Source: Candidatus Pacearchaeota archaeon
GTDB taxonomy: Archaea; Nanobdellota; Nanobdellia; Pacearchaeales; GW2011-AR1
Reading direction: 5' to 3'
DNA length: 64,000 nucleotides
Assembly (NCBI GenBank): GCA_050303855.1
Contig: JBNLCO010000010.1
Location: forward strand, 124,093 to 188,092
Each line of letters starts with the position of its first letter. Position 1 is the first letter of the stretch. Positions 1-64,000 of this stretch are shown here, piece after piece. The notes beneath the pieces are model-generated. The model did not search any database and was not told the origin of the DNA. It saw only the letters and a program-made list of their open reading frames with translations. The translations under genes were made by a program, and so were the position numbers.

Positions 1-1097
1 AGTATTTGTCCTGCAAGAAAGGCTGACTTCTCGCTAAGGTCTTCTGGACCTTCTTCGGAAGGATTGAGAACTTTGATTATGTCAATTAGTTCTAGGATGG
101 GCCCAATTCCATTTCCTATAGGCTCGTTTCCATTTGTCAAAACAACTTTTATGTTTATTTTGAAGTGTTTCCCTAATTTTTCAAAATCTTTCTTAAGCTT
201 TAGTGCTTCAATTTTTCCAACTTTTGCGGTTTTACCGTAAGGGATATCAATTAGAATGTGTTTGCTTCCTGCAGCAATTTTCTTGGACATTATTGAAGCT
301 AATAACTGTGATCTTGGATCAACTTTTAGCATCTTTTCTACTTTAAGGATTTTAGAATCAGCGGGCACAAGGCCTAAAGAACCTCCCCAAATAAGGAATG
401 CTCCCGTCTTCTTTATTATGCTCTTGAGTTCTTTTAGATTAAACTCTACTTTTGCAATCGCCTCTATCACATCTGCAGTTCCAGCCGCACTTGTAATTGC
501 CTTTGAAGAAGATTTAGGAAATATCAGTCCTGATGCGGCACAAATTGCAACTACGATAGGAGTTGTTCTGTTTCCAGGAATTCCCCCAATACAATGCTTA
601 TCTACAACTATCCCTCTACTGAATTTCAAAATGTTTCCAAATTTTAGGAAAGAATTTATTGTGCTCACTGTTTCTTTAAAATTCATTTTATTTTGGTATA
701 TTGCAGAAATGAACAGAGCTATTTCTGGTTCAGAAAGAGAATTATCTACTACGTCTTTTACAATTTCATCTATTTCTTGGGGAGTCAATCTTTTTCCATT
801 TAGTTTTTTTCTTATGTAGCTTAAACTCATAGGAGATTTAGCAAGGTTAACATCTATTTTTTGTCCATCTCTTAAACCCAAATGATTTGTTATTTCTGTA
901 GATATTCCAAGCTCACCTTTTTTTACTAACTTATTTACAATATCAACAATAGTAGAAAACTCCCCATCTTTTTTTGATAGAGGGGTTATTGAAATTCTAT
1001 CGCCTTCATGAACTCCAATTTCTGAAGAAGTATCCCTATGAAGCATAGCAACAGGCAATCCGGCAGACCAATCTAGAATTTTTACTTTTAATTCCAT
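1..1097 (-). CDS. deoA: AMP phosphorylase / archaeal thymidine-phosphorylase-family enzyme; the C-terminal part runs off the window
   Basis: Not in the ORF track because it is open at the window edge. Manual minus-strand translation from the ATG at 1097-1095 gives MELKVKILDWSAGLPVAMLHRDTSSEIGVHEGDRISI...DKHCIGGIPGNRTTPIVVAICAASG...SKAITSAAGTADVIE. These are glycosyl-transferase-family-3 / AMP-phosphorylase-type motifs. The + strand ORF 256-819 is its antisense shadow. Confidence 0.75.
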   Translation of the reverse strand, partial: MELKVKILDWSAGLPVAMLHRDTSSEIGVHEGDRISITPLSKKDGEFSTIVDIVNKLVKKGELGISTEITNHLGLRDGQKIDVNLAKSPMSLSYIRKKLNGKRLTPQEIDEIVKDVVDNSLSEPEIALFISAIYQNKMNFKETVSTINSFLKFGNILKFSRGIVVDKHCIGGIPGNRTTPIVVAICAASGLIFPKSSSKAITSAAGTADVIEAIAKVEFNLKELKSIIKKTGAFLIWGGSLGLVPADSKILKVEKMLKVDPRSQLLASIMSKKIAAGSKHILIDIPYGKTAKVGKIEALKLKKDFEKLGKHFKINIKVVLTNGNEPIGNGIGPILELIDIIKVLNPSEEGPEDLSEKSAFLAGQI

Positions 1098-1100
1098 TGT

Positions 1101-2135
1101 TTATCTTGGGCTTTCTATAAATGCCCCTGGAACTTTTTTATCTCTATAAATTTCAAGAACTATAAGCAAGTAAGCTAGTATTAACGGCCCCAAAATAATT
1201 CCCATTATTCCGAATAAGAATAATCCTCCAATCATACCTATAAGTATAACAGAAGAATTCATTTGAGTTCTTCTTGATACAAACACTGGTTTTATGAAGT
1301 TCTCTATGATTGAAGATATCACCCCAAATATTGCAACACCAAATGCACCAAAGGTATTTCCACCTATGAGAAGATATATTGTAACGGGGATCCAAATAAT
1401 GGTCGTACCAATTATAGGGAATATACCTGCAAGAGCTGCAAGGGCGGTAAGCAATAACGCGTTAGGAACTTTAAACAAGTAGAAACCAATACCTGCAACA
1501 ATACCCTGCACAATACCAATAATTATTTGTCCGTATAAAACAGAAAGTGTTATGTCTTTAGAAGATTTGAATAATTTCTTTTCTACTTCTTTAGAGAAAG
1601 GTATCAAACTTTGTATATAGGCTATCATTTCTTTTTTGTCCCTTAAAACAAAATAGAAAGTGAAGAAGGTTACCAATAATTGTAAAAATAATGTTGGGAA
1701 ATTTAAAATCAAGTTAGAAAGAGAATTTGTCATAGAATTTGTTGTTCTTGTTACAAAGGTTCTTATGGCAGATCCAATTTCATTTGAGAATGCTTCAGAT
1801 TGGAATAGCGAAGGGAAAATCTTTTGGAAAGGTGTAACAAAATCAATTTGTTGTGAAGCTAAGTAGAATTTTATTGACTGCTGAATCATTATTGGAGCAA
1901 GGTACCAAATAGGCAAGACTATCAAAACCAATAAAATCAAACAAACAATCGTAGCAGAAATATCCTTAGAACGTAACATTTTGTAGAGCCATTGATATAT
2001 TGGCATAAAAATAAAGGCCAATAATATACCTATGATAATTGCCATTAGTATCGGTTTTAGAAGTAGAAAAGATAAAACTATCAAAACTGCTAGAATAATT
2101 GTTGTGGAAATCTTTTTGAAATAATCGTCAACCAT
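1101..2135 (-). CDS. AI-2E family transporter (PerM/UPF0118-like permease)
   Basis: 344 aa polytopic membrane protein. The C-terminal region (GIFPIIGTTIIWIPVTIYLL...ENFIKPVFVSRRTQMNSSVILIGMIGG) is typical of the AI-2E/UPF0118 family. Its stop lies 3 nt upstream of the deoA start, so the two are probably co-transcribed. Confidence 0.8.
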   Translation of the reverse strand: MVDDYFKKISTTIILAVLIVLSFLLLKPILMAIIIGILLAFIFMPIYQWLYKMLRSKDISATIVCLILLVLIVLPIWYLAPIMIQQSIKFYLASQQIDFVTPFQKIFPSLFQSEAFSNEIGSAIRTFVTRTTNSMTNSLSNLILNFPTLFLQLLVTFFTFYFVLRDKKEMIAYIQSLIPFSKEVEKKLFKSSKDITLSVLYGQIIIGIVQGIVAGIGFYLFKVPNALLLTALAALAGIFPIIGTTIIWIPVTIYLLIGGNTFGAFGVAIFGVISSIIENFIKPVFVSRRTQMNSSVILIGMIGGLFLFGIMGIILGPLILAYLLIVLEIYRDKKVPGAFIESPR

Positions 2136-2212
2136 TTTTTTAACCTCTTTTAACGTTAATGGGAAGAAGATTGTATATTTAAAGTTTGTCCATATAAGAA
2201 TGGTTAAAAAAA

Positions 2213-2220
2213 TTTATAAA
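2213..2220 (+). promoter_or_regulatory. TATA-box-like element (TTTATAAA) about 26 nt upstream of the ATG at 2242
   Basis: An A/T-rich box at the spacing expected for an archaeal TBP/TFB promoter driving a leaderless mRNA. The same geometry recurs at many operon-leading genes in this window. Confidence 0.5.
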
Positions 2221-2241
2221 GACAGTTGATAGAATCTATTT

Positions 2242-2949
2242 ATGAATTTCATAAAAAAAGTTGCTGATAAGCATTTTGATGAGTCTGTTCATTTGCAGTT
2301 TCAAAAATTCTCTAAAGGAGAGTTCAGAAATAGGGCTATAATTGAAGCTAAAAATTCTAAAGGAAAATATACAATCAAAACTTCTGCGGAATTCTCCAAT
2401 GAACTCGTTAGAGATGTTGCTGAAAAACTTGGAAGTAATAAATCAAAAATTACAGGAGCGATTGTTTCTACCTCTGATCTAAAGGGAGAGTTAGAATTTA
2501 AAGAAGTTAAGCAATTTCAAGGCGTTAAAAGATATTTGATTGATAGTGAAATGTCGGGCGAGGAGATTATCAAGTTATTGGATAAATTCCCAAAGAATTT
2601 CTTTGCACTTTCTTTCAAATTGGAAGATGGAACTGAACTTAAGATAAAACCCAAAGCTCCTAAATCAGGAAAACCGGGGAAGGGAGAGGAAGCTCCTAAA
2701 GCAGATTTCTGTGTTTTGAAAACCACAGATAAAGATTTAGCAGAAGGATTTATCTTTGAGCAACCAATGTTTAAGACTGCAAAGATTAATCATACTTTCT
2801 TTATTGATAAAATAGAGATACCAGAAGATTTGAAGAGTTCTAAAGATTTTGCAATGATAAGGGAAATGTCAAAAAGAATTGGGAGAATTATAAGAAATGC
2901 TGAAATTGATGATAAAAAGCTTGAGGAAGAATTGAGCTTTGAGGCTTAA
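2242..2949 (+). CDS. hypothetical protein (235 aa), no family recognised
   Basis: Clean ORF with its own TATA-like box. Lys/Glu-rich soluble protein with a central KPKAPKSGKPGKGEEAPK linker. Confidence 0.6.
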   Translation: MNFIKKVADKHFDESVHLQFQKFSKGEFRNRAIIEAKNSKGKYTIKTSAEFSNELVRDVAEKLGSNKSKITGAIVSTSDLKGELEFKEVKQFQGVKRYLIDSEMSGEEIIKLLDKFPKNFFALSFKLEDGTELKIKPKAPKSGKPGKGEEAPKADFCVLKTTDKDLAEGFIFEQPMFKTAKINHTFFIDKIEIPEDLKSSKDFAMIREMSKRIGRIIRNAEIDDKKLEEELSFEA

Positions 2950-3069
2950 ATGAGGATTAGGCCTTTATTTGCATGGTATGATTTTTGGGTTGGATTATTT
3001 TGGGATAAAAACAAGAAAATACTCTATTTCTTTCCTATTCCCATGTTTGGACTAAAGTTCGTGTTCTGA
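2950..3069 (+). CDS. 39-aa micro-ORF (MRIRPLFAWYDFWVGLFWDKNKKILYFFPIPMFGLKFVF), putative small hydrophobic protein
   Basis: Below the ORF-track length cutoff. Its ATG directly follows the TAA of the upstream gene (TAA|ATG). It is aromatic-rich with a WYDFWVG..FWDK..K.LYFFP pattern. Confidence 0.35.
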   Translation: MRIRPLFAWYDFWVGLFWDKNKKILYFFPIPMFGLKFVF

Positions 3070-3171
3070 TCTATGGGATCTACCCACACAAGGTTTATAA
3101 ACCGAAATTTTCTATGATTTATATTCCAGGGTAGGACAAAATGAGATCCGCATCATTGACAATTATAGAAA

Positions 3172-4128
3172 ATGCCAACAAGAAAATCACCAAGAAAAGG
3201 AAGCTTGCAATTTTGGCCTCGAAAGAGGATCAACAAATTTTTGCCTAGAGTTAACTGGAGTGCTATTAATTCTGATAAGAAATTGAAGGGATTTGTTGGA
3301 TATAAGGCAGGGATGGTTTCTGTTGAAGTTAAGGATTTAACTGCCAATTCAATGACTAAAGATAAGAAGATAATTATTCCGGCTACAGTTATTGAATGTC
3401 CTAAGATGAAAATCTTTTCGGTTAGATTCTACAAAAATGGGGTCGTTAAGAAGGATGTTTTAGCTGAACAATTCGACAAGGAACTTAAGAAAAAGGTTAA
3501 GGTTCCAAAAGAGAATAAATTGAAGCTTGATTCTGTAAAAAGTGAGAATTATGATGATGTTTCTGTTATTGCTTATACTGTTGTTAAGAAAACAGGATTG
3601 AAGAAGAAACCAGATATGGCTGAAATTGGTATTTCAGGTTCAAGTGTTGATGAGAAATTAAGTTTTGTTAAAGAGAATTTGAATAAAGAGTTGAGTGTTA
3701 CGGATTTATTCGCTTCAGGAGATTTAGTTGACTTTAGAGGTTTAACTAAAGGTAAAGGTCTTGTTGGTCCTGTAAAGAGATTTGGAATTACATTAAAAGC
3801 TCATAAGTCGGAGAAAGGTGTTAGAAGACCAGGTAATGTTGGTCCGTGGCATCCTGCAAGAGTTACTTTTAGAATCCCTATGGCAGGTCAATTAGGGAAG
3901 TTTACAAGAGTACATTATAATCAAAAAGTTATTGTAACTGGAAATGATGAAGAAGTTAAGAAATCTTTGAAAGCGATAAAGAACTATGGAAATGTTAACA
4001 TGGATTATGTTATTGTTTCTGGTTCAGTTCAAGGTCCAGCAAAGAGACAAGTGTTTATTACTGCTCCTTTGAGAAAAAGTAAAATGTCTGCAAAGAAGAA
4101 TTATGAATTCGGGAGAATATTGAGATAA
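3172..4128 (+). CDS. rpl3: 50S ribosomal protein uL3
   Basis: N-terminus MPTRKSPRKGSLQFWPRKR and the ...GKGLVGPVKRFG...GPWHPARV motifs; first gene of the S10-like cluster. Confidence 0.95.
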   Translation: MPTRKSPRKGSLQFWPRKRINKFLPRVNWSAINSDKKLKGFVGYKAGMVSVEVKDLTANSMTKDKKIIIPATVIECPKMKIFSVRFYKNGVVKKDVLAEQFDKELKKKVKVPKENKLKLDSVKSENYDDVSVIAYTVVKKTGLKKKPDMAEIGISGSSVDEKLSFVKENLNKELSVTDLFASGDLVDFRGLTKGKGLVGPVKRFGITLKAHKSEKGVRRPGNVGPWHPARVTFRIPMAGQLGKFTRVHYNQKVIVTGNDEEVKKSLKAIKNYGNVNMDYVIVSGSVQGPAKRQVFITAPLRKSKMSAKKNYEFGRILR

Positions 4129-4129
4129 A

Positions 4130-4375
4130 ATGGATATTGGAGAATCAATGGCGAAGAGAAAAATGATTGAAGAATTTAAGAAGTTAGAAATTGTAGCAGA
4201 AGCATTTTCTGAGGTTAAGGGGAATGTTGCTAAAGACAAAGATCTTGGGATGAGGATTGATGAAACAACAGAATTTCATTATAATATTAAAACAAATTAT
4301 GAAGAAGCAAAGGGAAAATTCGTTGGAGAAGATGGAATGCAATATGCTTTTGAAATAAGGAGATATAACGATTAA
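4130..4375 (+). CDS. ORFan A (81 aa) inserted between uL3 and uL4; acidic, no family recognised
   Basis: TAA-A-ATG junctions on both sides, identical to genuine r-protein junctions. By my count 18 D/E versus 14 K/R, so it is not r-protein-like. Confidence 0.6.
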   Translation: MDIGESMAKRKMIEEFKKLEIVAEAFSEVKGNVAKDKDLGMRIDETTEFHYNIKTNYEEAKGKFVGEDGMQYAFEIRRYND

Positions 4376-4376
4376 A

Positions 4377-5216
4377 ATGAAAACTAAAACATACGATTTA
4401 ACAGGGAAAGAAAAAGCAGAAATTGCATTACCCAAAGAATTTAGTTCTAAGGTAAGAGAAGATATTGTTTCTAAAGTTCTTGAAGCTGCAAAGAAACATC
4501 AACCTTACTCTCCAAGTCCTGTTGCAGGAAAACAACATTCTGCCAAAGGAAAGATTGTACATAGAAGACATGTTTGGAGAAGTGGTTATGGTAGAGGAGC
4601 ATCAAGAGTACCAAGAAAAATATTCTCACAGAAAGGTTCAAGATTTAATTGGGAAGCTGCAGAAGTTCCATTCGCAAGAGGCGGTATGAGAGCTCACCCT
4701 CCAAAGATAGAACACTTCTTAAAAGAACTTAAGATCAATAAGAAAGAATTAAAGATTGCTTTTGTATCTGCATTGAGTGCAACAGCTTCTGAAAAATATG
4801 TTGTTGATAAATATGCTACAGTAAATAAATTGAATAAAAAAGTGCCATTCATCTTAACTCTTGGAAATACTGAAAACTTGAAAGTTAAAGATTTACTTAA
4901 TGGTTTGAAAGGTATGCTTGGAGAAGAACTTTACAATATTGCAATAAAGAAAAAATCAATTAGGGCTGGAAAAGGAACAATGAGAGGTAGAAAATACAAA
5001 TCAAATGCAGGTATGCTTTTAGTTGTTGGAAAAGATGAAATTGGAAAAGTAAAAACTAAAATGTTTGAAGTTGTTTCGGCTGGAGAACTTGGAGTTACAG
5101 ATCTTGCCCGAGGAGGATTAGGAAGATTAACTGTTTATACTGAAAATTCTGTTAAAGAATTAGAAAATAAGTTTAATGGTAAAACTGAAAAGAAAGTGGA
5201 GGAAAAGAAAAAATGA
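4377..5216 (+). CDS. rpl4: 50S ribosomal protein uL4
   Basis: Contains ...HQPYSPSPVAGKQHSAKGKIVHRRHVWRSGYGRGASRVPRK...; position in the operon. Confidence 0.95.
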   Translation: MKTKTYDLTGKEKAEIALPKEFSSKVREDIVSKVLEAAKKHQPYSPSPVAGKQHSAKGKIVHRRHVWRSGYGRGASRVPRKIFSQKGSRFNWEAAEVPFARGGMRAHPPKIEHFLKELKINKKELKIAFVSALSATASEKYVVDKYATVNKLNKKVPFILTLGNTENLKVKDLLNGLKGMLGEELYNIAIKKKSIRAGKGTMRGRKYKSNAGMLLVVGKDEIGKVKTKMFEVVSAGELGVTDLARGGLGRLTVYTENSVKELENKFNGKTEKKVEEKKK

Positions 5217-5545
5217 ATAGTGTAGAAATTAAAGTTGTTGAAAATTGGGAAAAACCTGAAGTTTTCAGGACTTTAAAAGAAAAAGATTTGATAAGTGATA
5301 AAGAAGTTGTATTTGAATCCTTCAAGTTGAGAGGAGAAGGAACTTCTTTAATTCATACGCTCCAGAGAGTCAAGCCAGGAATTGTGAAGGTTAAAAAATA
5401 TTATTTTGAATCAGGTAAATTGAGCAGTAACGCAGGAGTGGATTATTGGACCAATTCACTGGATATAGGATATAATCCAGAAGCAAAATCAGATCAAATA
5501 CTTTATGATGCAGAAGATAAATTCCTAAGAGAGGCAGGATTATGA
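5213..5545 (+). CDS. ORFan B (110 aa) inserted between uL4 and uL23; no family recognised
   Basis: ATGA start/stop overlaps at both ends (5213-5216 and 5542-5545). GGAGG lies 10 nt upstream of its ATG (5198-5202). Confidence 0.6.
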   Translation: MNSVEIKVVENWEKPEVFRTLKEKDLISDKEVVFESFKLRGEGTSLIHTLQRVKPGIVKVKKYYFESGKLSSNAGVDYWTNSLDIGYNPEAKSDQILYDAEDKFLREAGL

Positions 5546-5778
5546 GACCAATAGCAACTGAAAAAGCAGTAATGAAAATTGAAGCAGAGAATGTAATGAC
5601 CTTTGAATTTGATAAAAGAATGAATAAAGAGGACATTAAGAAAGAAATTGAAGAGCTTTTAGATGTTAAAGTTGATTCGGTTAAAACGCAAATAAGAAAG
5701 AACAAGAAAATTGTTTACGCTAAATTAAATAAGAAGAACCTTGCAATTGATCTTGCAACTAAATTAGGAATGATGTAA
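5542..5778 (+). CDS. rpl23: 50S ribosomal protein uL23
   Basis: 78 aa, MRPIATEKAVMKIEAENVMTFEFDKRMNK...; operon position. Confidence 0.9.
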   Translation: MRPIATEKAVMKIEAENVMTFEFDKRMNKEDIKKEIEELLDVKVDSVKTQIRKNKKIVYAKLNKKNLAIDLATKLGMM

Positions 5779-5779
5779 A

Positions 5780-6478
5780 ATGGGAAAGAGAATAATACAA
5801 CAGGCACGGGGAAAGGGAAGTTCAACTTATAGAGTTAAGAGAAAAGCTTTCAGTCACAAAATCCAATATCCAAGAGGATTAACTGGAGAAGGAAGAATTG
5901 TAAAGTTATTCTTAACTGGTGGACATAGTGCTCCGCTTGCAAAGATAAACTGGTCTGGAGAGAGTTTTTATGTTCCTGCATTCAAAGGAATGGTTCAAGG
6001 AGAGAAGATTAATTTTGATTCAAAAGAAATTGTTAAAGGAAGTATCCTTGAGTTAGGAGATATTCCACTTAAGACAAAGATATTTTGCATTGAATCGAGA
6101 CCTGGAGATGGTGGAAAGTTCATAAAGACTGCAGGAAGTTCTGCAGAAGTTGTTAGAAGGGTCGGCAAAAATGTTCATGTATTAATGCCGTCGAAAAAAG
6201 AAAAACCTTTTAACCCGAAATGTCGGGCTATTATTGGTGAAGCTGCTGGTCATGGTAGAACAGACAAACCAATAATGAAAGCTGGAAAGCAACATCATAT
6301 TAAGAAAGCAAAAAGTAAATTATGGCCAAGAACAGGTGCATTGAAAGTTAATGCTATCGATCATCCTTTCGGTTCAGGTAGAGGAAAGAACCCTAAGAGC
6401 AAGATTGCAAAGAGAAATTCAGCTCCTGGTCAAAAGGTTGGTTTATTGAGACCAAGAAGGACAGGTAAGAGAAAGTAA
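5780..6478 (+). CDS. rpl2: 50S ribosomal protein uL2
   Basis: Contains MGKRIIQQARGKGSSTYR...AIDHPFGSGRGKN... Confidence 0.95.
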   Translation: MGKRIIQQARGKGSSTYRVKRKAFSHKIQYPRGLTGEGRIVKLFLTGGHSAPLAKINWSGESFYVPAFKGMVQGEKINFDSKEIVKGSILELGDIPLKTKIFCIESRPGDGGKFIKTAGSSAEVVRRVGKNVHVLMPSKKEKPFNPKCRAIIGEAAGHGRTDKPIMKAGKQHHIKKAKSKLWPRTGALKVNAIDHPFGSGRGKNPKSKIAKRNSAPGQKVGLLRPRRTGKRK

Positions 6479-6479
6479 A

Positions 6480-6848
6480 ATGGAAATGAAATTACAAACA
6501 ACTGGAATAAAGTATGAAAATCTAGTTGGAAAAGGATTAGAACTTTTTTGTGAAAGTGCGGTCAATAAAGATGAAAATGTTGTGGGAAGGTATCTTCCTG
6601 GAATTGAGGGACAAGAGATAACCTATTTAGGAAATTTAGGACATAGATTCGGAGAAAGAGATTTATTTGGATTTGAAGAAGACAATAAATTGACTGTCCT
6701 TGTTGGAAACATAAAAGACATTACTGGAAACAGGGCAACGTTAAGCACCTTTGTTCAAAGCATTTCCCCAAATTTTTACGGAACTGAAAATTTGAGTGAT
6801 GAGATTTTAAAACAATGCAAAGAGATTTTGTCAGGAGTAAAAGAATAA
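6480..6848 (+). CDS. ORFan C (122 aa) inserted between uL2 and uS19; no family recognised
   Basis: TAA-A-ATG junctions on both sides. Gly/Glu-rich, not basic. Confidence 0.6.
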   Translation: MEMKLQTTGIKYENLVGKGLELFCESAVNKDENVVGRYLPGIEGQEITYLGNLGHRFGERDLFGFEEDNKLTVLVGNIKDITGNRATLSTFVQSISPNFYGTENLSDEILKQCKEILSGVKE

Positions 6849-6849
6849 A

Positions 6850-7254
6850 ATGGTAGATATAGGATCACAAAAGAAACAATTCAAGTATCGAGGCAAAGAT
6901 ATTGAAGAGTTGAAGGCTTTAGATACTCGAGAGGTTGCAAAATACCTTGATTCGAGAGCTAGAAGAACTGTACTTAGAAACTTCCAAGAAATTGAGGATT
7001 TCCTTCAGAGAGCTAAGAGAAAACAATCAAAGAATAAGAAGATTAAAACTCATAAGAGAAAATTGATAGTTGTTCCTCAAATGGTTGGAATGCAAATCCA
7101 AGTACATAACGGAAGAATGTTTATTCCAATTGAGGTTGTCCCGGAGATGATCGGACATTATTTGGGAGAATTTTCATTAACAAGGGCAAAAGCTTCACAT
7201 AGTAAATCAGGAGTTGGTGCTACTAAGGGTAGTAGAGCCAAATCCAAGAAGTAA
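6850..7254 (+). CDS. rps19: 30S ribosomal protein uS19
   Basis: Contains ...IVVPQMVGMQIQVHNGRMFIPIEVVPEMIGHYLGEFSLTR... Confidence 0.95.
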   Translation: MVDIGSQKKQFKYRGKDIEELKALDTREVAKYLDSRARRTVLRNFQEIEDFLQRAKRKQSKNKKIKTHKRKLIVVPQMVGMQIQVHNGRMFIPIEVVPEMIGHYLGEFSLTRAKASHSKSGVGATKGSRAKSKK

Positions 7255-7259
7255 GTAAA

Positions 7260-7871
7260 ATGACAGAAAAACAATACGCTCCAAGTGCTAAAGAAAAGAA
7301 GATGTCTACAAAGAAAGTAGAATCCCCAGTAGCAGAAGCTCCTAAAAAGGTTGAAGCTAAAGAAAATAAAACTGAAGAGAAAAAAGTTGAAGAAAAGAAA
7401 ACAGAAGTAAAGCAACCTGTTAAAGTTACAAAAGTTAAGAAAGATCTTGCTGTAGTTAATGCAAACAATTCAAAAGTTTCATTAAAATATGCAATAAGCA
7501 TTTGTAAATTCATTAAAGGCAAAAGAATTGGCGATGCGATAAGAGATTTAGAAGCAGTTGTTGTTAAGAAAAAGGCAGTTCCAATGACTGGAGAGTATGC
7601 GCATAAGAAAAGTGTAAAGAAATATGCATCAGGTGCTGGAAAATACCCTGTTAATGCTGCAAAGGCTTTCCTTGTGTTGGTTAAAAGCCTTTTAGGAAAT
7701 GCTAATGCAAATGACATAAATGAACCTGTAATCACTGAATGTATTGCAAACAAAGCCCCCAAACCAATGGGAAGATTTGGAAGATGGGAAAGAAAAAGAT
7801 GCCACATCAAATTGGTTGCAAGAGAAATTAAAGTTAAAGAGAATAAAGCTAAGACAGAGGAAAAGAAATAA
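7260..7871 (+). CDS. rpl22: 50S ribosomal protein uL22 with an N-terminal Lys/Glu-rich extension of about 60 aa
   Basis: The core ...VSLKYAISICKFIKGKRIGDAIRDLEAVV... is preceded by MTEKQYAPSAKEKKMSTKKVESPVAEAPKKVEAKENKTEEKKVEEKKTEVKQ. Confidence 0.9.
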   Translation: MTEKQYAPSAKEKKMSTKKVESPVAEAPKKVEAKENKTEEKKVEEKKTEVKQPVKVTKVKKDLAVVNANNSKVSLKYAISICKFIKGKRIGDAIRDLEAVVVKKKAVPMTGEYAHKKSVKKYASGAGKYPVNAAKAFLVLVKSLLGNANANDINEPVITECIANKAPKPMGRFGRWERKRCHIKLVAREIKVKENKAKTEEKK

Positions 7872-7872
7872 A

Positions 7873-8565
7873 ATGGAAGAAAAACAAACTGTAAAATTCA
7901 AGAAGGAAGACTTTGCTATAAAGGAAATCATAAGAAAGACAATTGGAAAGGGAAAGATGAGCAGAGTTAGAATTGAATATACTCCGGTTGGAGAAAAAGT
8001 AATAATCTCCACAGATAAACCAGGTTTGGTTATTGGAAGGGGTGGAGAGAGTTTGAACGAATTAAGTGATATGCTTAGAAAGAATTTCAAATTCCAAAAT
8101 TTACATATTGAAATTGAAGAAATAAAAGAACCTGAATTTGACTCTCAAACTATTGCAGATGAGATTGCTTTAGGTTTAGAGAGAGCTGGACCATTAAAGT
8201 TCAAGGTTATTGCTTACAGAACACTTGAGAAAGTGATGAAAGCGGGAGCATTAGGTTGTGAAATAAGATTAAGCGGAAAACTTCCAAGTTCAAGAGCTAA
8301 GACATGGAGATTCGCTCAAGGATATTTAAAGAAAACAGGAGACTCTGCAAAGGTTGTAAGTCGTGCTCAAGCAAGAGCTGAGACTAAGCCGGGAACTGTG
8401 GGAGTTAAGGTTAGTATATTATCACCGCATGCAATATTGAAAGATAGAATAAAGATCAACGAAGATTTGATAAACCAGTTGAAAGAAAACGCTGAAAAAT
8501 TAAATGAAGTTCCAGAGAAGAAAACTAAGAAAAAAGCTAAGACTGCTAAGGAGAGTAAAAAATGA
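7873..8565 (+). CDS. rps3: 30S ribosomal protein uS3
   Basis: The track ORF starts at 7744, inside uL22. The in-frame ATG at 7873 (TAA-A-ATG junction) gives MEEKQTVKFKKEDFAIKEIIRK... with the KH-domain motif LVIGRGGESL. Confidence 0.9.
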   Translation: MEEKQTVKFKKEDFAIKEIIRKTIGKGKMSRVRIEYTPVGEKVIISTDKPGLVIGRGGESLNELSDMLRKNFKFQNLHIEIEEIKEPEFDSQTIADEIALGLERAGPLKFKVIAYRTLEKVMKAGALGCEIRLSGKLPSSRAKTWRFAQGYLKKTGDSAKVVSRAQARAETKPGTVGVKVSILSPHAILKDRIKINEDLINQLKENAEKLNEVPEKKTKKKAKTAKESKK

Positions 8566-8756
8566 AACACTCAGAAGTAAAGAAATTAAGTAAGACAGAC
8601 AGAGATAAGAAATTAAAAGAACTAAAGTTGGAATTAGTTAAAGAAAACGTATCAAAGCAAGGCGGAAATAAATCTGCTAAAATAAGAAAAATAATCGCAA
8701 GAATACACACACTCAACAACATGGAAAATAAACCCAAGGAGTTGAATAACAAATAA
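8562..8756 (+). CDS. rpl29: 50S ribosomal protein uL29
   Basis: 64 aa, MKHSEVKKLSKTDRDKKLKELKLELVK...; ATGA overlap with uS3. Confidence 0.9.
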   Translation: MKHSEVKKLSKTDRDKKLKELKLELVKENVSKQGGNKSAKIRKIIARIHTLNNMENKPKELNNK

Positions 8757-8760
8757 AACA

Positions 8761-9060
8761 ATGGAAATAGATCCAAAAACAGGATTGCCAGTTCAGGCAA
8801 TGGAGTGGGAAGACCTTGCAAAGGGTTCCCAAAAAATACGGGTAACGACCGATAAAAAAAGATACGGAAAGATCGTTACTCTAGTGAGTGGTTTCGACAA
8901 AGGAATCGACATAAAGAAAACCGCAAAGGCATTGAAGAATGAACTTGCGTGTGGCGGGACCTTTAAGGACGATGCAGTTGAACTGCAAGGAGACCACACA
9001 AAGAAAGTAAAGCAAGTCCTTGTAAAAATGGGATTTGACGAAAGCTCCATAGAAGACTGA
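8761..9060 (+). CDS. translation initiation factor SUI1 (aSUI1/eIF1 family)
   Basis: 99 aa, ...IRVTTDKKRYGKIVTLVSGFD...LKNELACGGTFKDDAVELQGDH... is the typical SUI1 core. Confidence 0.9.
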   Translation: MEIDPKTGLPVQAMEWEDLAKGSQKIRVTTDKKRYGKIVTLVSGFDKGIDIKKTAKALKNELACGGTFKDDAVELQGDHTKKVKQVLVKMGFDESSIED

Positions 9061-9078
9061 AGAGGTGAAAAATAAAAA

Positions 9079-9423
9079 ATGGAAAGTAAGAAAATGAAAA
9101 AAACAGAAGTAAAAGAATCAAAAATAGTTGGAACTGAAAAGAGTATAAACCCAAGAGGAAAGATCTTCGAGGGAGTTGTAACAGCAAAGTTCCACAAGAG
9201 AATAACAATCGAATTCGAAAGAATGGTTTATATTAGAAAGTATGAAAGATATGCAAAGTCGAAGACAAAAATCCATGCAAGACTCCCAGTTTCAATGGAA
9301 AACGAAGTTAATGTTGGAGATTTGATAAGAGTTCAAGAGTGTAGACCTTTAAGTAAGATAATCCATTTCATCGTGGTTAAGAAATTAAAAGATGCTTCAG
9401 AAATTTTAGGAGGAAAGAAATAA
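9079..9423 (+). CDS. rps17: 30S ribosomal protein uS17
   Basis: Contains ...RGKIFEGVVTAKFHKRITIEFERMVYIRKYERYAKSKTKIHA...VGDLIRVQECRPLSK... Confidence 0.92.
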   Translation: MESKKMKKTEVKESKIVGTEKSINPRGKIFEGVVTAKFHKRITIEFERMVYIRKYERYAKSKTKIHARLPVSMENEVNVGDLIRVQECRPLSKIIHFIVVKKLKDASEILGGKK

Positions 9424-9424
9424 G

Positions 9425-9826
9425 ATGAAAGCAATAAGTTCAAGAGCTACAGAAGGATTGAATTTGGGGGCAATAATGGTTGCTGCAGACAATAGTGGGG
9501 CTAAAGTTGTAAAATTAGTTTCGGTTAAGAAAGCTAAAGCTAAGAAGGGAAAACAAGTTGCTGGAAAGATTGCTGACTGGGTTAAAGTATCCGTAAGAAA
9601 AGGTGTTCCAGATATGAAAGGAAAAGTGTTTGATGCAGTAATAGTTAGACAGAAAAAACCATGGAGAAGGAATACGGGGGAGAGAGTTGCATTTGAAGAT
9701 AACGCTGTTGCAATCTTGAAAGACGATAAAGGTAATCCGAAAGGAACTCAAATTAAAGGACCAATTGCAAGGGAGGTTCAGGAGCGATGGCAATCTGTTG
9801 CTAAAATAGCTCAAACTGTTTATTAA
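9425..9826 (+). CDS. rpl14: 50S ribosomal protein uL14
   Basis: Contains ...MVAADNSGAKVVKLVSV...DAVIVRQKKPWRR... Confidence 0.95.
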   Translation: MKAISSRATEGLNLGAIMVAADNSGAKVVKLVSVKKAKAKKGKQVAGKIADWVKVSVRKGVPDMKGKVFDAVIVRQKKPWRRNTGERVAFEDNAVAILKDDKGNPKGTQIKGPIAREVQERWQSVAKIAQTVY

Positions 9827-9827
9827 A

Positions 9828-10325
9828 ATGAAGAACAAATTTTCAACAAAATGGAAGGCAAGTAAGAGACCTTCAAAGCAGAGAAAGTATTTAGCAAATG
9901 CTCCTTTACATATAAAGGCAAAACTAGTTAGCGTAAATCTTGCAAAACCTCTTAGAAAGACTTCAGAAAAGAGAAATGTTCCAGTAAGAAAGGATGACAA
10001 GGTAAAGATTATGAGAGGTAAATTCAAAGGGAAAGAAGGAAAGGTTTTGAGTGTAAGTACAAAATATTCAAAAGTAATTGTCGAAGGAATAACAATCAAG
10101 AAAATGGATGGTTCACAAGCAAATGTTCCATTAAAACCTTCAAACTTACAGATAATTGAGATGACAGATAGAAAACAAAAAGCAGTTTCTGAGAAGAAGA
10201 CTGAAGTAAAAAAAAGAGTCTCTGAAACAAAGTCTCAGGACTCATCCGCTGTAGCGACGTCGAACGAAACACCTAAAAAGGAAGTTAAAGAAGTAAAAGA
10301 TAAAGGTAAGGAGAATAAAAAATGA
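9828..10325 (+). CDS. rpl24: 50S ribosomal protein uL24 with a C-terminal K/E/S-rich tail
   Basis: KOW motif VRKDDKVKIMRGKFKGKEGKVLSV. The tail is ...EKKTEVKKRVSETKSQDSSAVATSNETPKKEVKEVKDKGKENKK. Confidence 0.92.
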   Translation: MKNKFSTKWKASKRPSKQRKYLANAPLHIKAKLVSVNLAKPLRKTSEKRNVPVRKDDKVKIMRGKFKGKEGKVLSVSTKYSKVIVEGITIKKMDGSQANVPLKPSNLQIIEMTDRKQKAVSEKKTEVKKRVSETKSQDSSAVATSNETPKKEVKEVKDKGKENKK

Positions 10326-10972
10326 AACATCTAAAGAGAGAAGTAGTACCAAAGAGTTGGCCAGTTCCAAGGAAAGGAACAACTTTTGTAGTTAGATCTA
10401 ACTCAAATCCTGAAAAGGGTGTTCCAATGTTGATATTCCTTAGAGATATGGTAAAGGTTTCTCAAAATAGAAAAGAAGTGAAGAGAGCTTTAGTTAACAA
10501 GAATATTCTAATTAATGGAAAATACGTTTCAGATGAGAAAAACGCAGTTGTATTACTTGATGTTGTTACAATTGTTCCATCAAAGAAATATTTCGTTCTT
10601 GATTTAACAGAAAACGGAAAGTTCGTTGCTAGAGAAATATCTGAGAAAGAGTCAATGAATAAAGTTTCAAAGATTACCGGAAAGAAATCTCTAAGAGGGA
10701 AGAAAACTCAAATTAATTTGATAGACGGAAGAAATTTCATCTCAAATGTAAAATGTGTAGTAGGAGATTCTGTTTTGATTGATTTCAAAGGAAATAAAAT
10801 TGAGAAATGTGTTCCATTGAAAGATAAAGCGAAAGTAATTATTTTTGCAGGAAAACACGCAGGAATGAAAGGAGAAATAGAAAAGATTGACGAGGAAAGA
10901 AAGATGGCTTCAGTGTCTTCAAATGGAGAAAAAATAAATGTTCTTGTTGAACAACTAATGGTAACAGAATAA
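10322..10972 (+). CDS. rps4e: 30S ribosomal protein eS4
   Basis: MKHLKREVVPKSWPVPRKGTTFVVRS...; an archaeal/eukaryotic-specific r-protein. Confidence 0.93.
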   Translation: MKHLKREVVPKSWPVPRKGTTFVVRSNSNPEKGVPMLIFLRDMVKVSQNRKEVKRALVNKNILINGKYVSDEKNAVVLLDVVTIVPSKKYFVLDLTENGKFVAREISEKESMNKVSKITGKKSLRGKKTQINLIDGRNFISNVKCVVGDSVLIDFKGNKIEKCVPLKDKAKVIIFAGKHAGMKGEIEKIDEERKMASVSSNGEKINVLVEQLMVTE

Positions 10973-10973
10973 A

Positions 10974-11492
10974 ATGGCAGAAGAAAAAACTGAAAAAGTA
11001 AACCCTATGAATGAGGTTAAAATTGAAAAGGTAGTTTTAAGCATAGGTGGGACTGGAGATTATTTGGATAGAGGTTACAGATTGTTGAAATATCTTACAG
11101 GAAAGAATCCTATGAAGACAAAGGCTCAGAAAAGAATTCCAGCATGGGGGGTTAGACCTGGTTTGGAAGTTGGAGCAACAGTAACATTAAGGAAAGATGC
11201 TATTGATTTTTTGAAGAGAATGTTGGTTACAATAGATAATAACTTGAAAAAGAAGCAAGTAAGTGAAAATAGTCTTTCATTTGGAATAAAAGAGTATATT
11301 GAAATACCTGATGTAGAATATCAAAGGGATATCGGTATAATGGGGTTCGATGTAACAATAACATTTAAGAGATCAGGAAGAAGAGTTAAATTAAGAAAGA
11401 TAAAATCTGGAAAAGTTGGAAAAAAACAGATTATAAAGAAGGAAGAAATAGTAAAATATATGGAGGATAATTTCGGAACGGAATTTATATAA
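10974..11492 (+). CDS. rpl5: 50S ribosomal protein uL5
   Basis: Contains ...NPMNEVKIEKVVLSIGGTG...FGIKEYIEIPDVEYQRDIGIMGFDVTI... Confidence 0.93.
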   Translation: MAEEKTEKVNPMNEVKIEKVVLSIGGTGDYLDRGYRLLKYLTGKNPMKTKAQKRIPAWGVRPGLEVGATVTLRKDAIDFLKRMLVTIDNNLKKKQVSENSLSFGIKEYIEIPDVEYQRDIGIMGFDVTITFKRSGRRVKLRKIKSGKVGKKQIIKKEEIVKYMEDNFGTEFI

Positions 11493-11493
11493 A

Positions 11494-11760
11494 ATGGCAA
11501 ATAAAATAACTTTAAAGAATAGGGAGAAATTGAGGGAAGAGCTTGAGAAGTTAGTTGTACAAGTTGATGAGATAAACGACTTCATGGGGCAGTTACCTCA
11601 TAACAATCATGGGCAGGCAACTAGGAGCTTAAACCCTAAGAAAGGTGAATATTTAAGTCACTTTGATGGAAATAGCGAAGGCATAGTTGGAAAATATCGT
11701 TCAAAAAATGGAGAGGTTTATACTATTAGCGTATCAAAAGAATACGGAGGTGGAAAATAA
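11494..11760 (+). CDS. ORFan D (88 aa) inserted between uL5 and uS14; no family recognised
   Basis: TAA-A-ATG junctions on both sides. N-terminal helical K/E segment, then PHNNHGQ and a C-terminal EYGGGK. Confidence 0.6.
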   Translation: MANKITLKNREKLREELEKLVVQVDEINDFMGQLPHNNHGQATRSLNPKKGEYLSHFDGNSEGIVGKYRSKNGEVYTISVSKEYGGGK

Positions 11761-11761
11761 A

Positions 11762-11992
11762 ATGACAGCAAGCAATTACGAAAAGATGTTGAAGCAATTA
11801 AGAAGCAAACCTGCAAAGATGCAGAGATACTTGAAGCACAATAAGCCAAAAACTAGAACTACTGGTAAGGCTTTGAGAAGATGTGAACAGACGGGACAAT
11901 TCGGAGGACACATAAAAATGTACGGATTGAACTTATGTAGACAGGCATTCAGAGAAATAGCGGAGGAATTAGGATTTAAGAAATACTCTTAA
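11762..11992 (+). CDS. rps14: 30S ribosomal protein uS14, a variant lacking two of the four zinc-ribbon cysteines
   Basis: The track ORF starts at 11687, inside ORFan D. The ATG at 11762 gives MTASNYEKMLKQLRSKPAK...RRCEQTGQFGGHIKMYGLNLCRQAFREIAEELGFKKYS. Confidence 0.88.
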   Translation: MTASNYEKMLKQLRSKPAKMQRYLKHNKPKTRTTGKALRRCEQTGQFGGHIKMYGLNLCRQAFREIAEELGFKKYS

Positions 11993-12006
11993 ATTGCAAA
12001 AGTAAA

Positions 12007-12387
12007 ATGAGTCACGATGTTGTAGCAGATGGATTGAATATGTTGAGAAATGCAGCTGTAGCTGGAAAAGAAACCGTGAAGATAAATAGAATCTCAAATG
12101 TTTTGATAGAAGTTCTTAAAATAATGAAGCAAGATGGAGCAATAAAGAAATATAAAATAGATTCTGAAGATAAATCTCTTACAGTTACAATAGACAAATT
12201 AGATGAATGTAAGGCAATAAAACCAAGATTCACTTGTGATGTTTCGCAAATAGAGAACTATAGAAGAAGATATCTTCCAGCAAGAGATGTTGGAACAATG
12301 ATACTTTCTACAAACAAAGGGTTAATGACTCACAAAGAGGCAACAGAAGAAAATATTGGAGGATGCCTAATTGCATATTTCTATTAA
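12007..12387 (+). CDS. rps8: 30S ribosomal protein uS8
   Basis: MSHDVVADGLNMLRNAAVAGKETV...GGCLIAYFY. Confidence 0.93.
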   Translation: MSHDVVADGLNMLRNAAVAGKETVKINRISNVLIEVLKIMKQDGAIKKYKIDSEDKSLTVTIDKLDECKAIKPRFTCDVSQIENYRRRYLPARDVGTMILSTNKGLMTHKEATEENIGGCLIAYFY

Positions 12388-12388
12388 A

Positions 12389-12931
12389 ATGAAAAAACCT
12401 TTATCAAAAATAATTGAAATTCCTGAAGGAGTGGAAGTTGCTCTAGATGGAAGAGATGTTAAGGTAAAAGGCCCAGAAGGAGAGATAACTAAAGATTTTG
12501 ATTTTGGGACTTTAGATATTGTTATCAAAGATGGAAAGATAGAATTAAGCCATAAAAGTGCAACAAAGACTGAAAAGAGAACAATGAATACTTTTGCAGC
12601 GCATATACTAAACATGATTAAAGGTGTTCAAGAGAAATTCGAATATACGCTTAAGGTTGCTTCAAGCCACTTCCCTATGACTGTGAAGGTAGAAGGAAAC
12701 ATTGCAACAATAAAGAATTATTACGGAGAAAAAACTGATAGAAAAACAAAAATTCCGAAAGGAGTTGAGGTAGAAGTTAACAAAGATTCAATTGTTGTTA
12801 AGTCTGTTGATAAAGAACTTGCAGGTCAGGCTGCAGCAAATTTCGAGAACGCTACAAAAGTTAGAAATAGGGATAGAAGAATTTTCCAAGATGGAATTTA
12901 CATAACTAAAAAACACGATAAAGCTATTTAA
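12389..12931 (+). CDS. rpl6: 50S ribosomal protein uL6
   Basis: The track start at 12371 is a TTG inside uS8. The ATG at 12389 (TAA-A-ATG) gives MKKPLSKIIEIPEGVEVALDGRDVKVKGPEGE... Confidence 0.92.
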   Translation: MKKPLSKIIEIPEGVEVALDGRDVKVKGPEGEITKDFDFGTLDIVIKDGKIELSHKSATKTEKRTMNTFAAHILNMIKGVQEKFEYTLKVASSHFPMTVKVEGNIATIKNYYGEKTDRKTKIPKGVEVEVNKDSIVVKSVDKELAGQAAANFENATKVRNRDRRIFQDGIYITKKHDKAI

Positions 12932-12936
12932 TTAAA

Positions 12937-13341
12937 ATGACCGAAAAGAAAAAACCAAATTTCAAGAGAAAGGACTCACACAAGTATTCTAAGCTTGGAA
13001 AGTCAAGAAAGAATAAACAGAAGTGGAAGAAACCTACTGGAAGAGATAACAAAATGCGTGAGAAGAAGAAGGGTCATCCAGCGGTTGTTTCAATAGGGTA
13101 TAAGACAAACACTTCAATAAGAGGAAAAGTGGAAGAAAAGAAACCAGTTTATGTTTACAACATCAAGGATTTGGAAAATGTAAACACAAATGAAATTGTA
13201 ATTGTTGGAAATGTTGGGATGAAGAAGAAAGTAGAAATTACAAAGGTTGCAAAAGAAAAGAAAATCAAAATAAAAAACATTAATGAGAAAAAATTAATGA
13301 AGAAAGTTAAGAAAAAAACAACTAAGGAGAGTAAAAAATGA
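12937..13341 (+). CDS. rpl32e: 50S ribosomal protein eL32
   Basis: Contains ...KQKWKKPTGRDNKMREKKKGHPAVVSIGYK... Confidence 0.9.
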   Translation: MTEKKKPNFKRKDSHKYSKLGKSRKNKQKWKKPTGRDNKMREKKKGHPAVVSIGYKTNTSIRGKVEEKKPVYVYNIKDLENVNTNEIVIVGNVGMKKKVEITKVAKEKKIKIKNINEKKLMKKVKKKTTKESKK

Positions 13342-13805
13342 ATTTGAGATCAAAGAAGGAGCTAGCTGCAAGAACATTCAAGGTTGGTAAAGAAAGAATT
13401 ACTTTCATTAAAGAAAGATTGGATGAAGTAAAAGAAGCTATAACTAAACAAGATATGATTGGTTTGGAGAAAGACGGAGCAATAAAGGTAAAGGAAGTAA
13501 GTGGGAGAAAGAAGGTACATACTGTAAGAAATAGAAGCCCAGGGAACGTAAGAAAGAAGGTTAACACTAGAAAAAGGGACTATGTTATCATGACTAGAAA
13601 GCTTAGACAACACGTTAGACACCTTAAATCCAATGGAGAATTAAGCCCTGAAGAAGTTAAAGAAATAAGAAAAAGAATAAGAAACAAAGGATTTAAGAGT
13701 AAAGCACATATGAAAGAACAGATAGCAACAAAGAATTATTCCTCTGTTCAAGTATCAGGAAAATCAAAAAATAAAAAAACTAAATCAAGTAAAAAGAAAA
13801 AATGA
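13338..13805 (+). CDS. rpl19e: 50S ribosomal protein eL19
   Basis: MNLRSKKELAARTFKVGKERITF...; ATGA overlaps at both ends. Confidence 0.92.
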   Translation: MNLRSKKELAARTFKVGKERITFIKERLDEVKEAITKQDMIGLEKDGAIKVKEVSGRKKVHTVRNRSPGNVRKKVNTRKRDYVIMTRKLRQHVRHLKSNGELSPEEVKEIRKRIRNKGFKSKAHMKEQIATKNYSSVQVSGKSKNKKTKSSKKKK

Positions 13806-14290
13806 AAGTACAAAAACGAAGAAGAAGAGAAAATAAGACAGACTATCTTAAGAGAATGAAGCTTCTTAAGAGCGCAAAGCCAAGAGTAGTATTCAGAAAA
13901 ACAAACAAATATGTTATTGCGCAATATGTTGTTAGTGATGAAGCTAAAGATAAAGTTGTATTTGGAGTAAGTTCAAAAGATTTGTTAAAGAAAGGTTGGG
14001 ATGAAAATGCTAAAGGATCTTTGAAGTCAATACCTGCAACATATTTAACAGGGTATTATGCTGGTAAAAAAATCTTGAAAGAAGGGCTTGAAACTCCAAT
14101 AGTGGATTTAGGTATGATAAAAACTTTACATAAAACAAAGGTTTTTGCTTTTATCAAAGGTTTAATTGATTCTGGAGTAGAAATTGGATCAAAAGAAGAA
14201 GCATTCCCTGAAGAAGAAAGAATAAATGGAGAAAGTTTAAAGAACAAGGTAGACATTCAAAAAATTAAATCAAGTTTAGATAAAGAATAA
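13802..14290 (+). CDS. rpl18: 50S ribosomal protein uL18
   Basis: MKVQKRRRRENKTDYLKRMKLLKSAKPRVVFRKTNKYVIAQYV... Confidence 0.92.
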   Translation: MKVQKRRRRENKTDYLKRMKLLKSAKPRVVFRKTNKYVIAQYVVSDEAKDKVVFGVSSKDLLKKGWDENAKGSLKSIPATYLTGYYAGKKILKEGLETPIVDLGMIKTLHKTKVFAFIKGLIDSGVEIGSKEEAFPEEERINGESLKNKVDIQKIKSSLDKE

Positions 14291-14291
14291 A

Positions 14292-15158
14292 ATGACCGAA
14301 AAAGAACTTAATAAAAAAACTGCAGAAGCATACAAAGATAATTTGAATACTGACGCGGAAGAAGCTACAGAGAAAATGATAAAGGATGAAGAAAATGATG
14401 AATATGCAGAAGTTCCTGAAGAAGTTTTAGATGAGAAAGAACTTAAGGAATTAAAAGAGATGGAAAAGGACACTAAGAAGCCTGGAAGGGACAGAAGAGA
14501 TAGCGCTCCTGCAGAAGCATGGTCTCCTATTACAAAGTTAGGGGTTGCTGTAAAAGAAGGAACAATCAAAGATATTGATGAAATTATTGAGAAAAAAATG
14601 AAGATCCTTGAACCAGAAATAGTTGATAAATTAATACCTGTTGAATCAGATTTAATTTCTATAGGGCAATCTAAAGGTAAGTTTGGTGGTGGAAAAAGGA
14701 GAGCATGGAGACAGACTCAAAGAAAAAAGAAGGAAGGAAATGTTGCTACATTCTCAGCTATGGCCGTTATTGGCGATGGTAATGGTCATGTGGGTATTGG
14801 AACAGGAAAGTCTACAGAGACTCTTCCAGCAAGAGATAAAGCTACAAGAAAAGCTAAAATTAATGTAATAAAAATTATTAGGGGGGATGGAAGTTTCGAT
14901 TCTGTTGGAGGAGGAAATACAAGTATTCCATTCAAAGTTTCAGGTCAAGCAGGAAGTGTAAGAATTACTTTAATGCCTGCTGCTCCAGGTACAGGTCTTG
15001 TTGCAGGGGATGAAATGAAGAAGATACTTAGAATTGCAGGAATAAAAGATATATACTCAAAAACAGAAGGAAAATTGTCTACAAAGTTTAACCTTGCAAA
15101 AGCAACAATAGATGCACTTAAGAAAACAAATCCTTTGTATAAGAGGGCAAAACAATAA
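14292..15158 (+). CDS. rps5: 30S ribosomal protein uS5 with an acidic N-terminal extension of about 75 aa
   Basis: Core ...AWSPITKLGVAVKEGTI...FSAMAVIGDGNGHVGIGTGKS..., preceded by MTEKELNKKTAEAYKDNLNTDAEEATEKMIKDEENDEYAEVPEEVLDEKELKELKEMEKD. Confidence 0.92.
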   Translation: MTEKELNKKTAEAYKDNLNTDAEEATEKMIKDEENDEYAEVPEEVLDEKELKELKEMEKDTKKPGRDRRDSAPAEAWSPITKLGVAVKEGTIKDIDEIIEKKMKILEPEIVDKLIPVESDLISIGQSKGKFGGGKRRAWRQTQRKKKEGNVATFSAMAVIGDGNGHVGIGTGKSTETLPARDKATRKAKINVIKIIRGDGSFDSVGGGNTSIPFKVSGQAGSVRITLMPAAPGTGLVAGDEMKKILRIAGIKDIYSKTEGKLSTKFNLAKATIDALKKTNPLYKRAKQ

Positions 15159-15159
15159 A

Positions 15160-15522
15160 ATGAAAATCGCAGTAATAAGGATAAAAGGAATGGTTGGACT
15201 AAAAACAGACATAGCTGAGACTTTGGATAGATTAAGATTGAGAAGAAAATATGCGTGTGTGGTTATAGAAGATACACCAGAGAATTTAGGAATGATAAAG
15301 AAGGTTGGAGACTTTGTTGCACATGGCCCTATTGATGAAAAAACCTACAAAGAATTAGTTGATAAGAGAGGAAAGAAAGATTCTGAAGGCAAACTTAAAC
15401 CATTCTTTAGATTGCACCCTGCTAGAGGCGGAATGGAAACTAAAAAACACTTTGGAGTGGGTAAAGGAGTTTTAGGAAATAATAAAGATAAAATAAATGA
15501 ATTAATAGGGAGGATGTTGTGA
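15160..15522 (+). CDS. rpl30: 50S ribosomal protein uL30
   Basis: The track ORF starts at 15112, inside uS5. The ATG at 15160 (TAA-A-ATG) gives MKIAVIRIKGMVGLKTDIAETLDRLRLRRKYACVVI... Confidence 0.9.
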   Translation: MKIAVIRIKGMVGLKTDIAETLDRLRLRRKYACVVIEDTPENLGMIKKVGDFVAHGPIDEKTYKELVDKRGKKDSEGKLKPFFRLHPARGGMETKKHFGVGKGVLGNNKDKINELIGRML

Positions 15523-15523
15523 A

Positions 15524-15742
15524 GTGTCCGAGTACTATAAGGGCAAAAAAATTAATGGCGAGCTTATTTGCGGAGTGAGTGATCAGGGAAACTACAATCC
15601 TATAATTACAACCGTTTCAAAGTCAGAGGACGAGAATTTAAGGAATACTTATGTTCTCAAAGAAGACATCCTTGAGTTTGTCAAGGCCGATCCGCTAACA
15701 GACAAACAAGCTAGAAATTACATAAACAAATCAAAAAGATAA
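15524..15742 (+). CDS. ORFan E (72 aa, GTG start) inserted between uL30 and uL15; no family recognised
   Basis: TGA-A-GTG junction upstream and TAA-A-ATG downstream. Sequence MSEYYKGKKINGELICGVSDQGNYNPIITTVSK... Confidence 0.5.
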   Translation: MSEYYKGKKINGELICGVSDQGNYNPIITTVSKSEDENLRNTYVLKEDILEFVKADPLTDKQARNYINKSKR

Positions 15743-15743
15743 A

Positions 15744-16235
15744 ATGGCGCAAAGAACACATAAAAGAAAAAAATCAACAAGATACCATGGAAGGAATATG
15801 GGTACTTCTAGCAATGGTTCTAGAAAAACACATAGAAGTTCAGGTAATAAAGGTGGAACGGGATTATCTGGTACTGGAAAGAGAGCAGACCATAAGAAAA
15901 CATTGATAAACAAATTATACGGAAATAATTACTTTGGGAAACAAGGAATTACCTCTAAGAAGACTCAGAGAGATAAGAGATTAAGAATAACTCTTTCTCA
16001 AATAATGAATAACCTTGAAAGCTATGGAAAAAAGACTGCAAAAGGTTGGGAAATTGATTTAAGCAAGTACAAAATACTTGGTAAAATTGAAGTTAAGGAA
16101 AAATTAATAATAAAGGCTCTTGAAGCATCAAAAGGAGCAATTGAATCGGTTAAGAAATCTGGTGGAGAGATAGTTTTGCCTGTTCCTAAAAAGAAGGTTG
16201 AAGTCAAAAGTTCCGACGATGGCAAAGAAGAATAG
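15744..16235 (+). CDS. rpl15: 50S ribosomal protein uL15
   Basis: MAQRTHKRKKSTRYHGRNMGTSSNGSRKTHRSSGNKGGTGLSGTGKRADHKK... Confidence 0.92.
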   Translation: MAQRTHKRKKSTRYHGRNMGTSSNGSRKTHRSSGNKGGTGLSGTGKRADHKKTLINKLYGNNYFGKQGITSKKTQRDKRLRITLSQIMNNLESYGKKTAKGWEIDLSKYKILGKIEVKEKLIIKALEASKGAIESVKKSGGEIVLPVPKKKVEVKSSDDGKEE

Positions 16236-16244
16236 TTTTAAAAA
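16236..16244 (+). promoter_or_regulatory. TATA-like box (TTTTAAAAA) about 27 nt upstream of the secY ATG
   Basis: It lies in the only sizeable spacer (31 nt) at the end of the r-protein string. The geometry matches the other leaderless promoters in the window. Confidence 0.5.
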
Positions 16245-16266
16245 CACTCTTTCTTAATTCTATACT

Positions 16267-17661
16267 ATGGCAAATCTTACGAAGATATTCTCTTTAATTC
16301 CTGAAGTTAGGAATCCAGATGAAAAGAAGCTAGCTTTTAATGTGAAGCTTAAGTGGACACTTGTTGTATTGATAGGATTTTTTATTTTAGCAAACATACC
16401 TTTGTTTGGTTTGACGAATAATGCTTTGGAGAGATTCCAATATTTAGCTATAATTTTAGGGACAGATTTTGGTTCAATAATTTCTTTAGGTATTGGTCCG
16501 ATCGTTATGGCTTCGATTATATTGCAGTTGTTAACGGGAGCGGGTATTTTAAACATAAATACAAACACTGCAGAAGGAAAGAAGTTTTTCCAAGGAGTTC
16601 AGAAATTAATGGTGTTCTTCTTTATATTATTTGAAGCCACAGTTTATGTATTAATGAAAGGTCTTGAAGCTGCCCCTGGACTTGCAGGAATAGTTATCTT
16701 CCAACTTATAATTGGAGGTATTGCGATTTACTATATGAATGAACTTTGTGAAAAATGGGGATTCGGTTCGGGAGTTAGTTTGTTCATTGCAGCGGGAGTA
16801 TCTTGGAATCTATTTACTGGTGCATTCCAGTTCATAAATCAGCAAGGTAGAAACTGTCTTGCAGATTTCTCGGGAACTGCATGTTCAGGAAAGATTTTCG
16901 TATTAATACAATCAATTGTGAATAAGTACCCTGTTGAATTTATGTCCGCACTTGGGGCTATTGTAGCAACGGTTGCTATATTTTTGTTGGTAGTTTGGGC
17001 CCAATCGCTTAAGGTAGAAATTCCTTTGAGTTTTGGAAGAATTAGAGGATATGGTGTAAAGTGGCCTTTGAGTTTCTTCTACGCTTCAGTTATCCCTGTT
17101 ATTTTAACTGCTGCTTTAGTTGCAAACATACAACTATTTGGAGGGCTTTTGGAGAATTGGAGAGGTCATGCAACATTCCTAGGTCATTTCGTAAATGGTC
17201 AGGCAGTGTCCGGTTTAGGGTTCTGGCTTGGGCATACGAATTTGCTTGAATTGGCAATAAGAGGAGGATTCTTACCTAGGTTCTTAGTCCAAGGATTGAC
17301 GCACATAATATTCTATACTGGACTTGCAATGTTGTTCTCGATATTTTGGGTTAAAAGTTCTGGAATGGACTCAAAAGCTCAAGCTCAAAAGATATCTTCA
17401 TCAGGATTACAAGTTGCAGGTTTCAGACAAGATAACAGAGTTTTGGAAAGCATATTAGATAGATATATAATGCCTTTAACAGTTATGGGAGGAGCGGCAA
17501 TAGGATTGCTAGCTGCTTTAACAGACTTGTTAGGTGCTATGGTTTCAGGAACAGCGATACTTTTGGTTATCATGATAATGTTCCAATTCTATCAGAGTAT
17601 TGCACAACAACACATGACAGATATGAATCCTGCTATGAGGAAGTTTATGGGAAATGCATAA
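16267..17661 (+). CDS. secY: preprotein translocase subunit SecY
   Basis: 464 aa, 10-TM-like profile, ...LGIGPIVMASIILQLL...; canonical position after uL15. Confidence 0.95.
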   Translation: MANLTKIFSLIPEVRNPDEKKLAFNVKLKWTLVVLIGFFILANIPLFGLTNNALERFQYLAIILGTDFGSIISLGIGPIVMASIILQLLTGAGILNINTNTAEGKKFFQGVQKLMVFFFILFEATVYVLMKGLEAAPGLAGIVIFQLIIGGIAIYYMNELCEKWGFGSGVSLFIAAGVSWNLFTGAFQFINQQGRNCLADFSGTACSGKIFVLIQSIVNKYPVEFMSALGAIVATVAIFLLVVWAQSLKVEIPLSFGRIRGYGVKWPLSFFYASVIPVILTAALVANIQLFGGLLENWRGHATFLGHFVNGQAVSGLGFWLGHTNLLELAIRGGFLPRFLVQGLTHIIFYTGLAMLFSIFWVKSSGMDSKAQAQKISSSGLQVAGFRQDNRVLESILDRYIMPLTVMGGAAIGLLAALTDLLGAMVSGTAILLVIMIMFQFYQSIAQQHMTDMNPAMRKFMGNA

Positions 17662-17662
17662 G

Positions 17663-18376
17663 ATGACAGAAGAAGAAAATACAAAAAAAGAGGAAGTGGA
17701 CGATACTGTTTCTGAAGAAGTTTTGAAGGTTGAAGAGAAAACTCCCGAGGAAGATAAAAAAACTGAAGAAGTTAAAGAGGAAATTGTTCAAGAGAAAAAA
17801 ACTGATCCAAGGAATTCAAGCAACCTTATGAAAGATAAGAATGCTAAAGAAGGAAGTTTTACACCATTAGTTTTGATTATGATTGCTTCACTAGTTATTG
17901 CATTTTATTGGGATAAAATATCATTCATAAAAGAAGCGATACACTTTATTTTTAATCCAACCGCTGGAGCATTATTGGATTGGAATTTAAACATTGGTAT
18001 GTTGATTATAGTTTTTATTATTTCTATTATTACAACACTAGTTCAGAAATATGCAACGGACCAAGATAAGTTGAAAGAATTGAAGAAAGAGCAGAAAGAA
18101 ATACAAAAGCAGATGAAAGAGTTCAAGAATCATCCTGAGAAAATCATGGAGTTGCAGAAAAAACAATTTGCAATGATGCCAAAGCAGATGAAGTTGTCTA
18201 TGAGAGGTATTGCTTATACAGGTATACCGTTTATATTGTTCTTTAGATGGTTTAATGATTATTTCTTAGCTGCAGGAAATCCAAAATTCATTCTTGGATT
18301 GAGTTGGTTCTGGTTCTATTTGATATTTGCAATGGTATTCAGTTCTATCCTTAGGAAGAAAATGGATGTTGTTTAG
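17663..18376 (+). CDS. DUF106 / EMC3-TMCO1-like archaeal YidC/Oxa1-type insertase homolog with an acidic N-terminal extension
   Basis: The ATG at 17663 (TAA-G-ATG) is preferred over the track start at 17654. A TM segment is followed by a coiled-coil hairpin (QDKLKELKKEQKEIQKQMKEFKNHPEKIMELQKKQFAMMPKQMK) and then more TM segments. This gene neighbours secY in many archaea. Confidence 0.75.
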   Translation: MTEEENTKKEEVDDTVSEEVLKVEEKTPEEDKKTEEVKEEIVQEKKTDPRNSSNLMKDKNAKEGSFTPLVLIMIASLVIAFYWDKISFIKEAIHFIFNPTAGALLDWNLNIGMLIIVFIISIITTLVQKYATDQDKLKELKKEQKEIQKQMKEFKNHPEKIMELQKKQFAMMPKQMKLSMRGIAYTGIPFILFFRWFNDYFLAAGNPKFILGLSWFWFYLIFAMVFSSILRKKMDVV

Positions 18377-18389
18377 ACCATTCAAAACC

Positions 18390-18398
18390 CTTAAAAAT
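18390..18398 (+). promoter_or_regulatory. TATA-like box (CTTAAAAAT) about 25 nt upstream of the ATG at 18419
   Basis: Spacing and composition as at the other operon-leading genes. Confidence 0.45.
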
Positions 18399-18418
18399 GC
18401 TTTTTATCTGGATTATTC

Positions 18419-18820
18419 ATGGCTAAAAGTGAGAAATCAGAACAAGAACTTATGATGAAGTTTAGTATGTTTGAACAGCAAATAAGACTAATTCAAGATC
18501 AACTTCAGGCAGTTGAACAGAAAATACTAGAATTGAAAGATATAGAATTAGGCCTTGAAGAATTAATCGGTAAAGCGAACTCAGAAATCTATGCTCCAGT
18601 TGGAAGCGGAATATATGTTAAAGCAAAATTGGAATCAGAAGAGTTATTAGTTAATGTTGGAGGGAGAAACCTTATTTCAAAAGATATTCCTGAAACAAGA
18701 AAGATTTTACAAGAACAAATAAAGAAATTAGAGGGAATAAGAGGGGACTTGAATAAAGAAATGGATAAAATCAATGACGAAGTAACTAAGGTTTTTATGG
18801 AACACAAAGAAAATAACTAA
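18419..18820 (+). CDS. pfdA: prefoldin alpha subunit
   Basis: 133 aa. Two coiled-coil arms flank the beta-hairpin region ...IYAPVGSGIYVKAKLESEELLVNVGGRNLISKD... Confidence 0.8.
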   Translation: MAKSEKSEQELMMKFSMFEQQIRLIQDQLQAVEQKILELKDIELGLEELIGKANSEIYAPVGSGIYVKAKLESEELLVNVGGRNLISKDIPETRKILQEQIKKLEGIRGDLNKEMDKINDEVTKVFMEHKENN

Positions 18821-18823
18821 TAA

Positions 18824-19642
18824 TTATTTCATCATTTTTCTTATGAAAGTATTGTAGGACATAAAACCCTCTTCAGTTATTATTCCAGAAATGTATTTTT
18901 TATCGATAAATTCAAATGCGGGATTTTTTATTTTTATTTTTCTTGGAGCGTTATCCCAAATTTCATTTAATTTTCTTTGTTCAATAGGCACAGGGCTTTT
19001 TGTGAATTTCCAAGAGTCTGCAACTATGTAAAAAGGTATTTTTTCGTCCTTGGCGATTCTGGCTACAAGTTCCGAACCCACTTTATTGATAACTCCATTT
19101 TTTGTCAGGGCATCGGCTCCAAGAAAGACAATTGAGACTTTTTTTGTTCCTTGTTCCTTCCCAAGTGCAATTCCAATAGCAGAATCTACAAACATAGTAA
19201 CTTTTATTCCTGCTTTACGAAGTTCTTTTGAAGTTTTTCTTCCTTGGAATAGAGGTCGAGTCTCAGTGTTATACACTTCAAACTTTTTTCCCTTATTATG
19301 AGAATATTTTAGAGCATTAGAAACATTTGTAGAATGGCAATGTGTGAATATTACTGAATTTGGTTTTATTATTTTATGAACGTAAGAATTTATTTTATCT
19401 TGAGCGGAATCAAAATGGTATAGAATTGTCTCTTTTGGAATTCCCAATTCGGCCATTTCCAACACATTTTCCATCATTGGCTCGGTAGGTCTAGATTTAA
19501 GGAGGGCTTTCTTTGATTTCTTTGAAGGAACTAAGAAATAAGCTTTTATTGCTGCTTTAGCAACATTACGCGCCCCTTGTATTTTTACGGATTTTATATC
19601 CCTTACAACTTTATCAAACTTCTTTTGTTTTGAAAACATCAT
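18824..19642 (-). CDS. eIF-2B alpha/beta/delta-family protein (candidate ribose-1,5-bisphosphate isomerase / aIF-2B-II-like)
   Basis: 272 aa, ...IQGARNVAKAAIKAY...VIFTHCHSTNV...VFLGADALTKNGVINKVGSELVA... is the typical IF-2B fold family. GAGGTG lies just upstream of the ATG. Confidence 0.65.
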   Translation of the reverse strand: MMFSKQKKFDKVVRDIKSVKIQGARNVAKAAIKAYFLVPSKKSKKALLKSRPTEPMMENVLEMAELGIPKETILYHFDSAQDKINSYVHKIIKPNSVIFTHCHSTNVSNALKYSHNKGKKFEVYNTETRPLFQGRKTSKELRKAGIKVTMFVDSAIGIALGKEQGTKKVSIVFLGADALTKNGVINKVGSELVARIAKDEKIPFYIVADSWKFTKSPVPIEQRKLNEIWDNAPRKIKIKNPAFEFIDKKYISGIITEEGFMSYNTFIRKMMK

Positions 19643-19723
19643 ACACCTCTTTGAGTCTTAAGAAAGATGAATATAAAAATTGTTCGTAAGAATATTATTT
19701 CTAATGTGTCCAACCTAAGAACA

Positions 19724-19733
19724 TTTAAAAATA
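19724..19733 (+). promoter_or_regulatory. TATA-like box (TTTAAAAATA) about 25 nt upstream of the ATG at 19753
   Basis: Same geometry as the other promoters in the window. Confidence 0.5.
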
Positions 19734-19752
19734 TCTTTTATTATTTTTAGTT

Positions 19753-20619
19753 ATGCTTGAAAGAATAATAAGCCCAAAAACAGGTGAGAAATATCCGTGG
19801 AGAATGTTCTTTGTAGGAATAATTTACGCTTCTCTTTCACTATTGCTTGTTCATTGGTTGTTTGGAGATGACCCTAGTCTGTCTGGAGCATCAGGGATGA
19901 TGGTTGTTCTATTTTGCATAATGTTTACATTACCTTATATGTATTTTATAATACGTAGAGAGGAAAGAGAAGACGAAGGCGTAGAGGGTTTCTTTGGTGT
20001 TTGGAAAGTTCATAAAGACGCAATTTATTCCCTTATGTGGTTGTTCTTTGGTTTTATAGTTGCTTTTGCTTTCTGGAATATGATCTTGCAAGACCCAAAT
20101 CTTCTAAATTTCCAAGTTCAAACTTACTGTCAAATAAATGATCCTGCAAATGTTTCAAGATGTGTCTCTGACTATTCATTTGAAAGTATTGGGCAGTCTC
20201 TTGGAACTGGTGCTGCAACAAAGGAATTAAGATTGTTGGCAATTATCGAAAATAATGTATATGTTATGATCTTTACTTTAATATTTTCATTGTTGTTTGG
20301 TGCTGGAGCAATATTTATTTTGGTATGGAATGCTAGCGTTATATCCGCAGCAATAGGTATTTTCTCCAGATATAATCTGAAAGATCTTCCATTGGGCATT
20401 GCAAGATATATGATCCATGGATTCCCTGAAATCGCAGCTTACTTCATAACGGCTCTTGCAGGAGGAATGTTTGGAGTAGGAATTTTAAGGCATGGCTTCA
20501 AGGATAAAAGAACACTTAGAGTAATTGAGAATTCTATAATACTTCTGTTTATTGCAATAATTGTAATTATTCTTGCAGGGATTATTGAGGTTTATATAAC
20601 TCCTCTTCTGTTTGGGTAG
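19753..20619 (+). CDS. SpoIIM-like (DUF95) integral membrane protein
   Basis: 288 aa, ...IIENNVYVMIFTLIFSLLFGAGAIFILVWNASVI...IHGFPEIAAYFITALAGG... is the pattern of the stage-II-sporulation-protein-M family. Confidence 0.65.
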   Translation: MLERIISPKTGEKYPWRMFFVGIIYASLSLLLVHWLFGDDPSLSGASGMMVVLFCIMFTLPYMYFIIRREEREDEGVEGFFGVWKVHKDAIYSLMWLFFGFIVAFAFWNMILQDPNLLNFQVQTYCQINDPANVSRCVSDYSFESIGQSLGTGAATKELRLLAIIENNVYVMIFTLIFSLLFGAGAIFILVWNASVISAAIGIFSRYNLKDLPLGIARYMIHGFPEIAAYFITALAGGMFGVGILRHGFKDKRTLRVIENSIILLFIAIIVIILAGIIEVYITPLLFG

Positions 20620-20620
20620 A

Positions 20621-20630
20621 TTTAAAAAAA
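20621..20630 (+). promoter_or_regulatory. TATA-like box (TTTAAAAAAA) about 25 nt upstream of the ATG at 20650
   Basis: Same geometry as the other promoters in the window. Confidence 0.5.
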
Positions 20631-20649
20631 CCCAAATCAATAGAAAAGT

Positions 20650-21636
20650 ATGGAACCCTTAATTGCAATAACAATTTTTGCGAGTTTTTTTTGCTCATTT
20701 TTGATAACACCCCTTTGGATAAGGAAAGCCAAGTCTTTAGGGTTAACAGGTAAAGATATTCACAAGAAAAAATCTGAAGAGGTAGCAGAAGGGGGAGGAG
20801 TAGGTATCTTGTTTGGATTTACAATAGGCGTTTTACTTTATGTTGCAATAAATACGTTCTACTTTAACAATACTACCAAACTTACAGAAATATTTGCTTT
20901 ACTTTGTGTTATATTCATAGGGTCAATTGTAGGAATAGTTGATGATTTGACTGGATGGAAAAAGGGGTTGAGTAGGAAGATAAGAATTGCGATAGTTGTA
21001 TTTGCTGCAATTCCTTTAATGGTTATAAACGCGGGGGAATCTTCTATACTTGGAATAAATCTGGGCATATTCTTCCCATTGATAGTTATACCTCTTGGGA
21101 TTGTTGGGGCGACAACAGTTTACAACACTCTAGCTGGATACAATGGTCTTGAAACTTCGCAAGGTATGCTTTTACTTGGAGCTTTGGCTTATATTACATA
21201 CATTACGGGAAACCCTTGGTTAAGTGTTGTTGCATTGTGTATGGTTGCTGCTCTTCTTGCATTCTACTTTTTCAATATGAATCCTGCTAAAATCTTCCCA
21301 GGAGATATTACAACATACTCAATTGGGGCTCTATTTGGGGGGATTGCTATAATTGGAAATGTAGAAAAAATAGCTTTGTTCTTTTTCATACCCTATATAT
21401 TTGAGATCATATTAAAGATCAGAGGTAAATTGGAAAAGGAGAGTTTTGGTAAATTAAACCAAGATGGAGAAAGTCTTGATTTGAGGTATAATAAGATATA
21501 TGGTCTTGAACATCTTGCTATAAAAATATTAAAGAAAGTCAAGAAATCTGGAAAAGCATACGAAAACGAAGTGGTCTGGTTGATAAATGGTTTCCAATTA
21601 TTAATAATTATTCTTGGACTTTTGATATTCTTTTAA
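20650..21636 (+). CDS. polyprenyl/dolichyl-phosphate HexNAc-1-phosphate transferase (MraY/WecA/AglH superfamily, Pfam Glycos_transf_4)
   Basis: 328 aa polytopic protein with ...GSIVGIVDDLTGW...TVYNTLAGYNGLETSQG...NPAKIFPGDITTYSIGA... Confidence 0.8.
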   Translation: MEPLIAITIFASFFCSFLITPLWIRKAKSLGLTGKDIHKKKSEEVAEGGGVGILFGFTIGVLLYVAINTFYFNNTTKLTEIFALLCVIFIGSIVGIVDDLTGWKKGLSRKIRIAIVVFAAIPLMVINAGESSILGINLGIFFPLIVIPLGIVGATTVYNTLAGYNGLETSQGMLLLGALAYITYITGNPWLSVVALCMVAALLAFYFFNMNPAKIFPGDITTYSIGALFGGIAIIGNVEKIALFFFIPYIFEIILKIRGKLEKESFGKLNQDGESLDLRYNKIYGLEHLAIKILKKVKKSGKAYENEVVWLINGFQLLIIILGLLIFF

Positions 21637-21645
21637 TAAAAAAGG

Positions 21646-21653
21646 TTTTAAAT
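21646..21653 (+). promoter_or_regulatory. TATA-like box (TTTTAAAT) about 24 nt upstream of the aglB ATG
   Basis: Same geometry as the other promoters in the window. Confidence 0.45.
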
Positions 21654-21673
21654 GATCATTATTTATCAAGAAG

Positions 21674-24415
21674 ATGAGTGATAAAGAATTTTCCCTAAAT
21701 GTTAAGGAAATTAAGAGTAGTTACAAAAAATCTAAGCATTTCTTTATGGACAAAAGAGTACAATTAATCCTTACTGCAGTTATTTTTCTTATTATACTAA
21801 TATCTGCTTCTGTAATAAGAACCTCCAATTTGGACAATCTTAAAGACATGACTACCGGAAACTATTCTGCAGCAGATCCAGATGCTCTTTATTTCCTAAG
21901 GCTGTCCCACGTTGTTCTTGACCAAGGAAATTTAAATGGTGTTGATGCTTTAAGGGCTCCAGGTTTAAACATACCTTATCTTAAGGAGATTGCCCCTTAC
22001 ACAATTGTTGGAATTTACAAAATAGCTAGTGTGTTTAGCCAGGGGGCAGATCTTAACTTCATTGCGGTAATTTCGCCAGTAATATTCTTCATTTTGGGAC
22101 TAATTGTCTTTTTCTTTCTCTGTTATTATTTAACAAAATCAAAACTTGTTGCTTTACTTTCTTCCGCATTTTTAGCATTTTCACCTGCATATTTGTTTAG
22201 AACTATGTCTGGAGTTTTAGATCACGATTCTATAGGTATGTTGGGAATATTTGCGACACTACTCGTTTTTGCTGTAGGCTCTAAGAGATATAATAAATCA
22301 AAAAATAAAACTTTGTTGTGGGGAGGAATTTTGGGCCTATCAACAGCATTCGCATTGGGAGCATGGGCAGGAGGGGTTACATTCTTGTTTATGATTATAC
22401 CTCTTGCAATAATTGTTAATTACTTGTTTAACCTTGAAGGGAAAAAGGAGGAAAAAGAGAAACTAATTTTATTCAATATAACTTGGCTTGTTTCATATGT
22501 AATCTTCACTAGAATCATTGGATTTGCTATGTCTGATATACTTAATCGGTTGACAAATCCTTCAAGTATGTTGGTATTACTCGTCTTAGGTTTTATCGTG
22601 GTGGATTATCTTGTTGAAAGAAACATGAAGAAGTTGAAAATGATTAAAGAAGAAAATAGGGTTGCTTATTCTATTGTTGCAGCAATAATTTTGGGAATCT
22701 TATTATTGACTTTGACGGGAAACAATTTCTTCTCTATGGTCTCTCAAATATATTATAAAATCTTGAATCCTTTCGGTTACGGAGGAAGATTAGGTTCCAC
22801 CGTTTCAGAAAATGCCCAACCGTATCTAACCTCTTGGATAAGCCAAATAGGAAAGGGTCTGTTCGCTTTATTCTTTGCAGGAATGGTTCTTATGGGGTTT
22901 GATTTTTCTAAGAAGATCGGCTCTAAAAAACACCGTATTTATTTTGTTGCGTTTTGGATAATCCTTATATCAGGGATATTATTTAGTAGAATCTCTCAAG
23001 GCCATATACTAAACGGAGAAAATTTCATAAGTCAAATATTTTACATTGGAGGATTTTTATTATTCCTTATTTATTTCGTAAGACTATATTTCAAAAACAG
23101 ATTTGAGATAGACAAAGACATGATCTTGGTTTTCTCTTGGATGTTATTCATGTTAGTTCTTAGTAGGGCTGCTGCAAGAACAATATTTGTTGCAACACCC
23201 TTTGCATGTTTCGCTGCAAGCTATTTGCTTGTTGGGTTGGGAAAGAGATTGAGAAAACCTAGAGAAGATACGATGAAAATGATTCTTTGGTTAATTTTCA
23301 TAATAGGAGTTATACTTGCATTCGTTTCTTTATTTGGAAACCCTTTAACTCAGTCTCCAGGTACGTATCAAATACTTAAGAATCAGGCGTCAGGCATCGG
23401 TCAAGCAGCAAATTATCAATGGCAATACGCAATGGAGTGGGCAAGAGATAATACTGGAGAAGGAGATATTTTTGTACACTGGTGGGATTATGGGTATCTC
23501 GTCCAAACCCTAGCAAATAGAAAGACCGTTAGTGATGGAGGTCATGCTGCAGGAGATTCAGGAGACCATAATGTAGGGAGATACATCTTAACAACCCCTA
23601 ACCCTATTACTGCCTTGAGCTATATGAAGACTTGGAATGTTTCCTATTTGATAATTGATCCAACAGATCTTGGAAAATATGGAGCATATTCAAAGATTGG
23701 AAGTGATAAGGATTATGATAGATACTCAGCTCCATTTGCTTTAGCAAAAGAAGATAGTCAAACTGTTGAAACTTCTTCAGGAAACAAATTTGTTTACCAA
23801 GGAAGTAGTTTTGTTGACGGAGATATCAGCTATCAAGATATATTCATCCCTGGACCAAGCTTTACAGAATCAGGACAAGCAACTGCGAACGCATACATTA
23901 TAGGATTACTTTTAGAAACCTCCGATGTGTCGGAAGGAAGAACCGAGATAAAACAACCCCAAGCAGTATTCTACTATAAAGATAAACAATATCAAATTCC
24001 CATAAGATATGTGTATTATCAAGGAAGGATTATGGATTTCCAATCAGGTATAGAATCAACATTCGTTTTGATTCCTAAAGTAAATGAAGACTCTTTAGGG
24101 TCAATAGGCATTGATTATACAGGGGCAGGAATGTATTTATCAGAAAAAGTCTCCGATAGTCTATTTGCAAACCTTTATTTGATGGATGATCCATTCAATA
24201 AATACCCTACAATCACTCTTGCAAATTCTGAAGATGATTACGTTGTTAATGCTTTGAAACAACAGGGTGCAGAGGTTGGGGACTTTGTATATTATGGTGG
24301 TTTCAGAGGTCCTTTAAAAATTTGGAAAGTAGAATACCCTCAAGGAACTGAAACACATGATGAATTCTTGCAGTTGACTTCTAATTGGGAAGGAGAATTA
24401 GATAAATTATTTTGA
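21674..24415 (+). CDS. aglB: archaeal oligosaccharyltransferase AglB (STT3 family)
   Basis: 913 aa with a multi-TM N-terminal half and the catalytic WWDYGY motif (...IFVHWWDYGYLVQ...). Confidence 0.92.
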   Translation: MSDKEFSLNVKEIKSSYKKSKHFFMDKRVQLILTAVIFLIILISASVIRTSNLDNLKDMTTGNYSAADPDALYFLRLSHVVLDQGNLNGVDALRAPGLNIPYLKEIAPYTIVGIYKIASVFSQGADLNFIAVISPVIFFILGLIVFFFLCYYLTKSKLVALLSSAFLAFSPAYLFRTMSGVLDHDSIGMLGIFATLLVFAVGSKRYNKSKNKTLLWGGILGLSTAFALGAWAGGVTFLFMIIPLAIIVNYLFNLEGKKEEKEKLILFNITWLVSYVIFTRIIGFAMSDILNRLTNPSSMLVLLVLGFIVVDYLVERNMKKLKMIKEENRVAYSIVAAIILGILLLTLTGNNFFSMVSQIYYKILNPFGYGGRLGSTVSENAQPYLTSWISQIGKGLFALFFAGMVLMGFDFSKKIGSKKHRIYFVAFWIILISGILFSRISQGHILNGENFISQIFYIGGFLLFLIYFVRLYFKNRFEIDKDMILVFSWMLFMLVLSRAAARTIFVATPFACFAASYLLVGLGKRLRKPREDTMKMILWLIFIIGVILAFVSLFGNPLTQSPGTYQILKNQASGIGQAANYQWQYAMEWARDNTGEGDIFVHWWDYGYLVQTLANRKTVSDGGHAAGDSGDHNVGRYILTTPNPITALSYMKTWNVSYLIIDPTDLGKYGAYSKIGSDKDYDRYSAPFALAKEDSQTVETSSGNKFVYQGSSFVDGDISYQDIFIPGPSFTESGQATANAYIIGLLLETSDVSEGRTEIKQPQAVFYYKDKQYQIPIRYVYYQGRIMDFQSGIESTFVLIPKVNEDSLGSIGIDYTGAGMYLSEKVSDSLFANLYLMDDPFNKYPTITLANSEDDYVVNALKQQGAEVGDFVYYGGFRGPLKIWKVEYPQGTETHDEFLQLTSNWEGELDKLF

Positions 24416-24420
24416 GAACA

Positions 24421-25221
24421 ATGGATGGCAAAATTAAGAATAGCTTGAAAGAGAACTATGTCAAAAGAATAGCTAATAGAGTGATGAACACGCTTTATAT
24501 CTACCCTTTCTTCAAACTAAAGGGTCCTTTGAAAGGCCATACGGCAAAAATAATTAATTTGCATTACATAGAGAGGGCTCCAGAAACTCAAGTTGCGGAA
24601 ATAATTGAGAGTAAAGTAAACCTCGGAGACAAGGTAATTGATGTGGGAACACATTTTGGATACTATACCTTACTCATGGCAAAGAAGGTTGGATCGGAAG
24701 GAAAAGTCATATGTTTTGAGCCTTCTAAAGAGACAAGAAATATTCTTAGGAACAATATTAAGAAAAATAAATACCAAGATAGAACAATAATTGAGAGCAA
24801 AGGCGTTTCCAATGAAAGAAAAACTCTCCCATTTAGCGTTAGGAAATTTAGTCCAATGAATACTTTTACGATTGAGGAATATGGAAATGTCAAAAAAATT
24901 GAATGTATTGATTTAGACACTTATTGTAAAGAGAAGGATATTACCCCTTCTTTCCTAAAGATTGATGTAGAGGGTGTGGAAAAAGAAGTTATTGAAGGTA
25001 TGAAGAAGCTAATAAGAATAAGTAAACCAAAGGTTCTCCTTGAAGCTTCAAAAGAAACAGAAGGTATGGAAGAAATATTTGATATGTTTATTAAAAATGG
25101 ATACAAAGTTTACACTTGGAGAACAAGGGTTGATGAGGACTCTTGGAAAGATCTGGTTGAAATAAAAAGGCCAGGAGAAGTGATTACAAAACACATCTAC
25201 TTCGAGTATCCTCTTTTCTAG
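24421..25221 (+). CDS. FkbM-family SAM-dependent methyltransferase
   Basis: The track start at 24412 is a TTG overlapping the aglB stop; the ATG at 24421 is preferred. Motifs: ...VIDVGTHFGYYTLLMA...KVICFEPS...LKIDVEGVEKEVIEGM... Confidence 0.8.
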   Translation: MDGKIKNSLKENYVKRIANRVMNTLYIYPFFKLKGPLKGHTAKIINLHYIERAPETQVAEIIESKVNLGDKVIDVGTHFGYYTLLMAKKVGSEGKVICFEPSKETRNILRNNIKKNKYQDRTIIESKGVSNERKTLPFSVRKFSPMNTFTIEEYGNVKKIECIDLDTYCKEKDITPSFLKIDVEGVEKEVIEGMKKLIRISKPKVLLEASKETEGMEEIFDMFIKNGYKVYTWRTRVDEDSWKDLVEIKRPGEVITKHIYFEYPLF

Positions 25222-26324
25222 TTTATCGCTTTAGAATATATTTCTCTTAGAATTTCATTTCTTTTTTCTATGGAAAATTTCTCTTTTGATTCTTTTATAG
25301 CATTCTTAGACATTTTATTAAGTAGTTTTTTATTCTTTATTAGCAATGAAGTTTTCTCAACAAGATTACTTATGAACGTTTCATCCATTTCAGCATACCC
25401 TTTCCAATTTTTAGGAAGATCTATTAGAAAACCTGTTTTCCCTTCAGAAACCAATTCTGATTTTGCAAAACTATTTGTTGTTATTACAGGTAATCCGTAC
25501 GCCAATGCTTCTGGAACTGCAAAACCATAAGAATCTCCAAACCCGGGGTAAAAGAATATATCTGAAGAAGGATAAATTTCTTTGAATAACTTCTCTTGAG
25601 GAATAAGGTCCATTATTTTTATCTGTTTGTTTTTAGAATACTTATCTTTAAACTCCTTTGGAATCGGACAGAGAAATATAAATTCAACATTCTTATGATT
25701 TTTTGATAAACGATCAAAGACCTCCAAAGTTTGACGGCCCCCTTTTGCATCAAACCACCTTGCAACGAATAAAACTCTTGTTTTTTTGTGAGGTATTTTC
25801 TTAAAATTAACGGGAGGTGTTGCGAAAGGCACAATAGCCATTTTGTCTAAGATCTTTCTATTTCTATGGAATGCTTTTTCAAAAGTTTTTTTGCAATCTT
25901 CTGACCAAACCAATATTTTCTTACAATATTTACTCTCTAGCCTATTTCTTATTATTGCTTTTCCTAAGCCCTTTGTGGCAGTATTTCTACCTGCAGAAGC
26001 TAATTGATCATAAACTTCAGTATCTACCACCCATGGTTTCCTATTTAAGCTTAAACAGTGAGCACAATGAATTAGATCAAAATTTCTTGAGGTAGTAAAG
26101 GTTAAGTTAGGCAAGTGGATCAGCCTCAATAATTTCCTTATTCTATTTTTGAAAACCCTCATAGATTCGAATTTCCTTCCAGATCCAATAATTTCCATTT
26201 TCTTTGAATTCTTTTTGTAGTTAACATAACTAATATTTTTTGGAGGAAAATCAAGAATGTTTTTGTAGTATGAACTATCTGGAAATTTCCATGGATATTG
26301 CAGATGAACCTTGATTTCTTTCAT
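25218..26324 (-). CDS. GT-B fold glycosyltransferase (CAZy GT4-like)
   Basis: 368 aa, ...GFGDSYGFAVPEALAYGLPVITTNSFAKSELVSEGKTGFLI... (E-x7-E type motif). Confidence 0.8.
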   Translation of the reverse strand: MKEIKVHLQYPWKFPDSSYYKNILDFPPKNISYVNYKKNSKKMEIIGSGRKFESMRVFKNRIRKLLRLIHLPNLTFTTSRNFDLIHCAHCLSLNRKPWVVDTEVYDQLASAGRNTATKGLGKAIIRNRLESKYCKKILVWSEDCKKTFEKAFHRNRKILDKMAIVPFATPPVNFKKIPHKKTRVLFVARWFDAKGGRQTLEVFDRLSKNHKNVEFIFLCPIPKEFKDKYSKNKQIKIMDLIPQEKLFKEIYPSSDIFFYPGFGDSYGFAVPEALAYGLPVITTNSFAKSELVSEGKTGFLIDLPKNWKGYAEMDETFISNLVEKTSLLIKNKKLLNKMSKNAIKESKEKFSIEKRNEILREIYSKAIN

Positions 26325-26347
26325 ATATATTTTGCATACCAGAAGAG

Positions 26348-26362
26348 TTTATAAAATTATAA
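26348..26362. promoter_or_regulatory. single near-palindromic TATA element (TTTATAAAATTATAA) shared by divergent genes
   Basis: It is centred in the 52-nt spacer 26325-26376, about 28 nt from the minus-strand ATG (26324) and about 25 nt from the plus-strand ATG (26377). Confidence 0.45.
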
Positions 26363-26376
26363 CCTTGATAATAAGT

Positions 26377-27570
26377 ATGGTTAAGGAAGTGGACGCGGTT
26401 TACGTTGTTGCATCCAAATTGGGAAGTATTGGAATGGGTTCTGCAGCATATAGTGCTATAAAAGGTATTGATAAATCAAAAGACATATCTTATAGAATTT
26501 TCTGTAGAGGATATAATTCTAAAGTTAAAATAAATAAAAAAAATCTTATTTCTTATGGATATTTAGAATATCTTTCTTACCCTTTTCGTTTTTTGGAGAA
26601 AAAACTTAAGATAAAGATTGATTCATTCAAATGGGTAAACTATCTTTTTGGCAAAAGAATTTATAAAAATCTGCCAAAGTGTAAGATCTACCATACTTGG
26701 ATGGGGATATCTCCAGAAGCGATAAAAAAGGCAAAAAAGAACGGAGCAATATTGATTCTAGAAGCGGCAAATTCCCACCCCCTAAATTTCTTAAATCTTA
26801 TTAATGAAGAATACAAAACTTTTGATTGCGATAAATTCATTTTAGAAACTGAAAAATTTAAGAAAGATGTGGAATACATAAAATCATTTGACTATATTTC
26901 TTGCCCGTCTGATTTCGTTTATAATTCTTTTTTGGAAGAAGGCTTTGCAAAAGAAAAACTAATAAAGATTAACTATGGGGTTGATGTGGACAAATTTTCT
27001 CCTTCTAGAAGAAAGAAAGATAAGAAATTTCGGGTGTTATTTGTGGGATCAATACAAATGAGAAAAGGAATTCCTTATTTACTAAAAGCGTGGGAAGAAT
27101 TGAATTTAAAAGATTCTGAACTAGTTGTTGTAGGAAGTGTTTATCCTGAAGCTGTTCAAATTATTAAGAAATATTTAAAAAACCCTTCAATAAAATTCTG
27201 CGGTTTTAACCCTGATTTGAGGGAATACTATTCAAATGCGGATGTTTTTGTATTTCCTTCTATTGAAGAGGGTTCTGCTTTAGTTAATTATGAGGCTATG
27301 GCTTCAGGTTTACCATTAATCACAACATTTAATTCAGGAAGTGTTGCAAGAGACGGAAAGGAGGGATTTATTATACCTATAAGAAATACAGAGAAGTTAA
27401 AAGAAAAAATAAAATTTATGCATGACAACCCTAAAAAACGTATTCAAATGGGCAAAAATGCTAGAAAAAGAATCGAAGAATTTACTTGGGACATATACGG
27501 AAAGAAGTTATCAAATCTTTATCGAGATCTCCTGAAGAAATCAAAATATACTTCTCTTACAATTATTTAA
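26377..27570 (+). CDS. GT-B fold glycosyltransferase (CAZy GT4-like)
   Basis: The track start at 26311 is a TTG overlapping the divergent gene. The ATG at 26377 gives MVKEVDAVYVVASKLGSIGMG...; ...PSIEEGSALVNYEAMASGLPLITT... Confidence 0.8.
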   Translation: MVKEVDAVYVVASKLGSIGMGSAAYSAIKGIDKSKDISYRIFCRGYNSKVKINKKNLISYGYLEYLSYPFRFLEKKLKIKIDSFKWVNYLFGKRIYKNLPKCKIYHTWMGISPEAIKKAKKNGAILILEAANSHPLNFLNLINEEYKTFDCDKFILETEKFKKDVEYIKSFDYISCPSDFVYNSFLEEGFAKEKLIKINYGVDVDKFSPSRRKKDKKFRVLFVGSIQMRKGIPYLLKAWEELNLKDSELVVVGSVYPEAVQIIKKYLKNPSIKFCGFNPDLREYYSNADVFVFPSIEEGSALVNYEAMASGLPLITTFNSGSVARDGKEGFIIPIRNTEKLKEKIKFMHDNPKKRIQMGKNARKRIEEFTWDIYGKKLSNLYRDLLKKSKYTSLTII

Positions 27571-27589
27571 GAATAATAATGTTTATTAA

Positions 27590-28612
27590 ATGTCATTTTT
27601 TGAGGTTCTTATGGATTTAACAAATGAATATTTGAATAAAAAAGTATTGATTACAGGCGGTGGCGGCTTTATTGGAAGCAACCTTGCAATAAAATTAGTA
27701 GAATTAGGCGCAGAAGTTTCGGTAATGGATTCGAAATTAAAGCCTTATGGGTTTAATTTGTTTAATCTTGATCCAGTGTTGGATAAAATAAATATAGATT
27801 ATTCGGATATAAGGGATAGAAATGCTGTTGAAAGGAATATTGCTGGACAAGATATAATCTTTAATTTGGCTGCACAGGTAGGTGAAAAAGTAGGAGAGGA
27901 AAATCCTTTTTTAGACTGGGACATAAATGTTAGAGGGCACATGGAAGTATTAAATGCATGCAAAAACAAAAATAAAGAAGCAAGAATAATATTTCCAGGT
28001 TCAAGGTTACAATATGGTAAGACAAATGGGGCAGAGATAATTTCTGAAAGCCACCCCATGAACCCCTTAACTAATTATGCCAGAAACAAAGTCGTGGGGG
28101 AAGAAATGTACCAAAAACTTAACAAAGAGGGTTTAGAAACGGTAACATTTAGAATTGCTAATCCTTTCGGTCCTCGTGCATCAATTAATAATCCTGGTTA
28201 TTGTATTGTCAATTGGTTTATTGGTAGGGCCTTGGATGGAAAAGATTTACCCATTTATGGAGAAGGGTCTCAGGCAAGAGATTATATTTTTATAGAAGAT
28301 TTAACAGATGCTATGGCAATCGCAGGAGTCCATAAAAATTCTCCAGGAAACACTTACAATTTAGGGTCAGGCCAGAAGACTTTATTCAAAGATATGGCTG
28401 AGAAAATAGTTGCACTTTCAGAAAATAATTATTCAAAAATAAATTTTGTTGAATGGCCAAAAGATGCAAAAGAAAGAGAGACTGGAAATTTTGTCGCAGA
28501 TATCTCAAAGATAGAAAGAGAATTGGGTTGGAAGCCTAAGTATAGTTTAGAAGAGGGTCTGAAAAGAACAATTGAATTTTATAGAGAAAATAAGAACAAT
28601 TATATTGGATAA
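27590..28612 (+). CDS. NAD-dependent nucleotide-sugar epimerase/dehydratase (extended SDR)
   Basis: Contains VLITGGGGFIGSNL...; a YxxxK region. The start could instead be the Met at 27611. Confidence 0.8.
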   Translation: MSFFEVLMDLTNEYLNKKVLITGGGGFIGSNLAIKLVELGAEVSVMDSKLKPYGFNLFNLDPVLDKINIDYSDIRDRNAVERNIAGQDIIFNLAAQVGEKVGEENPFLDWDINVRGHMEVLNACKNKNKEARIIFPGSRLQYGKTNGAEIISESHPMNPLTNYARNKVVGEEMYQKLNKEGLETVTFRIANPFGPRASINNPGYCIVNWFIGRALDGKDLPIYGEGSQARDYIFIEDLTDAMAIAGVHKNSPGNTYNLGSGQKTLFKDMAEKIVALSENNYSKINFVEWPKDAKERETGNFVADISKIERELGWKPKYSLEEGLKRTIEFYRENKNNYIG

Positions 28613-28694
28613 AATCACGAGAATATTTATAAAATAGAAAAAAATTCTAGATGAATGAGGAATAATTTTATTACATTTTGTAGGAGGTTATTGG

Positions 28695-29279
28695 ATGGAA
28701 GATCAAGAAAGTAAAGTTTATTTTTCGATTGGGGAGAGTATAAATGCAAAAAAATCTTTTTATAGTCGCCCAAAAGATCTTGTTGATATTTCAAACAAAA
28801 TTTATGAGTCTTTAAATAAAGGTCAAAAAATACTTGTTTTTGGGAATGGAGGTAGTGCGGCAGATGCACAACACATTGCAGGAGAGTTAGTTGGAAGGTT
28901 TAAGAAAGAACGTAAAGCTTTAGCAGCAATGGCTTTAACCACAGATACATCCGTAATAACATCATTATCTAATGATTATGATTATTCAAAGGTATTCGAG
29001 AGGCAAATTGAAGCATTTGCTAGGGAAGGAGATATTTTATGGGGAATTTCAACCTCAGGAAACTCGGAAAACGTTATTAAAGGTCTTGAAAAAGGAAGAG
29101 AAATAGGCACTTATAATTTTTCTATGACTGGTAAAGATGGAGGCATAGTAAAGAAATTAAGTGATTTTAATATAAATATTGATTCTAAAAACACTCCAAG
29201 AATTCAGGAAGCACATCAATTGGCGTACCATATTATTTGCGAATTGGTTGAAGATAAAATATATCATAATAATCTTTAA
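28695..29279 (+). CDS. gmhA: SIS-domain sedoheptulose-7-phosphate isomerase (GmhA-like)
   Basis: 194 aa, ...LVFGNGGSAADAQHIAGELVGRF...LTTDTSVITSLSNDYDYSKVFERQIEA...GDILWGISTSGNSENV...; GGAGGT lies 8 nt upstream of the ATG. Confidence 0.85.
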   Translation: MEDQESKVYFSIGESINAKKSFYSRPKDLVDISNKIYESLNKGQKILVFGNGGSAADAQHIAGELVGRFKKERKALAAMALTTDTSVITSLSNDYDYSKVFERQIEAFAREGDILWGISTSGNSENVIKGLEKGREIGTYNFSMTGKDGGIVKKLSDFNINIDSKNTPRIQEAHQLAYHIICELVEDKIYHNNL

Positions 29280-29305
29280 AAAGAAAAACAAAGTTTTAGG
29301 AAGGT

Positions 29306-30286
29306 ATGGTAAGAAATCTTATAACAGGCACTACAGGGATGGTGGGTTCTCATTTGGCAGAATTTCTTTTGGACAAAGGGGAAGAAGTTTATGGAACACG
29401 TCGTTGGCGAAGTAGGATGGATAATTGTAGAGGATTTGAGGACAAAATAAATTGGGTGAATATGGAATTAATTGACGCCCATTCTGTTAGAAATGCTATT
29501 GAAAGTGTAAGACCTGATGTGATCTATCATCTTGCTGCACAAAGCTATGTTGTTGATTCAAAAGATGAGCCTGTAGCCACAATGGAAATTAACGCCCATG
29601 GAACTGCTCATATTCTTGAAACCGTGAAGGAAATGAAGAAAAGAGATGGGTACAACCCTGTTATTCATGTTTGTAGTAGTAGTGAAGTTTATGGGCAGGT
29701 GAATCCGGACGAAGTTCCAATAAAAGAAACAAACCAATATCGACCGGCCTCTCCTTATGCGATAGGAAAGCTAGGAGCAGATATGCTTGCTAGGTGGTAT
29801 TTTGAAGAATATGATCTGAAGACGATACGTACAAGAATGTTTACTCATACAGGGCCAAGAAGAGGGGATGTTTTTGTAGTTTCAGCTTTTGCCAAACAAA
29901 TTGCAAAAATTGAGAAAGGATTACAAAAACCAAAATTAAAAGTAGGTAATCTAGAATCTGTTAGGACTTTTGCAGATGTTAGAGATACTGTGCATGCATA
30001 CTATCTCTTAACTAAGCATTGTAAGCCTGGAGAAGTCTATAACATAGGAGGAAATAGAACAATGAAGATTGGAGAGATGTTGGATATCCTTTTAAGCTAC
30101 TCTCCAATGAAAGATAAAATAGAAGTTGAAGTGGATCCGAATCTTCTAAGAAAAACTGATGTAACATATCAAATACCCGACACATCTAAGTTCAAAAAAG
30201 AAACCGGATGGGATAGCCCAATTCCTCTTGAGAAGACTTTAGAAGACACCCTAGACTATTGGAGAGGGGAATTTAAGAATGAGTAA
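29306..30286 (+). CDS. GDP-sugar 4,6-dehydratase family enzyme (Gmd/Rmd/DmhA-like)
   Basis: Contains ITGTTGMVGSHLAEFLL...CSSSEVYG...PASPYAIGKLGAD...FTHTGPRRGDVFVVSAFAKQI (compare the Gmd motif NHESPRRG..FVTRKI). Confidence 0.75.
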   Translation: MVRNLITGTTGMVGSHLAEFLLDKGEEVYGTRRWRSRMDNCRGFEDKINWVNMELIDAHSVRNAIESVRPDVIYHLAAQSYVVDSKDEPVATMEINAHGTAHILETVKEMKKRDGYNPVIHVCSSSEVYGQVNPDEVPIKETNQYRPASPYAIGKLGADMLARWYFEEYDLKTIRTRMFTHTGPRRGDVFVVSAFAKQIAKIEKGLQKPKLKVGNLESVRTFADVRDTVHAYYLLTKHCKPGEVYNIGGNRTMKIGEMLDILLSYSPMKDKIEVEVDPNLLRKTDVTYQIPDTSKFKKETGWDSPIPLEKTLEDTLDYWRGEFKNE

Positions 30287-31349
30287 AGAAGTAAAAGTAA
30301 AATTAAATCATTTTTCTGGGGAATATGAAAATGATGAAGAGTATTATGAGAAATATTGGTCAATTAAAGTTTTGTTAGATAATTTTAATGTAAAAATTGT
30401 AGATAATGTGAAAGAGGCGGATGTTATATTTGAACAGTGTACAAGAGGAAGTAATTATAATTTTTTAAATGAAAAGAATAAAAAAATAGTGCTCTTTTCT
30501 TCAGAAGATCTATATAAAAAAAGAGATATTTTTAATTTAATAGAATCCTTTCTTTATAAGGTAGGATTGGGGGATAAAAAGTGGAAAATTATAGATAAAC
30601 TAGATAGTATTATTCCTTCAAGTATCTCAAGCATTCCATTGAAATATTTTCTACCAAAACATTTGAAGTTTGTGAGAAAAATTTCAGAAGGAAAAATAAA
30701 AAATGCATACGCAATTGTTCAAAATGATATAAAAGGGGAAAACATCTTGATAATTCCCTGTTTCTTGCATGTTTTTTATTATAATTTGAAAGATTTCACA
30801 AAAAAGAAAAAACAGGAATCAAGTAAAAGGAAGAAATTTTGTGCGTTTATTGTATCTAGCAATTCCTCTAGGGAAAGGGTTAAATTTTTTAAGAAATTGT
30901 CCAAATACAAGAAAATTGATTCTTATGGAAGGGTCATGAATAATATGGGAGATAGTATTTTTAATGGCCACTGGAGTGGAACCCACCCGGAGATATATAA
31001 AGACTATAAATTCGTGATTTGTTTTGAGAATAGTTTTACAAAAGAGTATATTTGTGAGAAATTGCCTAGGACTATGCTTTCTGGAGCAATACCTATATTC
31101 AGAGGTGCTCCAAACATTGGAGAATATTTCAATAAAAAATCTTTCATTAATTATGATAATTATGGAAGTTATGAAAATATGATAAAGAAAATTATTGAGT
31201 TGGATAGTGATGATAAAAGATATGAATCATTCCTAAGAGAACCTTGGTTCAAAGATAACAAGATTCCAAAGATATTTAGAGATAAAGAGAAAGAATTAAT
31301 TCAATTTTATACCAAGATTTTTGGACCTCCAAAGAGAAAATTAAAATGA
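30279..31349 (+). CDS. GT10-like (alpha-1,3-fucosyltransferase family) glycosyltransferase
   Basis: Contains ...KKFCAFIVSSNSSRERVKFFKKLSKYKKIDSYGRVMNN...YKDYKFVICFENSFTKEYICEKLPRTMLSGAIPIF...; this matches the GT10 YKF.L.FENS....Y.TEK motif. Confidence 0.7.
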   Translation: MSKEVKVKLNHFSGEYENDEEYYEKYWSIKVLLDNFNVKIVDNVKEADVIFEQCTRGSNYNFLNEKNKKIVLFSSEDLYKKRDIFNLIESFLYKVGLGDKKWKIIDKLDSIIPSSISSIPLKYFLPKHLKFVRKISEGKIKNAYAIVQNDIKGENILIIPCFLHVFYYNLKDFTKKKKQESSKRKKFCAFIVSSNSSRERVKFFKKLSKYKKIDSYGRVMNNMGDSIFNGHWSGTHPEIYKDYKFVICFENSFTKEYICEKLPRTMLSGAIPIFRGAPNIGEYFNKKSFINYDNYGSYENMIKKIIELDSDDKRYESFLREPWFKDNKIPKIFRDKEKELIQFYTKIFGPPKRKLK

Positions 31350-32002
31350 ACAATATTTTTTATGGAATACTTTCTGTAGGGTTTGACATCGATCAAACAA
31401 TGTACGCAAAAAATAGTGAAATAGACTTAATTATTCAAGATGAAATTGCGAGGAAGATTCTTGAAATAAAACCTTCTTTCAATAATCTTGAATCAGCAAA
31501 AGAATTTTCTGAAAGAAGATATTCTGAATTAGGGAGCCGAACAAGTGTGTTAGAAGAGGTTGGCTATAAAAATGCTCAAGAAATCTTGTACGGATGCATT
31601 TCAAGTGATAAAACAATAAACCCTCTCCAGAAAGACGAAAGGCTTCAGGAAATGATTTCAAGATTGGGACATAAATATGATCTTTTTTTAATAACTAATA
31701 ATTCGGAGGATATTGCGACTAAAAAATTAGATCGATTAGGTGTTGACAAGTCTTTATTTAACCTAAAATTTTATGGAGACACATTACCTGGAATAAAAAA
31801 ATCTGATGGTTCTTTGTTCAAATATTTCCTAAGTAGGTCCAAACATTCCCCTGAAAACCACATATATGTCGGAGATAGCCTTAATGCAGACATAATCCCT
31901 TCTAAAAAGCTAGGTTTCAAAACAATTTGTGTAGGAAATCACTTTCTTGAAGCGAATTATTCTGTTAAAGAAATTTATGATATAGAAAATCTTCTTCTAT
32001 AA
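31346..32002 (+). CDS. HAD-superfamily hydrolase/phosphatase
   Basis: N-terminal nucleophile motif GFDIDQT and C-terminal ...YVGDSLNADI... Confidence 0.7.
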   Translation: MNNIFYGILSVGFDIDQTMYAKNSEIDLIIQDEIARKILEIKPSFNNLESAKEFSERRYSELGSRTSVLEEVGYKNAQEILYGCISSDKTINPLQKDERLQEMISRLGHKYDLFLITNNSEDIATKKLDRLGVDKSLFNLKFYGDTLPGIKKSDGSLFKYFLSRSKHSPENHIYVGDSLNADIIPSKKLGFKTICVGNHFLEANYSVKEIYDIENLLL

Positions 32003-32033
32003 GGCAATTTAGGGTAACCTAGGACATAAATTC

Positions 32034-32041
32034 TTTTAAAG
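32034..32041 (+). promoter_or_regulatory. TATA-like box (TTTTAAAG) about 25 nt upstream of the ATG at 32062
   Basis: Same geometry as the other promoters in the window. Confidence 0.4.
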
Positions 32042-32061
32042 GAATCACCCATCAAATATTA

Positions 32062-33849
32062 ATGAAGTTAGCAGATTATGTTATTGATTATTTTGGAGAT
32101 AAGGGAGTGAAGGATATATTTGAGGTCTATGGTGCTGCGAATGGTGATTTGATTGATGCTTTTACGAGAACAGATAAAACAAGATATGTTGCTATAATGC
32201 ACGAACAAGCTGCAGGGTTTGCTACAGAATGTTATTCTAAGATCAGCGGTAAGCCAGGTGTTGCGATAGCCACAAGTGGCCCTGGAGGCCAGAATTTTGT
32301 GACTCCAATTGCAAATTGTTATTATGATTCTGTTCCGGCAATTTTTATAACAGGTCAGGTAAACTCCAGATTTTTAAGGCCTGATGAAAGTATAAGACAG
32401 AGAGGATTCCAAGAAACCCCTATTGCAGAAATTGTTGCTCCCATAACAAAATATTCTAAAATGATTACAGACCCAAGCACAATAAAACATGAACTTGAAA
32501 AAGCATGGTATATTTCCCAAGAAGGAAGACCAGGCCCAATTCTTCTTGATCTTCCGATAGATATTCAAAAAGCGGAAGTAGATCCGTCAAAACTATTTGG
32601 GTTTAATTCAGAAACTTATAAAACCAATTTTAATATGGAACAGGTTAATAACCAGATAGACCACTATCTTGAAGACTTGTCCCGTGCTGAAAGACCAGTT
32701 ATTCTTGTTGGAGGAGGAGTAAGACCTTCAGGAGGAATAGAAAAACTTCTGAGTTTGGGAGAGAAATTAAAAATTCCGATGTTCCCCACATGGAATTCAT
32801 TAGATATTGTTACTTCTGATTACAATTACTATGGAGGAAGGGTTGGAACTTATGGCGGAAAAGGAAGAAACTTTGGTTTGCAGAACTCCGATTTAGTTTT
32901 GGCTTTGGGAAGCAGAATTTCTGGAAGACTTTATGGAAGCCAGACAAAGGCTTTCTTAAGAGATGCAAAGAAATATGTAGTAGATATTGATAAAGCTAAC
33001 TTACAACAAATATTCCAAGAAGTTCCCTTTGACGAGAACATTTTTTGTGACGCGAAAACTTTTATAGAAAGTTTAGATAAAAAGTTGGAAGGTGTTCCTA
33101 AGAAAGATTTCTCTTCATGGACAAGTAAAGTTATGGGTTGGAGAAACAAGTATGACCCTGTAAAGAAAGAATTTTTTGAGGCTAATGAGAATGCAAACCC
33201 CTATGCTTTTTTTAGAACACTTTCTCAAGAAATGAAATCTGGAGATATCCTTGTGGGAGACTGTGGGGGAAATATTGTTGTTGCTAGTCACGCTTTTGAA
33301 ACAAAGAAAGGGCAAAGATTCATTACAAATAATGGAAACTCCCCTATGGGATTTTCATTTTCAGGAGCCATGGGGGCCTACCTTGCTGCAAATGAAGGCC
33401 AAAATGTAGTTTGCACGATTGGAGATGGAGGTTTCAATATGAATATCCAAGAACTACAAACTTTAAAGAATTATGATCTAAATTTCAAGACATTCATAAT
33501 TAACAATGGAATTTATGGTATCACTAAAGCATTCCAAGAAAAGAAGTTTGAGGGTAGGGCTGAAGCATGTGGTCCAAAAGGCTATGTTCCTCCTAATTTT
33601 ATGGCCATATGTGATGCTTACGGAATTAAAACCGAATCTATAAAAGGAAATGATATTGATAGCATGAGAGAGAAAATTGGAGATGTTTTGAATTCAAAAG
33701 GTCCTGTTGTGTGTGATGTAAGTTGTCCAGACTGGCATACTTACGAACCAACAGTTTTTGGATCAGTCCCAATCGAAGAAATGCACCCTCAGTTGCCTGA
33801 AGAAGAATTCAGAGAAAATATGATTATAAAACCTTGGAAAAAGAAATAA
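32062..33849 (+). CDS. thiamine-diphosphate-dependent enzyme, acetolactate-synthase-large-subunit-like (YerE-like candidate)
   Basis: 595 aa, ...HEQAAGFATECYSKISGKPGVAIATSGPGGQNFVTPIANCYYDSVPAIFITGQV...IGDGGFNMNIQELQTL... (ThDP-binding GDG..N motif). Confidence 0.8.
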   Translation: MKLADYVIDYFGDKGVKDIFEVYGAANGDLIDAFTRTDKTRYVAIMHEQAAGFATECYSKISGKPGVAIATSGPGGQNFVTPIANCYYDSVPAIFITGQVNSRFLRPDESIRQRGFQETPIAEIVAPITKYSKMITDPSTIKHELEKAWYISQEGRPGPILLDLPIDIQKAEVDPSKLFGFNSETYKTNFNMEQVNNQIDHYLEDLSRAERPVILVGGGVRPSGGIEKLLSLGEKLKIPMFPTWNSLDIVTSDYNYYGGRVGTYGGKGRNFGLQNSDLVLALGSRISGRLYGSQTKAFLRDAKKYVVDIDKANLQQIFQEVPFDENIFCDAKTFIESLDKKLEGVPKKDFSSWTSKVMGWRNKYDPVKKEFFEANENANPYAFFRTLSQEMKSGDILVGDCGGNIVVASHAFETKKGQRFITNNGNSPMGFSFSGAMGAYLAANEGQNVVCTIGDGGFNMNIQELQTLKNYDLNFKTFIINNGIYGITKAFQEKKFEGRAEACGPKGYVPPNFMAICDAYGIKTESIKGNDIDSMREKIGDVLNSKGPVVCDVSCPDWHTYEPTVFGSVPIEEMHPQLPEEEFRENMIIKPWKKK

Positions 33850-34416
33850 TTAAATTAATATTTTCTCTAATTCGTTTATAAATTTCTTTGAACCTTTACG
33901 AACTATTTTTTTATCTAAATAATTTTCTTCGGTATTGAGAACTAAATAGGAAACAAAATCAACCCCTGGATATTTGAAGTCAAGGTCTATATCTTCCCAG
34001 TACTTTGCTGTTTTATCCCAAACAGATACGTCTGAAGGATCTGAGATAAGTCCATCTGAAGGGGGCCTAGATTTCATTCTTTTCTTTGCTTCAGCCTCAG
34101 AACAAACACATTCTACAACAATTACATTCTTTCCTGCACCCGAAGCTACACCATAAATCTGTTGTCTTCTAAAGGTATGTCTATTTACGCTATCGATTAT
34201 TACCCCTTTCCCTTTGGTTAAATAATCCATTGCAGTCCGATCAATAAGCCTTAAAGTTTCTTCTTGTTTCTTTGGCATTTTTTTTAGTCCTAAATTACGT
34301 CTTACTTCGTTTTGAGAAATATATTCATAATTTTGGAGGCCTTTAGCCAATTTAGCAGAAGCACTAGTTTTACCTGTACCGGGGAAACCAGTCATCAAAA
34401 TGAGGTAATTTTCCAT
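33850..34416 (-). CDS. P-loop kinase-like ATP-binding protein (AAA_33-like)
   Basis: The internal ATG at 34416 (MENYLILMTGFPGTGKTSAS...) is preferred because it avoids overlap with the upstream SDR gene and places the Walker A motif at the N-terminus. Confidence 0.65.
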   Translation of the reverse strand: MENYLILMTGFPGTGKTSASAKLAKGLQNYEYISQNEVRRNLGLKKMPKKQEETLRLIDRTAMDYLTKGKGVIIDSVNRHTFRRQQIYGVASGAGKNVIVVECVCSEAEAKKRMKSRPPSDGLISDPSDVSVWDKTAKYWEDIDLDFKYPGVDFVSYLVLNTEENYLDKKIVRKGSKKFINELEKILI

Positions 34417-34438
34417 ATAACCCCAATTTTTATTTAAT

Positions 34439-35128
34439 TTAAATAGATTTATGTCTTTGTTTAGAATGTTTTCTTCCATCTAAAATGAGTTCAGATTTTT
34501 TTTCTTTGTATGCAGCAAATATTTCTTCTGAAACATATTTTGGATCCATGGAGTTTTCTCTACCAGGTCGAGTTCTTATTCTAGTTGGATAAACTCCCAT
34601 CACATGTATTCCGTTTTCAATTGCTTCCAAATTTAAGCTATCTGTGAAACCCTTAAGCCCGTATTTGCATGCTGAAGCCACGCTACGAAACTTTTTGCTT
34701 TCAAGGCCCATTATTGAGTTAATATTTATGATTGTTCCAGAGTTCTTCTTTAAAAAAAGAGGATAAATTTCCTTAGATAATTTTATTGGAGCATATAGAT
34801 TTGTTTCGAGTAATTCGTCTACTGTTTCTCTGGATATTTTATCTAAGGGTAAACCAGGACAAAAAACCCCTGCATTATTTACTAAAATTGACAAGTCTTT
34901 TTTCTCTGCAATGTTTGCCAAGTCCTTAATAGTCTTCTCGGATCTTAAATCTCCATAAACCACTTCCACCTTTGACCCGTATTTTAGTATTTCTCTCTGA
35001 GAATCATTTAAGCTAGTTTTATCCCTTCCATGGATTATTAAATTGTAACCTTCTCTTGCAAAAGTTAAAGCTAATTCCTTTCCAAGACCTTTGCTAGAAC
35101 CAGTTATCAGAACAGATTCTTTTTTCAT
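34439..35128 (-). CDS. short-chain dehydrogenase/reductase (classical SDR)
   Basis: Contains VLITGSSKGLGKELAL...NNAG... Confidence 0.8.
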   Translation of the reverse strand: MKKESVLITGSSKGLGKELALTFAREGYNLIIHGRDKTSLNDSQREILKYGSKVEVVYGDLRSEKTIKDLANIAEKKDLSILVNNAGVFCPGLPLDKISRETVDELLETNLYAPIKLSKEIYPLFLKKNSGTIININSIMGLESKKFRSVASACKYGLKGFTDSLNLEAIENGIHVMGVYPTRIRTRPGRENSMDPKYVSEEIFAAYKEKKSELILDGRKHSKQRHKSI

Positions 35129-35132
35129 TTTT

Positions 35133-36044
35133 TTAATTCGAAGAATTTTTTGAATACCAATCCAAAGTTTTTACAATACCTTCTTCAAGCGGGACTTTTT
35201 GAGACCACCCAATTTCATTTGCTTTGGTACAATCTAAGGATAGATTCATCTTAATCGTAGGTTTTGTTGTATCATGCTCAATTTTCAAATTCTTTCCGGA
35301 GGCATTAATGATCTTCTTTGTTAAGTCATTAACTGGTACTTGCTCTCCAGATCCAACATTATAAACCCCATCAAGTTCTTTTTCAAGAGCAATTTCCACA
35401 AAATCTACAAAATCAGAAACATACAAGAAATCTCTTTTTTCTTTTCCATCTCCCCAAATTACAATGCTTTCTCCGTCTGGAGTATTAGTAACTTCATTAA
35501 TTTTTGCTGCAAAAACATGAGAAGTAGCCAAATCAAAATTATCGTTAGGTCCGTAAATATTGGAGTGTCTCATCACAGTATGTTTTGTTCTTCCCAATCC
35601 AGAATAAAAATTGCACATATTTTCAAGATAAATCTTTGTACCTCCTCCACCTGAATATTTTACATTTGGAGAAGTGGGATCTGTTTCCTTATGGGGTTTA
35701 TCGCTTGAAGGGTAAACATTTGTACAGCTTGGAAATATAAACTGTTTAACATTATTTTCAAAAGCACTTCTTAACAAAAGAGAATTCATTACTGCATTAT
35801 CGGTTACATGAATATAAGGCCTCTCTATTATATCTTTAACCCCTGTACTCGTAGCAGCCATTTGAATTATAACGTCTTGACCTTTTACTACCCTTTCAAC
35901 GTCTTCTTTTCTAGTTAAATCGGCATATACATCTGATTTATTTCTAAATCCAACTCCTGTAACATCATATTTATCTTTTAGTCTTTCATATATGTTACTT
36001 CCTAAGAATCCTGTTGCTCCAGTTATTAACACTTTCTTTTTCAT
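35133..36044 (-). CDS. NAD-dependent nucleotide-sugar epimerase/reductase (extended SDR)
   Basis: Contains KVLITGATGFLGSNIYERL... Confidence 0.78.
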   Translation of the reverse strand: MKKKVLITGATGFLGSNIYERLKDKYDVTGVGFRNKSDVYADLTRKEDVERVVKGQDVIIQMAATSTGVKDIIERPYIHVTDNAVMNSLLLRSAFENNVKQFIFPSCTNVYPSSDKPHKETDPTSPNVKYSGGGGTKIYLENMCNFYSGLGRTKHTVMRHSNIYGPNDNFDLATSHVFAAKINEVTNTPDGESIVIWGDGKEKRDFLYVSDFVDFVEIALEKELDGVYNVGSGEQVPVNDLTKKIINASGKNLKIEHDTTKPTIKMNLSLDCTKANEIGWSQKVPLEEGIVKTLDWYSKNSSN

Positions 36045-36081
36045 TATATATCTTCCTTTACTTTTTACTTTTTATATTTTA

Positions 36082-37062
36082 TCATTCAAAGATATTATAT
36101 CTTTTATTTACAATATCTTTATTTTCTTTATACCAATCCATTGTTCTCCGAACTCCCTCTTCTAGAGATACTTTTGGATTCCATCCAAGAGACTTTGCTC
36201 TTGATACATCCATTAACCTTATTTTATCTCCTCTTGGCATAGAAGGATCCCATTTTATGGAGGGTTTTCCTTCAATGTTATTTACAATTATATTTGCTAA
36301 TTCTTTTATGCTCTTTCTTTCCCCTGATCCAAGATTTAAAGGGTAGTCTGGGCCTGGAGCCTTTTCTAAAGCCACAAGCATTCCTTCAGCAACATCCTCT
36401 GAATAAATGAAATCTCTTATTGGACTTCCATCTCCTCCTACTTTAAGGGGATTTTCTCCATCAACAGCCCTTTTTATCAATGAAGGTATTACCATTGCGT
36501 TATTCACATCAAAGTTATCAAAAGGCCCGTAGACATTTGCAGGTCTTACTATTGCTGTTTTATCCCACCCATGTTGAATTTTATATGCCCTTGCTTGTAA
36601 TTCACCAGATCTCTTTGCATAACCCCCAAACAAATCATTCTCGGAAGGAAGCGTTTTGAAAACGTCATCCTCTCTCAAAATTTCGGCAGGTTGATAAACA
36701 CCTATTGTGCTTGTAAACAAGAATCTTTCTGTCCCCTCTTTTCTAGCAGCTTCCATCAAATTTGTATTAAATTGGAGAACAGGAACAAGAAAATTAGCTG
36801 GTTTTTCCAAGGTCATTTTTGGAGAACCTTTTATTCCAAGAAGATTAAAAACATAATCCTGTCCTTCGCAAGCAATTTCACAGTTGTGATAATTGGTTAG
36901 ATCAAGTTTCAAATATTCTGAATTGGGATTTGCCCTTGAAGGATCATCCATTGAAACAACTCTTACATTTGCACCTTCCTCAAGAAGTCTATTTACTAGA
37001 GGCTTTCCAATAAGTCCGGTTCCCCCTGCGACAAGAACGTTTTTTCCCTCATAAAAACCCAT
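36082..37062 (-). CDS. NAD-dependent nucleotide-sugar epimerase/dehydratase (extended SDR)
   Basis: Contains NVLVAGGTGLIGKPLVNRLL...GGYAKRSGE...; first gene of the minus-strand sub-operon 37062 to 33850. Confidence 0.78.
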   Translation of the reverse strand: MGFYEGKNVLVAGGTGLIGKPLVNRLLEEGANVRVVSMDDPSRANPNSEYLKLDLTNYHNCEIACEGQDYVFNLLGIKGSPKMTLEKPANFLVPVLQFNTNLMEAARKEGTERFLFTSTIGVYQPAEILREDDVFKTLPSENDLFGGYAKRSGELQARAYKIQHGWDKTAIVRPANVYGPFDNFDVNNAMVIPSLIKRAVDGENPLKVGGDGSPIRDFIYSEDVAEGMLVALEKAPGPDYPLNLGSGERKSIKELANIIVNNIEGKPSIKWDPSMPRGDKIRLMDVSRAKSLGWNPKVSLEEGVRRTMDWYKENKDIVNKRYNIFE

Positions 37063-37083
37063 AAAGAGATGTATTTCCTTTTC

Positions 37084-37090
37084 TTTTTAA
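37084..37090 (-). promoter_or_regulatory. TATA-like box (TTAAAAA on the minus strand) about 25 nt upstream of the ATG at 37062
   Basis: Divergent partner of the plus-strand box at 37144-37152. Confidence 0.4.
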
Positions 37091-37143
37091 GGATTTGTTT
37101 TATTGATAGTATATTTACAAAACATACAGAAAAGAACAATTAA

Positions 37144-37152
37144 TTTTATAAA
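37144..37152 (+). promoter_or_regulatory. TATA-like box (TTTTATAAA) about 26 nt upstream of the ATG at 37174
   Basis: Same geometry as the other promoters in the window. Confidence 0.5.
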
Positions 37153-37173
37153 CAATTATAGCCCAGGTTCAGG

Positions 37174-38304
37174 ATGGGAATTTCTTTTGGAGATTTGAGA
37201 GTCAGTAAGGAGTCTAGAAAACATCTTGAAGACTGTCTCAATAATAATATGATTTCTGGAGGAGATAAAGTGAAAATCTTGGAGGATTCTTGGGGAAAAC
37301 TTTTTGGATATAAATATAATGTTGCTATGGGTTCTGGAACAGATGCAGATATGGCTGCTGCAATGACTCTTTATGATACAGTGGAAGCCAAACCAGGTGA
37401 TGAGGTTATCGTTCCTGCTCTTGCATTTGCAGCCGTAGGGAATAGTGTAAGAGCTGCAGGTTTTACACCTAAATTTGTTGACATAGAAAGAGAAACATTA
37501 AACATCAACCCTGATTTGATTGAAGAAAAAATAACTCCAAAAACAAAGGCCATAATGGCAGTCCATACAATGGGAAAACCAAATGAGATGGACAAAATAA
37601 CTCAAATTGCAAACAAGTATAACCTAAGGGTTTTAGAAGATTGTTGTGAATCTCATGGGGGAGAATATAAGGGGAAGTTTTTAGGTAGCTTTGGGGATGC
37701 ATCTGCATTTAGTTTTTATGTTGCACACATTGTTTCTTGTGGTGATGGAGGCATGCTTTCAACAAACTCTGAAGAGATAAGCGATTTAGCCGATTCAGTA
37801 AAACACCACGGAAGAAAACCTAGAACAATTTATTTTGATCATCCAAGATTTGGTATGAATTTTAGGATGAATGCCTTGACAGCTTCCATAGGCATCCCCG
37901 AAATACAAAATTTTTGGAAGATTTTTGATAAAAGAAAAGGCAATTTGAATTATTTACTGGATTCAACAAAAGACCTTCAGGATTTTGCTTATTTTGTTAA
38001 GGAGGAACCTCATGAGGTTGTCTCTCCTCACGCTTTTAGTATAACTCTTAAAAATCCGGATCACGATTTCAAAGGATTGTATGCATTCTTAGAAAAAAAT
38101 GATATAGAATGTAAAAGAAACTTCGGGAGTATGCCAACACAGCATAAAGCTTTTGAATATCTTGGATACAAGAAAGGTGAATTTCCTGAAGCAGAGTATG
38201 TTGGAGATAATGGGTTGCATTTTGGAATCCATCAATTCTTAGAAAAGAGTGATTTAGATTATGCTTCAGAAAAAATCCACGAATATTTTAAAAAATTTAA
38301 ATAA
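37174..38304 (+). CDS. DegT/DnrJ/EryC1-family PLP/PMP enzyme with His in place of the Schiff-base Lys (ColD-like sugar 3-dehydratase candidate)
   Basis: 376 aa. The motif region is ...DASAFSFYVAHIVSCGDGGM... In aminotransferases of this family the aligned position (SF...K....GEGG) is Lys; here it is His185 (codon CAC at 37726-37728). Confidence 0.7.
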   Translation: MGISFGDLRVSKESRKHLEDCLNNNMISGGDKVKILEDSWGKLFGYKYNVAMGSGTDADMAAAMTLYDTVEAKPGDEVIVPALAFAAVGNSVRAAGFTPKFVDIERETLNINPDLIEEKITPKTKAIMAVHTMGKPNEMDKITQIANKYNLRVLEDCCESHGGEYKGKFLGSFGDASAFSFYVAHIVSCGDGGMLSTNSEEISDLADSVKHHGRKPRTIYFDHPRFGMNFRMNALTASIGIPEIQNFWKIFDKRKGNLNYLLDSTKDLQDFAYFVKEEPHEVVSPHAFSITLKNPDHDFKGLYAFLEKNDIECKRNFGSMPTQHKAFEYLGYKKGEFPEAEYVGDNGLHFGIHQFLEKSDLDYASEKIHEYFKKFK

Positions 38305-38310
38305 AAAAAT

Positions 38311-39168
38311 TTATTTTTTAGAATCTAAAGATTGAATATAGTTCTTTATTTCATTCAAATTGTCTTCGGATATTTTGTAGAAAAGGTTTTCTTCGGGAAA
38401 ACTTCCAGATCTTATTTCGTTTACATAACTAGACAAACCTTTCTTCATTTCACTTCCAACATCTGAGAATTGTTTTACAAACTTAGCTTTTATTCCGCCT
38501 AAACCAACCACATCGTTAACTATTGCCAAGATACCGTCTACGTTTTTTCCAGCCCCGATTCCGTAAACAGGAATGTTCAAAGATTTTGCGATATATCCTG
38601 CAGGTTCATTTGGAACAGCTTCCAAAAGTATTGCGCAAGCTCCCGCGTCCTGTAATGCTTTTGAATCATTATAGAGGGTTTTGAATCCGTCTAAACTTTT
38701 TGATTGTACAACCCCCATTAGATCTGTTGATTGGGGTGTATATCCTATATGCCCTATTGTCGCTATCCCAGCATCTTTCAAGGCCTTTACTCTTTGAGTT
38801 ACTCTTTCTCCCCCTTCAAGCTTAACTGCATCAACACCTGCTTCTTTCATAAATCTTAATGCATTGAAAGTTGCATTTTCATTAGAAATTTGGTAAGAAC
38901 CTAAAGGCATATCCCCCACAATAAAAGTATTTGGAGCTCCTCTACGGACTGCTTTTGTTAACATGATCATCTCATCCATTGTTACTGGAATAGTATTTTC
39001 ATAACCTAGAAGATTATTTCCTGCAGAATCTCCAACAAGGATCATATCCACTCCAGACTCTTCAGCTATTCTTGCTGTTTGAAAATCATAAGAAGTTATC
39101 CATGTGACTTTTTCCCCTTTTTTTTTCATCTTTACAAGATCTCCGAGGGTTTTTCTCTTTCCTTCCAT
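38311..39168 (-). CDS. panB: 3-methyl-2-oxobutanoate hydroxymethyltransferase (PanB family)
   Basis: Contains ...KVTWITSYDFQTARIAEESGVDMILVGDSAGNNLLGYENTIPVTMDEMIMLTKAVRRGAPNTFIVGDMPLGSYQ... Confidence 0.8.
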   Translation of the reverse strand: MEGKRKTLGDLVKMKKKGEKVTWITSYDFQTARIAEESGVDMILVGDSAGNNLLGYENTIPVTMDEMIMLTKAVRRGAPNTFIVGDMPLGSYQISNENATFNALRFMKEAGVDAVKLEGGERVTQRVKALKDAGIATIGHIGYTPQSTDLMGVVQSKSLDGFKTLYNDSKALQDAGACAILLEAVPNEPAGYIAKSLNIPVYGIGAGKNVDGILAIVNDVVGLGGIKAKFVKQFSDVGSEMKKGLSSYVNEIRSGSFPEENLFYKISEDNLNEIKNYIQSLDSKK

Positions 39169-39394
39169 ATTCTTTGGTACAGGCTATTCTTTTTAAAATT
39201 AATTATATCCTAAAATACACTAAATAAAGGATGCTTTGATAAATTCAATTGTTTAACTAAGTTTTAGATTAAATTTATAACAATCCTTTTGGAAAAAATG
39301 TCTTTTACCCTATAAATATTTATAAACAATTTTCTTATTATTGGAAAATGAGGTTTATCATCTTTTTGAATAAAGTATTGATTGCAGGCAAAAG

Positions 39395-41440
39395 ATGAAA
39401 GCATTGATACTTGCAGGAGGATTTGGTACCCGACTTCAAGGGGTTGTTAAAGATGTTCCAAAACCAATGGCCTCTATTGCGGGAAAACCTTTTTTGGAGC
39501 ATCAGATACGTTATTTGAAAAGACAAGGAATTAACGAATTTATCTTGGGAGTTCATTATAAATCAGATGTCATAAAATCTTATTTTGGCAACGGTATGAG
39601 GCAAGATGTAAGCATAACTTATTCTGAAGAGGATTCTCCTCTTGGAACAGGGGGAGCAATAAAACTCGCGCAGAAATTCATTGACGGGCCATTTTTAGTT
39701 TTGAATGGGGACTCGTATACTGATTTGGATCTGGGCAAATTTATGAGATTCCATGAAAAAAATAATTCTGTTGCAAGCATGGTCTTGCAAAAAATGGAAA
39801 AGGATAATTCCCACTATGGAAATGTTGAATTAGAAGGGGATACAATAAAGAGATATTCCGAAAAAAAATCAGTTGGCAAAGGACTGTCCAATTCAGGAAT
39901 CTATTTATTTGATCAAGAGATATTTGACTACATTCCTGGATCTAAAAAGATTTCTTTGGAAGAAAGAGTGTTTCCTGAACTGGTAAAGAAGGGTGCTATT
40001 TCTGGATTTGTCAACAAAGGTTATTTTGTCGATATCGGAAGACCCGAGACCTATCTTCAATTTAAAAAAGATTTTATTGAGAAATTGCAATCTTCAAAAG
40101 ACATTATTTTAAGAGATGCTATAAAAAAGATGTATGAAAATGGTTCAGACATATTGTTTATGGTTAATGAAGAGAAAGAATTTCAAGGTTTGCTAACAGA
40201 TGGAATTATTAAAAGATACCTAATAAGAGGGGGAGAATTTGAAGCAGGAGTTGATGAAGCCATGATAGAAAAACCAGAAAGGATTGCTACAATAAAAGAC
40301 AGTGAGGATAAAATAAGAGGTTTCTTAAAAGAAGGGGTCAAGAATCTTCCAATACTGGACGAACAAGGAAAAATATACGATATTCGATTTAGAACCGAAG
40401 AGGTAAAAGGAGAAGAATATCCAACCATTAGAGGTAAAACTCCTTTGAGAATAAGTTTTGCAGGAGGCGGTACAGATATGCCCTATTTTTTTGAGAAATA
40501 CGGAGGGGCTGTAATAAGCACAACTATTGATAAGTATTGCAACATTACTGCAAAAAAAAGAGGGGATTCCAAAATCGTAATTAATTCGGATATTTTAGAG
40601 GAGGAAGTGATTTTGGATGCCGGGAATTTAAAATATGATAGAAGTAAATTTGATCTAGTAAAATCAGTATATAATCTTGTAAACCCGGGGTGTGGTGTTG
40701 ATCTCCATTTGAATAATGACGTACCTCCAGGAAGAGGTCTTGGTTCATCTGCATCATTTGCAGTTCTTTTAACTAAAATTTTGGGCAAGCTAAAAGGGAG
40801 TAATTTGAGTGATGAGGAAGTTGCAGAATTTGCTTATAGAGCAGAAGTTGAAGAATTGGGAATAAGAGGAGGCAAGCAAGATCAATACGCTGCAGTATTT
40901 GGAGGATTTAATTGGATGGAATTTGAAAATGGAAATAGAAAAATAATGACATCCCTTAGAATAAAAGAAGATACTTTGAATGAATTGAAAGATCATTTAA
41001 CTTTATGCTACACTGGCAAAGAACATGAATCAATCCATCAACAGAAGTTATTGGAAGACAAATTTAAAAAAGAGAACCAGAGTGCAATTGAAAGGCTAAA
41101 AAGAATGAAACTTAATGCACGAGAAATAAAGAATTATCTTCTATCTCCGACCCCCGATTTTCAAAGGATAGGCGAGATAACCCATAAAATCTGGACAGAT
41201 AAAAAGAAGACTTCTTCGAAAGTAACCAGCAAAGTTATTGAAAACCTTTATGAAGTGGGAATGACTAATGGATCATATGGAGGTAAGCTTTTAGGTTCTG
41301 GTGGGGGAGGCTACTTGTTATTTTTCCATCCTCCAGAAAAAAGGAACAAATTAGAGAGAGGATTATCTCAGGAAGGTGGAGAAATCATGAACTTCAATTT
41401 TACTGAAGATGGTGCCAAGATATGGGTTCCGAACAAATAA
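39395..41440 (+). CDS. tri-domain fusion: sugar-1-phosphate nucleotidyltransferase (HddC/ManC-like) + CBS pair + GHMP sugar kinase (HddA-like)
   Basis: N-terminus MKALILAGGFGTRLQ...KPM. The middle has a CBS-like segment (...LLTDGIIKRYL...NLPILDEQGKIYDIRF). The C-terminal half has RGKTPLRISFAGGGTDMPYFFEKYGGAVISTTIDKY...PPGRGLGSSASFAV (GHMP motif). Confidence 0.8.
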   Translation: MKALILAGGFGTRLQGVVKDVPKPMASIAGKPFLEHQIRYLKRQGINEFILGVHYKSDVIKSYFGNGMRQDVSITYSEEDSPLGTGGAIKLAQKFIDGPFLVLNGDSYTDLDLGKFMRFHEKNNSVASMVLQKMEKDNSHYGNVELEGDTIKRYSEKKSVGKGLSNSGIYLFDQEIFDYIPGSKKISLEERVFPELVKKGAISGFVNKGYFVDIGRPETYLQFKKDFIEKLQSSKDIILRDAIKKMYENGSDILFMVNEEKEFQGLLTDGIIKRYLIRGGEFEAGVDEAMIEKPERIATIKDSEDKIRGFLKEGVKNLPILDEQGKIYDIRFRTEEVKGEEYPTIRGKTPLRISFAGGGTDMPYFFEKYGGAVISTTIDKYCNITAKKRGDSKIVINSDILEEEVILDAGNLKYDRSKFDLVKSVYNLVNPGCGVDLHLNNDVPPGRGLGSSASFAVLLTKILGKLKGSNLSDEEVAEFAYRAEVEELGIRGGKQDQYAAVFGGFNWMEFENGNRKIMTSLRIKEDTLNELKDHLTLCYTGKEHESIHQQKLLEDKFKKENQSAIERLKRMKLNAREIKNYLLSPTPDFQRIGEITHKIWTDKKKTSSKVTSKVIENLYEVGMTNGSYGGKLLGSGGGGYLLFFHPPEKRNKLERGLSQEGGEIMNFNFTEDGAKIWVPNK

Positions 41441-41441
41441 A

Positions 41442-42314
41442 ATGAATAATAATAAATCCAAGAAATTTGATTTGAATACTCCTGTTTTATTTTTAGTATT
41501 TAATCGATTAAATTCTACAAAAAAAGTTTTTGAAGAAATTAAGAAAGCTAAGCCAAAAAAAATATTCATAGCTGCAGATGGGCCTCGGAATCAAGAAGAA
41601 AAATCTAAGACAGATTCTGTTAGAGAATATATTATAAAAAACATTAAATGGAAATGTCAGGTCAAAACTCTTTTTCGGGAAAAAAACCTTGGTTGCAAAT
41701 ATGCAGTATCTTCCGCGATTGATTGGTTCTTCAAAAATGTTGAAAGAGGGATTATATTAGAGGATGATTGTTTGCCTAACCAAAGTTTCTTTAGATTTTG
41801 TCAAGAAATGCTTGAAAAATACAGGGATAACGAGAAAATAATGCATGTTTCAGGGACCAATATTGAAGAAGTCTCAAAAATTCCAGAGAGTTATTTCCTC
41901 TCAAGATGCACCAACGTTTGGGGATGGGCTACATGGAGAAGAGCTTGGAAAGATTATGATGTTGAAATGAGAAAATGGCCAATTTGGAAAATAAAAATTC
42001 TTGGTCTGATGAAAAATTATGGACTATTTAACAAAATAAAATCTTGGAGGTTGTATGAATTAACTTATAGAAATAAGATAAATACGTGGGACTACCAATG
42101 GGATTTCTTATGTAGAATAAAAAAAGGACTAAGCATTGTTCCAAAGGTTAATTTGATAACCAATCTCGGTTTTATTGAAGGAACCCATACAGTCAATTAT
42201 CAAAAAAATGAAAAAACATTAAAGAGGAGAGAGCTAAAATTCCCTTTAGAATCCAGAAAAATCAATATTTTGGAAGAATATCAGAAGAAATATTTTAGAT
42301 TCTTTGGGAAATAA
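41442..42314 (+). CDS. GT-A-fold nucleotide-diphospho-sugar transferase-like protein
   Basis: The ATG at 41442 (TAA-A-ATG junction) is preferred over the track start at 41409. Contains ...TPVLFLVFNRLNSTKKVFEEI...IILEDDCLP... (DxD-like). Confidence 0.55.
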   Translation: MNNNKSKKFDLNTPVLFLVFNRLNSTKKVFEEIKKAKPKKIFIAADGPRNQEEKSKTDSVREYIIKNIKWKCQVKTLFREKNLGCKYAVSSAIDWFFKNVERGIILEDDCLPNQSFFRFCQEMLEKYRDNEKIMHVSGTNIEEVSKIPESYFLSRCTNVWGWATWRRAWKDYDVEMRKWPIWKIKILGLMKNYGLFNKIKSWRLYELTYRNKINTWDYQWDFLCRIKKGLSIVPKVNLITNLGFIEGTHTVNYQKNEKTLKRRELKFPLESRKINILEEYQKKYFRFFGK

Positions 42315-42351
42315 GGAATATTTTTAAAAAGTGTATGGAATTGGTTAATCA

Positions 42352-43005
42352 ATGGTCGAAAAGCTTAGGGGAGATTATTCACTCCATACTTTCAAAAAAG
42401 AAATTTTTAGAAGAGTTCCAAGAAATTCTAAGGTTTTGGAAGTTGGATGTAATTTTGGTCTTTTAGGAAAAGCCCTTAAAGATAAAAAAGAATGTACTGT
42501 TTACGGTATAGAGATTTATGAGCCTGCTCTGAAGAAGGCTAAAGAGAATCTTGATTTAGCAAAGAAAGTAGATTTGGAAGATTATTCTTTACCATTTAAG
42601 GAGAAATTTGATGTAATAATCTTTGAAGATGTTCTCGAGCATATACGATACCCAGAAGTTACACTTAAATTATATAGGGATATGCTTACCCCAAAAGGAA
42701 AAATCATCATATCTCTTCCAAATGTTGCAAACATAAAAATTAGATTTAAACTTTTATTTGGAAAATGGGACTATGAAGATGAAGGGATACTAGACAAAAG
42801 TCATTTTAAATTTTATACAAGAAAAACTTCTCTTCTTCTCCTAAGAAATGCAGGCTACTCTGCAAAAATAGTAGACTTTACTCCAGGTTTTAGTTTTATA
42901 TTTTTTAGGTTTTACCCCTTATTAAAGAGAATAAGGAAGGTTCTATGTTCAATAAACCCAAAATTATTTTCACAACAGTTTATCCTAGAAGGAAAATTAA
43001 GATGA
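42352..43005 (+). CDS. class I SAM-dependent methyltransferase
   Basis: Contains ...KVLEVGCNFGLLGKAL...IIFEDVLEHI... Confidence 0.8.
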   Translation: MVEKLRGDYSLHTFKKEIFRRVPRNSKVLEVGCNFGLLGKALKDKKECTVYGIEIYEPALKKAKENLDLAKKVDLEDYSLPFKEKFDVIIFEDVLEHIRYPEVTLKLYRDMLTPKGKIIISLPNVANIKIRFKLLFGKWDYEDEGILDKSHFKFYTRKTSLLLLRNAGYSAKIVDFTPGFSFIFFRFYPLLKRIRKVLCSINPKLFSQQFILEGKLR

Positions 43006-43886
43006 AATCCAAACCATTTGTAAATATTGTATTGCTAAATTTAAACAATTATTTGGATACAGTAGAATGTTTGGATTCGATTAAAAATATAGAATATAAG
43101 AAATGGGGCATAACGCTTTTAGATAATGGATCTACAGACAATTCTTTTGATAAGTTGAAGAAGAAATATGGAAAGAACAAGAAAATAAAATTCATGTCAA
43201 ACAAAACAAACTTAGGATTTGCTAAAGCAAACAATCAGGCTATGAAAAAGGACCTATTTGACTCTGATTATTTTCTTTTGTTAAATAATGATACAATTGT
43301 TAAGAGAGATTTTTTAACAAAACTTGTTCATGAAGAAAAAGATCTAATTTCTCCTTTAATTTACAACTACTATTCTAAGAAAGAATTGAGTAGAAACGAT
43401 TTTCCAGGAAAATTCAATCTTTTTATTGGAGGGGGGAGAGCAATCAACCCTGTGAGAGATAAAACAACCAAGGTAGATTATGCTTCAGGGTGTTGTTGGT
43501 TAATAAAGAAGTCATTATTCAAAGAAACAAACGGGTTTAACGAGGAATATTTTGCATATAATGAGGAAGTTGAGTGGGCGTATAGGTTGAGAAAATCAGG
43601 CTATCAATTTTACTTGTCCGGCCATTCAAAGATCTGGCACAAAGGGGCAAAAACCTCTTCTAAAATATCAGGTTTCAAAATGAAATTTATGAACCGAAAT
43701 ATAATCTGGTTTGAAAAAAAATATGCCGGATGGAAATATCCTATTTTCCTAATATATTTATTTTTATATAGGGTTCCAAAGAACATTATTAAGATTATCG
43801 TCTCGAGGAAAGAAGTTGTTAAAAACATAAAGAGTTTTTTTTCAGGTCTTGGAGAAGGTTTATTTTCAAAAGAGGTAAATCAATAA
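43002..43886 (+). CDS. GT2-family glycosyltransferase
   Basis: The ATG at 43002 (ATGA overlap) gives MKSKPFVNIVLLNLNNYLDTVECLDSI...LLDNGSTDNS...LLLNNDTIV... Confidence 0.8.
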   Translation: MKSKPFVNIVLLNLNNYLDTVECLDSIKNIEYKKWGITLLDNGSTDNSFDKLKKKYGKNKKIKFMSNKTNLGFAKANNQAMKKDLFDSDYFLLLNNDTIVKRDFLTKLVHEEKDLISPLIYNYYSKKELSRNDFPGKFNLFIGGGRAINPVRDKTTKVDYASGCCWLIKKSLFKETNGFNEEYFAYNEEVEWAYRLRKSGYQFYLSGHSKIWHKGAKTSSKISGFKMKFMNRNIIWFEKKYAGWKYPIFLIYLFLYRVPKNIIKIIVSRKEVVKNIKSFFSGLGEGLFSKEVNQ

Positions 43887-43910
43887 AAACCCTTTTTTAC
43901 TGAAGAAAGT

Positions 43911-45716
43911 ATGTGTGGAATAAACGGATTTAATTTTTTAGACAAAAAAACTCTAAGATCTATGAATGGGTCTCTGAGTCATAGGGGCCCTGACGGATCA
44001 GGAGAATTCTTTGATACAAGGGGCAAAGTTTCACTCGGGCATCTAAGACTTTCTATTATTGACTTATCTAAAAAAGGATCTCAGCCAATGACTTATACCC
44101 ACAAAGGGAAGAAGGTAGTTATTGTATTTAATGGGGAAATCTATAATTTTATGGAAATAAAAGAAGATCTCTTGAAAAAAGGACATAGGTTTAAATCAAA
44201 TTCGGATACGGAGATTATAACTGCAAGTTATTTGGAATGGGGAAAGGAATGTGTAAAGAAGTTCAACGGTATGTGGGCTTTTTGTATCTATGATCCTCAA
44301 AAAGAAATCTTGTTCTTATCCAGAGACCGAATTGGAAAAAAGCCAATTTACTATTACTTTGATAAGAAGAAATTTATTTTTTCATCAGAAATAAAGGGTA
44401 TATTGGAACATAAAGTAAAGAAAAAAATAAATCCAGAGTCATTGGATCTTTATTTCTCTCTAGGATTCATCCCTGCTCCTTATTCAATTTATGAGAATAT
44501 ATTTAAGCTAGAGCAAAGACAATCAGTGATATTTGATTTGAACAAGAAAAAACTTACAAAAGAATATTATTATCACTGGCCCGAATATTCACCAAAGAGA
44601 AATAAAGATAAGAATATCGAAGAAATAAAGAATCTTCTGAGGGACTCGGTTAAGAGGAGAATGATTTCTGATGTCCCTTTAGGCGCTTTCCTTTCTGGAG
44701 GTCTCGATAGCTCGACAATAGTTAACTTTGCAAAGAAACTAAACCCAAACATAAATACTTATTCAATTGGATTTGAAGGCAAATATGATGAAACCCAAAA
44801 CATAAACCAAATAGTTAAAAAATTCAAGACAAAACACCACCATAAATATTATCACGAATCTGATTTCAAAAAAGGTTTAAAGAAAATATTTTATTACTAT
44901 GATGAGCCTTTTTCGGATCCTTCCATGTTTCCAACTATATTTCTTTCAAGGTTTGCTCGTCAAAAAATCACAGTATCTCTTAGCGGAGATGGAGGGGATG
45001 AAATTTTTGGAGGTTATCCAAGGTACAAAAAAGCAAAACAACTTGAGAAATTAATGAAAATCCCAAGATTTTTAAGAAAAATTGTTTTACATCTCCCCCT
45101 GCCTTATTCTCTCAAAGAAGGAATCAAATTAAGTTTGAATAAAAAGGATTTGTTCTATTCTGAAGCAAGAAGTGATTTCTATAAACCATTCGTTACTAAG
45201 AATCTGCTTCAAGAAAAATTAGCATCGTGTCTTAAAAGAACAAAAGGCAACCTTGTAGAGGCAGTTAGGCTGATGGACATTGAATTTTATACTCTTCCGG
45301 ATAATTTCTTAACTAAGGTAGACCGAGCTTCTATGGCCAATGGATTAGAGATTAGATGTCCTTTTTTAGATTACAAAATTATAGAATACTCTATGAAAAT
45401 TCCAACAAAATATAGGGTTTCATTATTTAGAGATAAAATTCTTTTTAAGAAAATTATAAAGAATTTCTTGCCCAAAAAGATTATCTCACAAAAAAAGAAA
45501 GGATTTACTCCTCCAATAAATGATTGGATTTCTCGAAAAGAGTACGGAGATACACTCAACAAAATCATATCTGAATTGGAAAAAAATAAGGTGTTGTCTG
45601 GAGATTGGATCAATTTTTATAAAAAAAGGATACTGGATAGAAACTCTCTTGTTGAAAATAACTATAAAATAAGACTTTATTTGTTCTATGAATGGTATAA
45701 ACTTTGGATTAAATAG
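43911..45716 (+). CDS. asnB: asparagine synthase (glutamine-hydrolysing) family amidotransferase
   Basis: N-terminal nucleophile MCGI..., ...GHLRLSIIDLS...; PP-loop ...FLSGGLDSS... Confidence 0.85.
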   Translation: MCGINGFNFLDKKTLRSMNGSLSHRGPDGSGEFFDTRGKVSLGHLRLSIIDLSKKGSQPMTYTHKGKKVVIVFNGEIYNFMEIKEDLLKKGHRFKSNSDTEIITASYLEWGKECVKKFNGMWAFCIYDPQKEILFLSRDRIGKKPIYYYFDKKKFIFSSEIKGILEHKVKKKINPESLDLYFSLGFIPAPYSIYENIFKLEQRQSVIFDLNKKKLTKEYYYHWPEYSPKRNKDKNIEEIKNLLRDSVKRRMISDVPLGAFLSGGLDSSTIVNFAKKLNPNINTYSIGFEGKYDETQNINQIVKKFKTKHHHKYYHESDFKKGLKKIFYYYDEPFSDPSMFPTIFLSRFARQKITVSLSGDGGDEIFGGYPRYKKAKQLEKLMKIPRFLRKIVLHLPLPYSLKEGIKLSLNKKDLFYSEARSDFYKPFVTKNLLQEKLASCLKRTKGNLVEAVRLMDIEFYTLPDNFLTKVDRASMANGLEIRCPFLDYKIIEYSMKIPTKYRVSLFRDKILFKKIIKNFLPKKIISQKKKGFTPPINDWISRKEYGDTLNKIISELEKNKVLSGDWINFYKKRILDRNSLVENNYKIRLYLFYEWYKLWIK

Positions 45717-46821
45717 TTTCAAATATTTTTATAAACCTTTTAGAGAATTTTTTTAATTCAAATTCCTTTATGAATTTTTTTCTTCCCGTAAGACCCATTT
45801 TTTTCCTTTTGTTGAAATTCTTTAACTTTAAAACAGCCTCCGCTATTTCTTCGGGTTTATTTTCCTTTAGAACGAATCCTGTTTTTTCATCATCAATTAT
45901 TGAGGGTATGGTTGCTATTCCATTTGCAACAACAGGGATCCCAAACATCATCCCTTCAATTATAACCCTTCCAAAAGTCTCCAAGGGATATTCTGTTGGA
46001 AATATTATAATATCAGACTTACTTAGGACCATGTTTTTTTCCTCTCCTGATTTTTTTCCTAGGTAAGAGATGTTCTCTTGTAGATTGTGTGATGTGGCAA
46101 AATTCTTGAATAAATTGAATTCGTTTTTTCCAGGAAAAGCGCCAACAAAAGCACAATTAAATTTTAATCCAGATTTTTTTAATAAAACACAAGATTGAAG
46201 TAGTTTCATCCATCCTTTGGAGATATCCATATTTGATAAAAAAAGAAGGTCAAGTTTTCGTTTTGAACTTTTTTTGTTTATAAGTTTACTTAGTTCTTTT
46301 TCGGATACCACGTTCTCAATTGCGTTAGGAAGTAAAATTATGTTCTCTCTAGATATTGAACCGTGTAGATCTTTGATAAGTTCTTCTCCTAACAGAATGA
46401 TTTTTTGGTTTTTAATCATCTTTGATAATTTTCGCTTAAACGATTTTTTTCCCCAATCGTTATCAAGAATCCTACTCCTTAGATGAAAAATAATCTTTCC
46501 CGCATAATTCTTCTTTATTTGTTTCCAGAATAAATAATCTCTCTTGAAACCCCAGGAAGAAGTTGCAGGGACAAAATATATTACGTCTGGGTTAAATTTC
46601 TTTAAAGTCTTTTTAATCATAGATCTTACCTTAAAAAAACCCCTTATTTTTTCGATATTGAATTTTCCTATATCAGATATTTTTTTAGAATAGTTTAGAC
46701 GAATGTTTTCTACATCAAATTTTCTAGAATCATTTAATATCTTAAGGCACATCTCGCTAGAAAGTGCACTCCCGTAATTAGGGGGAGGTAACGGACTTAT
46801 GAACAAGATTCTCTTTTTCAT
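45709..46821 (-). CDS. GT-B fold glycosyltransferase (GT4/GT1-like)
   Basis: Contains ...FPTEYPLETFGRVIIEGMMFGIPVVANGIATIPSIIDDEKTGFVL... Confidence 0.75.
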   Translation of the reverse strand: MKKRILFISPLPPPNYGSALSSEMCLKILNDSRKFDVENIRLNYSKKISDIGKFNIEKIRGFFKVRSMIKKTLKKFNPDVIYFVPATSSWGFKRDYLFWKQIKKNYAGKIIFHLRSRILDNDWGKKSFKRKLSKMIKNQKIILLGEELIKDLHGSISRENIILLPNAIENVVSEKELSKLINKKSSKRKLDLLFLSNMDISKGWMKLLQSCVLLKKSGLKFNCAFVGAFPGKNEFNLFKNFATSHNLQENISYLGKKSGEEKNMVLSKSDIIIFPTEYPLETFGRVIIEGMMFGIPVVANGIATIPSIIDDEKTGFVLKENKPEEIAEAVLKLKNFNKRKKMGLTGRKKFIKEFELKKFSKRFIKIFETI

Positions 46822-47549
46822 TTTATCAAGGTTGTGTGTTTAAGGAGGTATTTATTTGCCATAAAACTTCGTTTCACTTTTTTCCAAGTATGTCTGAAAT
46901 CGGTTATTAACCTATAGAACCATTCCAAACCAATAGATTGGAAAAACGTTGGAGATTGTTTTTTGTTCCCTTTTGCATAATCAAAGAATGCACCGACATT
47001 AAAGAAAAAAGACACATTTACTTTTTCTGATAAATCGTTAGATAAAATTTCCTGTTTGGGGTTTCCAATTGCAATCCAAACATAATCTGTCTTTATTTTT
47101 TTTATCTTTTTTACTAATTCACTGTCATCAAATTTCTCTTTTTTTAGTTGAGGAAGCCCGTAGTAAAAACAACTTGTTTTTTTTAATAAAGGGTATTTTT
47201 CAACAATGTTTTCTATATCTTCTTCTGAAAAATTTCCAATAAATAAATGTCTTTTTCCTTTTAGAATAGCCTCATTTTTCATAAAAGAATCTGAGAAATC
47301 AGGACCCTTCAATCTTTTTACGGGTTTTAGAAATTTGAAGGATAATATAATGGAGAGGATAAAACCATCAACAAAGTTATAATTTTTGTCTTTTAATATA
47401 TGTTCTCTAAAAATTTTGTGATTTCTGAACAAATATACAGTGTGAGAATTTACAAAATTAAAAATAGAATTTTTTGGGAATTCATTCTGAGAGATTCTTT
47501 CAAATAAACCATTAATTGACGTTTCTGTTAAACCTAATGATTCTTTCAT
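46818..47549 (-). CDS. WecB/TagA/CpsF-family (GT26) glycosyltransferase
   Basis: Contains ...IAIGNPKQEIL...VGAFFDYAKGNKKQSPTFFQSIGLEWFYRLITDFRHTWKK... Confidence 0.8.
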   Translation of the reverse strand: MKESLGLTETSINGLFERISQNEFPKNSIFNFVNSHTVYLFRNHKIFREHILKDKNYNFVDGFILSIILSFKFLKPVKRLKGPDFSDSFMKNEAILKGKRHLFIGNFSEEDIENIVEKYPLLKKTSCFYYGLPQLKKEKFDDSELVKKIKKIKTDYVWIAIGNPKQEILSNDLSEKVNVSFFFNVGAFFDYAKGNKKQSPTFFQSIGLEWFYRLITDFRHTWKKVKRSFMANKYLLKHTTLIK

Positions 47550-47585
47550 GTAAATTTAAGAAATAAGCCCATTAAAAGGGTTTTG

Positions 47586-48980
47586 CTACCCTCTATTTCT
47601 TCTCCGAGAATAAATTATACCCACAAAATAAATTAGTCTGCTTGCTATCGTAGCGAAACAAGCTCCAAGTACTGCTTGAAACATTCCAGGGGGACCAAAG
47701 AAGCCATGATTTAAACCATAAGTTATTCCGAAATAGTTAAACCCAATATTAAAAATTGTACTTACGATTAGAAGCTTTGCAATTACACTTGTTTTCTTTT
47801 GTGAAATCATATAGTTATCGTATATTCCTGAAATCGGAAGTAAGAAAATTATAGCCGCTAGAAGTTTTAGGATAGGAACGGCTGTCAGATATTCTGAACC
47901 ATAAGCAATTTTAACAACATAATAAGCGATAAAATAAGTTATTATTGCAGATAAAAATGCGATTAGGAAAGTTATATTTCTAGATTTCTTAAATAATCTT
48001 TCTAGAGATCTACCTTCAAGTTTAGCAAATAAAGGGAATAGTGCTGCAGCAGTAAAACCGATTATTGCTGTGGCAGAACCCACCAAACTAAATGCTGCCC
48101 CATAATATGCTATAAATTCTTCTGAAACAAAATGTCCAAGCATAAGAGTATCAATATATCCAAAAAACACTCCCGAAAGGGCTGTGACCGTTAAAGGGAG
48201 AAGGAATTTCTTTACTTCTTTTACTTCTTGTTTATCTAATTTTCCAGCTTTCCCTTTTACGAAAGAGACTTTCTTCCTTGCCATGAGGGCAAATATGAAG
48301 AGACTAATTGCATAACAAATCGTTAAAGAAAGTAAAACAAGTGCTACAACGGTTCCATTTGATAAACTTGTCTTTAGCAAGAACAAAATAGTCAAAGGAA
48401 CAATTGTCAATCTTAGGGTCTGAAATATTATTTCCTTTACAAGAGGCATCTTGAAATTATTTGTTGCTTTAAAAGACTGCTCAAAGAAATTTAGGAATCC
48501 TACAATTGGTATATAAAGGCCTCCTACCAGCAAAGCATAGAATATTGGTTTGTTATAATATCCATTTGCAACAAAATAAGCACTTGCTAGGAGAACTAAG
48601 GAGCACACTGTGGTTAAAACAAATTTCCATCTTAATAAGGTTCTGAAATATTTTTTAGCTTTTTCTAGATCTTTTCTTCCAAGAACTTTAGAAATAAACG
48701 TGACAACGCCTGTTGATATCCCAAAATCAGAAAATGCAGAAAACAAAACAATTGTGGATAGTGCAAGTGAATAAAGGCCCATTCTCTCTGGCATAAGTAG
48801 TCTTGCAACGATTATTGTGAAAAAAAGTGATCCAAACTTAATTGTCAAATTTTCTGCTAATTGGTAACTAGAATTCTTTATAGCTTGTCCAGTGTTTCCT
48901 GAAAAATCTCTCTTCTTAAAACGCCTGAAAACATTTCTCGCATCTCCTTCTTCCTTTTCTAAAAAATCATCCATGAACAA
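47586..48980 (-). CDS. MOP-superfamily oligosaccharide flippase (Wzx-like polysaccharide biosynthesis protein)
   Basis: 464 aa with a 12-14-TM-like profile; position at the head of the minus-strand GT sub-operon. Confidence 0.7.
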   Translation of the reverse strand: MFMDDFLEKEEGDARNVFRRFKKRDFSGNTGQAIKNSSYQLAENLTIKFGSLFFTIIVARLLMPERMGLYSLALSTIVLFSAFSDFGISTGVVTFISKVLGRKDLEKAKKYFRTLLRWKFVLTTVCSLVLLASAYFVANGYYNKPIFYALLVGGLYIPIVGFLNFFEQSFKATNNFKMPLVKEIIFQTLRLTIVPLTILFLLKTSLSNGTVVALVLLSLTICYAISLFIFALMARKKVSFVKGKAGKLDKQEVKEVKKFLLPLTVTALSGVFFGYIDTLMLGHFVSEEFIAYYGAAFSLVGSATAIIGFTAAALFPLFAKLEGRSLERLFKKSRNITFLIAFLSAIITYFIAYYVVKIAYGSEYLTAVPILKLLAAIIFLLPISGIYDNYMISQKKTSVIAKLLIVSTIFNIGFNYFGITYGLNHGFFGPPGMFQAVLGACFATIASRLIYFVGIIYSRRRNRG

Positions 48981-49024
48981 CGAAGGAGGATTTTATTTTT
49001 ATATATATTGGATTTAAAGAAATC

Positions 49025-50542
49025 TTAATCTTTATGAATCTTTTTTATTATCTCGCCAAATGCAGGTCTTGTAATGAAAACCCCTACAGAAATACCAATT
49101 ATTGTTGTTATTGCGAACCCTTTTAATAAACCTGCTCCAGCCCACATTAGAGGAAGTAGTGAAACCAATGCGGTGAAATAAGCTCCCATAATTATTGCAA
49201 ATGCCCTTTTCAACCTTTGCTTGAGGCTCATAACCGTCTTGTTTCTAGATTCGTCAAGCAAAACAATTTGATCATCAAATCCTGTACCAATTGTAGCCAG
49301 TATTCCCGCAATTCCCGCTAAATCTATGTTCCAATCTATTAAAGAAGCTATCCCTAAAATAATTATAATTTCTGAAAAACTAACCACAACTAGAGCTATT
49401 GAAGACTTAAAATCACGGTATCTAATGAACACCACAATTGATGCTGCTATAAGTGCGGCTATTCCAGCAAGCATGATGAATTTTATGAAATTATTTCCAA
49501 GGGTGGGAGATATTGTATCAAGCTTTACAATTTCTAATTGGTAAGGCAAGCTACCTGTTATTAAAACTGTTTTAAGTCTATTCATTTCTGCCTGAGCGTT
49601 GTCGTATGCTTCTTCGATAGTTGCCCCTGATTCTGAACCCGAAATAGAAATTCTTGTTTCTAATTGGCCTTTAAGTCCTGTACTAATTTGTAAGCTACTT
49701 ACAAGAGAATCATCAACATAAAGGTCAAGTGATTCTTCCAAATAAGTTGGATTGGAATCATTTGATGAAAGATTAGACGTTACTTTTGCGAATTTCTTTG
49801 CTGCTTCTGGGCTTAGAGTTATTCCGAATTGGAAACTACAAACTGGATCGTTGGTAGGGCAGGACACATAAGACTCTTGGGCATTGTTACTTACGGAAGC
49901 TATATCTTTATCCCCTCCAATAAATACAATTTCATCCCCGATTTTGGCTTCAAATTTACCTTGATTTTCGATTAGATCTTTCAAGTCTTTAGGGGTAGAT
50001 CCTGCAATCTCTATTAACATGAAATAATTCCCATCCAAATCTCTTACTGGGCTTACCTTAACATCGGATAAACCATATACGTTTAATCTGTTTGTTGTAA
50101 TTGAAACCAAATCGCTTATTTCTTCTGAATTTAATTCTTGCCCTTTAGCTTTGATTAACGCTCTTGCCCCTCCTGATAAATCCAACCCAGTTTTTATAGA
50201 AGTTTTGGGTATTTGGGCAACGGTTATTTCAGGGGCTGAACTAGAATAATAAATTATCTCTGAACCCTTTGTTTGAAAAACCATTTTTGTGTTTCCATTC
50301 AAGAATTTCCCTTGCAAATAATTTGAGAAATCTGAAAGGTTTTCTATTTTTACATTGTCAATAGAAGTTATTATTTGTCCTTGCCGGAATCCTTGGTCAA
50401 AAGCGGTAGAATTGGCTTCTACGCTAGTAACCAAAACTCCTTTTTGTAAAATGGTAAAACCATTTGATGAAACGAAAATAGACAATAAGGAGATCAAAAT
50501 TAGGATTAACCAGATCCAAGTCTTAATTCCAAGTTTCTTCAT
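49025..50542 (-). CDS. secD: protein-export membrane protein SecD
   Basis: 505 aa. N-terminal TM segment, large periplasmic-type domain, C-terminal 5-TM block (...GIAGILATIGTGFDDQIVLLDE...). Confidence 0.8.
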   Translation of the reverse strand: MKKLGIKTWIWLILILISLLSIFVSSNGFTILQKGVLVTSVEANSTAFDQGFRQGQIITSIDNVKIENLSDFSNYLQGKFLNGNTKMVFQTKGSEIIYYSSSAPEITVAQIPKTSIKTGLDLSGGARALIKAKGQELNSEEISDLVSITTNRLNVYGLSDVKVSPVRDLDGNYFMLIEIAGSTPKDLKDLIENQGKFEAKIGDEIVFIGGDKDIASVSNNAQESYVSCPTNDPVCSFQFGITLSPEAAKKFAKVTSNLSSNDSNPTYLEESLDLYVDDSLVSSLQISTGLKGQLETRISISGSESGATIEEAYDNAQAEMNRLKTVLITGSLPYQLEIVKLDTISPTLGNNFIKFIMLAGIAALIAASIVVFIRYRDFKSSIALVVVSFSEIIIILGIASLIDWNIDLAGIAGILATIGTGFDDQIVLLDESRNKTVMSLKQRLKRAFAIIMGAYFTALVSLLPLMWAGAGLLKGFAITTIIGISVGVFITRPAFGEIIKKIHKD

Positions 50543-51432
50543 CTTGAACCTCCGTGTTTTTTATGGAAGTACCACTTAAGTATTGAAACATTGGTGATCC
50601 AAGTGTTTATCATATCAAAGAATAATCCTATTACAAGGATTGTGAAAATTTGAGTTAAAATTTCTGAGAAAGATGAGGCAACAAACAGAGCTATTGCCAT
50701 AGCAAAAAATGAAGTTAAAGTCATAGTCATACCGGTCTTAAAAGCCCCAGATATTCTTTCGTTTAGAGAGCCTTCGTGACGTTTCAATACTCTGTTTGTA
50801 AGAAGGATATCCGTATCCACAGAATAACCAATAAGCATAAGCAAAGCAATTATTCCTGCGCTAGACATCTTTATTCCAAAGAGATTTATTGCAACAAGGG
50901 TTAACAGGATATCTGCAAAAGCAGAAATTATAACTGCTCCTGAAGGAATTAGATCTTTGAAAATTATGAAAACAACTATTGCCATAAATAAGAATGCTAC
51001 AAGAACTGCAATTATCAATTGCTTATAGAAACTTTCACCAAAAGAAGATCCTGTTGAAATTATGTCTGAATTCTCTCCAGATATTAATTCGTAACCCAAG
51101 AATGTCTCTAATTCGGCTTTAGCTGTGTCAACATCTGAAGTAGTTTCTATTGTGAGGGCTATTTGCTCTTGAGTTAGAAGATCAGAGATTTCTCTTACTG
51201 CGAGATTATCCAATTTTGGTTCTAGAGCTAAGGTTAATTCGGAAGCGGATATTTTATCATAAACAGTTATTGAAGTTCCCCCTGTAAGGGAGATATCTTT
51301 CTCAAAGAATGCTCCGTGGTTTGAATTATAAACTCCAAGATAAACTAGTGAAAATAGGATTAAAACTGCAGGGATAATTAGCAAATATTTGTAAGATTTA
51401 TCATGCCAGTGTTTTTTTGTTGATTCTTCCAT
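50539..51432 (-). CDS. secF: protein-export membrane protein SecF
   Basis: 297 aa, ...LLMLIGYSVDTDILLTNRVLK...; 4-nt overlap with secD. Confidence 0.8.
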   Translation of the reverse strand: MEESTKKHWHDKSYKYLLIIPAVLILFSLVYLGVYNSNHGAFFEKDISLTGGTSITVYDKISASELTLALEPKLDNLAVREISDLLTQEQIALTIETTSDVDTAKAELETFLGYELISGENSDIISTGSSFGESFYKQLIIAVLVAFLFMAIVVFIIFKDLIPSGAVIISAFADILLTLVAINLFGIKMSSAGIIALLMLIGYSVDTDILLTNRVLKRHEGSLNERISGAFKTGMTMTLTSFFAMAIALFVASSFSEILTQIFTILVIGLFFDMINTWITNVSILKWYFHKKHGGSR

Positions 51433-51443
51433 TTGAAATTCTA

Positions 51444-51531
51444 TGCGCGGACCGGGGATCGAACCCGGATCAACTGGTCTCTTCAGACAACCTGTGGAAG
51501 CCAGTTATTCTAACCATTAAACTATCCACGC
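51444..51531 (-). tRNA. tRNA-Gly(UCC) with a 16-nt intron at the canonical 37/38 position
   Basis: Manual fold. Acceptor GCGTGGA/TCCGCGC plus discriminator A73; D arm GTTT-AATGGTTA-GAAT; anticodon stem ACTGG/CCAGT; loop CTTCCA|intron CAGGTTGTCTGAAGAG|A; T arm CCGGG-TTCGATC-CCCGG. No encoded CCA. Confidence 0.85.
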
Positions 51532-51891
51532 CTATTTATCTATATTGTGGGTGTGTTTTAAAGGTTTTTGCTTTTCCCAATGTAATTTTCTATGGCAGTT
51601 GGCACAAAGCACTTTGCATTTTTTAATCTCATGAAGTATCCTCTTAATTGAATATCCTTCGGAAACCATCTTGGCAACTTCCATTTCTTTATCATCCCTT
51701 TGGTGATGAAAATCTATTGTGGCGGGATGGTTTTCTTTGCAAATTGTGCAACCCAAACTATCCTTATAGTTGCGAAACCAGGATTTTATTTCTTTTTTCC
51801 TTCTTGCCACGTGCTTTATCTCTGATTCCTTATTTTTGCTGTACCAATTTTTCCGATACTCCAATCTTTTTTTACGGTCTTTGAAGGGCAT
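51532..51891 (-). CDS. HNH endonuclease-domain protein (119 aa)
   Basis: Contains ...GCTICKENHPATIDFHHQRDD...VLCANCHRKLH... (Cys-box plus HNH signature). Its stop codon directly abuts the tRNA-Gly 5' end. Confidence 0.7.
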   Translation of the reverse strand: MPFKDRKKRLEYRKNWYSKNKESEIKHVARRKKEIKSWFRNYKDSLGCTICKENHPATIDFHHQRDDKEMEVAKMVSEGYSIKRILHEIKKCKVLCANCHRKLHWEKQKPLKHTHNIDK

Positions 51892-51944
51892 ATAAATTTC
51901 AGGATTTAAACCATTATAAAAGGTTGTAACCTCTTAAGAATAAA

Positions 51945-52020
51945 ACGCCCGAGACAGGATTTGAACCTGCGACCTATTCCTTAGGAGGGAATCGCTCTAA
52001 TCCAGGCTGAGCTACCCGGG
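51945..52020 (-). tRNA. tRNA-Arg(CCU)
   Basis: Manual fold: GCCCGGG-TA-GCTC-AGCCTGGATTA-GAGC-G-ATTCC-CTCCTAA-GGAAT-AGGTC-GCAGG-TTCAAAT-CCTGT-CTCGGGC-G. Confidence 0.88.
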
Positions 52021-52104
52021 CAATTGTTCTCAGAACAAGAAAAGGAGATTTAAATGTTATGCAAGGAACTAAATCTTTAATAATAAGGCTTTAGATGCGA
52101 AATA

Positions 52105-52920
52105 ATGGTTACAAAGAACATCATATCTGACTATGAAATTGAAAAAGGTAGGAAAGTTCTTGAAAACCACCTTGTTTACCCTTTAACAAAAGAAGGAGCA
52201 TTTGAATCAGGATTGTGGTGCATAAGCAGTCAGGCAACACCTTGGGAAATGGCCTCCAACATAATCTATAAACTTAGGGAAAATTCTTATCCAGGAGACC
52301 CTCATGCAAAAAAGAAGATTTCTCGGATGGAAACTCTTAAGGATGTAGGAGAAGTTAACAAGTCTGCTAAAGAAGCGGGATGGAGGTTTGCAAAGGGAAA
52401 TAGATTCAACGATTTTATTAATTATTTCTCAAAAGAGGAAATATCTTCAAAGGACTGGCACTATGAAGTTAGAGATGCCAATAATGAATATAGAAAACAA
52501 ATTGTGAAGGATGTTGGGTGGCTAGGCTTGAAGACTTTCTCATTTTGGAACATCTGTTTGGGAGGAAAAGATTTTCTTGCATTAGATGTATGGATTCTAA
52601 AAGATCTTAAGAAATTAGGTTTAGATATAAAAGAGGAATATGTTGTAGCTCAGAGTAGGAATGTGGGAAAACAAAAAGTAAGGAAGACCCCTAGGGAAAA
52701 AGAATATTGTAAGGTAGAAAACGAAGCAAGAGAATTATTTTCTAAAGATAAAAGATTCCTACAAGAAGATGGAAAGGTCGACCTTGCTTTAGTAGATAGT
52801 GTTTTATGGTGGAGAGGTGCAAACAGAGGTACTTTGTATCAGCAGTCTCTTTTTGAAGAAGAAGTACTTTTAGAAATGCCTTATCAAAATATGCGGAGAA
52901 CAGGATTCGAACCTGCGTAG
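52105..52920 (+). CDS. HhH-GPD-superfamily DNA glycosylase candidate (Ogg2-type 8-oxoguanine glycosylase/AP-lyase-like)
   Basis: The pattern parallels archaeal Ogg as I recall it: ...GLWCISSQATPWE..., ...VGWLGLKTFSFWNICLGGKDFLALDVWILKDL... (HhH with Lys, then Asp), ...LALVDSVLWW... The last 29 nt overlap tRNA-Leu on the opposite strand. Confidence 0.45.
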   Translation: MVTKNIISDYEIEKGRKVLENHLVYPLTKEGAFESGLWCISSQATPWEMASNIIYKLRENSYPGDPHAKKKISRMETLKDVGEVNKSAKEAGWRFAKGNRFNDFINYFSKEEISSKDWHYEVRDANNEYRKQIVKDVGWLGLKTFSFWNICLGGKDFLALDVWILKDLKKLGLDIKEEYVVAQSRNVGKQKVRKTPREKEYCKVENEARELFSKDKRFLQEDGKVDLALVDSVLWWRGANRGTLYQQSLFEEEVLLEMPYQNMRRTGFEPA

Positions 52921-52975
52921 GCACTAAGCCATAAGAGCCTTAATCTTACCCATTTGACCACTCTGGCATCTCCGC
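52892..52975 (-). tRNA. type-II tRNA-Leu with an apparent anticodon AAG
   Basis: Manual fold: GCGGAGA-TG-CCA-GAGTGGTCAAA-TGG-G-TAAGA-TTAAGGC-TCTTA-(variable arm TGGCTTAGTGCCTAC)-GCAGG-TTCGAAT-CCTGT-TCTCCGC-A73. Confidence 0.75.
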
Positions 52976-53044
52976 ATAAGCACAGAAAAACAAACTTCAG
53001 ACCCTATAAAAAAGTTTGGAATGTGGTCTGTAAAGACATAAATG

Positions 53045-53053
53045 TTTTTAAAA
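53045..53053 (+). promoter_or_regulatory. TATA-like box (TTTTTAAAA) about 26 nt upstream of the ATG at 53075
   Basis: The track ATG at 53042 sits just upstream of and abutting this box, so the downstream Met is the more likely start. Confidence 0.4.
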
Positions 53054-53074
53054 TTGGGAGGGTTTGATAAAACC

Positions 53075-53230
53075 ATGACAGATGAATTAGTTCTTAAAAT
53101 GGCGGTTATTGCAGGTGCGTCAAACGCTCTTAAGTTAAAAGAGAAGAATCCTAGTTGGAATGATGATAAAATATTCCAGAAGATCAACGATCAAATTCTT
53201 GAGATTTTAAGCAAACTCGATAGAGAATAA
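53075..53230 (+). CDS. small hypothetical protein (51 aa from the ATG at 53075)
   Basis: MTDELVLKMAVIAGASNALKLKEKNPSWNDDKIFQKINDQILEILSKLDRE; helical and short. No family recognised. Confidence 0.4.
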   Translation: MTDELVLKMAVIAGASNALKLKEKNPSWNDDKIFQKINDQILEILSKLDRE

Positions 53231-53263
53231 AAAGGTTTAAATAGCCCTTATTTCTTGAAAAAT

Positions 53264-53379
53264 TAAGACGGCCATAGTAGCGATGGTTCCACCTGGTCTC
53301 TTTCCGAACCCAGAAGTTAAGCATCCTACGTTGTTACCGGTACTGTCCTGCAAGATGGGAAAGTAACAAGCTGTCCTAC
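53264..53379 (+). rRNA. rrf: 5S rRNA (ends approximate to within about 4 nt)
   Basis: GACGGCCATAGTAGCGATGGTTCCACCTGGTCTCTTTCCGAACCCAGAAGTTAAGCATCC...GGGAAAGTAACAAGCTGTCC. It has the conserved CCGAAC..GAAGTTAAGC loop region, and the terminal helix GACGGC/GCTGTC pairs. Confidence 0.88.
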
Positions 53380-54119
53380 TTTTTTTTATAGAATTTATTT
53401 AATATTTGAACATATTCTTTATTTATTCCTTCTAACCTAAAAATGACTACTTTCTTGAACCCAGATTTTTTTACAAAGTTCAGATCTTTTTCTAAATTCT
53501 CTGGAGAGAGGATTGGTTCGTTTCCAAGAATCCCTATCGCAATTGTCCCGAGAGATATAGAATGGTTCTCTTTATTTCTCAGCCCCATTAAATTAGATTT
53601 AACCCTTTTATTAAAAGCTCTTGGAAACATACTTGAATACCACATTATGCTCCGCTCATAATTGAGATTATAATTTAACCCAATTAACTTCATAAATTTT
53701 GAAACAAATGCGAAGGGATATTCTGCGGTAGTTACTCTTTCCTTGTTGTTCTTCAAGAATTCTAGGATAAGCTTTTTGTTTTTCTTAAAGTGAAAAATAT
53801 TTCTAAAGTACATCTTCCATTTATTTCTTAGAGGCAGCTCCAGATCAATAAGAAGATGATTTTTTATGGAATTTAATTCATGGAATAATTCCTTAAGATC
53901 TTCTGTGTTGGAAAATGGAGAAATCCAATAAGAATTTTTTACAATAGGCCAATATGCTACTTCAAGATCTTTTTTGTAAGACTTAGCTATCTTTTCGTAT
54001 TTTTGGAATTCATTAATTGATTTAGAAGCAATAAATATTTTTGTTGGATATTTTATTAATTTTAGTTTAGAAAGATTTTCTTCATTTGGAAATTCTTCAT
54101 AAAATTCTATCTCCATCAA
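53376..54119 (-). CDS. hypothetical protein (247 aa), no family recognised
   Basis: Clean ORF, MMEIEFYEEFPNEENLSKLKLIKYPTKIFIASKS... Its stop codon overlaps the 5S 3' end on the opposite strand. Confidence 0.55.
   Translation of the reverse strand: MMEIEFYEEFPNEENLSKLKLIKYPTKIFIASKSINEFQKYEKIAKSYKKDLEVAYWPIVKNSYWISPFSNTEDLKELFHELNSIKNHLLIDLELPLRNKWKMYFRNIFHFKKNKKLILEFLKNNKERVTTAEYPFAFVSKFMKLIGLNYNLNYERSIMWYSSMFPRAFNKRVKSNLMGLRNKENHSISLGTIAIGILGNEPILSPENLEKDLNFVKKSGFKKVVIFRLEGINKEYVQILNKFYKKK
53380..53387 (+). terminator. oligo-T tract (T8) immediately after the 5S rRNA
   Basis: Archaeal RNAP terminates on T-runs, and the tract follows the 5S 3' helix directly. Confidence 0.6.
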
Positions 54120-54146
54120 TTAATATAAATAAAGAAGCTCTTAAAA

Positions 54147-54347
54147 TTAACTCTTCTTGAACTTAGAAATAATTTCAATTGTATCTGTTTGACCTAAGAA
54201 GATTGATCTGCAACACATTCTTTCAAGACCTAATTCATCTAGAACTTTTTTTGGGTTCTCACTATTTTCTTGTGTTCTCTTTTTGAACTCTTCCCACAAG
54301 TGACCAAGAGGCTTTCCACAACTCATACATCTTACTGGAACTATCAT
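54147..54347 (-). CDS. rpoN: DNA-directed RNA polymerase subunit N (Rpo10)
   Basis: MIVPVRCMSCGKPLGHLWEEF...LGLERMCCRSIFLGQTD... Confidence 0.92.
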   Translation of the reverse strand: MIVPVRCMSCGKPLGHLWEEFKKRTQENSENPKKVLDELGLERMCCRSIFLGQTDTIEIISKFKKS

Positions 54348-54465
54348 GATATTAAAGACAATTGGCTATTTTTAAAGCTTTTGATGTAAGAAATATTCTG
54401 ATTTATACAAATCTTTAAAAAGAAATTTTCTCTAAGAATTTGATTAATCAAAAAAAGGTGTGCTA

Positions 54466-54663
54466 ATGTCAAAAAAGTGTATTTATTGTAAATCTGAGAT
54501 ACCTGATGAATCCGTAATAGATTTCTGCAATAGGTGTGGAGTTAGTGTCTGGGGAGAAAAGATGTTTGAAGCGATAGTTAAGAATATGGAAGATGCGAGA
54601 GATAACGACGATCTCTGCAGAACAAATATGAACCCGGATCAGATTGGAGAAACTCCAAGATAA
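54466..54663 (+). CDS. small zinc-ribbon protein (65 aa from the ATG at 54466)
   Basis: MSKKCIYCKSEIPDESVIDFCNRCGVSVWGEKMFE... has a CxxC...CxxC pattern. GGTG lies upstream of the ATG. Confidence 0.55.
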   Translation: MSKKCIYCKSEIPDESVIDFCNRCGVSVWGEKMFEAIVKNMEDARDNDDLCRTNMNPDQIGETPR

Positions 54664-54676
54664 AACAAAAGGATAG

Positions 54677-54686
54677 TTTTTTAAAG
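54677..54686 (+). promoter_or_regulatory. TATA-like box (TTTTTTAAAG) about 26 nt upstream of the eL21 ATG
   Basis: Same geometry as the other promoters in the window. Confidence 0.5.
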
Positions 54687-54706
54687 AGAATATTTCTGGA
54701 TATTTT

Positions 54707-54961
54707 ATGGCAAACAAGAAACCAATAAGGACAAGAGGAAAAATAAGCCTTAGTAGATACTTTAGAAGATATAATGATGGAGATAGAGTATCTATTGTTG
54801 AAGAAAGATCTGTTCCAAAGAATTTTCCTGGGAGATTACAAGGTAGGACAGGGATAGTGGAAGGAAAACAAGGAAGGTCTTATAGGGTGAAATTGAAGGA
54901 TCAGAACAAGGAAAAAGTATATCTTGTGCAATCAGCACATTTAAAAAAAATAAAAAACTAA
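54707..54961 (+). CDS. rpl21e: 50S ribosomal protein eL21
   Basis: MANKKPIRTRGKISLSRYFRRYNDGDRVSIVEERSVPKNFPGRLQGRTGIVEGKQGRSYRV... Confidence 0.9.
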   Translation: MANKKPIRTRGKISLSRYFRRYNDGDRVSIVEERSVPKNFPGRLQGRTGIVEGKQGRSYRVKLKDQNKEKVYLVQSAHLKKIKN

Positions 54962-54968
54962 TTATAAA

Positions 54969-55274
54969 ATGATAAAAAGCTCACAACAACTAAGTACGCC
55001 AGAAGCAATGGAATATGTAGATGGTAAAAGCGAACAAGGTGCAAAAGTACTAGCTTTTGCTAAGAAGTTTGGAGCAATAAACCCAAAGAAAGCTAATGAA
55101 ATGAGAGAGAAACTATTGGAAGTTAACTCTATAAAAATAAATGAGGGGCATATAGCTAAGATAATTGAGTTTATGCCTGAGAATTCTGAAGAAGTGAATA
55201 AGATATTCACTGAATTAAGTTTGGAAGAAGATGAAAAGAATAAAATACTTGACATCGTCAACCAGTTCAAATAA
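54969..55274 (+). CDS. rpoF: DNA-directed RNA polymerase subunit F (Rpo4/Rpb4-like)
   Basis: 101 aa helical protein in the conserved eL21-RpoF-DUF655 position; ...EVNSIKINEGHIAKIIEFMPENSEEVNKIF... Confidence 0.7.
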   Translation: MIKSSQQLSTPEAMEYVDGKSEQGAKVLAFAKKFGAINPKKANEMREKLLEVNSIKINEGHIAKIIEFMPENSEEVNKIFTELSLEEDEKNKILDIVNQFK

Positions 55275-55311
55275 AGGGACCAAAATCTTATATCAAGAGC
55301 GAGGAAATTAA

Positions 55312-55851
55312 ATGGCAAAAGAAGAAAAAGCAATAATTTTAGAATATTTACCTAACGGATATCCCCTATCAAAGAAGATGTTGCCAGTTGCACAGGCAAT
55401 AGGGGAGAATAACTTGACACTTTTAGAGCTTGTTCCAAGAAAAGGCGTTGGCTTAGAACTGGGAGAGGAAGTTTACATTGGAGAAGGTAAAAGAGATAAA
55501 ATATACTATATTTTGGGCAGATTACATAGAGAAAAGCTTACAGAAACTGCTAAGAATCAATTAGAAGAATTTATAAAGGGTGTTGTCAAGAAAAGAGAGA
55601 AGGAATTTGTAGAATTCTTCAATAAGGCAGATGCCATAAACAAAAGAATTCATCAGATTGAACTTCTTCCTGGTATGGGAAAAAAACATATGCAGGAGAT
55701 ATTAAAGCAAAGAAAGGAAAAGGATTTTGAGTCCTTTGACGACATGAAGGCGAGAGTACCTAACCTCCCTGACCCTGAAAAAGCCGTCGAAAAGAGAATT
55801 TTTCAGGAGTTAACGAATTTGGAAAGGTACAACTTGTTTACAGGAAACTAA
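55312..55851 (+). CDS. DUF655-family protein (putative nucleotide-binding, HhH-containing)
   Basis: MAKEEKAIILEYLPNGYP...LLELVPRKGV...IHQIELLPGMGKKHMQEILKQR... Confidence 0.8.
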   Translation: MAKEEKAIILEYLPNGYPLSKKMLPVAQAIGENNLTLLELVPRKGVGLELGEEVYIGEGKRDKIYYILGRLHREKLTETAKNQLEEFIKGVVKKREKEFVEFFNKADAINKRIHQIELLPGMGKKHMQEILKQRKEKDFESFDDMKARVPNLPDPEKAVEKRIFQELTNLERYNLFTGN

Positions 55852-55852
55852 G

Positions 55853-56320
55853 ATGGAAAAACCAATACAACAGAAAGACTCCGAAAGAATAGTAAGAATT
55901 TTATCTAAAGATATAGAAGGAAATACAACAGTTTATTCTGGATTAACTCAAATAAAGGGTGTTTCATGGAGTTTTTCAAATGCAGTTTGTAGAATTCTTG
56001 GAATCGACAAAAAAAAGAAAATTGGATCACTTACTTCTGAAGAAGTGAAAAAAATTGAAGATTTTATAAAAAATCCGCAATTACCTGAATATTTGTTGAA
56101 TAGAAGAAAGGATCTCGAAACAGGAAATGATAAGCATTTGCAAGGAACAGATTTGGAATTAAGAAAAGACTTTGATGTTAAGAGATTAAAACAAATAAGA
56201 AGCTACAGAGGTTTAAGACACACTCTTGGGTTACCTATGAGAGGTCAAAGAACAAAAGCTAATTTCAGAAGAAATAGGAAGAAAGGTTCAGGAATTAAAA
56301 AAAAGAACGTAAAGAAGTAA
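55853..56320 (+). CDS. rps13: 30S ribosomal protein uS13
   Basis: Contains ...IVRILSKDIEGNTTVYSGLTQIKGVSWSFSNAVC...RSYRGLRHTLGLPMRGQRTK... Confidence 0.93.
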   Translation: MEKPIQQKDSERIVRILSKDIEGNTTVYSGLTQIKGVSWSFSNAVCRILGIDKKKKIGSLTSEEVKKIEDFIKNPQLPEYLLNRRKDLETGNDKHLQGTDLELRKDFDVKRLKQIRSYRGLRHTLGLPMRGQRTKANFRRNRKKGSGIKKKNVKK

Positions 56321-56321
56321 A

Positions 56322-56831
56322 ATGAAAAGAAAACATAAGATATATTCGAGACCAAAGAGACCTTTTGATAAGAAAAGGATAGAAGAAGAAGGAAAAATCA
56401 AAGAAGAGTTTGGTTTAAAGAATAAGAGAGAAATCTGGAGAGCAGAAGCAAAAATAAAGGTTATAAGAGAAAGGGCTAAGAAACTTGTTTCAGCAAAAGA
56501 TGAAGAGAAGAAAGCGTTCTTTGATAAATTGAATAAACAAGGTTTCAAAGTAACTTCTATTGCAGAGGTTCTTTCATTAACAAAAGAAGATTATCTTAAT
56601 AGAAGATTGCAAACAATTGTTTTTAAGAAAGAGTTAGCAAAGACTCCAAAAGAAGCAAGACAGTTAATAACTCATAAGAAAGTTATTATTGGGGATAGCA
56701 TAGTTAATATTCCCTCTTATTTGGTTTCTATTGAAGAAGAAGGTAAACTGAAAGTTAAAGAAAAGAAGGTTAAGGCTAAGCCGGTAGAAGCTTCAAAAGA
56801 AGAACCAGAGGAGGAAGATAAATCAGAATAA
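56322..56831 (+). CDS. rps4: 30S ribosomal protein uS4 with an acidic C-terminal tail
   Basis: MKRKHKIYSRPKRPFDKKRIEEE...; S4 domain ...RLQTIVFKKELAKTPKEARQLITHKKVIIG... Confidence 0.93.
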   Translation: MKRKHKIYSRPKRPFDKKRIEEEGKIKEEFGLKNKREIWRAEAKIKVIRERAKKLVSAKDEEKKAFFDKLNKQGFKVTSIAEVLSLTKEDYLNRRLQTIVFKKELAKTPKEARQLITHKKVIIGDSIVNIPSYLVSIEEEGKLKVKEKKVKAKPVEASKEEPEEEDKSE

Positions 56832-56832
56832 A

Positions 56833-57315
56833 ATGGCAAAAGAAATAGAAGAAAAAAAAGAAGAAATTGTTGAAGATAATAAGGAAGAGGCTTCGAAAGA
56901 AGAAGTTAAAGAAAAGACTGAAGTTAAGAAAAAAAAGGAGAAGGAAATAGAAGCTGTTGTTAACATTTATACTTCATTCAATAACACAATAGTTCATGTT
57001 ACAGATATGTCTGGGAGGACTCTTGCAAAAGTTTCTGGAGGAATGGTCACAAAGCATTCTAGACTTAAGGCAAACCCTACAATTGCGATGTTTATAGCTA
57101 AAAGAATTGCAGAAAATATGAAAGAAAAAGGAGTCAAATCTCTTTATATTAAAATAAGAGCTAAGACTGGAAATCCAACTCCGGGTCCTGGAGCTAATGC
57201 TATCGTTAAGAGTCTTACAAAGGAAGGTTTTAGAATATTAAATATCTTAGATGTTACACGTGTTCCAAGAGGAGGTCCAAAGAAGAAAGGTGGAAGACGT
57301 GGTAGAAGGCCGTAG
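56833..57315 (+). CDS. rps11: 30S ribosomal protein uS11 with a K/E-rich N-terminal extension of about 40 aa
   Basis: Core ...VNIYTSFNNTIVHVTDMSGRTLAKVSGG..., preceded by MAKEIEEKKEEIVEDNKEEASKEEVKEKTEVKKKKEKE. Confidence 0.93.
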   Translation: MAKEIEEKKEEIVEDNKEEASKEEVKEKTEVKKKKEKEIEAVVNIYTSFNNTIVHVTDMSGRTLAKVSGGMVTKHSRLKANPTIAMFIAKRIAENMKEKGVKSLYIKIRAKTGNPTPGPGANAIVKSLTKEGFRILNILDVTRVPRGGPKKKGGRRGRRP

Positions 57316-57324
57316 ACCCCTTAA

Positions 57325-57334
57325 ATTTAAAAAA
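57325..57334 (+). promoter_or_regulatory. TATA-like box (ATTTAAAAAA) about 25 nt upstream of the rpoD ATG
   Basis: Same geometry as the other promoters in the window. Confidence 0.45.
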
Positions 57335-57354
57335 CCCCAAAATAACCTAATAAT

Positions 57355-58059
57355 ATGGAAAAAATAAACGAAACAAAGGATAAGCTTGTATTTAAGGCAG
57401 AAGTTGATGAGAGCTTAGCTAACGCCGTTAGAAGGTATGTTCACCAGATACCTGTGGTTGCTGTCGATAGTGTAGAAATCTCAAGAAACGATTCTCCTTT
57501 GTATGATGAAACCGTTGCTCATAGAATTGGATTAATCCCTTTGAAACAAAATAAAAAAGAAGGAACAATGAAATTAAAGGTGAGTAAAGAAGGATTTGCT
57601 TATTCCGGAGAATTTGAAGGAGACATTAGTGTAGTTTATGATGGAATACCAATAACTTTGTTGAATAAAGGACAAGAAATTGATTTAACTGCTACTGCAA
57701 AGACTGGAAAGGGTGCAGACCATTCTAAATTCTCTCCTGGATTATTTTATTACAGAAAAGTGTTAGAGCTATCTATGGAGAAAGATGTTGCAGACAGATT
57801 AAAAAGAATGTATCCAGAAATAGAAATTAAGACAAAAGGTAATAAAGCGGTAGTTATTGATGATCAAGAAAGAGAAGTTTATGATTTTTGTGAGGGAGTT
57901 AGTGAAAAGGAAGGAAAGGAAGTTGAAGTTAAACCAATGAAAGAGTTGGTTGTTACAATTGAATCATTTGGCCAGATCCCTGCTAAAGATATTTTTACTA
58001 AATCATTAGATGTTTTGAAAAAAGATTTAGAAGATTTTGCAAAAAAAATAGCAAAATAA
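57355..58059 (+). CDS. rpoD: DNA-directed RNA polymerase subunit D (Rpo3)
   Basis: Contains ...LANAVRRYVHQIPVVAVDSVEISRNDSPLYDETVAHRIGLIPLK... Confidence 0.9.
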   Translation: MEKINETKDKLVFKAEVDESLANAVRRYVHQIPVVAVDSVEISRNDSPLYDETVAHRIGLIPLKQNKKEGTMKLKVSKEGFAYSGEFEGDISVVYDGIPITLLNKGQEIDLTATAKTGKGADHSKFSPGLFYYRKVLELSMEKDVADRLKRMYPEIEIKTKGNKAVVIDDQEREVYDFCEGVSEKEGKEVEVKPMKELVVTIESFGQIPAKDIFTKSLDVLKKDLEDFAKKIAK

Positions 58060-58064
58060 TTTTT
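58060..58064 (+). terminator. oligo-T tract (T5) directly after the rpoD stop
   Basis: TAA followed by TTTTT; end of the plus-strand cluster. Confidence 0.35.
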
Positions 58065-58223
58065 CTAAAAAATAAAATATAATTTTGGATTTTTGTGACA
58101 AGAAATTTGTCTTTGGAAGTAATAATTTAATGAAATAGGGTATTTCGGGTAGGCTTATTTTTGGAAATTTTGCAAAAAAAATATCCCAAAACCAAATTAA
58201 TGATTCGGGGATATTTTGTGAAT

Positions 58224-58508
58224 TTAATGTAACGAATGATAAAGCTTCTGCGGGGGCAAAAGAATTTTAAAGAAATCACCGGAATTAAGGAAGTATAAAT
58301 AGAATTCAAATGAATCCCCTCCTTTATTTAAATAGAGGACCCAGCAATAATTTTCTTCCCAAATTAGCTTCGCTTTATTTCTTAATTCTCCCCAGCTAGG
58401 ACTAGTTTTTGTAAGCGACCAGTCATTTGTTTGAATTACTCCGAATATCGAATTAGGAGAATTTTCTTTATTGAAAGCTTCTTTTACAATTTCTAAATCA
58501 TTTTTCAT
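58224..58508 (-). CDS. hypothetical protein (94 aa)
   Basis: The ORF follows the upstream lipoprotein gene by 17 nt. No family recognised. The C-terminal third is low-complexity and may be read-through. Confidence 0.4.
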   Translation of the reverse strand: MKNDLEIVKEAFNKENSPNSIFGVIQTNDWSLTKTSPSWGELRNKAKLIWEENYCWVLYLNKGGDSFEFYLYFLNSGDFFKILLPPQKLYHSLH

Positions 58509-58525
58509 ACCATTTTATTTTAAGG

Positions 58526-59092
58526 TTAAGCAAAATAATTAATTGAGATGAAATTAAGAGGGTGGAATTCGCCTTGTTCTTTTTCAGATTTTATTTTCTC
58601 ATGAGACCTCCAAACCTTTCCATCTTGTCCAATCAATATGGCCTTATCGCCAGCGTAAACAATGTACTTGGGTCTTGGATCTACCTGATAAACATAATCC
58701 TCTTCGGCACTGTAATTATCACAGAAATCTTCATAATCTTCTATCTTTAATGACCGCCCGCTCTTAAATATAACTCTAACAGAGAGAGGGTTTTCTTTTA
58801 GGATAGGTTTCAGATCATCATATTTCCAAAATTCTTTGAATGGGACAAAACGAACAACTTTGACTAAAGAATCTTCTCCTTTAATCGAATATCCTTCCGT
58901 GTTTATTAGTTTGGATTCCTTTTTCTTCAGGAATCCTTTTTCTTCAACAAATTTTGCGGCGTCAGTCACAAAATCTTCAAGCGTTGCCTCTTTTGGAGGT
59001 TTTACTATTTTCTCCTGAGTTTTAGGAGATTTTTTATTGCAACCAGAAATAAAAAGTGCAATAATTACTAAAATAACGATACGTGTTTTCAT
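58526..59092 (-). CDS. putative lipoprotein (188 aa)
   Basis: N-terminus MKTRIVILVIIALFISGCNKK has a signal peptide plus a lipobox-like L-F-I-S-G-C. Confidence 0.6.
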   Translation of the reverse strand: MKTRIVILVIIALFISGCNKKSPKTQEKIVKPPKEATLEDFVTDAAKFVEEKGFLKKKESKLINTEGYSIKGEDSLVKVVRFVPFKEFWKYDDLKPILKENPLSVRVIFKSGRSLKIEDYEDFCDNYSAEEDYVYQVDPRPKYIVYAGDKAILIGQDGKVWRSHEKIKSEKEQGEFHPLNFISINYFA

Positions 59093-59118
59093 AATTATAA
59101 ATTTAATTTGGATAATTT

Positions 59119-59460
59119 TTAAAACAAAAGACTAAAATAATTATCAATTTCATTATCAGATACGGCCTCTTCAAAATTCTCTATATTTTTTACAGCAAGT
59201 TTTAATTTATTAAAACAATCTTCTGTAATGATCAAAAAAGGCGATTCTTTATAAGGGACCTTAATAGTGATGATGTAATCTTGATTTCTTAGAAGAGGAA
59301 TAATCTTCTTATAATGCTTATAGAATTCATCGGAATCTGACATGAAACCAAGCGCAATGAGCTCTTGAATTGCTTCTATAGTTAAACGTGTTATCCCGGG
59401 CTCTTTTAAAGTCTTTATAACATCTTTATTGTTCATCTTTTTATCAATTATATTAAACAA
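59119..59460 (-). CDS. hypothetical protein (113 aa), cytoplasmic-looking
   Basis: Clean ORF; no signal peptide; no family recognised. Confidence 0.5.
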   Translation of the reverse strand: MFNIIDKKMNNKDVIKTLKEPGITRLTIEAIQELIALGFMSDSDEFYKHYKKIIPLLRNQDYIITIKVPYKESPFLIITEDCFNKLKLAVKNIENFEEAVSDNEIDNYFSLLF

Positions 59461-59533
59461 AAAGAAAAGGCATAAGCTATTGCTCTTTGCCTTTTCTAAG
59501 TTAGAGATTGGTATAGAAGAAATTAATAGGAGA

Positions 59534-60397
59534 TTAATTTGTATTAGTTTGGGTTGTTGATGGATTGCTTAATACTTCAAACCTTTCTTTAATCATTGTT
59601 ATGGAAAGCTTCTTGTGGGTATTGGAGGCGTATCCCATATTAACAACAACCAAATATTGTCCTGGTTCAAGTTCCAGCCCGATATTTTTGCCTTGTACAA
59701 ACTTTTCAAAACGATTATTGTAACCGTTACCTCTTATCTGAAAAGTTTCAACTTTCAAGACCTTTCCAGTTGAAGCGTCATATATTTTTGCATTAATACA
59801 AGGTATATCTTTTGATAACATTTTAATATAAAATGCAAAGTTTATTTCTTCTCCTTGAACGAATGATCTTTTCTTGCCTTGGAATTCATCTATTTGAGCA
59901 AGACCATCTCTGTTAAAATCAGAATACCAATTGTACATGAAAATATTGCCCAAAGTGGCATAATCCTTTACTCCAAAAGTATTTGAGGGTATGTATGCAA
60001 AGTTTACTAACTCATTTTGAGTATACTCTGGAAGAGTATGGGAGACAGAAACGGGGGTGTGTATAACGTTAAAGTCGCCTGGATCTTCGTTTGCCCAGGT
60101 GTATCCTTCATCAGGGTACACTCTCCTAGTGCCATCAACTTCTAAAACATGAGTATTTGGATAGTTATGCGTTACATTTATGTTTTGGGTGGAAGTATTT
60201 GAAGCGGTAGTAATCTCCATAGTGTATTCCATTTCACCAGATGTTGTAAGAGCCTTTCCCAATACACGGGAAAATTTATTTGCACCATTTTCTACTAAAA
60301 ACTCTCCAGCAATAATTTTCGCCTGAGTTTTAACTGATTGCGCACTTGTACCTAGTACAAGTAGAACCATTACTGAAATAAAAACTAATTTTTTCAT
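59534..60397 (-). CDS. secreted hypothetical protein (287 aa)
   Basis: N-terminal signal peptide MKKLVFISVMVLLVLGTSAQS; Thr/Asn-rich mature protein; no family recognised. Confidence 0.6.
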   Translation of the reverse strand: MKKLVFISVMVLLVLGTSAQSVKTQAKIIAGEFLVENGANKFSRVLGKALTTSGEMEYTMEITTASNTSTQNINVTHNYPNTHVLEVDGTRRVYPDEGYTWANEDPGDFNVIHTPVSVSHTLPEYTQNELVNFAYIPSNTFGVKDYATLGNIFMYNWYSDFNRDGLAQIDEFQGKKRSFVQGEEINFAFYIKMLSKDIPCINAKIYDASTGKVLKVETFQIRGNGYNNRFEKFVQGKNIGLELEPGQYLVVVNMGYASNTHKKLSITMIKERFEVLSNPSTTQTNTN

Positions 60398-60439
60398 CTT
60401 ATTTAATTTTTGTTAATAAATGTTATTTTTAATAAAAAA

Positions 60440-60459
60440 GAAACCTCCAGAGAGGTTTC
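60440..60459 (-). terminator. perfect 8-bp stem / 4-nt loop hairpin followed by T6 on the minus strand (intrinsic-terminator-like)
   Basis: The minus strand reads GAAACCTC-TCTG-GAGGTTTC-TTTTTTATT, starting 19 nt after the stop of the 60479-61207 gene. Confidence 0.6.
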
Positions 60460-60478
60460 ATAAAAATTGCTTAAGAAA

Positions 60479-61207
60479 TTATTCTTTCTTAACAAAAATT
60501 CGAGAATAATTATTTATTCCAAGAAGCAATTGGTTTGAACAAATATAAACCAAATTTGTGACTATTTGACATCTAAAAGCCCCGTTTATGGAATTAGAGG
60601 GGTGCATTAAACTGATCTTATGATCTCCGTTTCCTTGTGTGGGCACCCCATATTCATCAATATCTCCATAATAACGCCACTTAGCTGAATAATCCTCAGA
60701 CCAAATAGATCTTTCTGTAAGATCGAATAACCCTTCCTTAGTTAATTCTAATCCCGGAAGATCAATTTTAAGAGGAATTTTTAATTTTCCAAAAGAATCA
60801 ATCTCTCCAAGAGATTTTTTGAATGATTTGAACTGGTTGATCAAATGGGTTGCATCTCCCTTATTTATACTCACTCCGTTAAGATAAATCCCTGCTTCAA
60901 CCAAGTGTTTTCCAAAGAATATTTTTTGGTTATTGTAACATTGATATGTTGTCAAAGGATTGTTTTTCAGACCTTCAGTATTTACCCACATATCATAAAG
61001 AACAATGAACTTTGGGTTAGCACGAATAATATCTACTTTTCCGGTTGAATAAACAATATCTTTTGTCATTAATTCGAAAACTTCTTTTCTAAGAAAAGAT
61101 CTTCCGAACCTGAGAACTTCTTTGAATATTTCAACATCTGAAAGCATTTCTCCATTCACTTTTAAACTTAATTCATGGAAAGGGTTTGATCTTAAAATAT
61201 TTTCCAT
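60479..61207 (-). CDS. hypothetical protein (242 aa)
   Basis: Clean ORF; no signal peptide; no family recognised. Confidence 0.55.
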   Translation of the reverse strand: MENILRSNPFHELSLKVNGEMLSDVEIFKEVLRFGRSFLRKEVFELMTKDIVYSTGKVDIIRANPKFIVLYDMWVNTEGLKNNPLTTYQCYNNQKIFFGKHLVEAGIYLNGVSINKGDATHLINQFKSFKKSLGEIDSFGKLKIPLKIDLPGLELTKEGLFDLTERSIWSEDYSAKWRYYGDIDEYGVPTQGNGDHKISLMHPSNSINGAFRCQIVTNLVYICSNQLLLGINNYSRIFVKKE

Positions 61208-61230
61208 AATTGTTGTTTTACATTATACAT

Positions 61231-61350
61231 TATTTTTTCTTCTTGTTGAAACCTTTCTTCCTATTATATTCCAACCTTCTTTTTATCTTCTCTGGATTTA
61301 CCTCAGAAGAATCAATAAAATCTTCTTGCAAAAATAGATTGTTTTTCATA
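61231..61350 (-). CDS. possible 39-aa basic micro-ORF (MKNNLFLQEDFIDSSEVNPEKIKRRLEYNRKKGFNKKKK)
   Basis: Found by manual reading of the 163-nt gap between two minus-strand genes. It is below the track cutoff and has no other support. Confidence 0.2.
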
Positions 61351-61370
61351 AGAACTAATTTAAATTATAA

Positions 61371-62561
61371 CTACTCTTTAATCCCTGTTATCCGGATTTT
61401 ACGGAGGTGTAGATATTCATTCTTTTCTTTTAGGAATTTATCATATTTTGCCACCACTCCTATCTTTATTATCCCTTCACTTTGATTAATTGACTTATTA
61501 AATTTTGTTAGATAATCTAAAGGGTCTTCCCAATTAAAGTCAGGGATTGGAGAAGAATAAATATCAAAAAGAAGGAAAATGTTTCCAAGACTATCTTGTC
61601 CAAATATTTCCAAATGACCTCCCTTTTTATTCCCCGCATCAAAAGATAGTTTTGTAATTGCATAACCTGACTCTGAGAACAAATCATCAAACCAAATAGT
61701 GTCCTTACACCCATATAATTTAAAGGGCCCTTCAATTTTGGAAGTCTCTTTTGGGATAAAGGTTGTATCTCCAGGGGCGAAAACAAATACAGAATCATAA
61801 ATCACAAGAGTATCTTTACTTGAAATGAAAACGCTGTCTATGCTATACACTGTGTCTTTCTGGTAAATGTAAATATACTCTATATTATAAATTGTATCAA
61901 GTTCAAAAGTAAAAATTGAATCTATACTAAAAACCGTATCTTTTTTATAGATAATAACAGAATCTATACTAAAAATAGTGTCAAAGAAATTATTTACAAC
62001 AAATACTGTATCTAACTTCGATATTATAAGTGTGTCCACATTGGAAATTATTTCTCTTATAGTATCATAAAAGAAATAAATTTTTGTCTGAACAATTGTG
62101 TCTTTTTCCACAATCCAATTAATTTTTCCACAAACTGTATCTTGAAGCAATAAAACATCTTCTTCATAAAACAAATAAATGTGGCACAAATCATTAAGGG
62201 CAACTGCCTCAAAATGAAAGTCGGGTTTTGTAACTTGGCTTGAATCGCCTTTTGGACCTTGAGGACCCCTATCTCCATTACAAGTAGTGTCTCTATATAT
62301 GAACCTGTCAACACCTTCATTATAGGTGGCATCTTCATCAAGGTTTTGATAAAGTGTTCTCACCCGGCACAATTCATCTATCTTTTTTGATTCAGAAAGA
62401 ATTGGGGGCCACTCTGGAGATCCGATATAGATTGTATCCACCCTGCCTTCTGGAGAGTTTATAGTTACATCAATAGAAACATTTGTTTCTTCCAAATAAT
62501 CTTCACAAGAGATAATTGTAAAGATTGTAATCACTATTACTAAATAGATTAAATTTCTCAT
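61371..62561 (-). CDS. putative surface lipoprotein (396 aa) with a short collagen-like tract and more than 10 degenerate D-T-[IVL]-[FYV] beta-repeat units
   Basis: N-terminus MRNLIYLVIVITIFTIISCEDYLEETN (lipobox Cys followed by acidic residues). GDRGPQGPKGDS at aa 96-107. Repeats such as KDTVFSIDS / FDTIFSIDS / KDTVYSIDS between aa 140 and 270. Confidence 0.65.
   Translation of the reverse strand: MRNLIYLVIVITIFTIISCEDYLEETNVSIDVTINSPEGRVDTIYIGSPEWPPILSESKKIDELCRVRTLYQNLDEDATYNEGVDRFIYRDTTCNGDRGPQGPKGDSSQVTKPDFHFEAVALNDLCHIYLFYEEDVLLLQDTVCGKINWIVEKDTIVQTKIYFFYDTIREIISNVDTLIISKLDTVFVVNNFFDTIFSIDSVIIYKKDTVFSIDSIFTFELDTIYNIEYIYIYQKDTVYSIDSVFISSKDTLVIYDSVFVFAPGDTTFIPKETSKIEGPFKLYGCKDTIWFDDLFSESGYAITKLSFDAGNKKGGHLEIFGQDSLGNIFLLFDIYSSPIPDFNWEDPLDYLTKFNKSINQSEGIIKIGVVAKYDKFLKEKNEYLHLRKIRITGIKE
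61752..62144 (-). repeat. degenerate intragenic tandem repeats (10-15 codon period) inside the 396-aa lipoprotein gene
   Basis: At the DNA level, for example GAATCTATACTAAAAACCGTATC and GAATCTATACTAAAAATAGTGTC lie about 45 nt apart on the + strand (61915-62000). At the protein level the motif x-D-T-[IVL]-[FYV]-S-I-D-S recurs. Confidence 0.6.
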
Positions 62562-62588
62562 AAATTTAAAGATTTAAAGGGTTATTAG

Positions 62589-63479
62589 TTAAAATTTTAT
62601 TTTTAAGCCTGCACCATATTGAGAGGTTTCTAATTCAAAAGAATTCAACAATTTGTATTGGTTTTTTATTTCTCTGAATTTTCTTCCAAATATTCCATCC
62701 AAAAGAATTATGCCGCCTGCTGTTATTAAAACTGGCTTAAAGGGGTTCATCGTTTCCTTATAGGATTCAATTTTAGTCGAAACTTCAACACCATCCAAGT
62801 TTAAGTTAATGTCTTGGTTCGTTCTTTTAATTCTATCAGGTAGAAAAAACCCTCCAATAATTAAACCTGATCCAAGAGCGGTTTCGTAGTTTAGAAAATC
62901 ATTAAATTTCCATTTCAAAGTTTCTTCAAGAGACAAGAGGGATTTTTTTGAGAGTAAATTACAAGGATATTCAAAATAATGGTACATTGAATCAATATCT
63001 CCTTTATAGTCTAAAAGAATTAATGTATCTTTTCTAGAATATTCTTCAATAACAATATACGAATCTTTTGGGCATTCTTTTTTATCAGTTTTTCCCAATT
63101 CAATAGAAGGTTCACTGTTATTACTCTCATTTCTGGAGGAATCAATCGTCACACCTTTATTTGCAGAAAAGGTTGAATTCTTCTTATGCGATCCAACCTT
63201 GGATCTGGAAGGTTTTCTATTAGTTTGTCCTTTAATTTTAGGACATGTGCAGCAACAAGTGTCTACTTTTTCTTCTAGTTTCCTTAATTTATCTGAAAGG
63301 ATAATCATTTCATCAGTTAAAGTATTCAAATTTAATTTATTTCTGAGTACTTCACTTTCGAGTGGAGATATACTTCCATTGGAGGAGCTTTTATCTTTCC
63401 AAAAAGTTCCGTACGCTACAAAACAAAGTATCGCAAAAAGCAATACAGTGTTTATGTGAGAATTTTTGATTGTTTTCAT
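62589..63479 (-). CDS. membrane-anchored hypothetical protein (296 aa) ending in ...GAGLKIKF
   Basis: N-terminal TM/signal anchor (INTVLLFAILCFVAYGTF), a coiled-coil segment, a Cys cluster DTCCCTCPK, a basic Ser-rich linker, and a C-terminal domain ending in Phe. Confidence 0.6.
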   Translation of the reverse strand: MKTIKNSHINTVLLFAILCFVAYGTFWKDKSSSNGSISPLESEVLRNKLNLNTLTDEMIILSDKLRKLEEKVDTCCCTCPKIKGQTNRKPSRSKVGSHKKNSTFSANKGVTIDSSRNESNNSEPSIELGKTDKKECPKDSYIVIEEYSRKDTLILLDYKGDIDSMYHYFEYPCNLLSKKSLLSLEETLKWKFNDFLNYETALGSGLIIGGFFLPDRIKRTNQDINLNLDGVEVSTKIESYKETMNPFKPVLITAGGIILLDGIFGRKFREIKNQYKLLNSFELETSQYGAGLKIKF

Positions 63480-63824
63480 TTTTAAAATTTTAAAGTTTTA
63501 AACTATTTTCAGATTATTTCTTGAACAAGAGGACAAATTAATATAACCTGATATTAAATTTTGGTTATTATTTTTCTTTGAATCCTTTCTTGAGAGATTT
63601 TCGATTCTAAATAAAATGATCTTTTTTCTCATTTTTCTACTATTTTTTGAGGATTGTTTTTTAAATAAACTAAAATATTATCAAACTCATGGAAGGCTCA
63701 ATACCGATATCTGGATCATCTGGAAAGTTATCTCCATAGTTATAATAGATGTCGTATTGATCCTCCTCAAAAAAATATTTTAAATTCATAATTTTATCTC
63801 CTATTTTTAATTATATCTTTTAAA

Positions 63825-64000
63825 ATTAAATTCTCTCGGCTCTTATGAACATGTCTCGGTAGGCATGTTTTTGGTTTCTAAATAGATTCCTCCAAGAACT
63901 TCTTCTCAAGATTATCTTTGCCAAAGTTTTAGACACGGCTATTGGATTCCAAAGCAAAGGAATCTCGGGAGATCTATAAATCTCTGTTTGAATTATTTTA
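63825..64000 (-). CDS. 3' end of an ORF entering from beyond the window (...IYRSPEIPLLWNPIAVSKTLAKIILRRSSWRNLFRNQKHAYRDMFIRAERI*)
   Basis: Manual minus-strand translation. It is open to the window edge with a stop at 63827-63825. No family recognised. Confidence 0.3.

What the first reader, a model, noticed from the sequence alone, without database searches (positions are those of the whole stretch)
28695..32002. A GDP-heptose / 6-deoxy-sugar module: GmhA, a Gmd-family 4,6-dehydratase, a GT10-like transferase and a HAD phosphatase in one operon
GmhA (sedoheptulose-7-P isomerase) is the committed step towards nucleotide-heptoses. It is followed by a Gmd/Rmd/DmhA-type GDP-sugar 4,6-dehydratase (FTHTGPRRGDVFV motif). 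Next comes a GT10-like transferase, a family that uses GDP-fucose-type donors. Last is a HAD phosphatase with DIDQT, a possible GmhB analog.

Together with the HddC-CBS-HddA fusion at 39395, every step to GDP-D-glycero-D-manno-heptose and on to 6-deoxy-heptose is plausibly encoded. As far as I recall, heptose or deoxyheptose glycans are known mainly from bacterial LPS, capsules and S-layers.
Basis: partly seen in the sequence, partly recalled or inferred. Interest (0 to 1): 0.55.

Follow-up and report, generated by a model that had tools for sequence, protein, structure and literature searches.

The report
Archaeal GDP-heptose deoxysugar gene cluster
A small, probably DPANN-type archaeon carries, next to its protein N-glycosylation enzyme, a gene cluster that very likely builds a seven-carbon sugar (GDP-heptose), removes oxygen atoms from it and attaches it to surface glycans; this chemistry has so far been characterised only in bacteria.

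Summary
All four ORFs are at the stated coordinates on the + strand, tightly packed, and every domain call holds.

- **GmhA** matches solved sedoheptulose-7-P isomerases (171 bits) better than DiaA (115 bits).
- **The dehydratase** is not a canonical Gmd. [quoted passage not shown] It clusters with homologues that sit beside gmhA, gmhB and hddA.
- **The transferase** is a true GT10 by motif and predicted fold.
- **The HAD** is a capped HAD-IA protein, not a GmhB relative. No gmhB lies in the 64 kb. Sister genomes carry either this HAD or a canonical gmhB, never both.

The module belongs to an AglB-linked island that also encodes:
- an HddC-HddA fusion;
- a PMP-type 3-dehydratase (His replaces the PLP lysine);
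- two fucose-synthase-like reductases;
- an acetolactate-synthase-like ThDP enzyme with a ketoreductase.

The likely product is therefore a 6-deoxy- or 3,6-dideoxy-heptose, possibly C-branched. ThDP enzymes accompany this dehydratase family in 34 of 41 well-covered loci across phyla. Verdict: real, interpretation largely right, a new variant of a known pathway.

The parts
28695..29279 (+). GmhA-type sedoheptulose-7-phosphate isomerase (194 aa)
   Evidence: TIGR00441 scores 201.3 bits (cut-off 209.45); DiaA model 123 bits. Best PDB match is 1TK9, C. jejuni GmhA, at 171 bits and 51% identity over 157 aa; DiaA scores 115 bits. H60, E64, Q171 and H179 align with identical residues in 1TK9. The same position is occupied in L091/L092, at 70% identity.
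29306..30286 (+). [quoted passage not shown]
   Evidence: PDB 7US5 scores 300 bits at 48% identity over 319 aa. Rmd 2PK3 scores 230 bits and Gmds 145 bits or less. The TIGR01472 gmd model gives 159 bits against a 415 cut-off. In an NJ tree it sits in the clade holding 7US5 and all loci that carry gmhA. It shares the motifs CSSSEVYG, Y151xxxK155 and THxGPRRxDVF with 7US5.
30279..31349 (+). GT10-family glycosyltransferase (356 aa), DPANN-specific subfamily
   Evidence: PF00852 scores 88.9 bits. The FucT motif YKFVICFENSFTKEYICEKL is at residues 243-262. The AF2 model has pLDDT 92; its top 18 PDB fold matches are all GT10 fucosyltransferases, led by H. pylori FucT at E 4e-19 and TM 0.61. There are dozens of full-length relatives, and those that carry a source name are named Nanoarchaeota or 'archaeon' MAGs.
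31346..32002 (+). HAD-IA (capped) phosphatase, 218 aa; candidate non-orthologous heptose-1,7-bisphosphate 7-phosphatase, unproven
   Evidence: HAD_2 and Hydrolase Pfam hits. Best NCBIfam hits are pyrimidine-5'-nucleotidase and CTE7-type HAD-IA at about 51 bits, with no GmhB model matched. Best PDB match is PH1655 at 30 bits. It is conserved next to GT10 in L001 and L085 at 57% identity and absent from loci that carry a gmhB-like gene.
39395..41440 (+). HddC (guanylyltransferase) - weak CBS-like linker - HddA (heptose-7-P kinase) fusion, 681 aa
   Evidence: NF049965 HddC 197 bits and NF049969 HddA 246 bits. The kinase half matches 4N3O (C. jejuni HddA) at 214 bits and WcbL at 193 bits, against galactokinase at 60 bits. 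CBS scores 22.3 bits. The fusion is conserved in L001, L085, L087, L090 and L091/92.
37174..38304 (+). DegT-family PMP-dependent sugar 3-dehydratase (ColD/E1 type), 376 aa
   Evidence: H185 in FSFYVAHIVSCGDGG aligns with His220 of CDP-4-keto-6-deoxyglucose 3-dehydrase. 3BCX has H at this position and the 3BB8 variant has K. The aminotransferase 7B0M has Lys there. The same His motif is found in the DPANN relatives where the motif search returned it (L085, L087, L090, L091) and in 8 bacterial or archaeal loci next to dehydratase homologues.
36082..37062 (-). Extended SDR most similar to GDP-L-fucose synthase ('Fcl2'); candidate C4 reductase
   Evidence: NF047922 scores 147 bits, below its cut-off. 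Best PDB match is a GDP-L-fucose synthase at 127 bits. Homologues scoring at least 200 bits lie within 10 kb of the dehydratase homologue in 26 of 41 well-covered loci.
35133..36044 (-). Second fucose-synthase-like extended SDR ('Fcl1')
   Evidence: NF047922 scores 149 bits; best PDB match 106 bits. It has an atypical glycine-rich Y..K region and lacks the Cys109 equivalent.
32062..33849 (+). Acetolactate-synthase-like ThDP enzyme (595 aa); candidate YerE-like sugar C-branching enzyme
   Evidence: Has the three TPP_enzyme domains. TIGR00118 scores 365 bits against a 538 cut-off. It follows the HAD on the same strand and is 78% identical in L085. Relatives carry other ThDP enzymes at the equivalent place.
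34439..35128 (-). Classical short-chain dehydrogenase (229 aa); candidate side-chain ketoreductase (YerF-like role)
   Evidence: adh_short scores 131 bits. It is conserved with the ThDP enzyme in L085 (63%) and in L084 (55%).
33850..34479 (-). AAA_33 / KTI12-like P-loop kinase (209 aa), always paired with the HAD-IA in relatives
   Evidence: AAA_33 scores 64 bits. It is present in L001 and L085 at 52-55% identity and absent from loci that lack the HAD-IA.
27590..28612 (+). Extended SDR (340 aa) of unassigned specificity, always upstream of the dehydratase
   Evidence: Epimerase 151 bits. PDB matches of about 110 bits are spread over epimerases, decarboxylases and dehydratases. It is 61-71% identical in L001, L085 and L091.
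20650..24415 (+). AglH-like GlcNAc-1-P transferase family gene (20650-21636) and AglB/STT3 oligosaccharyltransferase (21674-24415) that head the island
   Evidence: Glycos_transf_4 scores 99.5 bits. STT3 scores 45.7 bits, with a WWDYG motif and TIGR04154 at 84 bits. This head of the island is conserved in all DPANN relatives.
38311..39168 (-). PanB (ketopantoate hydroxymethyltransferase) inserted between the 3-dehydratase and the HddC-HddA fusion; role in the cluster unknown
   Evidence: PF02548 scores 307 bits and TIGR00222 scores 253 bits, above its cut-off. It is absent at this position in L085, and L091 has gmhB there.

Best explanation
The four genes are the core of a nucleotide-heptose pathway inside an AglB-headed surface/N-glycan island of a low-GC archaeon. 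The organism is probably DPANN ('Nanoarchaeota' sensu lato).

Proposed route:
1. GmhA isomerises sedoheptulose-7-P to D-glycero-D-manno-heptose-7-P.
2. The kinase half of the HddC-HddA fusion makes the alpha-1,7-bisphosphate.
3. A 7-phosphatase removes the C7 phosphate. It is not identified; the HAD-IA is a candidate.
4. [quoted passage not shown] 6. The keto intermediate is tailored by enzymes encoded in the same island. A ColD/E1-type PMP enzyme removes the 3-OH, and fucose-synthase-like SDRs reduce C4.
7. The resulting 6-deoxy- or 3,6-dideoxy-heptose is added to a lipid-linked glycan, most plausibly by the GT10 enzyme, and transferred to protein by AglB.

Shown by sequence comparison: the family identity of GmhA, HddA, HddC, the dehydratase, GT10 and the 3-dehydratase signature, and the conserved synteny.

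Inferred: substrates, order of steps, the phosphatase, the donor of GT10 and the final stereochemistry.
For: - **Dehydratase.** 300 bits to the solved C. jejuni GDP-heptose 4,6-dehydratase, against 230 bits for Rmd and 145 or less for Gmd. The clade and motifs are shared with 7US5.
- **GmhA.** 171 bits to C. jejuni GmhA; the residues at four positions remembered as catalytic/metal ligands are identical to 1TK9.
- **HddA half.** 214 and 193 bits to solved heptose-7-P kinases.
- **Sister lineage L091/L092.** One + strand run holds SDR-GmhA-dehydratase-GT10-ThDP-3-dehydratase-SDRs-GmhB-HddC/HddA. This is the full canonical set.
- **Wider family.** In 80 loci from other phyla, 30 of 41 well-covered loci carry an HddA-like, GmhA or GmhB-like gene within 10 kb of the dehydratase homologue. 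In 15 loci the kinase hit lies within 200 bp.
- **3-dehydratase.** His replaces Lys. The equivalent C. jejuni heptose 3-dehydratase pathway has been reconstituted (PMC10440746).
- **GT10.** The fold and donor-domain motif are intact.
- **AglB.** It is adjacent in every relative examined.
Against: - The HAD is not of that family.
- GmhA, HddA and HddC all score below NCBIfam equivalog cut-offs.
- Closely related genomes L001 and L085 have the cluster without gmhA within 10 kb.
- From memory (Butty 2009, McCallum 2011; not checked here): characterised DmhA/WcbK enzymes also accept GDP-mannose. A hexose route therefore cannot be excluded by sequence.
- GT10 orthologues occur in islands without an orthologue of this dehydratase within 10 kb.
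- The HddA-like kinases in most bacterial loci are divergent: 107-149 bits to HddA against 78-96 to fucokinase.
Confidence: 0.7

Rival explanations
1. This is a hexose pathway. The dehydratase works as a GDP-mannose 4,6-dehydratase and the HddC domain as a mannose-1-P guanylyltransferase. The cluster then makes GDP-L-fucose, GDP-colitose or GDP-D-rhamnose-type 6-deoxyhexoses, which the GT10 transfers as an ordinary fucosyltransferase-like enzyme. GmhA and HddA would serve something else or be secondary.
For: - The whole family is annotated 'GDP-mannose 4,6-dehydratase'.
- The HddC domain also matches a mannose-1-P guanylyltransferase model at 172 bits.
- All characterised GT10 enzymes use GDP-fucose (established knowledge; best fold matches).
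- GT10 orthologues exist in islands without heptose genes.
- From memory, DmhA/WcbK accept GDP-mannose in vitro.
Against: - gmhA lies 26 bp upstream of the dehydratase, and the same adjacency recurs in a second lineage.
- The nucleotidyltransferase is fused to a kinase that matches heptose-7-P kinases 3-4 times better than any other GHMP kinase.
- The canonical Gmd model is failed.
- The enzyme clusters with the solved heptose dehydratase.
- No phosphomannomutase or isomerase was seen in the island.
Confidence: 0.12
2. This is a higher-carbon (octose-type) pathway as in lincomycin biosynthesis, where LmbR, LmbN, LmbP, LmbK and LmbO play transaldolase, GmhA-like, HddA-like, GmhB-like and HddC-like roles. 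The GmhA, HddA and HddC homologues would process an octulose-8-phosphate or another ketose phosphate rather than sedoheptulose-7-P.
For: A related DPANN island (L088) has a transaldolase, SIS isomerase, GHMP kinase, GmhB-like HAD and NTP transferase in a row. This is the gene set of the GDP-octose route. The lincomycin pathway itself is recalled from memory, not read here.
Against: - The window has no transaldolase hit and no transketolase-like hit.
- Its GmhA is 51% identical to a bona fide C. jejuni GmhA. The L088 isomerase is only 28% identical to the window's GmhA.
Confidence: 0.05
3. The HAD-IA, together with the AAA_33 kinase, is not part of nucleotide-heptose synthesis. The pair could serve another function, for example phosphorylating and dephosphorylating a glycan, lipid carrier or nucleotide-sugar intermediate, or a housekeeping nucleotidase role. 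The real GmhB would be encoded elsewhere in the genome.
For: - The HAD's best matches are generic HAD-IA nucleotidase or phosphatase families.
- It always travels with the P-loop kinase and a ThDP enzyme plus reductase block.
- Loci L087 and L090 have the HddC-HddA fusion with neither HAD-IA nor gmhB nearby.
- In C. jejuni, gmhB lies outside the capsule cluster (PMC10680097).
- HAD-IA homologues are absent from all 80 loci of other phyla.
Against: - HAD-IA and gmhB-like genes are mutually exclusive in the seven DPANN lineages that carry HddA and HddC. Three have HAD-IA only, two have gmhB only, two have neither, and none has both.
- The HAD start overlaps the stop of GT10 by 4 bp, so it is co-transcribed with the sugar genes.
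Confidence: 0.55

Closest known systems
Campylobacter jejuni capsular GDP-6-deoxy- and 3,6-dideoxy-heptose pathways (GmhA, HddA, GmhB, HddC, 4,6-dehydratase DdahA/WcbK, PLP C3-dehydratase, C4-reductases; PMC10680097, PMC10440746); Yersinia pseudotuberculosis DmhA/DmhB
   Same: The enzyme families and the predicted order of reactions are the same. The dehydratase is 48% identical to the solved C. jejuni enzyme. GmhA is 51% identical. The HddA half scores 214 bits to C. jejuni HddA. As in C. jejuni, no gmhB lies in the cluster.
   Different: The host is an archaeon and the cluster is headed by AglB rather than a capsule export system. HddC and HddA are fused through a CBS-like linker. There is no cupin C3/C5 epimerase. 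The reductases resemble true GDP-fucose synthases more than the C. jejuni reductases. The 3-dehydratase scores about equally against E1, ColD and DegT-type aminotransferases (149-164 bits). A GT10 and a ThDP enzyme are part of the cluster.
GDP-L-colitose pathway (ManC, Gmd, ColD, ColC)
   Same: The logic is the same: 4,6-dehydratase, then a PMP-dependent 3-dehydratase with His in place of the Schiff-base Lys, then a fucose-synthase-like SDR.
   Different: The substrate is probably a heptose rather than mannose. The SDRs lack the Cys109 equivalent used for epimerisation in GDP-fucose synthase.
Yersiniose and other acyl-branched sugars (YerE/YerF; AviB1/AviB2 and Pau11/Pau12 with the aldo-keto reductase Pau7; PMC9306805, PMC4753412)
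   Same: The gene combination is the same: 4,6-dehydratase, 3-dehydratase, ThDP enzyme and ketoreductase. Relatives show the same alternation between a single acetolactate-synthase-like enzyme and two-component E1-like enzymes, paired with an SDR or an AKR.
   Different: Known acceptors are CDP- or dTDP-hexose derivatives, whereas here the acceptor would be a GDP-heptose derivative. I could not compare the window enzyme directly with YerE. No product is known.
GT10 alpha-1,3/4-fucosyltransferases (H. pylori FucT, human FUT9)
   Same: It has a GT-B fold, and its top structural matches are all GT10. The donor-domain motif FxxxFENSxxxxYxxEK is conserved.
   Different: Identity is only 16-18%. The N-terminal acceptor domain has no Pfam match. 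It forms a DPANN-restricted subfamily fixed in AglB islands. The donor is probably a deoxyheptose or another 6-deoxy sugar rather than fucose (inferred).
HldE (bifunctional heptose kinase/adenylyltransferase of the ADP-heptose pathway)
   Same: It fuses the kinase and the nucleotidyltransferase, which catalyse non-consecutive steps separated by the GmhB reaction (established knowledge).
   Different: The domains belong to different families: GHMP kinase plus an NTP_transferase-family (PF00483) nucleotidyltransferase here, against ribokinase-like plus cytidylyltransferase-like in HldE. The domain order is reversed, and the predicted product is a GDP-alpha-sugar rather than an ADP-beta-sugar.
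Thermoplasma acidophilum N-glycan heptose (PMC11407970)
   Same: It is the one archaeal N-glycan cited in that review as containing a heptose, so heptose on archaeal glycoproteins has precedent.
   Different: No deoxyheptose has been reported there, the phylum is different, and the biosynthetic genes were not compared here.

Membership tests
GmhA (sedoheptulose-7-phosphate isomerase) | SIS-fold protein scoring at or above the curated TIGR00441 equivalog cut-off | tested here: inconclusive
   It scores 201.3 bits against a cut-off of 209.45. GmhA models are the best four hits, and DiaA scores 123 bits.
GmhA (sedoheptulose-7-phosphate isomerase) | Closer to characterised GmhA than to the paralogue DiaA; catalytic/metal residues (His, Glu, Gln, His) present | tested here: met
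   Solved GmhA structures score 115-171 bits against 115 for DiaA. H60, E64, Q171 and H179 align with identical residues of 1TK9. The roles of these residues are recalled from the literature, not re-derived.
GmhA (sedoheptulose-7-phosphate isomerase) | Genomic association with HddA/HddC/GmhB | tested here: met
   The HddC-HddA fusion lies 10 kb downstream. L091/L092 carry GmhA, GmhB and HddC-HddA in one cluster.
[quoted passage not shown] | Extended SDR with Ser/Thr-Glu and YxxxK catalytic residues and the PRR nucleotide-sugar motif of dehydratases (not PGQ of Rmd reductases) | tested here: met
   S125/S126-E127, Y151 and K155 are present, as is FTHTGPRRGDVF. Rmd has FNHIGPGQ at that position.
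[quoted passage not shown] | Closer to a characterised heptose dehydratase than to Gmd or Rmd | tested here: met
   Scores are 300 bits (7US5), 230 bits (Rmd) and 145 or less (Gmd). The NJ tree places it with 7US5 and with all gmhA-linked homologues (distance tree, no bootstrap).
[quoted passage not shown] | Kinetic preference for GDP-heptose over GDP-mannose | not testable with these tools
   This needs enzyme assays.
Canonical GDP-mannose 4,6-dehydratase (Gmd, TIGR01472) | Score at or above the equivalog cut-off; FNHESPRRG and [ST]SE[ML]FG motifs | tested here: not met
   It scores 159 bits against a cut-off of 415. The motifs differ.
GT10 fucosyltransferase family | Pfam GT10 catalytic domain above the gathering score, with the conserved FucT donor motif | tested here: met
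   It scores 88.9 bits against a cut-off of 23.9. The motif is at residues 243-262.
GT10 fucosyltransferase family | Two-domain GT-B fold superposable on solved GT10 enzymes | tested here: met
   The AF2 model has pLDDT 92.2 and pTM 0.89. Its top 18 Foldseek hits are all GT10, with a best E of 4e-19 and TM 0.61.
GT10 fucosyltransferase family | Uses GDP-beta-L-fucose as donor | not testable with these tools
   The donor is inferred from the neighbouring genes only.
GmhB (HAD-IIIA heptose-1,7-bisphosphate 7-phosphatase) | Capless HAD-IIIA / histidinol-phosphatase-like domain matching GmhB models | tested here: not met
   None of the three GmhB-specific models that match the L091 and L088 proteins matches the window HAD. 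Its best hits are HAD-IA families, and the generic HAD-IIIA superfamily model TIGR01662 scores only 26 bits against a cut-off of 44.6. By contrast the L091 and L088 proteins score 122-134 bits on NF006506. A tblastn probe for GmhB finds nothing in the window.
HAD superfamily phosphatase | DxDxT nucleophile motif plus motifs II-IV | tested here: met
   D14-I-D16-Q-T, LITNN at 115, KKSD at 151 and GDSLNAD at 176 are present. HAD_2 scores 42.5 bits.
HddA (D-glycero-D-manno-heptose-7-P kinase) and HddC (heptose-1-P guanylyltransferase) | Best match to characterised enzymes; NCBIfam equivalog cut-offs | tested here: inconclusive
   These are the best models and the best solved structures. The scores of 246 and 197 bits are below the cut-offs of 600 and 300.
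ColD/E1-type PMP-dependent 3-dehydratase | DegT fold with His replacing the PLP-binding Lys | tested here: met
   H185 aligns with His220 of E1. The engineered H220K variant and a true aminotransferase show Lys at this position.
YerE-type sugar C-branching ThDP enzyme | Acetolactate-synthase-like ThDP enzyme encoded with a 4,6-dehydratase, a 3-dehydratase and a ketoreductase | tested here: met
   Searches support this, as context only.
YerE-type sugar C-branching ThDP enzyme | Sequence clustering with YerE/ErwE rather than with acetohydroxyacid synthases; carboligation onto a 4-keto sugar | not tested
   No YerE sequence was available to the tools. The enzyme fails the ALS equivalog cut-off (365 against 538), which is compatible with this reading but not specific to it.

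The most novel reading that the evidence does not exclude
The dehydratase family to which this gene belongs is databased as 'GDP-mannose 4,6-dehydratase'. Across many uncultivated bacterial and archaeal phyla it may instead be the entry point to a so far undescribed class of GDP-linked, C-branched or chain-extended deoxyheptoses.

In this reading, the 4-keto product (3-deoxygenated here by the ColD-like enzyme) is the acceptor of a ThDP-dependent carboligation, followed by side-chain ketoreduction, as in the yersiniose/eurekanate pathways. In this archaeon the result would be something like a 3,6-dideoxy-4-C-(1-hydroxyethyl)heptose placed on AglB-dependent N-glycans by a GT10 enzyme.

The HAD-IA would then be a non-orthologous replacement of GmhB.
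Probability: 0.3. Interest if true: 0.8.

Novelty: new variant of a known kind. Interest (0 to 1): 0.5.

Why it matters
Deoxyheptoses are known as bacterial capsule and O-antigen sugars. The archaeal N-glycosylation review I read mentions a heptose in only one archaeal N-glycan, and I know of no glycan structure for DPANN archaea.

This cluster gives a concrete, testable prediction: these tiny, host-dependent archaea decorate their surface proteins with a deoxygenated heptose made by a compact, partly fused pathway.

It also shows that thousands of database proteins labelled 'GDP-mannose 4,6-dehydratase' are closer to the solved heptose dehydratase than to canonical Gmd, so the label deserves re-examination.

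The family's near-constant linkage to ThDP enzymes points to an unexplored reservoir of branched higher-carbon sugars.

Tried and rejected
- **Source contig.** An exact-sequence look-up of the window's dehydratase found nothing. A cluster look-up gave no names or accessions. The organism is therefore inferred only from the named relatives of GT10 and GmhA.
- **Papers.** The paper describing 7US5 (PMC9623766) is not held, so residues contacting C7 of the heptose could not be checked.
- **DiaA reading of the SIS protein.** Rejected on scores.
- **Rmd-type reductase reading of the dehydratase.** Rejected because the PRR motif and the clade fit the dehydratases.
- **gmhA as a recent insertion.** Rejected. 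The closest lineage (L091/L092) has it at the same place with identity similar to its neighbours. No homologue of 70% identity or more is listed on the contigs of L001 or L085.
- **GT10 strictly coupled to the dehydratase.** Rejected, because L084, L086, L088 and L089 have GT10 without an orthologue of this dehydratase within 10 kb.
- **L-configured product via 3,5-epimerisation.** I therefore do not claim an L-sugar.
- **Promoter and terminator scans.** Not used, because the tool models bacterial sigma-70 signals.
- **Literature on the ThDP link.** A search for a described link between ThDP enzymes and GDP-heptose clusters found nothing relevant. This does not prove that none exists.

Full report
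**1. The observation**

They are separated by a 26-bp gap, an 8-bp overlap and a 4-bp overlap. They sit in a same-strand run from 26311 to 33849 (GT4, SDR, the four genes, then a ThDP enzyme).

Pfam gives SIS_2 (91 bits), GDP_Man_Dehyd (256 bits), the Glyco_transf_10 C-terminal domain (89 bits against a cut-off of 24) and HAD_2 (42 bits). The quoted motifs FTHTGPRRGDVF and DIDQT are present.

The 681-aa fusion at 39395 has an NTP_transferase N-terminus and a GHMP-kinase C-terminus. Its best NCBIfam models are HddC and HddA. The 'CBS' linker is only a sub-threshold match, 22.3 bits against 24.

An A/T-rich TATA-like stretch and a GGAGG lie upstream of gmhA. In a 33% GC genome this means little.

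**2. What each gene is**

*GmhA.*
- The four best NCBIfam models are GmhA equivalogs. TIGR00441 scores 201.3 bits, 8 bits under its cut-off. DiaA scores 123 bits.
- Solved GmhA structures score 115-171 bits, and DiaA 115.
- Identity to C. jejuni GmhA is 51% over 157 residues.
- H60, E64, Q171 and H179 align with identical residues in 1TK9. That these are the catalytic and zinc residues is my recollection of the GmhA literature.

*Dehydratase.*
- It fails the canonical Gmd equivalog badly, 159 bits against 415.
[quoted passage not shown] The reductase Rmd (2PK3) follows at 230 bits. True Gmds reach only 113-145 bits.
- I built a distance tree from the window protein, 26 homologues taken from fetched loci, and PDB sequences reconstructed from the printed alignments. 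The window enzyme lies in a clade containing 7US5 and every homologue whose locus also carries gmhA. Rmd is next and Gmd is outside (no bootstrap).
- The motifs CSSSEVYG and THxGPRRxDVF are shared with 7US5. Gmd has [ST]SE[ML]FG and FNHESPRRG. Rmd has FNHIGPGQ.

*GT10.*
- The C-terminal donor domain and the classical FucT motif (YKFVICFENSFTKEYICEKL, residues 243-262) are intact.
- An AlphaFold model built from 39 homologues has pLDDT 92 and pTM 0.89.
- Its 18 best PDB fold matches are all GT10 fucosyltransferases over both domains (H. pylori FucT E 4e-19, TM 0.61; FUT9; plant FUT11/13).
- There are dozens of full-length relatives. The hits that carry a source name are labelled 'Nanoarchaeota archaeon' or 'archaeon'.

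*HAD.*
- It has the DxDxT, T, K and DD motifs of a HAD phosphatase.
- It is a capped HAD-IA. Its best models are pyrimidine-5'-nucleotidase and CTE7-type hydrolases at about 51 bits, and its best structure is PH1655 at 30 bits.
- It matches none of the GmhB-specific models.
- By contrast, the HAD genes of L091 and L088 score 122-134 bits on a GmhB model.
The same probe finds GmhB-like genes in 11 of 80 other loci.

**3. Surroundings**

The module lies in a glycan island. On one side is a ribosomal-protein operon, and on the other are SecDF, tRNAs and 5S rRNA. The island contains, in order:
- an AglH-like transferase (20650) and AglB/STT3 (21674-24415);
- an FkbM methyltransferase and two GT4 genes;
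- an extended SDR (27590);
- the four genes of the finding;
- an acetolactate-synthase-like ThDP enzyme (32062);
- an AAA_33 kinase, a short-chain SDR and two GDP-fucose-synthase-like SDRs, all on the - strand;
- a DegT-family protein (37174);
- PanB (- strand);
- the HddC-HddA fusion;
- further transferases, methyltransferases, an AsnB-like amidotransferase, WecG and a Wzx-like flippase.

The kinase half of the fusion matches solved heptose-7-P kinases at 188-214 bits (C. jejuni 4N3O at 214, B. pseudomallei WcbL at 193). Galactokinase scores 60 and fucokinase 54.

The DegT-family protein has His185 where aminotransferases have the Schiff-base Lys. It aligns with His220 of the CDP-4-keto-6-deoxyglucose 3-dehydrase E1. 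The engineered H220K variant and an aminotransferase show Lys at this position. This is the signature of the PMP-dependent 3-dehydratases E1 and ColD. A heptose-specific enzyme of this type, acting right after the 4,6-dehydratase, has been reconstituted from C. jejuni HS:5 and HS:11 (PMC10440746).

**4. Related loci**

*DPANN relatives.*
- The closest relatives of the dehydratase (85-90% identity) come from metagenomes with the same island.
- L085 has the window's organisation minus gmhA and PanB.
- L001-L003 also lack gmhA and PanB. They replace the acetolactate-synthase-like enzyme and SDR by a small split transketolase/E1-like pair plus an aldo-keto reductase.
- L091/L092 are the closest by AglB (70%) and the dehydratase (87%). 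One strand carries SDR-GmhA-dehydratase-GT10-E1-like ThDP enzyme-His-type 3-dehydratase-three SDRs-GmhB-HddC/HddA, which is the complete canonical GDP-heptose set.
- L087 and L090 have the fusion, a dehydratase (44-52% identity), the 3-dehydratase and an E1-like enzyme.
- L088 has unfused transaldolase-SIS-GHMP kinase-GmhB-NTP transferase.
- L084, L086 and L089 have the GT10 without an orthologue of this dehydratase within 10 kb.

Two consequences follow.
- The GT10 is a fixture of the AglB island and is usually, but not always, next to a deoxysugar cassette. Its donor is inferred.
- HAD-IA (always with the AAA_33 kinase) and gmhB are mutually exclusive among the seven lineages that have HddA and HddC. 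Three have HAD-IA only, two have gmhB only, two have neither. This is compatible with non-orthologous displacement, but the sample is far too small to prove it.

*Other phyla.*
- A scan of one genome per species found more than 590 relatives with the family motifs. I fetched 80 of them at 55-67% identity. They come mostly from uncultivated bacterial phyla such as Planctomycetota, Omnitrophota, Verrucomicrobia, Chloroflexota and CPR groups, and from several archaeal phyla.
- Among the 41 loci with at least 18 kb of sequence, genes within 10 kb of the dehydratase homologue were: HddA-like kinase 27, HddC-like 19, GmhA 7, GmhB-like 9, Fcl2-like SDR 26. Thirty loci have at least one heptose marker.
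- Across all 80 loci, the kinase hit lies within 200 bp of the dehydratase homologue in 15 of the 41 that have one.
- One caveat applies. The bacterial kinases are divergent, at 107-149 bits on the HddA model against 78-96 on fucokinase. Only the loci with GmhA or GmhB are unambiguous.

*An unexpected result.*
- 34 of the 41 loci also carry a ThDP-dependent enzyme: E1 alpha/beta-like, split transketolase-like or acetolactate-synthase-like.
- In 19 loci the E1-alpha-like gene follows the dehydratase on the same strand within 100 bp.
- A Chloroflexota example (L048) reads GmhA-GmhB-RmlC-like epimerase-dehydratase-E1a-E1b-ALS-like-split transketolase-GHMP kinase-SDR-SDR.

**5. Mechanism**

Most likely (about 0.7), the pathway runs as follows:
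1. Sedoheptulose-7-P is converted by GmhA, then by the HddA domain.
2. A 7-phosphatase acts next. It is unidentified.
3. [quoted passage not shown] The dehydratase makes GDP-6-deoxy-4-keto-D-lyxo-heptose.
5. The keto sugar is tailored by 3-deoxygenation (about 0.6) and C4 reduction by the fucose-synthase-like SDRs.
6. The product is transferred to a lipid-linked glycan, by GT10 with a probability of about 0.4.
7. AglB transfers the glycan to protein.

Stereochemistry is open. There is no cupin epimerase. An alignment to E. coli Fcl (from memory) suggests both SDRs lack the Cys109 acid/base used for epimerisation.

The combination of 4,6-dehydratase, 3-dehydratase, ThDP enzyme and ketoreductase is the gene set for yersiniose-type C4 acetyl/hydroxyethyl branching. 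Relatives alternate between an ALS-like enzyme plus SDR and an E1-like pair plus AKR. This mirrors YerE/YerF against AviB1/B2 or Pau11/12 with the AKR Pau7 (PMC9306805, PMC4753412). I therefore hold a branched deoxyheptose as the most novel reading that is not excluded (about 0.3).

**6. Comparison and novelty**

The enzymes are homologues of the C. jejuni and Y. pseudotuberculosis GDP-(deoxy)heptose pathways and of the colitose pathway. Heptose has one archaeal N-glycan precedent, in Thermoplasma acidophilum (PMC11407970).

The new elements are:
- the archaeal, AglB-linked setting in a probable DPANN genome;
- the HddC-CBS-like-HddA fusion;
- the absence of gmhB together with a co-transcribed HAD-IA;
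- a dedicated GT10 subfamily;
- the ThDP link.

I rate this a new variant of a known kind, with interest 0.5. It is a solid and testable prediction rather than a surprise. There is upside if the ThDP association reflects a new class of sugars.

Noticed in passing
window 37174-38304 (+): The 'DegT aminotransferase' has His185 in place of the PLP-binding Lys (FSFYVAHIVSCGDGG). This is the hallmark of PMP-dependent sugar 3-dehydratases (ColD/E1). The same motif recurs in DPANN relatives (seen in L085, L087, L090 and L091) and in 8 loci of other phyla next to dehydratase homologues.
   Followed up: yes
window 32062-33849 (+) and loci L004-L083: ThDP-dependent enzymes accompany this dehydratase family in 34 of 41 well-covered loci across phyla. 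They are E1 alpha/beta-like, split transketolase-like or acetolactate-synthase-like. In 19 loci an E1-alpha-like gene lies directly downstream on the same strand. I found no paper describing this.
   Followed up: partly
window 38311-39168 (-): A full-length PanB (ketopantoate hydroxymethyltransferase, above the NCBIfam cut-off) sits inside the sugar cluster. L085 has nothing at that position and L091 has gmhB. PanB makes an alpha-keto acid, so it could supply a donor for the ThDP enzyme. This is pure speculation.
   Followed up: no
window 33850-34479 (-) with 31346-32002 (+): An AAA_33/KTI12-like P-loop kinase always co-occurs with the HAD-IA (window, L001-3, L085) and is absent wherever the HAD-IA is absent. 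This kinase/phosphatase pair has an unknown substrate.
   Followed up: partly
L088:15642-20130 (-), GCA_020430505.1 'Nanoarchaeota archaeon': A row of transaldolase, SIS isomerase, GHMP kinase, GmhB-like HAD, an unknown gene and NTP transferase sits in an AglB/GT10 island. This is the gene set of the lincomycin GDP-octose route (LmbR/N/P/K/O, from memory). It could make a heptose with its own sedoheptulose-7-P supply, or an octose.
   Followed up: no
window 41409-42314 (+): A 301-aa ORF has no Pfam or NCBIfam hit but carries EDD and WGWATWRRAW motifs. It is conserved at 58-72% identity in six of the related DPANN islands, directly after GT10 in L086, L088 and L090 and after the HddC-HddA fusion in the window, L085 and L087. 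It is possibly an unclassified GT-A glycosyltransferase.
   Followed up: no
window 35133-36044 (-) and 36082-37062 (-): Both fucose-synthase-like SDRs have an unusual glycine-rich segment where the YxxxK motif is expected (YSGGGGTK and FGGYAK). Both lack the Cys109 equivalent of GDP-fucose synthase.
   Followed up: partly
window 51444-51531 (-): An 88-nt tRNA is detected by Rfam at 57.5 bits, but ARAGORN gives no anticodon assignment ('tc' at position 34). It may be an intron-containing or atypical archaeal tRNA. A 5S rRNA lies at 53264-53379.
   Followed up: no
L001:19782-20975, L084:11134-14005, L090:7193-8680: B12-binding radical-SAM enzymes are frequent in the sister islands next to the sugar genes. 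This suggests C-methylation or other radical tailoring of the same glycans. None was seen in the window's cluster.
   Followed up: no
one search hit list (P0002-P0120): At least 8000 database proteins (the scoring cap) match this dehydratase at E <= 1e-30. The best 120 are 58-90% identical, and where a source names them the label is nearly always 'GDP-mannose 4,6-dehydratase'. The fetched family members group with the solved heptose dehydratase rather than with canonical Gmd, so these annotations may need revisiting.
   Followed up: partly

What the first reader, a model, noticed from the sequence alone, without database searches (positions are those of the whole stretch)
32062..33849. An acetolactate-synthase-like ThDP enzyme embedded in the sugar operons: a candidate YerE-type branched-chain-sugar synthase
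This 595-aa ThDP enzyme has ALS-large-subunit architecture. It sits with its own promoter box between the GDP-sugar module and a convergent set of kinase, SDR and epimerase genes. No small ALS subunit or ilv genes are nearby.

The only well-known role I can recall for such an enzyme in a glycan cluster is that of YerE in Yersinia pseudotuberculosis. YerE transfers a C2 unit from pyruvate onto a 3,6-dideoxy-4-keto-hexose to make yersiniose. The predicted Gmd-like and ColD-like enzymes here would generate exactly a 3,6-dideoxy-4-keto intermediate. The neighbouring SDR (34439-35128) could reduce the resulting acetyl branch.
Basis: inference. Interest (0 to 1): 0.6.

Follow-up and report, generated by a model that had tools for sequence, protein, structure and literature searches.

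The report
YerE-like sugar-branching enzyme in archaeon
A gene that looks like acetolactate synthase, in the surface-sugar gene cluster of a tiny DPANN archaeon, is most likely a YerE-type enzyme that attaches a carbon side-branch to an unusual seven-carbon sugar, which would be the first such branched sugar proposed for Archaea.

Summary
ORF 32062-33849(+) encodes a 595-aa ThDP enzyme with all three acetolactate-synthase domains. It has its own TATA-like box and no ilv or small-subunit genes nearby.

The protein fails the curated AHAS cutoff. Its closest solved relatives, by sequence and by predicted fold, are the YerE-like enzymes JanthE and PpYerE. It groups with them, away from AHAS and Gcl, with 100% bootstrap.

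It belongs to a tight family (55-78% identity) found in DPANN archaea, CPR bacteria, Nitrospira, SAR11 and Prochlorococcus. The family always sits in nucleotide-sugar clusters. All 57 DegT-family neighbours grouped with the window's DegT carry the His that marks ColD/E1 3-dehydratases.

- The host is a DPANN archaeon, and the cluster adjoins AglB.
- The "Gmd-like" enzyme is closest to GDP-heptose 4,6-dehydratase, so the acceptor is probably GDP-3,6-dideoxy-4-keto-heptose.
- The proposed reductase (34439-35128) lacks the catalytic Tyr.

PanB-like or aminotransferase genes often flank the enzyme, which hints that the donor may not be pyruvate. No activity or product has been shown.

The parts
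32062..33849 (+). YerE-like ThDP-dependent carboligase (595 aa) with acetolactate-synthase-type three-domain architecture
   Evidence: Pfam TPP_N/M/C. Below the AHAS cutoff. Best PDB matches are JanthE 8rph (2e-91) and PpYerE 5ahk (6e-80). NJ clade with both at 100% bootstrap. Foldseek top hit is JanthE, TM 0.89.
32034..32040 (+). TATA-like box TTTTAAA, 28 nt upstream of the ATG
   Evidence: Sequence read. The same box lies at -28 to -31 for other operon-leading genes, and the element is enriched over random windows.
29306..30286 (+).
   Evidence: Best PDB hit is 7us5, GDP-heptose 4,6-dehydratase (2e-88, 300 bits), against 145 bits for GDP-mannose dehydratases. Canonical YxxxK is present.
37174..38304 (+). 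ColD/E1-type PMP/PLP-dependent sugar 3-dehydratase (DegT family)
   Evidence: Best PDB hits are E1 3bcx (4e-47) and ColD 2gms (2e-42). His185 ('FYVAHIV') aligns with E1 His220, where aminotransferases have the Schiff-base Lys. At 376 aa it is ColD-sized. No E3-reductase-type domain was reported in the Pfam scans of the ORFs from 15.7 to 61.2 kb.
28695..29279 (+). GmhA, sedoheptulose-7-phosphate isomerase
   Evidence: NCBIfam TIGR00441, 201 bits against a cutoff of 209.
39395..41440 (+). HddC-HddA fusion: heptose-1-phosphate guanylyltransferase plus heptose-7-phosphate kinase
   Evidence: Best NCBIfam hits are HddC for the N-terminal half and HddA for the C-terminal half. Both are below the equivalog cutoffs. 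Pfam NTP_transferase plus GHMP kinase.
31346..32002 (+). HAD-family phosphatase directly upstream; role unproven (possibly the heptose bisphosphate phosphatase)
   Evidence: Pfam HAD_2. Conserved next to the ThDP gene only in the window-like archaea and in Woesearchaeota.
33850..34479 (-). P-loop kinase (AAA_33, KTI12/PSTK-like), substrate unknown
   Evidence: Pfam. Only weak PDB hits, to PSTK at 2e-5. Co-occurs with the ThDP gene in DPANN loci only.
34439..35128 (-). Classical SDR lacking the catalytic Tyr (Ala at that position)
   Evidence: 'SVASACK' aligns with 'QANYAASK' of 2hq1. Family alignment.
35133..36044 (-). GDP-fucose-synthase-like extended SDR, non-canonical (no YxxxK)
   Evidence: NCBIfam and PDB Fcl-like. 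Alignment to E. coli Fcl.
36082..37062 (-). Second GDP-fucose-synthase-like extended SDR, non-canonical Tyr position
38311..39168 (-). PanB (ketopantoate hydroxymethyltransferase) homologue; possible supplier of a hydroxymethylated 2-oxoacid donor
   Evidence: Passes the TIGR00222 cutoff (253 bits against 208). PanB genes lie next to the ThDP gene in 6 other taxa. Absent from the 78%-identical relative's cluster.
30279..31349 (+). GT10-family (fucosyltransferase-like) glycosyltransferase; candidate transferase for a GDP-6-deoxy sugar
   Evidence: Pfam Glyco_transf_10.
21674..24415 (+). AglB/STT3 oligosaccharyltransferase, marking the cluster as archaeal N-glycosylation
   Evidence: Pfam STT3. 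WWDYG at residue 603.
47586..48980 (-). Wzx-like flippase at the far end of the glycan cluster
   Evidence: Pfam Polysacc_synt and MatE.

Best explanation
The gene encodes a YerE-like, FAD-containing ThDP carboligase that works in nucleotide-sugar biosynthesis, not in branched-chain amino-acid synthesis.

Proposed pathway:
1. [quoted passage not shown]
2. The DmhA-like 4,6-dehydratase (29306) makes GDP-6-deoxy-4-keto-heptose.
3. The ColD-type 3-dehydratase (37174) makes GDP-3,6-dideoxy-4-keto-heptose.
4. The ThDP enzyme decarboxylates a 2-oxoacid. The donor could be pyruvate, as for YerE, or a PanB-made hydroxymethylated 2-oxoacid. The resulting acyl-carbanion adds to the C-4 ketone, giving a 4-C-acyl-branched sugar with a tertiary alcohol.
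5. The branch carbonyl is then probably reduced. The sugar is transferred by a cluster glycosyltransferase onto the dolichol-linked glycan, which AglB attaches to surface proteins.

Shown by sequence, fold and context: the family assignments, the clustering with YerE-like enzymes, and the family-wide link to His-type 3-dehydratases.

Inferred: the acceptor, the donor, the branch reduction and the fate of the sugar.
For: - Not an AHAS equivalog: TIGR00118 scores 365 bits against a cutoff of 538.
- Closest solved proteins are the two structurally characterised YerE-like enzymes, JanthE (311 bits) and PpYerE (273 bits). Plant AHAS scores 242 and E. coli IlvB 213. True AHASs score 435-465 bits to each other.
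- NJ tree (27 sequences, 566 columns, 200 bootstraps): the window family, Methanoperedens homologues, JanthE and PpYerE form a clade at 100%, excluding Gcl, AHAS and PoxB.
- AlphaFold model (pLDDT 84): Foldseek top hits are JanthE at TM 0.89, then PpYerE and AHAS at about 0.83.
- Residues shared with YerE-likes but not with AHAS: PKD becomes P(I/M/L)D, GMHG becomes GxYG, and the acceptor Trp (QW) becomes Phe.
- In 83 related loci the gene always lies among sugar genes: SDR epimerase/dehydratases in 69 loci, DegT in 56, HddA-like kinase in 46 and nucleotidyltransferase in 39.
- All 57 DegT-family proteins grouped with the window's own (its own gene plus 56 from related loci, 13 taxa) have His at the Lys position.
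- The window's own DegT has that His and its best hits are E1 and ColD.
- The 4,6-dehydratase is closest to C. jejuni GDP-heptose 4,6-dehydratase. The route from GDP-heptose to GDP-3,6-dideoxy-4-keto-heptose by such an enzyme pair is experimentally established in C. jejuni (PMC10440746).
- YerE-like enzymes using functionalised 2-oxoacids made by a clustered enzyme are documented for ErwE and ErwI (PMC9306805).
- No IlvC/D/E/H/N/M homologues occur in the window or in the 83 loci. The host is a DPANN archaeon. Many family members are in CPR and DPANN organisms, which from general knowledge largely lack amino-acid biosynthesis.
Against: - No enzymology and no glycan structure exist for any member of this subfamily.
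- Identity to characterised YerE-likes is only 31-33%, against 27-30% to AHAS. The tree is NJ with few reference sequences and lacks Y. pseudotuberculosis YerE itself.
- In loci with full flanks outside Nitrospira, only 9 of 18 have a His-type DegT within 10 kb. The 3-deoxy acceptor is therefore not universal, or the gene lies elsewhere.
- The heptose dehydratase, ColD-like gene, Fcl-like genes and GT10 could by themselves make a plain 3,6-dideoxyheptose or a colitose-like sugar, with no need for the ThDP enzyme.
- No clear YerF-type reductase is present. The adjacent classical SDR lacks the catalytic Tyr, and both Fcl-like SDRs lack a canonical YxxxK.
- PanB is a bona fide PanB by score and is absent from the closest relative's cluster.
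- The roles of the kinase and the HAD protein are unexplained.
Confidence: 0.68

Rival explanations
1. It is a genuine biosynthetic acetolactate/acetohydroxyacid synthase. It would supply 2-ketoisovalerate for valine, leucine or pantoate (with the nearby PanB), and it merely happens to sit in the glycan cluster.
For: - The best NCBIfam hits are all AHAS large-subunit models, with E-values down to 5e-109.
- It has the same three-domain architecture with an FAD-type middle domain.
- A true PanB, whose substrate derives from acetolactate, is 4.5 kb away and directly adjacent in 6 other taxa.
Against: - It is below every AHAS curated cutoff.
- It is excluded from the AHAS clade at 100% bootstrap.
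- AHAS-specific residues are lost: PKD Lys, GMHG His, QW Trp, RFDDR and GQHQMW.
- No small subunit, IlvC or IlvD occurs in the window or in 83 loci.
- Neighbourhoods in 20 taxa are nucleotide-sugar genes.
- Hosts include CPR and DPANN organisms with minimal metabolism.
Confidence: 0.06
2. It is a ThDP enzyme of the glycan pathway, but not a C-4 brancher of a 3,6-dideoxy-4-keto sugar. It might decarboxylate or ligate a small 2-oxoacid (derived from PanB or an aminotransferase) to make an acyloin, aldehyde or amine substituent. That substituent would later be attached to the sugar through O or N. Alternatively it might branch a different keto-sugar, such as a 4-keto-6-deoxy or 3-keto sugar.
For: - The most frequent immediate neighbours family-wide are a class I/II (aspartate-aminotransferase-like) aminotransferase (43 of 53 full loci) and B12-radical-SAM enzymes. 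These act on small molecules or side chains.
- Half of the non-Nitrospira loci lack a His-type DegT within 10 kb.
- The kinase and HAD pair next to the gene is unexplained.
- AsnB-type amidotransferase and methyltransferase genes in the cluster suggest further decorations.
Against: - The only established role of this clade (YerE, ErwE, MMAR_2332) is C-branching of NDP-3,6-dideoxy-4-keto sugars (PMC9306805, PMC12247030).
- All 57 grouped DegT proteins are 3-dehydratase-type, which is hard to explain otherwise.
- An aminotransferase or PanB that supplies a 2-oxoacid donor fits the YerE-like 'unifying scheme' equally well.
Confidence: 0.2
3. The gene is a decayed or inactive paralogue carried along by horizontal transfer of the cluster. 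The cluster would make only plain 3,6-dideoxyheptose or fucose-type sugars.
For: - DmhA-like, ColD-like, Fcl-like and GT10 genes suffice for a C. jejuni-type 3,6-dideoxyheptose.
- Several SDRs in the convergent operon have non-canonical catalytic motifs.
Against: - The ORF is intact. Across two domains of life 131 columns are invariant in a 24-sequence family alignment.
- The invariant residues include the catalytic Glu (HEQ), and the GDGG...NN ThDP motif is kept.
- The predicted fold is confident.
- It has its own promoter-like box.
- The gene is kept at 78% identity with the same gene order in a relative.
Confidence: 0.04

Closest known systems
YerE of Yersinia pseudotuberculosis and its characterised relatives (PpYerE 5AHK, JanthE 8RPH, ErwE, MMAR_2332): ThDP/FAD carboligases that C-branch NDP-3,6-dideoxy-4-keto sugars
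   Same: - Three-domain decarboxylase-superfamily ThDP enzyme with an FAD-type middle domain and no small subunit.
- Same clade in the tree, and the best sequence and fold matches.
- Shared non-AHAS residues: P(M/I)D, GxYG, and Phe in place of the AHAS Trp.
- Sits in a glycan cluster that encodes a 4,6-dehydratase and a His-type 3-dehydratase, which together give a 3,6-dideoxy-4-keto acceptor.
   Different: - Only 31-33% identical. It forms its own tight subfamily with private motifs: NNGNSPMGF in place of SGGLG(S/T)MGF, and DCGGN in place of VGxxQMW.
- The predicted sugar is a GDP-heptose, not CDP-glucose-derived.
- 3-Deoxygenation is ColD-type (no E3 reductase gene seen), not E1/E3.
- The host is an archaeon and the glycan is probably N-linked through AglB, not an LPS O-antigen.
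- The frequent partners are PanB, a class I/II aminotransferase and B12-radical-SAM enzymes, not a pyruvate aldolase.
- Activity is untested.
Acetohydroxyacid synthase large subunit (IlvB/IlvG/IlvI; plant and yeast AHAS)
   Same: Same fold and domain order, the ThDP motif GDG...NN, the catalytic Glu in HEQ, the FAD-binding region, and pyruvate-type 2-oxoacid decarboxylation chemistry.
   Different: - Below the curated cutoffs and outside the AHAS clade.
- Lacks the AHAS-specific Lys, His, Trp, RFDDR and GQHQMW residues.
- No regulatory subunit and no ilv context.
- Lies in sugar clusters of organisms with reduced metabolism.
Campylobacter jejuni HS:5/HS:11 GDP-3,6-dideoxy-heptose pathway (4,6-dehydratase, PLP C3-dehydratase, epimerase, C4-reductase; PMC10440746)
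   Same: GmhA, HddA and HddC-type activation, a close homologue of the GDP-heptose 4,6-dehydratase (2e-88), and a ColD-type C3-dehydratase. Together they predict the same intermediate, GDP-3,6-dideoxy-4-keto-heptose.
   Different: - C. jejuni reduces the 4-keto group directly and has no ThDP enzyme.
- The window has no cupin-type epimerase, and its Fcl-like SDRs are non-canonical.
- Here the intermediate is proposed to be intercepted for C-branching.

Membership tests
YerE-like ThDP carboligases (sugar C-branching) | Decarboxylase-superfamily ThDP enzyme with PYR, middle (FAD) and PP domains, catalytic Glu and a GDG...NN motif | tested here: met
   Pfam N, M and C domains are full length. HEQ and GDGG...NN are conserved.
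YerE-like ThDP carboligases (sugar C-branching) | Groups with characterised YerE-like enzymes rather than with AHAS, Gcl or PoxB | tested here: met
   NJ clade with PpYerE and JanthE at 100% bootstrap. phmmer gives 311 and 273 bits against at most 242 for AHAS. Foldseek top hit is JanthE, TM 0.89. Caveat: YpYerE itself is not in the tree.
YerE-like ThDP carboligases (sugar C-branching) | Encoded in an NDP-sugar cluster with a 4,6-dehydratase and a 3-dehydratase that produce a 3,6-dideoxy-4-keto sugar | tested here: met
   DmhA-like dehydratase. DegT with His185 at the Lys position. Family-wide, 57 of 57 grouped DegT proteins are His-type.
YerE-like ThDP carboligases (sugar C-branching) | Partner NAD(P)H ketoreductase (YerF/ErwF-like) for the acyl branch | tested here: inconclusive
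   Three SDRs are adjacent, but 34439 has Ala at the catalytic Tyr position, and 35133 and 36082 lack YxxxK. No YerF sequence was available for comparison.
YerE-like ThDP carboligases (sugar C-branching) | Catalyses addition of a decarboxylated 2-oxoacid to a ketone (an NDP-4-keto sugar), giving a tertiary alcohol | not testable with these tools
   Requires an enzyme assay.
Acetohydroxyacid synthase large subunit (IlvB/G/I) | Scores above the curated equivalog cutoff | tested here: not met
   TIGR00118 scores 365 bits against a cutoff of 538. All other listed AHAS large-subunit models are also below their cutoffs.
Acetohydroxyacid synthase large subunit (IlvB/G/I) | Regulatory small subunit (IlvN/H/M) and ilvC or ilvD in the neighbourhood | tested here: not met
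   phmmer found no hits in the window or in 83 related loci.
Acetohydroxyacid synthase large subunit (IlvB/G/I) | AHAS active-site signature: PKD Lys, GMHG, RFDDR, GQHQMW, and the acceptor-selecting Trp in QW | tested here: not met
   The window has PID, GTYG, RISGR, DCGGNIVV and AF at these positions.
ColD/E1 sugar 3-dehydratases (for the neighbour at 37174-38304) | DegT fold with His replacing the internal-aldimine Lys | tested here: met
   'FYVAHIV' aligns with E1 'FYPAHHI'. The E1 H220K mutant 3bb8 shows K at that position.
GDP-heptose 4,6-dehydratase (for the neighbour at 29306-30286) | Closer to characterised GDP-heptose 4,6-dehydratase than to GDP-mannose 4,6-dehydratase, with heptose activation genes present | tested here: met
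   7us5 scores 300 bits against 145 for Gmd. GmhA and an HddC-HddA fusion are in the cluster. Substrate specificity itself is untested.

The most novel reading that the evidence does not exclude
This is the founding archaeal example of an undescribed, horizontally mobile subfamily of YerE-like enzymes. The subfamily occurs in DPANN archaea, CPR bacteria, Nitrospira, SAR11 and Prochlorococcus.

Its members would build previously unknown C-branched 3,6-dideoxy-heptoses (or related sugars) for cell-surface glycans. Their acyl donors would not be pyruvate. They would be tailor-made 2-oxoacids supplied by a dedicated PanB (hydroxymethylated 2-oxoacids such as ketopantoate or 4-hydroxy-2-oxobutanoate), or by a class I/II aminotransferase with or without B12-radical-SAM methylases.

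In the window, the product would be the first branched-chain sugar in an archaeal N-glycan.
Probability: 0.3. Interest if true: 0.72.

Novelty: new variant of a known kind. Interest (0 to 1): 0.58.

Why it matters
C-branched sugars made by ThDP enzymes are known only from bacterial LPS and a few antibiotics. I found no report of one in Archaea.

If this reading is right, three things follow:
- Some of the smallest known cells (DPANN and CPR) and several globally abundant bacteria (SAR11, Prochlorococcus, Nitrospira) decorate their surfaces with an unknown class of branched deoxy-heptoses. This is relevant to phage and host recognition and to symbiont attachment.
- Thousands of database entries now named 'acetolactate synthase' or 'thiamine pyrophosphate-binding protein' would be re-annotated.
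- Biocatalysis would gain a well-conserved family of ketone-accepting carboligases for chiral tertiary alcohols, possibly with unusual donor scope.

Tried and rejected
- Exact look-up of the window protein's contig failed: nothing on record. The 78% relative was used instead.
- Cluster-member names gave no taxonomy. A SecY search was needed.
- The papers that define JanthE and the survey of more than 200 YerE-like gene clusters (Lanza 2024, Krug 2024) are not held. I therefore could not check whether this subfamily was already listed there.
- A literature search for YerE in archaea returned only noise.
- FAD signature as a discriminator was rejected, because YerE and JanthE bind FAD too.
- The classical SDR at 34439 as the branch reductase is doubtful, since its catalytic Tyr is Ala.
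- PanB as an incidental housekeeping gene is not clearly rejected. It is absent in the closest relative. But it is adjacent to the ThDP gene in six distant taxa, and in three of them it overlaps the ThDP start.
- A column scan for residues separating PanB-associated from aminotransferase-associated enzymes gave no clean determinant.
- The kinase could not be assigned; it has only weak similarity to PSTK and KTI12.
- Y. pseudotuberculosis YerE and ErwE sequences were not obtainable, so the tree uses PpYerE and JanthE as the YerE-like anchors.
Full report
**Observation.** The ORF at 32062-33849(+) is real: 595 aa, ATG start. It carries the three Pfam domains of the acetolactate-synthase-type ThDP enzymes at full length: TPP_enzyme_N, TPP_enzyme_M and TPP_enzyme_C. 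It follows a co-directional HAD gene after a 59-bp spacer. It abuts, stop to stop, a convergent operon of a P-loop kinase, a classical SDR and two GDP-fucose-synthase-like SDRs. The spacer holds TTTTAAA at 32034-32040, 28 nt before the ATG. The same box sits at -28 to -31 in front of other operon-leading genes here. TATA-like elements occur before 21 of 48 gene starts, against 9.4% of random windows. The 'own promoter box' is therefore credible. Pfam or NCBIfam scans of about 65 ORFs of the window, including all those of at least 100 aa from 15.7 to 61.2 kb, found no ilv gene or ACT small subunit. phmmer with E. coli IlvC/D/E/A/M/H/N, run against all window ORFs of at least 60 aa, found none either.

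**Setting.** The window is archaeal. It holds a ribosomal-protein operon, SecY, an EMC3/TMCO1-like insertase, prefoldin and aIF-2B. These are followed by a GT4 phosphosugar transferase and an AglB/STT3 with WWDYG. SecY is about 85% identical to proteins named from Pacearchaeota and Nanoarchaeota, so the host is a DPANN archaeon. From 20.6 to 49 kb the window is one glycan cluster:
- AglB, a methyltransferase and GT1 glycosyltransferases;
- an SDR, GmhA, a 4,6-dehydratase, GT10 and HAD;
- the ThDP enzyme, then kinase, SDR and two Fcl-like SDRs on the minus strand;
- DegT, PanB and an HddC-HddA fusion;
- a methyltransferase, GT2, AsnB, GT1, WecG and a Wzx-like flippase.

A 78%-identical homologue from another archaeal metagenome contig has the same order, but lacks GmhA and PanB in the cluster.

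**AHAS or YerE-like?**
- All AHAS NCBIfam models hit, but below their curated cutoffs: TIGR00118 scores 365 bits against 538.
- Against the PDB the best matches are JanthE (8rph, 311 bits) and the P. protegens protein 5ahk (273 bits). Plant AHAS scores 242, E. coli IlvB 213 and Gcl 153.
- The literature identifies 8rph and 5ahk as the two solved YerE-like, ketone-accepting enzymes (PMC12188165, PMC12247030).
- Genuine AHASs score 435-465 bits to one another.
- An NJ tree (27 sequences, 566 columns, 200 bootstraps) puts the window protein and its family with two Methanoperedens-type homologues (100%), then JanthE (97%), then PpYerE (100%). Gcl, four AHASs and PoxB are excluded.
- An AlphaFold model (pLDDT 84, pTM 0.89) finds JanthE first (TM 0.89), ahead of PpYerE and AHAS at about 0.83.
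- Motif comparison shows loss of AHAS-specific residues: the PKD Lys, the GMHG His, RFDDR, GQHQMW and the acceptor-selecting Trp. Several replacements are shared with YerE-likes: P(I/M)D, GxYG and Phe for Trp. The family also has private motifs, NNGNSPMGF and DCGGN.
- FAD binding does not discriminate, because YerE and JanthE are flavoproteins.

**The family and its neighbours.** The protein belongs to a very large, tight family. More than 120 database clusters are 60-78% identical, and they are named only 'thiamine pyrophosphate-binding protein' or 'acetolactate synthase'. A scan of one genome per species returned 80 loci. They come from Nitrospira (including N. defluvii), Pelagibacteraceae, Prochlorococcus, Terriglobia, Oligoflexia, many CPR phyla, Woese-, Pace- and Nanoarchaeota, and Methanoperedens. 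I clustered all ORFs within 10 kb. Recurrent neighbours were as follows:
- extended SDR epimerase/dehydratases: 69 of 83 loci, 19 taxa;
- DegT-family proteins: 56 loci;
- a class I/II aminotransferase directly adjacent: 54 loci;
- B12-binding radical-SAM enzymes: 50 loci;
- HddA-like GHMP kinases: 46 loci;
- sugar-1-phosphate nucleotidyltransferases: 39 loci.

No locus holds IlvC/D/E/H/N/M homologues. All 57 DegT proteins of the cluster, the window's own included, have His at the Schiff-base Lys position. That His is the signature of the ColD/E1 3-dehydratases. This is the strongest contextual argument that the ThDP enzyme acts after sugar 3-deoxygenation, as YerE does. The caveat is that among 18 non-Nitrospira loci with full flanks, only 9 have such a gene within 10 kb.

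**Which sugar?** The window's DegT (376 aa) hits E1 (3bcx, 4e-47) and ColD (2gms, 2e-42). Its His185 aligns with E1 His220. No E3-type reductase gene is present, so a ColD-type mechanism is more likely. The 'Gmd-like' enzyme is far closer to C. jejuni GDP-D-glycero-D-manno-heptose 4,6-dehydratase (7us5, 2e-88, 300 bits) than to GDP-mannose dehydratases (145 bits). With GmhA and an HddC-HddA fusion in the cluster, the precursor is most likely GDP-heptose. In C. jejuni the same pair of enzymes converts GDP-heptose to GDP-3,6-dideoxy-4-keto-D-threo-heptose (PMC10440746). That compound is the heptose, GDP-linked analogue of YerE's acceptor.

**Which donor?** This is unknown. YerE uses pyruvate. 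ErwE refuses pyruvate and uses 4-hydroxy-2-oxoacids made by a clustered aldolase (PMC9306805). In this family the immediate neighbour is either a class I/II aminotransferase (43 of 53 full loci) or a PanB (4 loci), never both, and 6 loci have neither. PanB genes next to the ThDP gene occur in Prochlorococcus, Pelagibacteraceae, Oligoflexia, Harrisonbacteria, Woesearchaeota and Pacearchaeota. They are 42-68% identical to each other. In three loci the panB reading frame runs into the start of the ThDP gene. They pass the PanB equivalog cutoff. The window has PanB 4.5 kb away with its own TATA box. I infer that these enzymes supply tailor-made 2-oxoacid donors. The inference is weak for this window, because the closest relative lacks PanB in its cluster.

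**Open points.**
- Both Fcl-like SDRs keep the Lys but lack Tyr at K-4. The reductase is therefore unidentified.
- The PSTK/KTI12-like kinase and the HAD phosphatase travel with the ThDP gene only in DPANN loci and are unexplained.
- The dehydratases, Fcl-like enzymes and GT10 could also make an unbranched 3,6-dideoxyheptose in parallel.

**Verdict.** The YerE-type interpretation is supported by every in-silico test available, with three corrections: the host, the sugar and the candidate reductase. It is best filed as a new variant of the YerE-like kind. It is a distinct cross-domain subfamily, here in an archaeal AglB cluster, probably acting on a GDP-heptose. I could not check whether the 2024 survey of YerE-like gene clusters already lists this subfamily. 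Activity, donor, acceptor and product all remain to be shown.

Noticed in passing
window 38311-39168(-); L014 9116-9988, L006 8970-9998, L083 9006-9998, L064 8758-9696, L005 7179-8066, L059 12993-14018: Bona fide PanB homologues lie next to the ThDP gene in six distant taxa, and in three loci they overlap its start. They are 42-68% identical to each other. They never co-occur with the class I/II aminotransferase that flanks the gene elsewhere. This suggests alternative modules for supplying the donor.
   Followed up: partly
window 34439-35128(-), 35133-36044(-), 36082-37062(-): All three SDRs of the convergent operon have non-canonical catalytic motifs. The classical SDR has Ala at the YxxxK Tyr position; the same holds in L001 and L008, while L005 keeps Tyr. 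Both Fcl-like SDRs keep the Lys but lack Tyr at K-4.
   Followed up: partly
L033, L017, L035 and about 40 other Nitrospira loci; L076, L011, L010: One or two B12-binding radical-SAM genes directly flank the ThDP gene. In Nitrospira the order is aminotransferase, rSAM, ThDP, rSAM. This hints at C-methylation of the donor or the branch.
   Followed up: partly
window 33850-34479(-) and 31346-32002(+); L005, L008: A PSTK/KTI12-like P-loop kinase and a HAD phosphatase accompany the ThDP gene only in the window-like archaea and in Woesearchaeota. Their substrate is unknown.
   Followed up: partly
window, upstream of 29306, 32062, 37174, 38311(-), 42352 and 46818(-): TTT(T/A)AAA-type boxes lie at a fixed 28-31 nt before the start codon. 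This is consistent with archaeal promoters driving leaderless or very short-leader mRNAs.
   Followed up: partly
family-wide: The ThDP protein is 60-67% identical between DPANN archaea and bacteria as distant as Oligoflexia, CPR phyla, Nitrospira and SAR11. This implies repeated inter-domain horizontal transfer of the gene, and perhaps of its module.
   Followed up: no
window 51532-63479: Of the twelve ORFs scanned here, eight gave no Pfam hit: 51532, 52105, 53376, 58526, 59534, 60479, 61371 and 62589. They lie beside SecD/F and an RNA polymerase subunit D gene. The short co-directional ORFs at 55312-57315 were not scanned.
   Followed up: no
window 41409-42314(+): A 301-aa ORF inside the glycan cluster has no Pfam or NCBIfam hit. 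It is conserved in the related archaeal contig (L001 18519-19379).
   Followed up: no
window 2000-16000: The ribosomal-protein operon shows strong positive GC skew and AT skew (both about +0.3), that is, a purine-rich coding strand. The glycan cluster shows much weaker skew.
   Followed up: no
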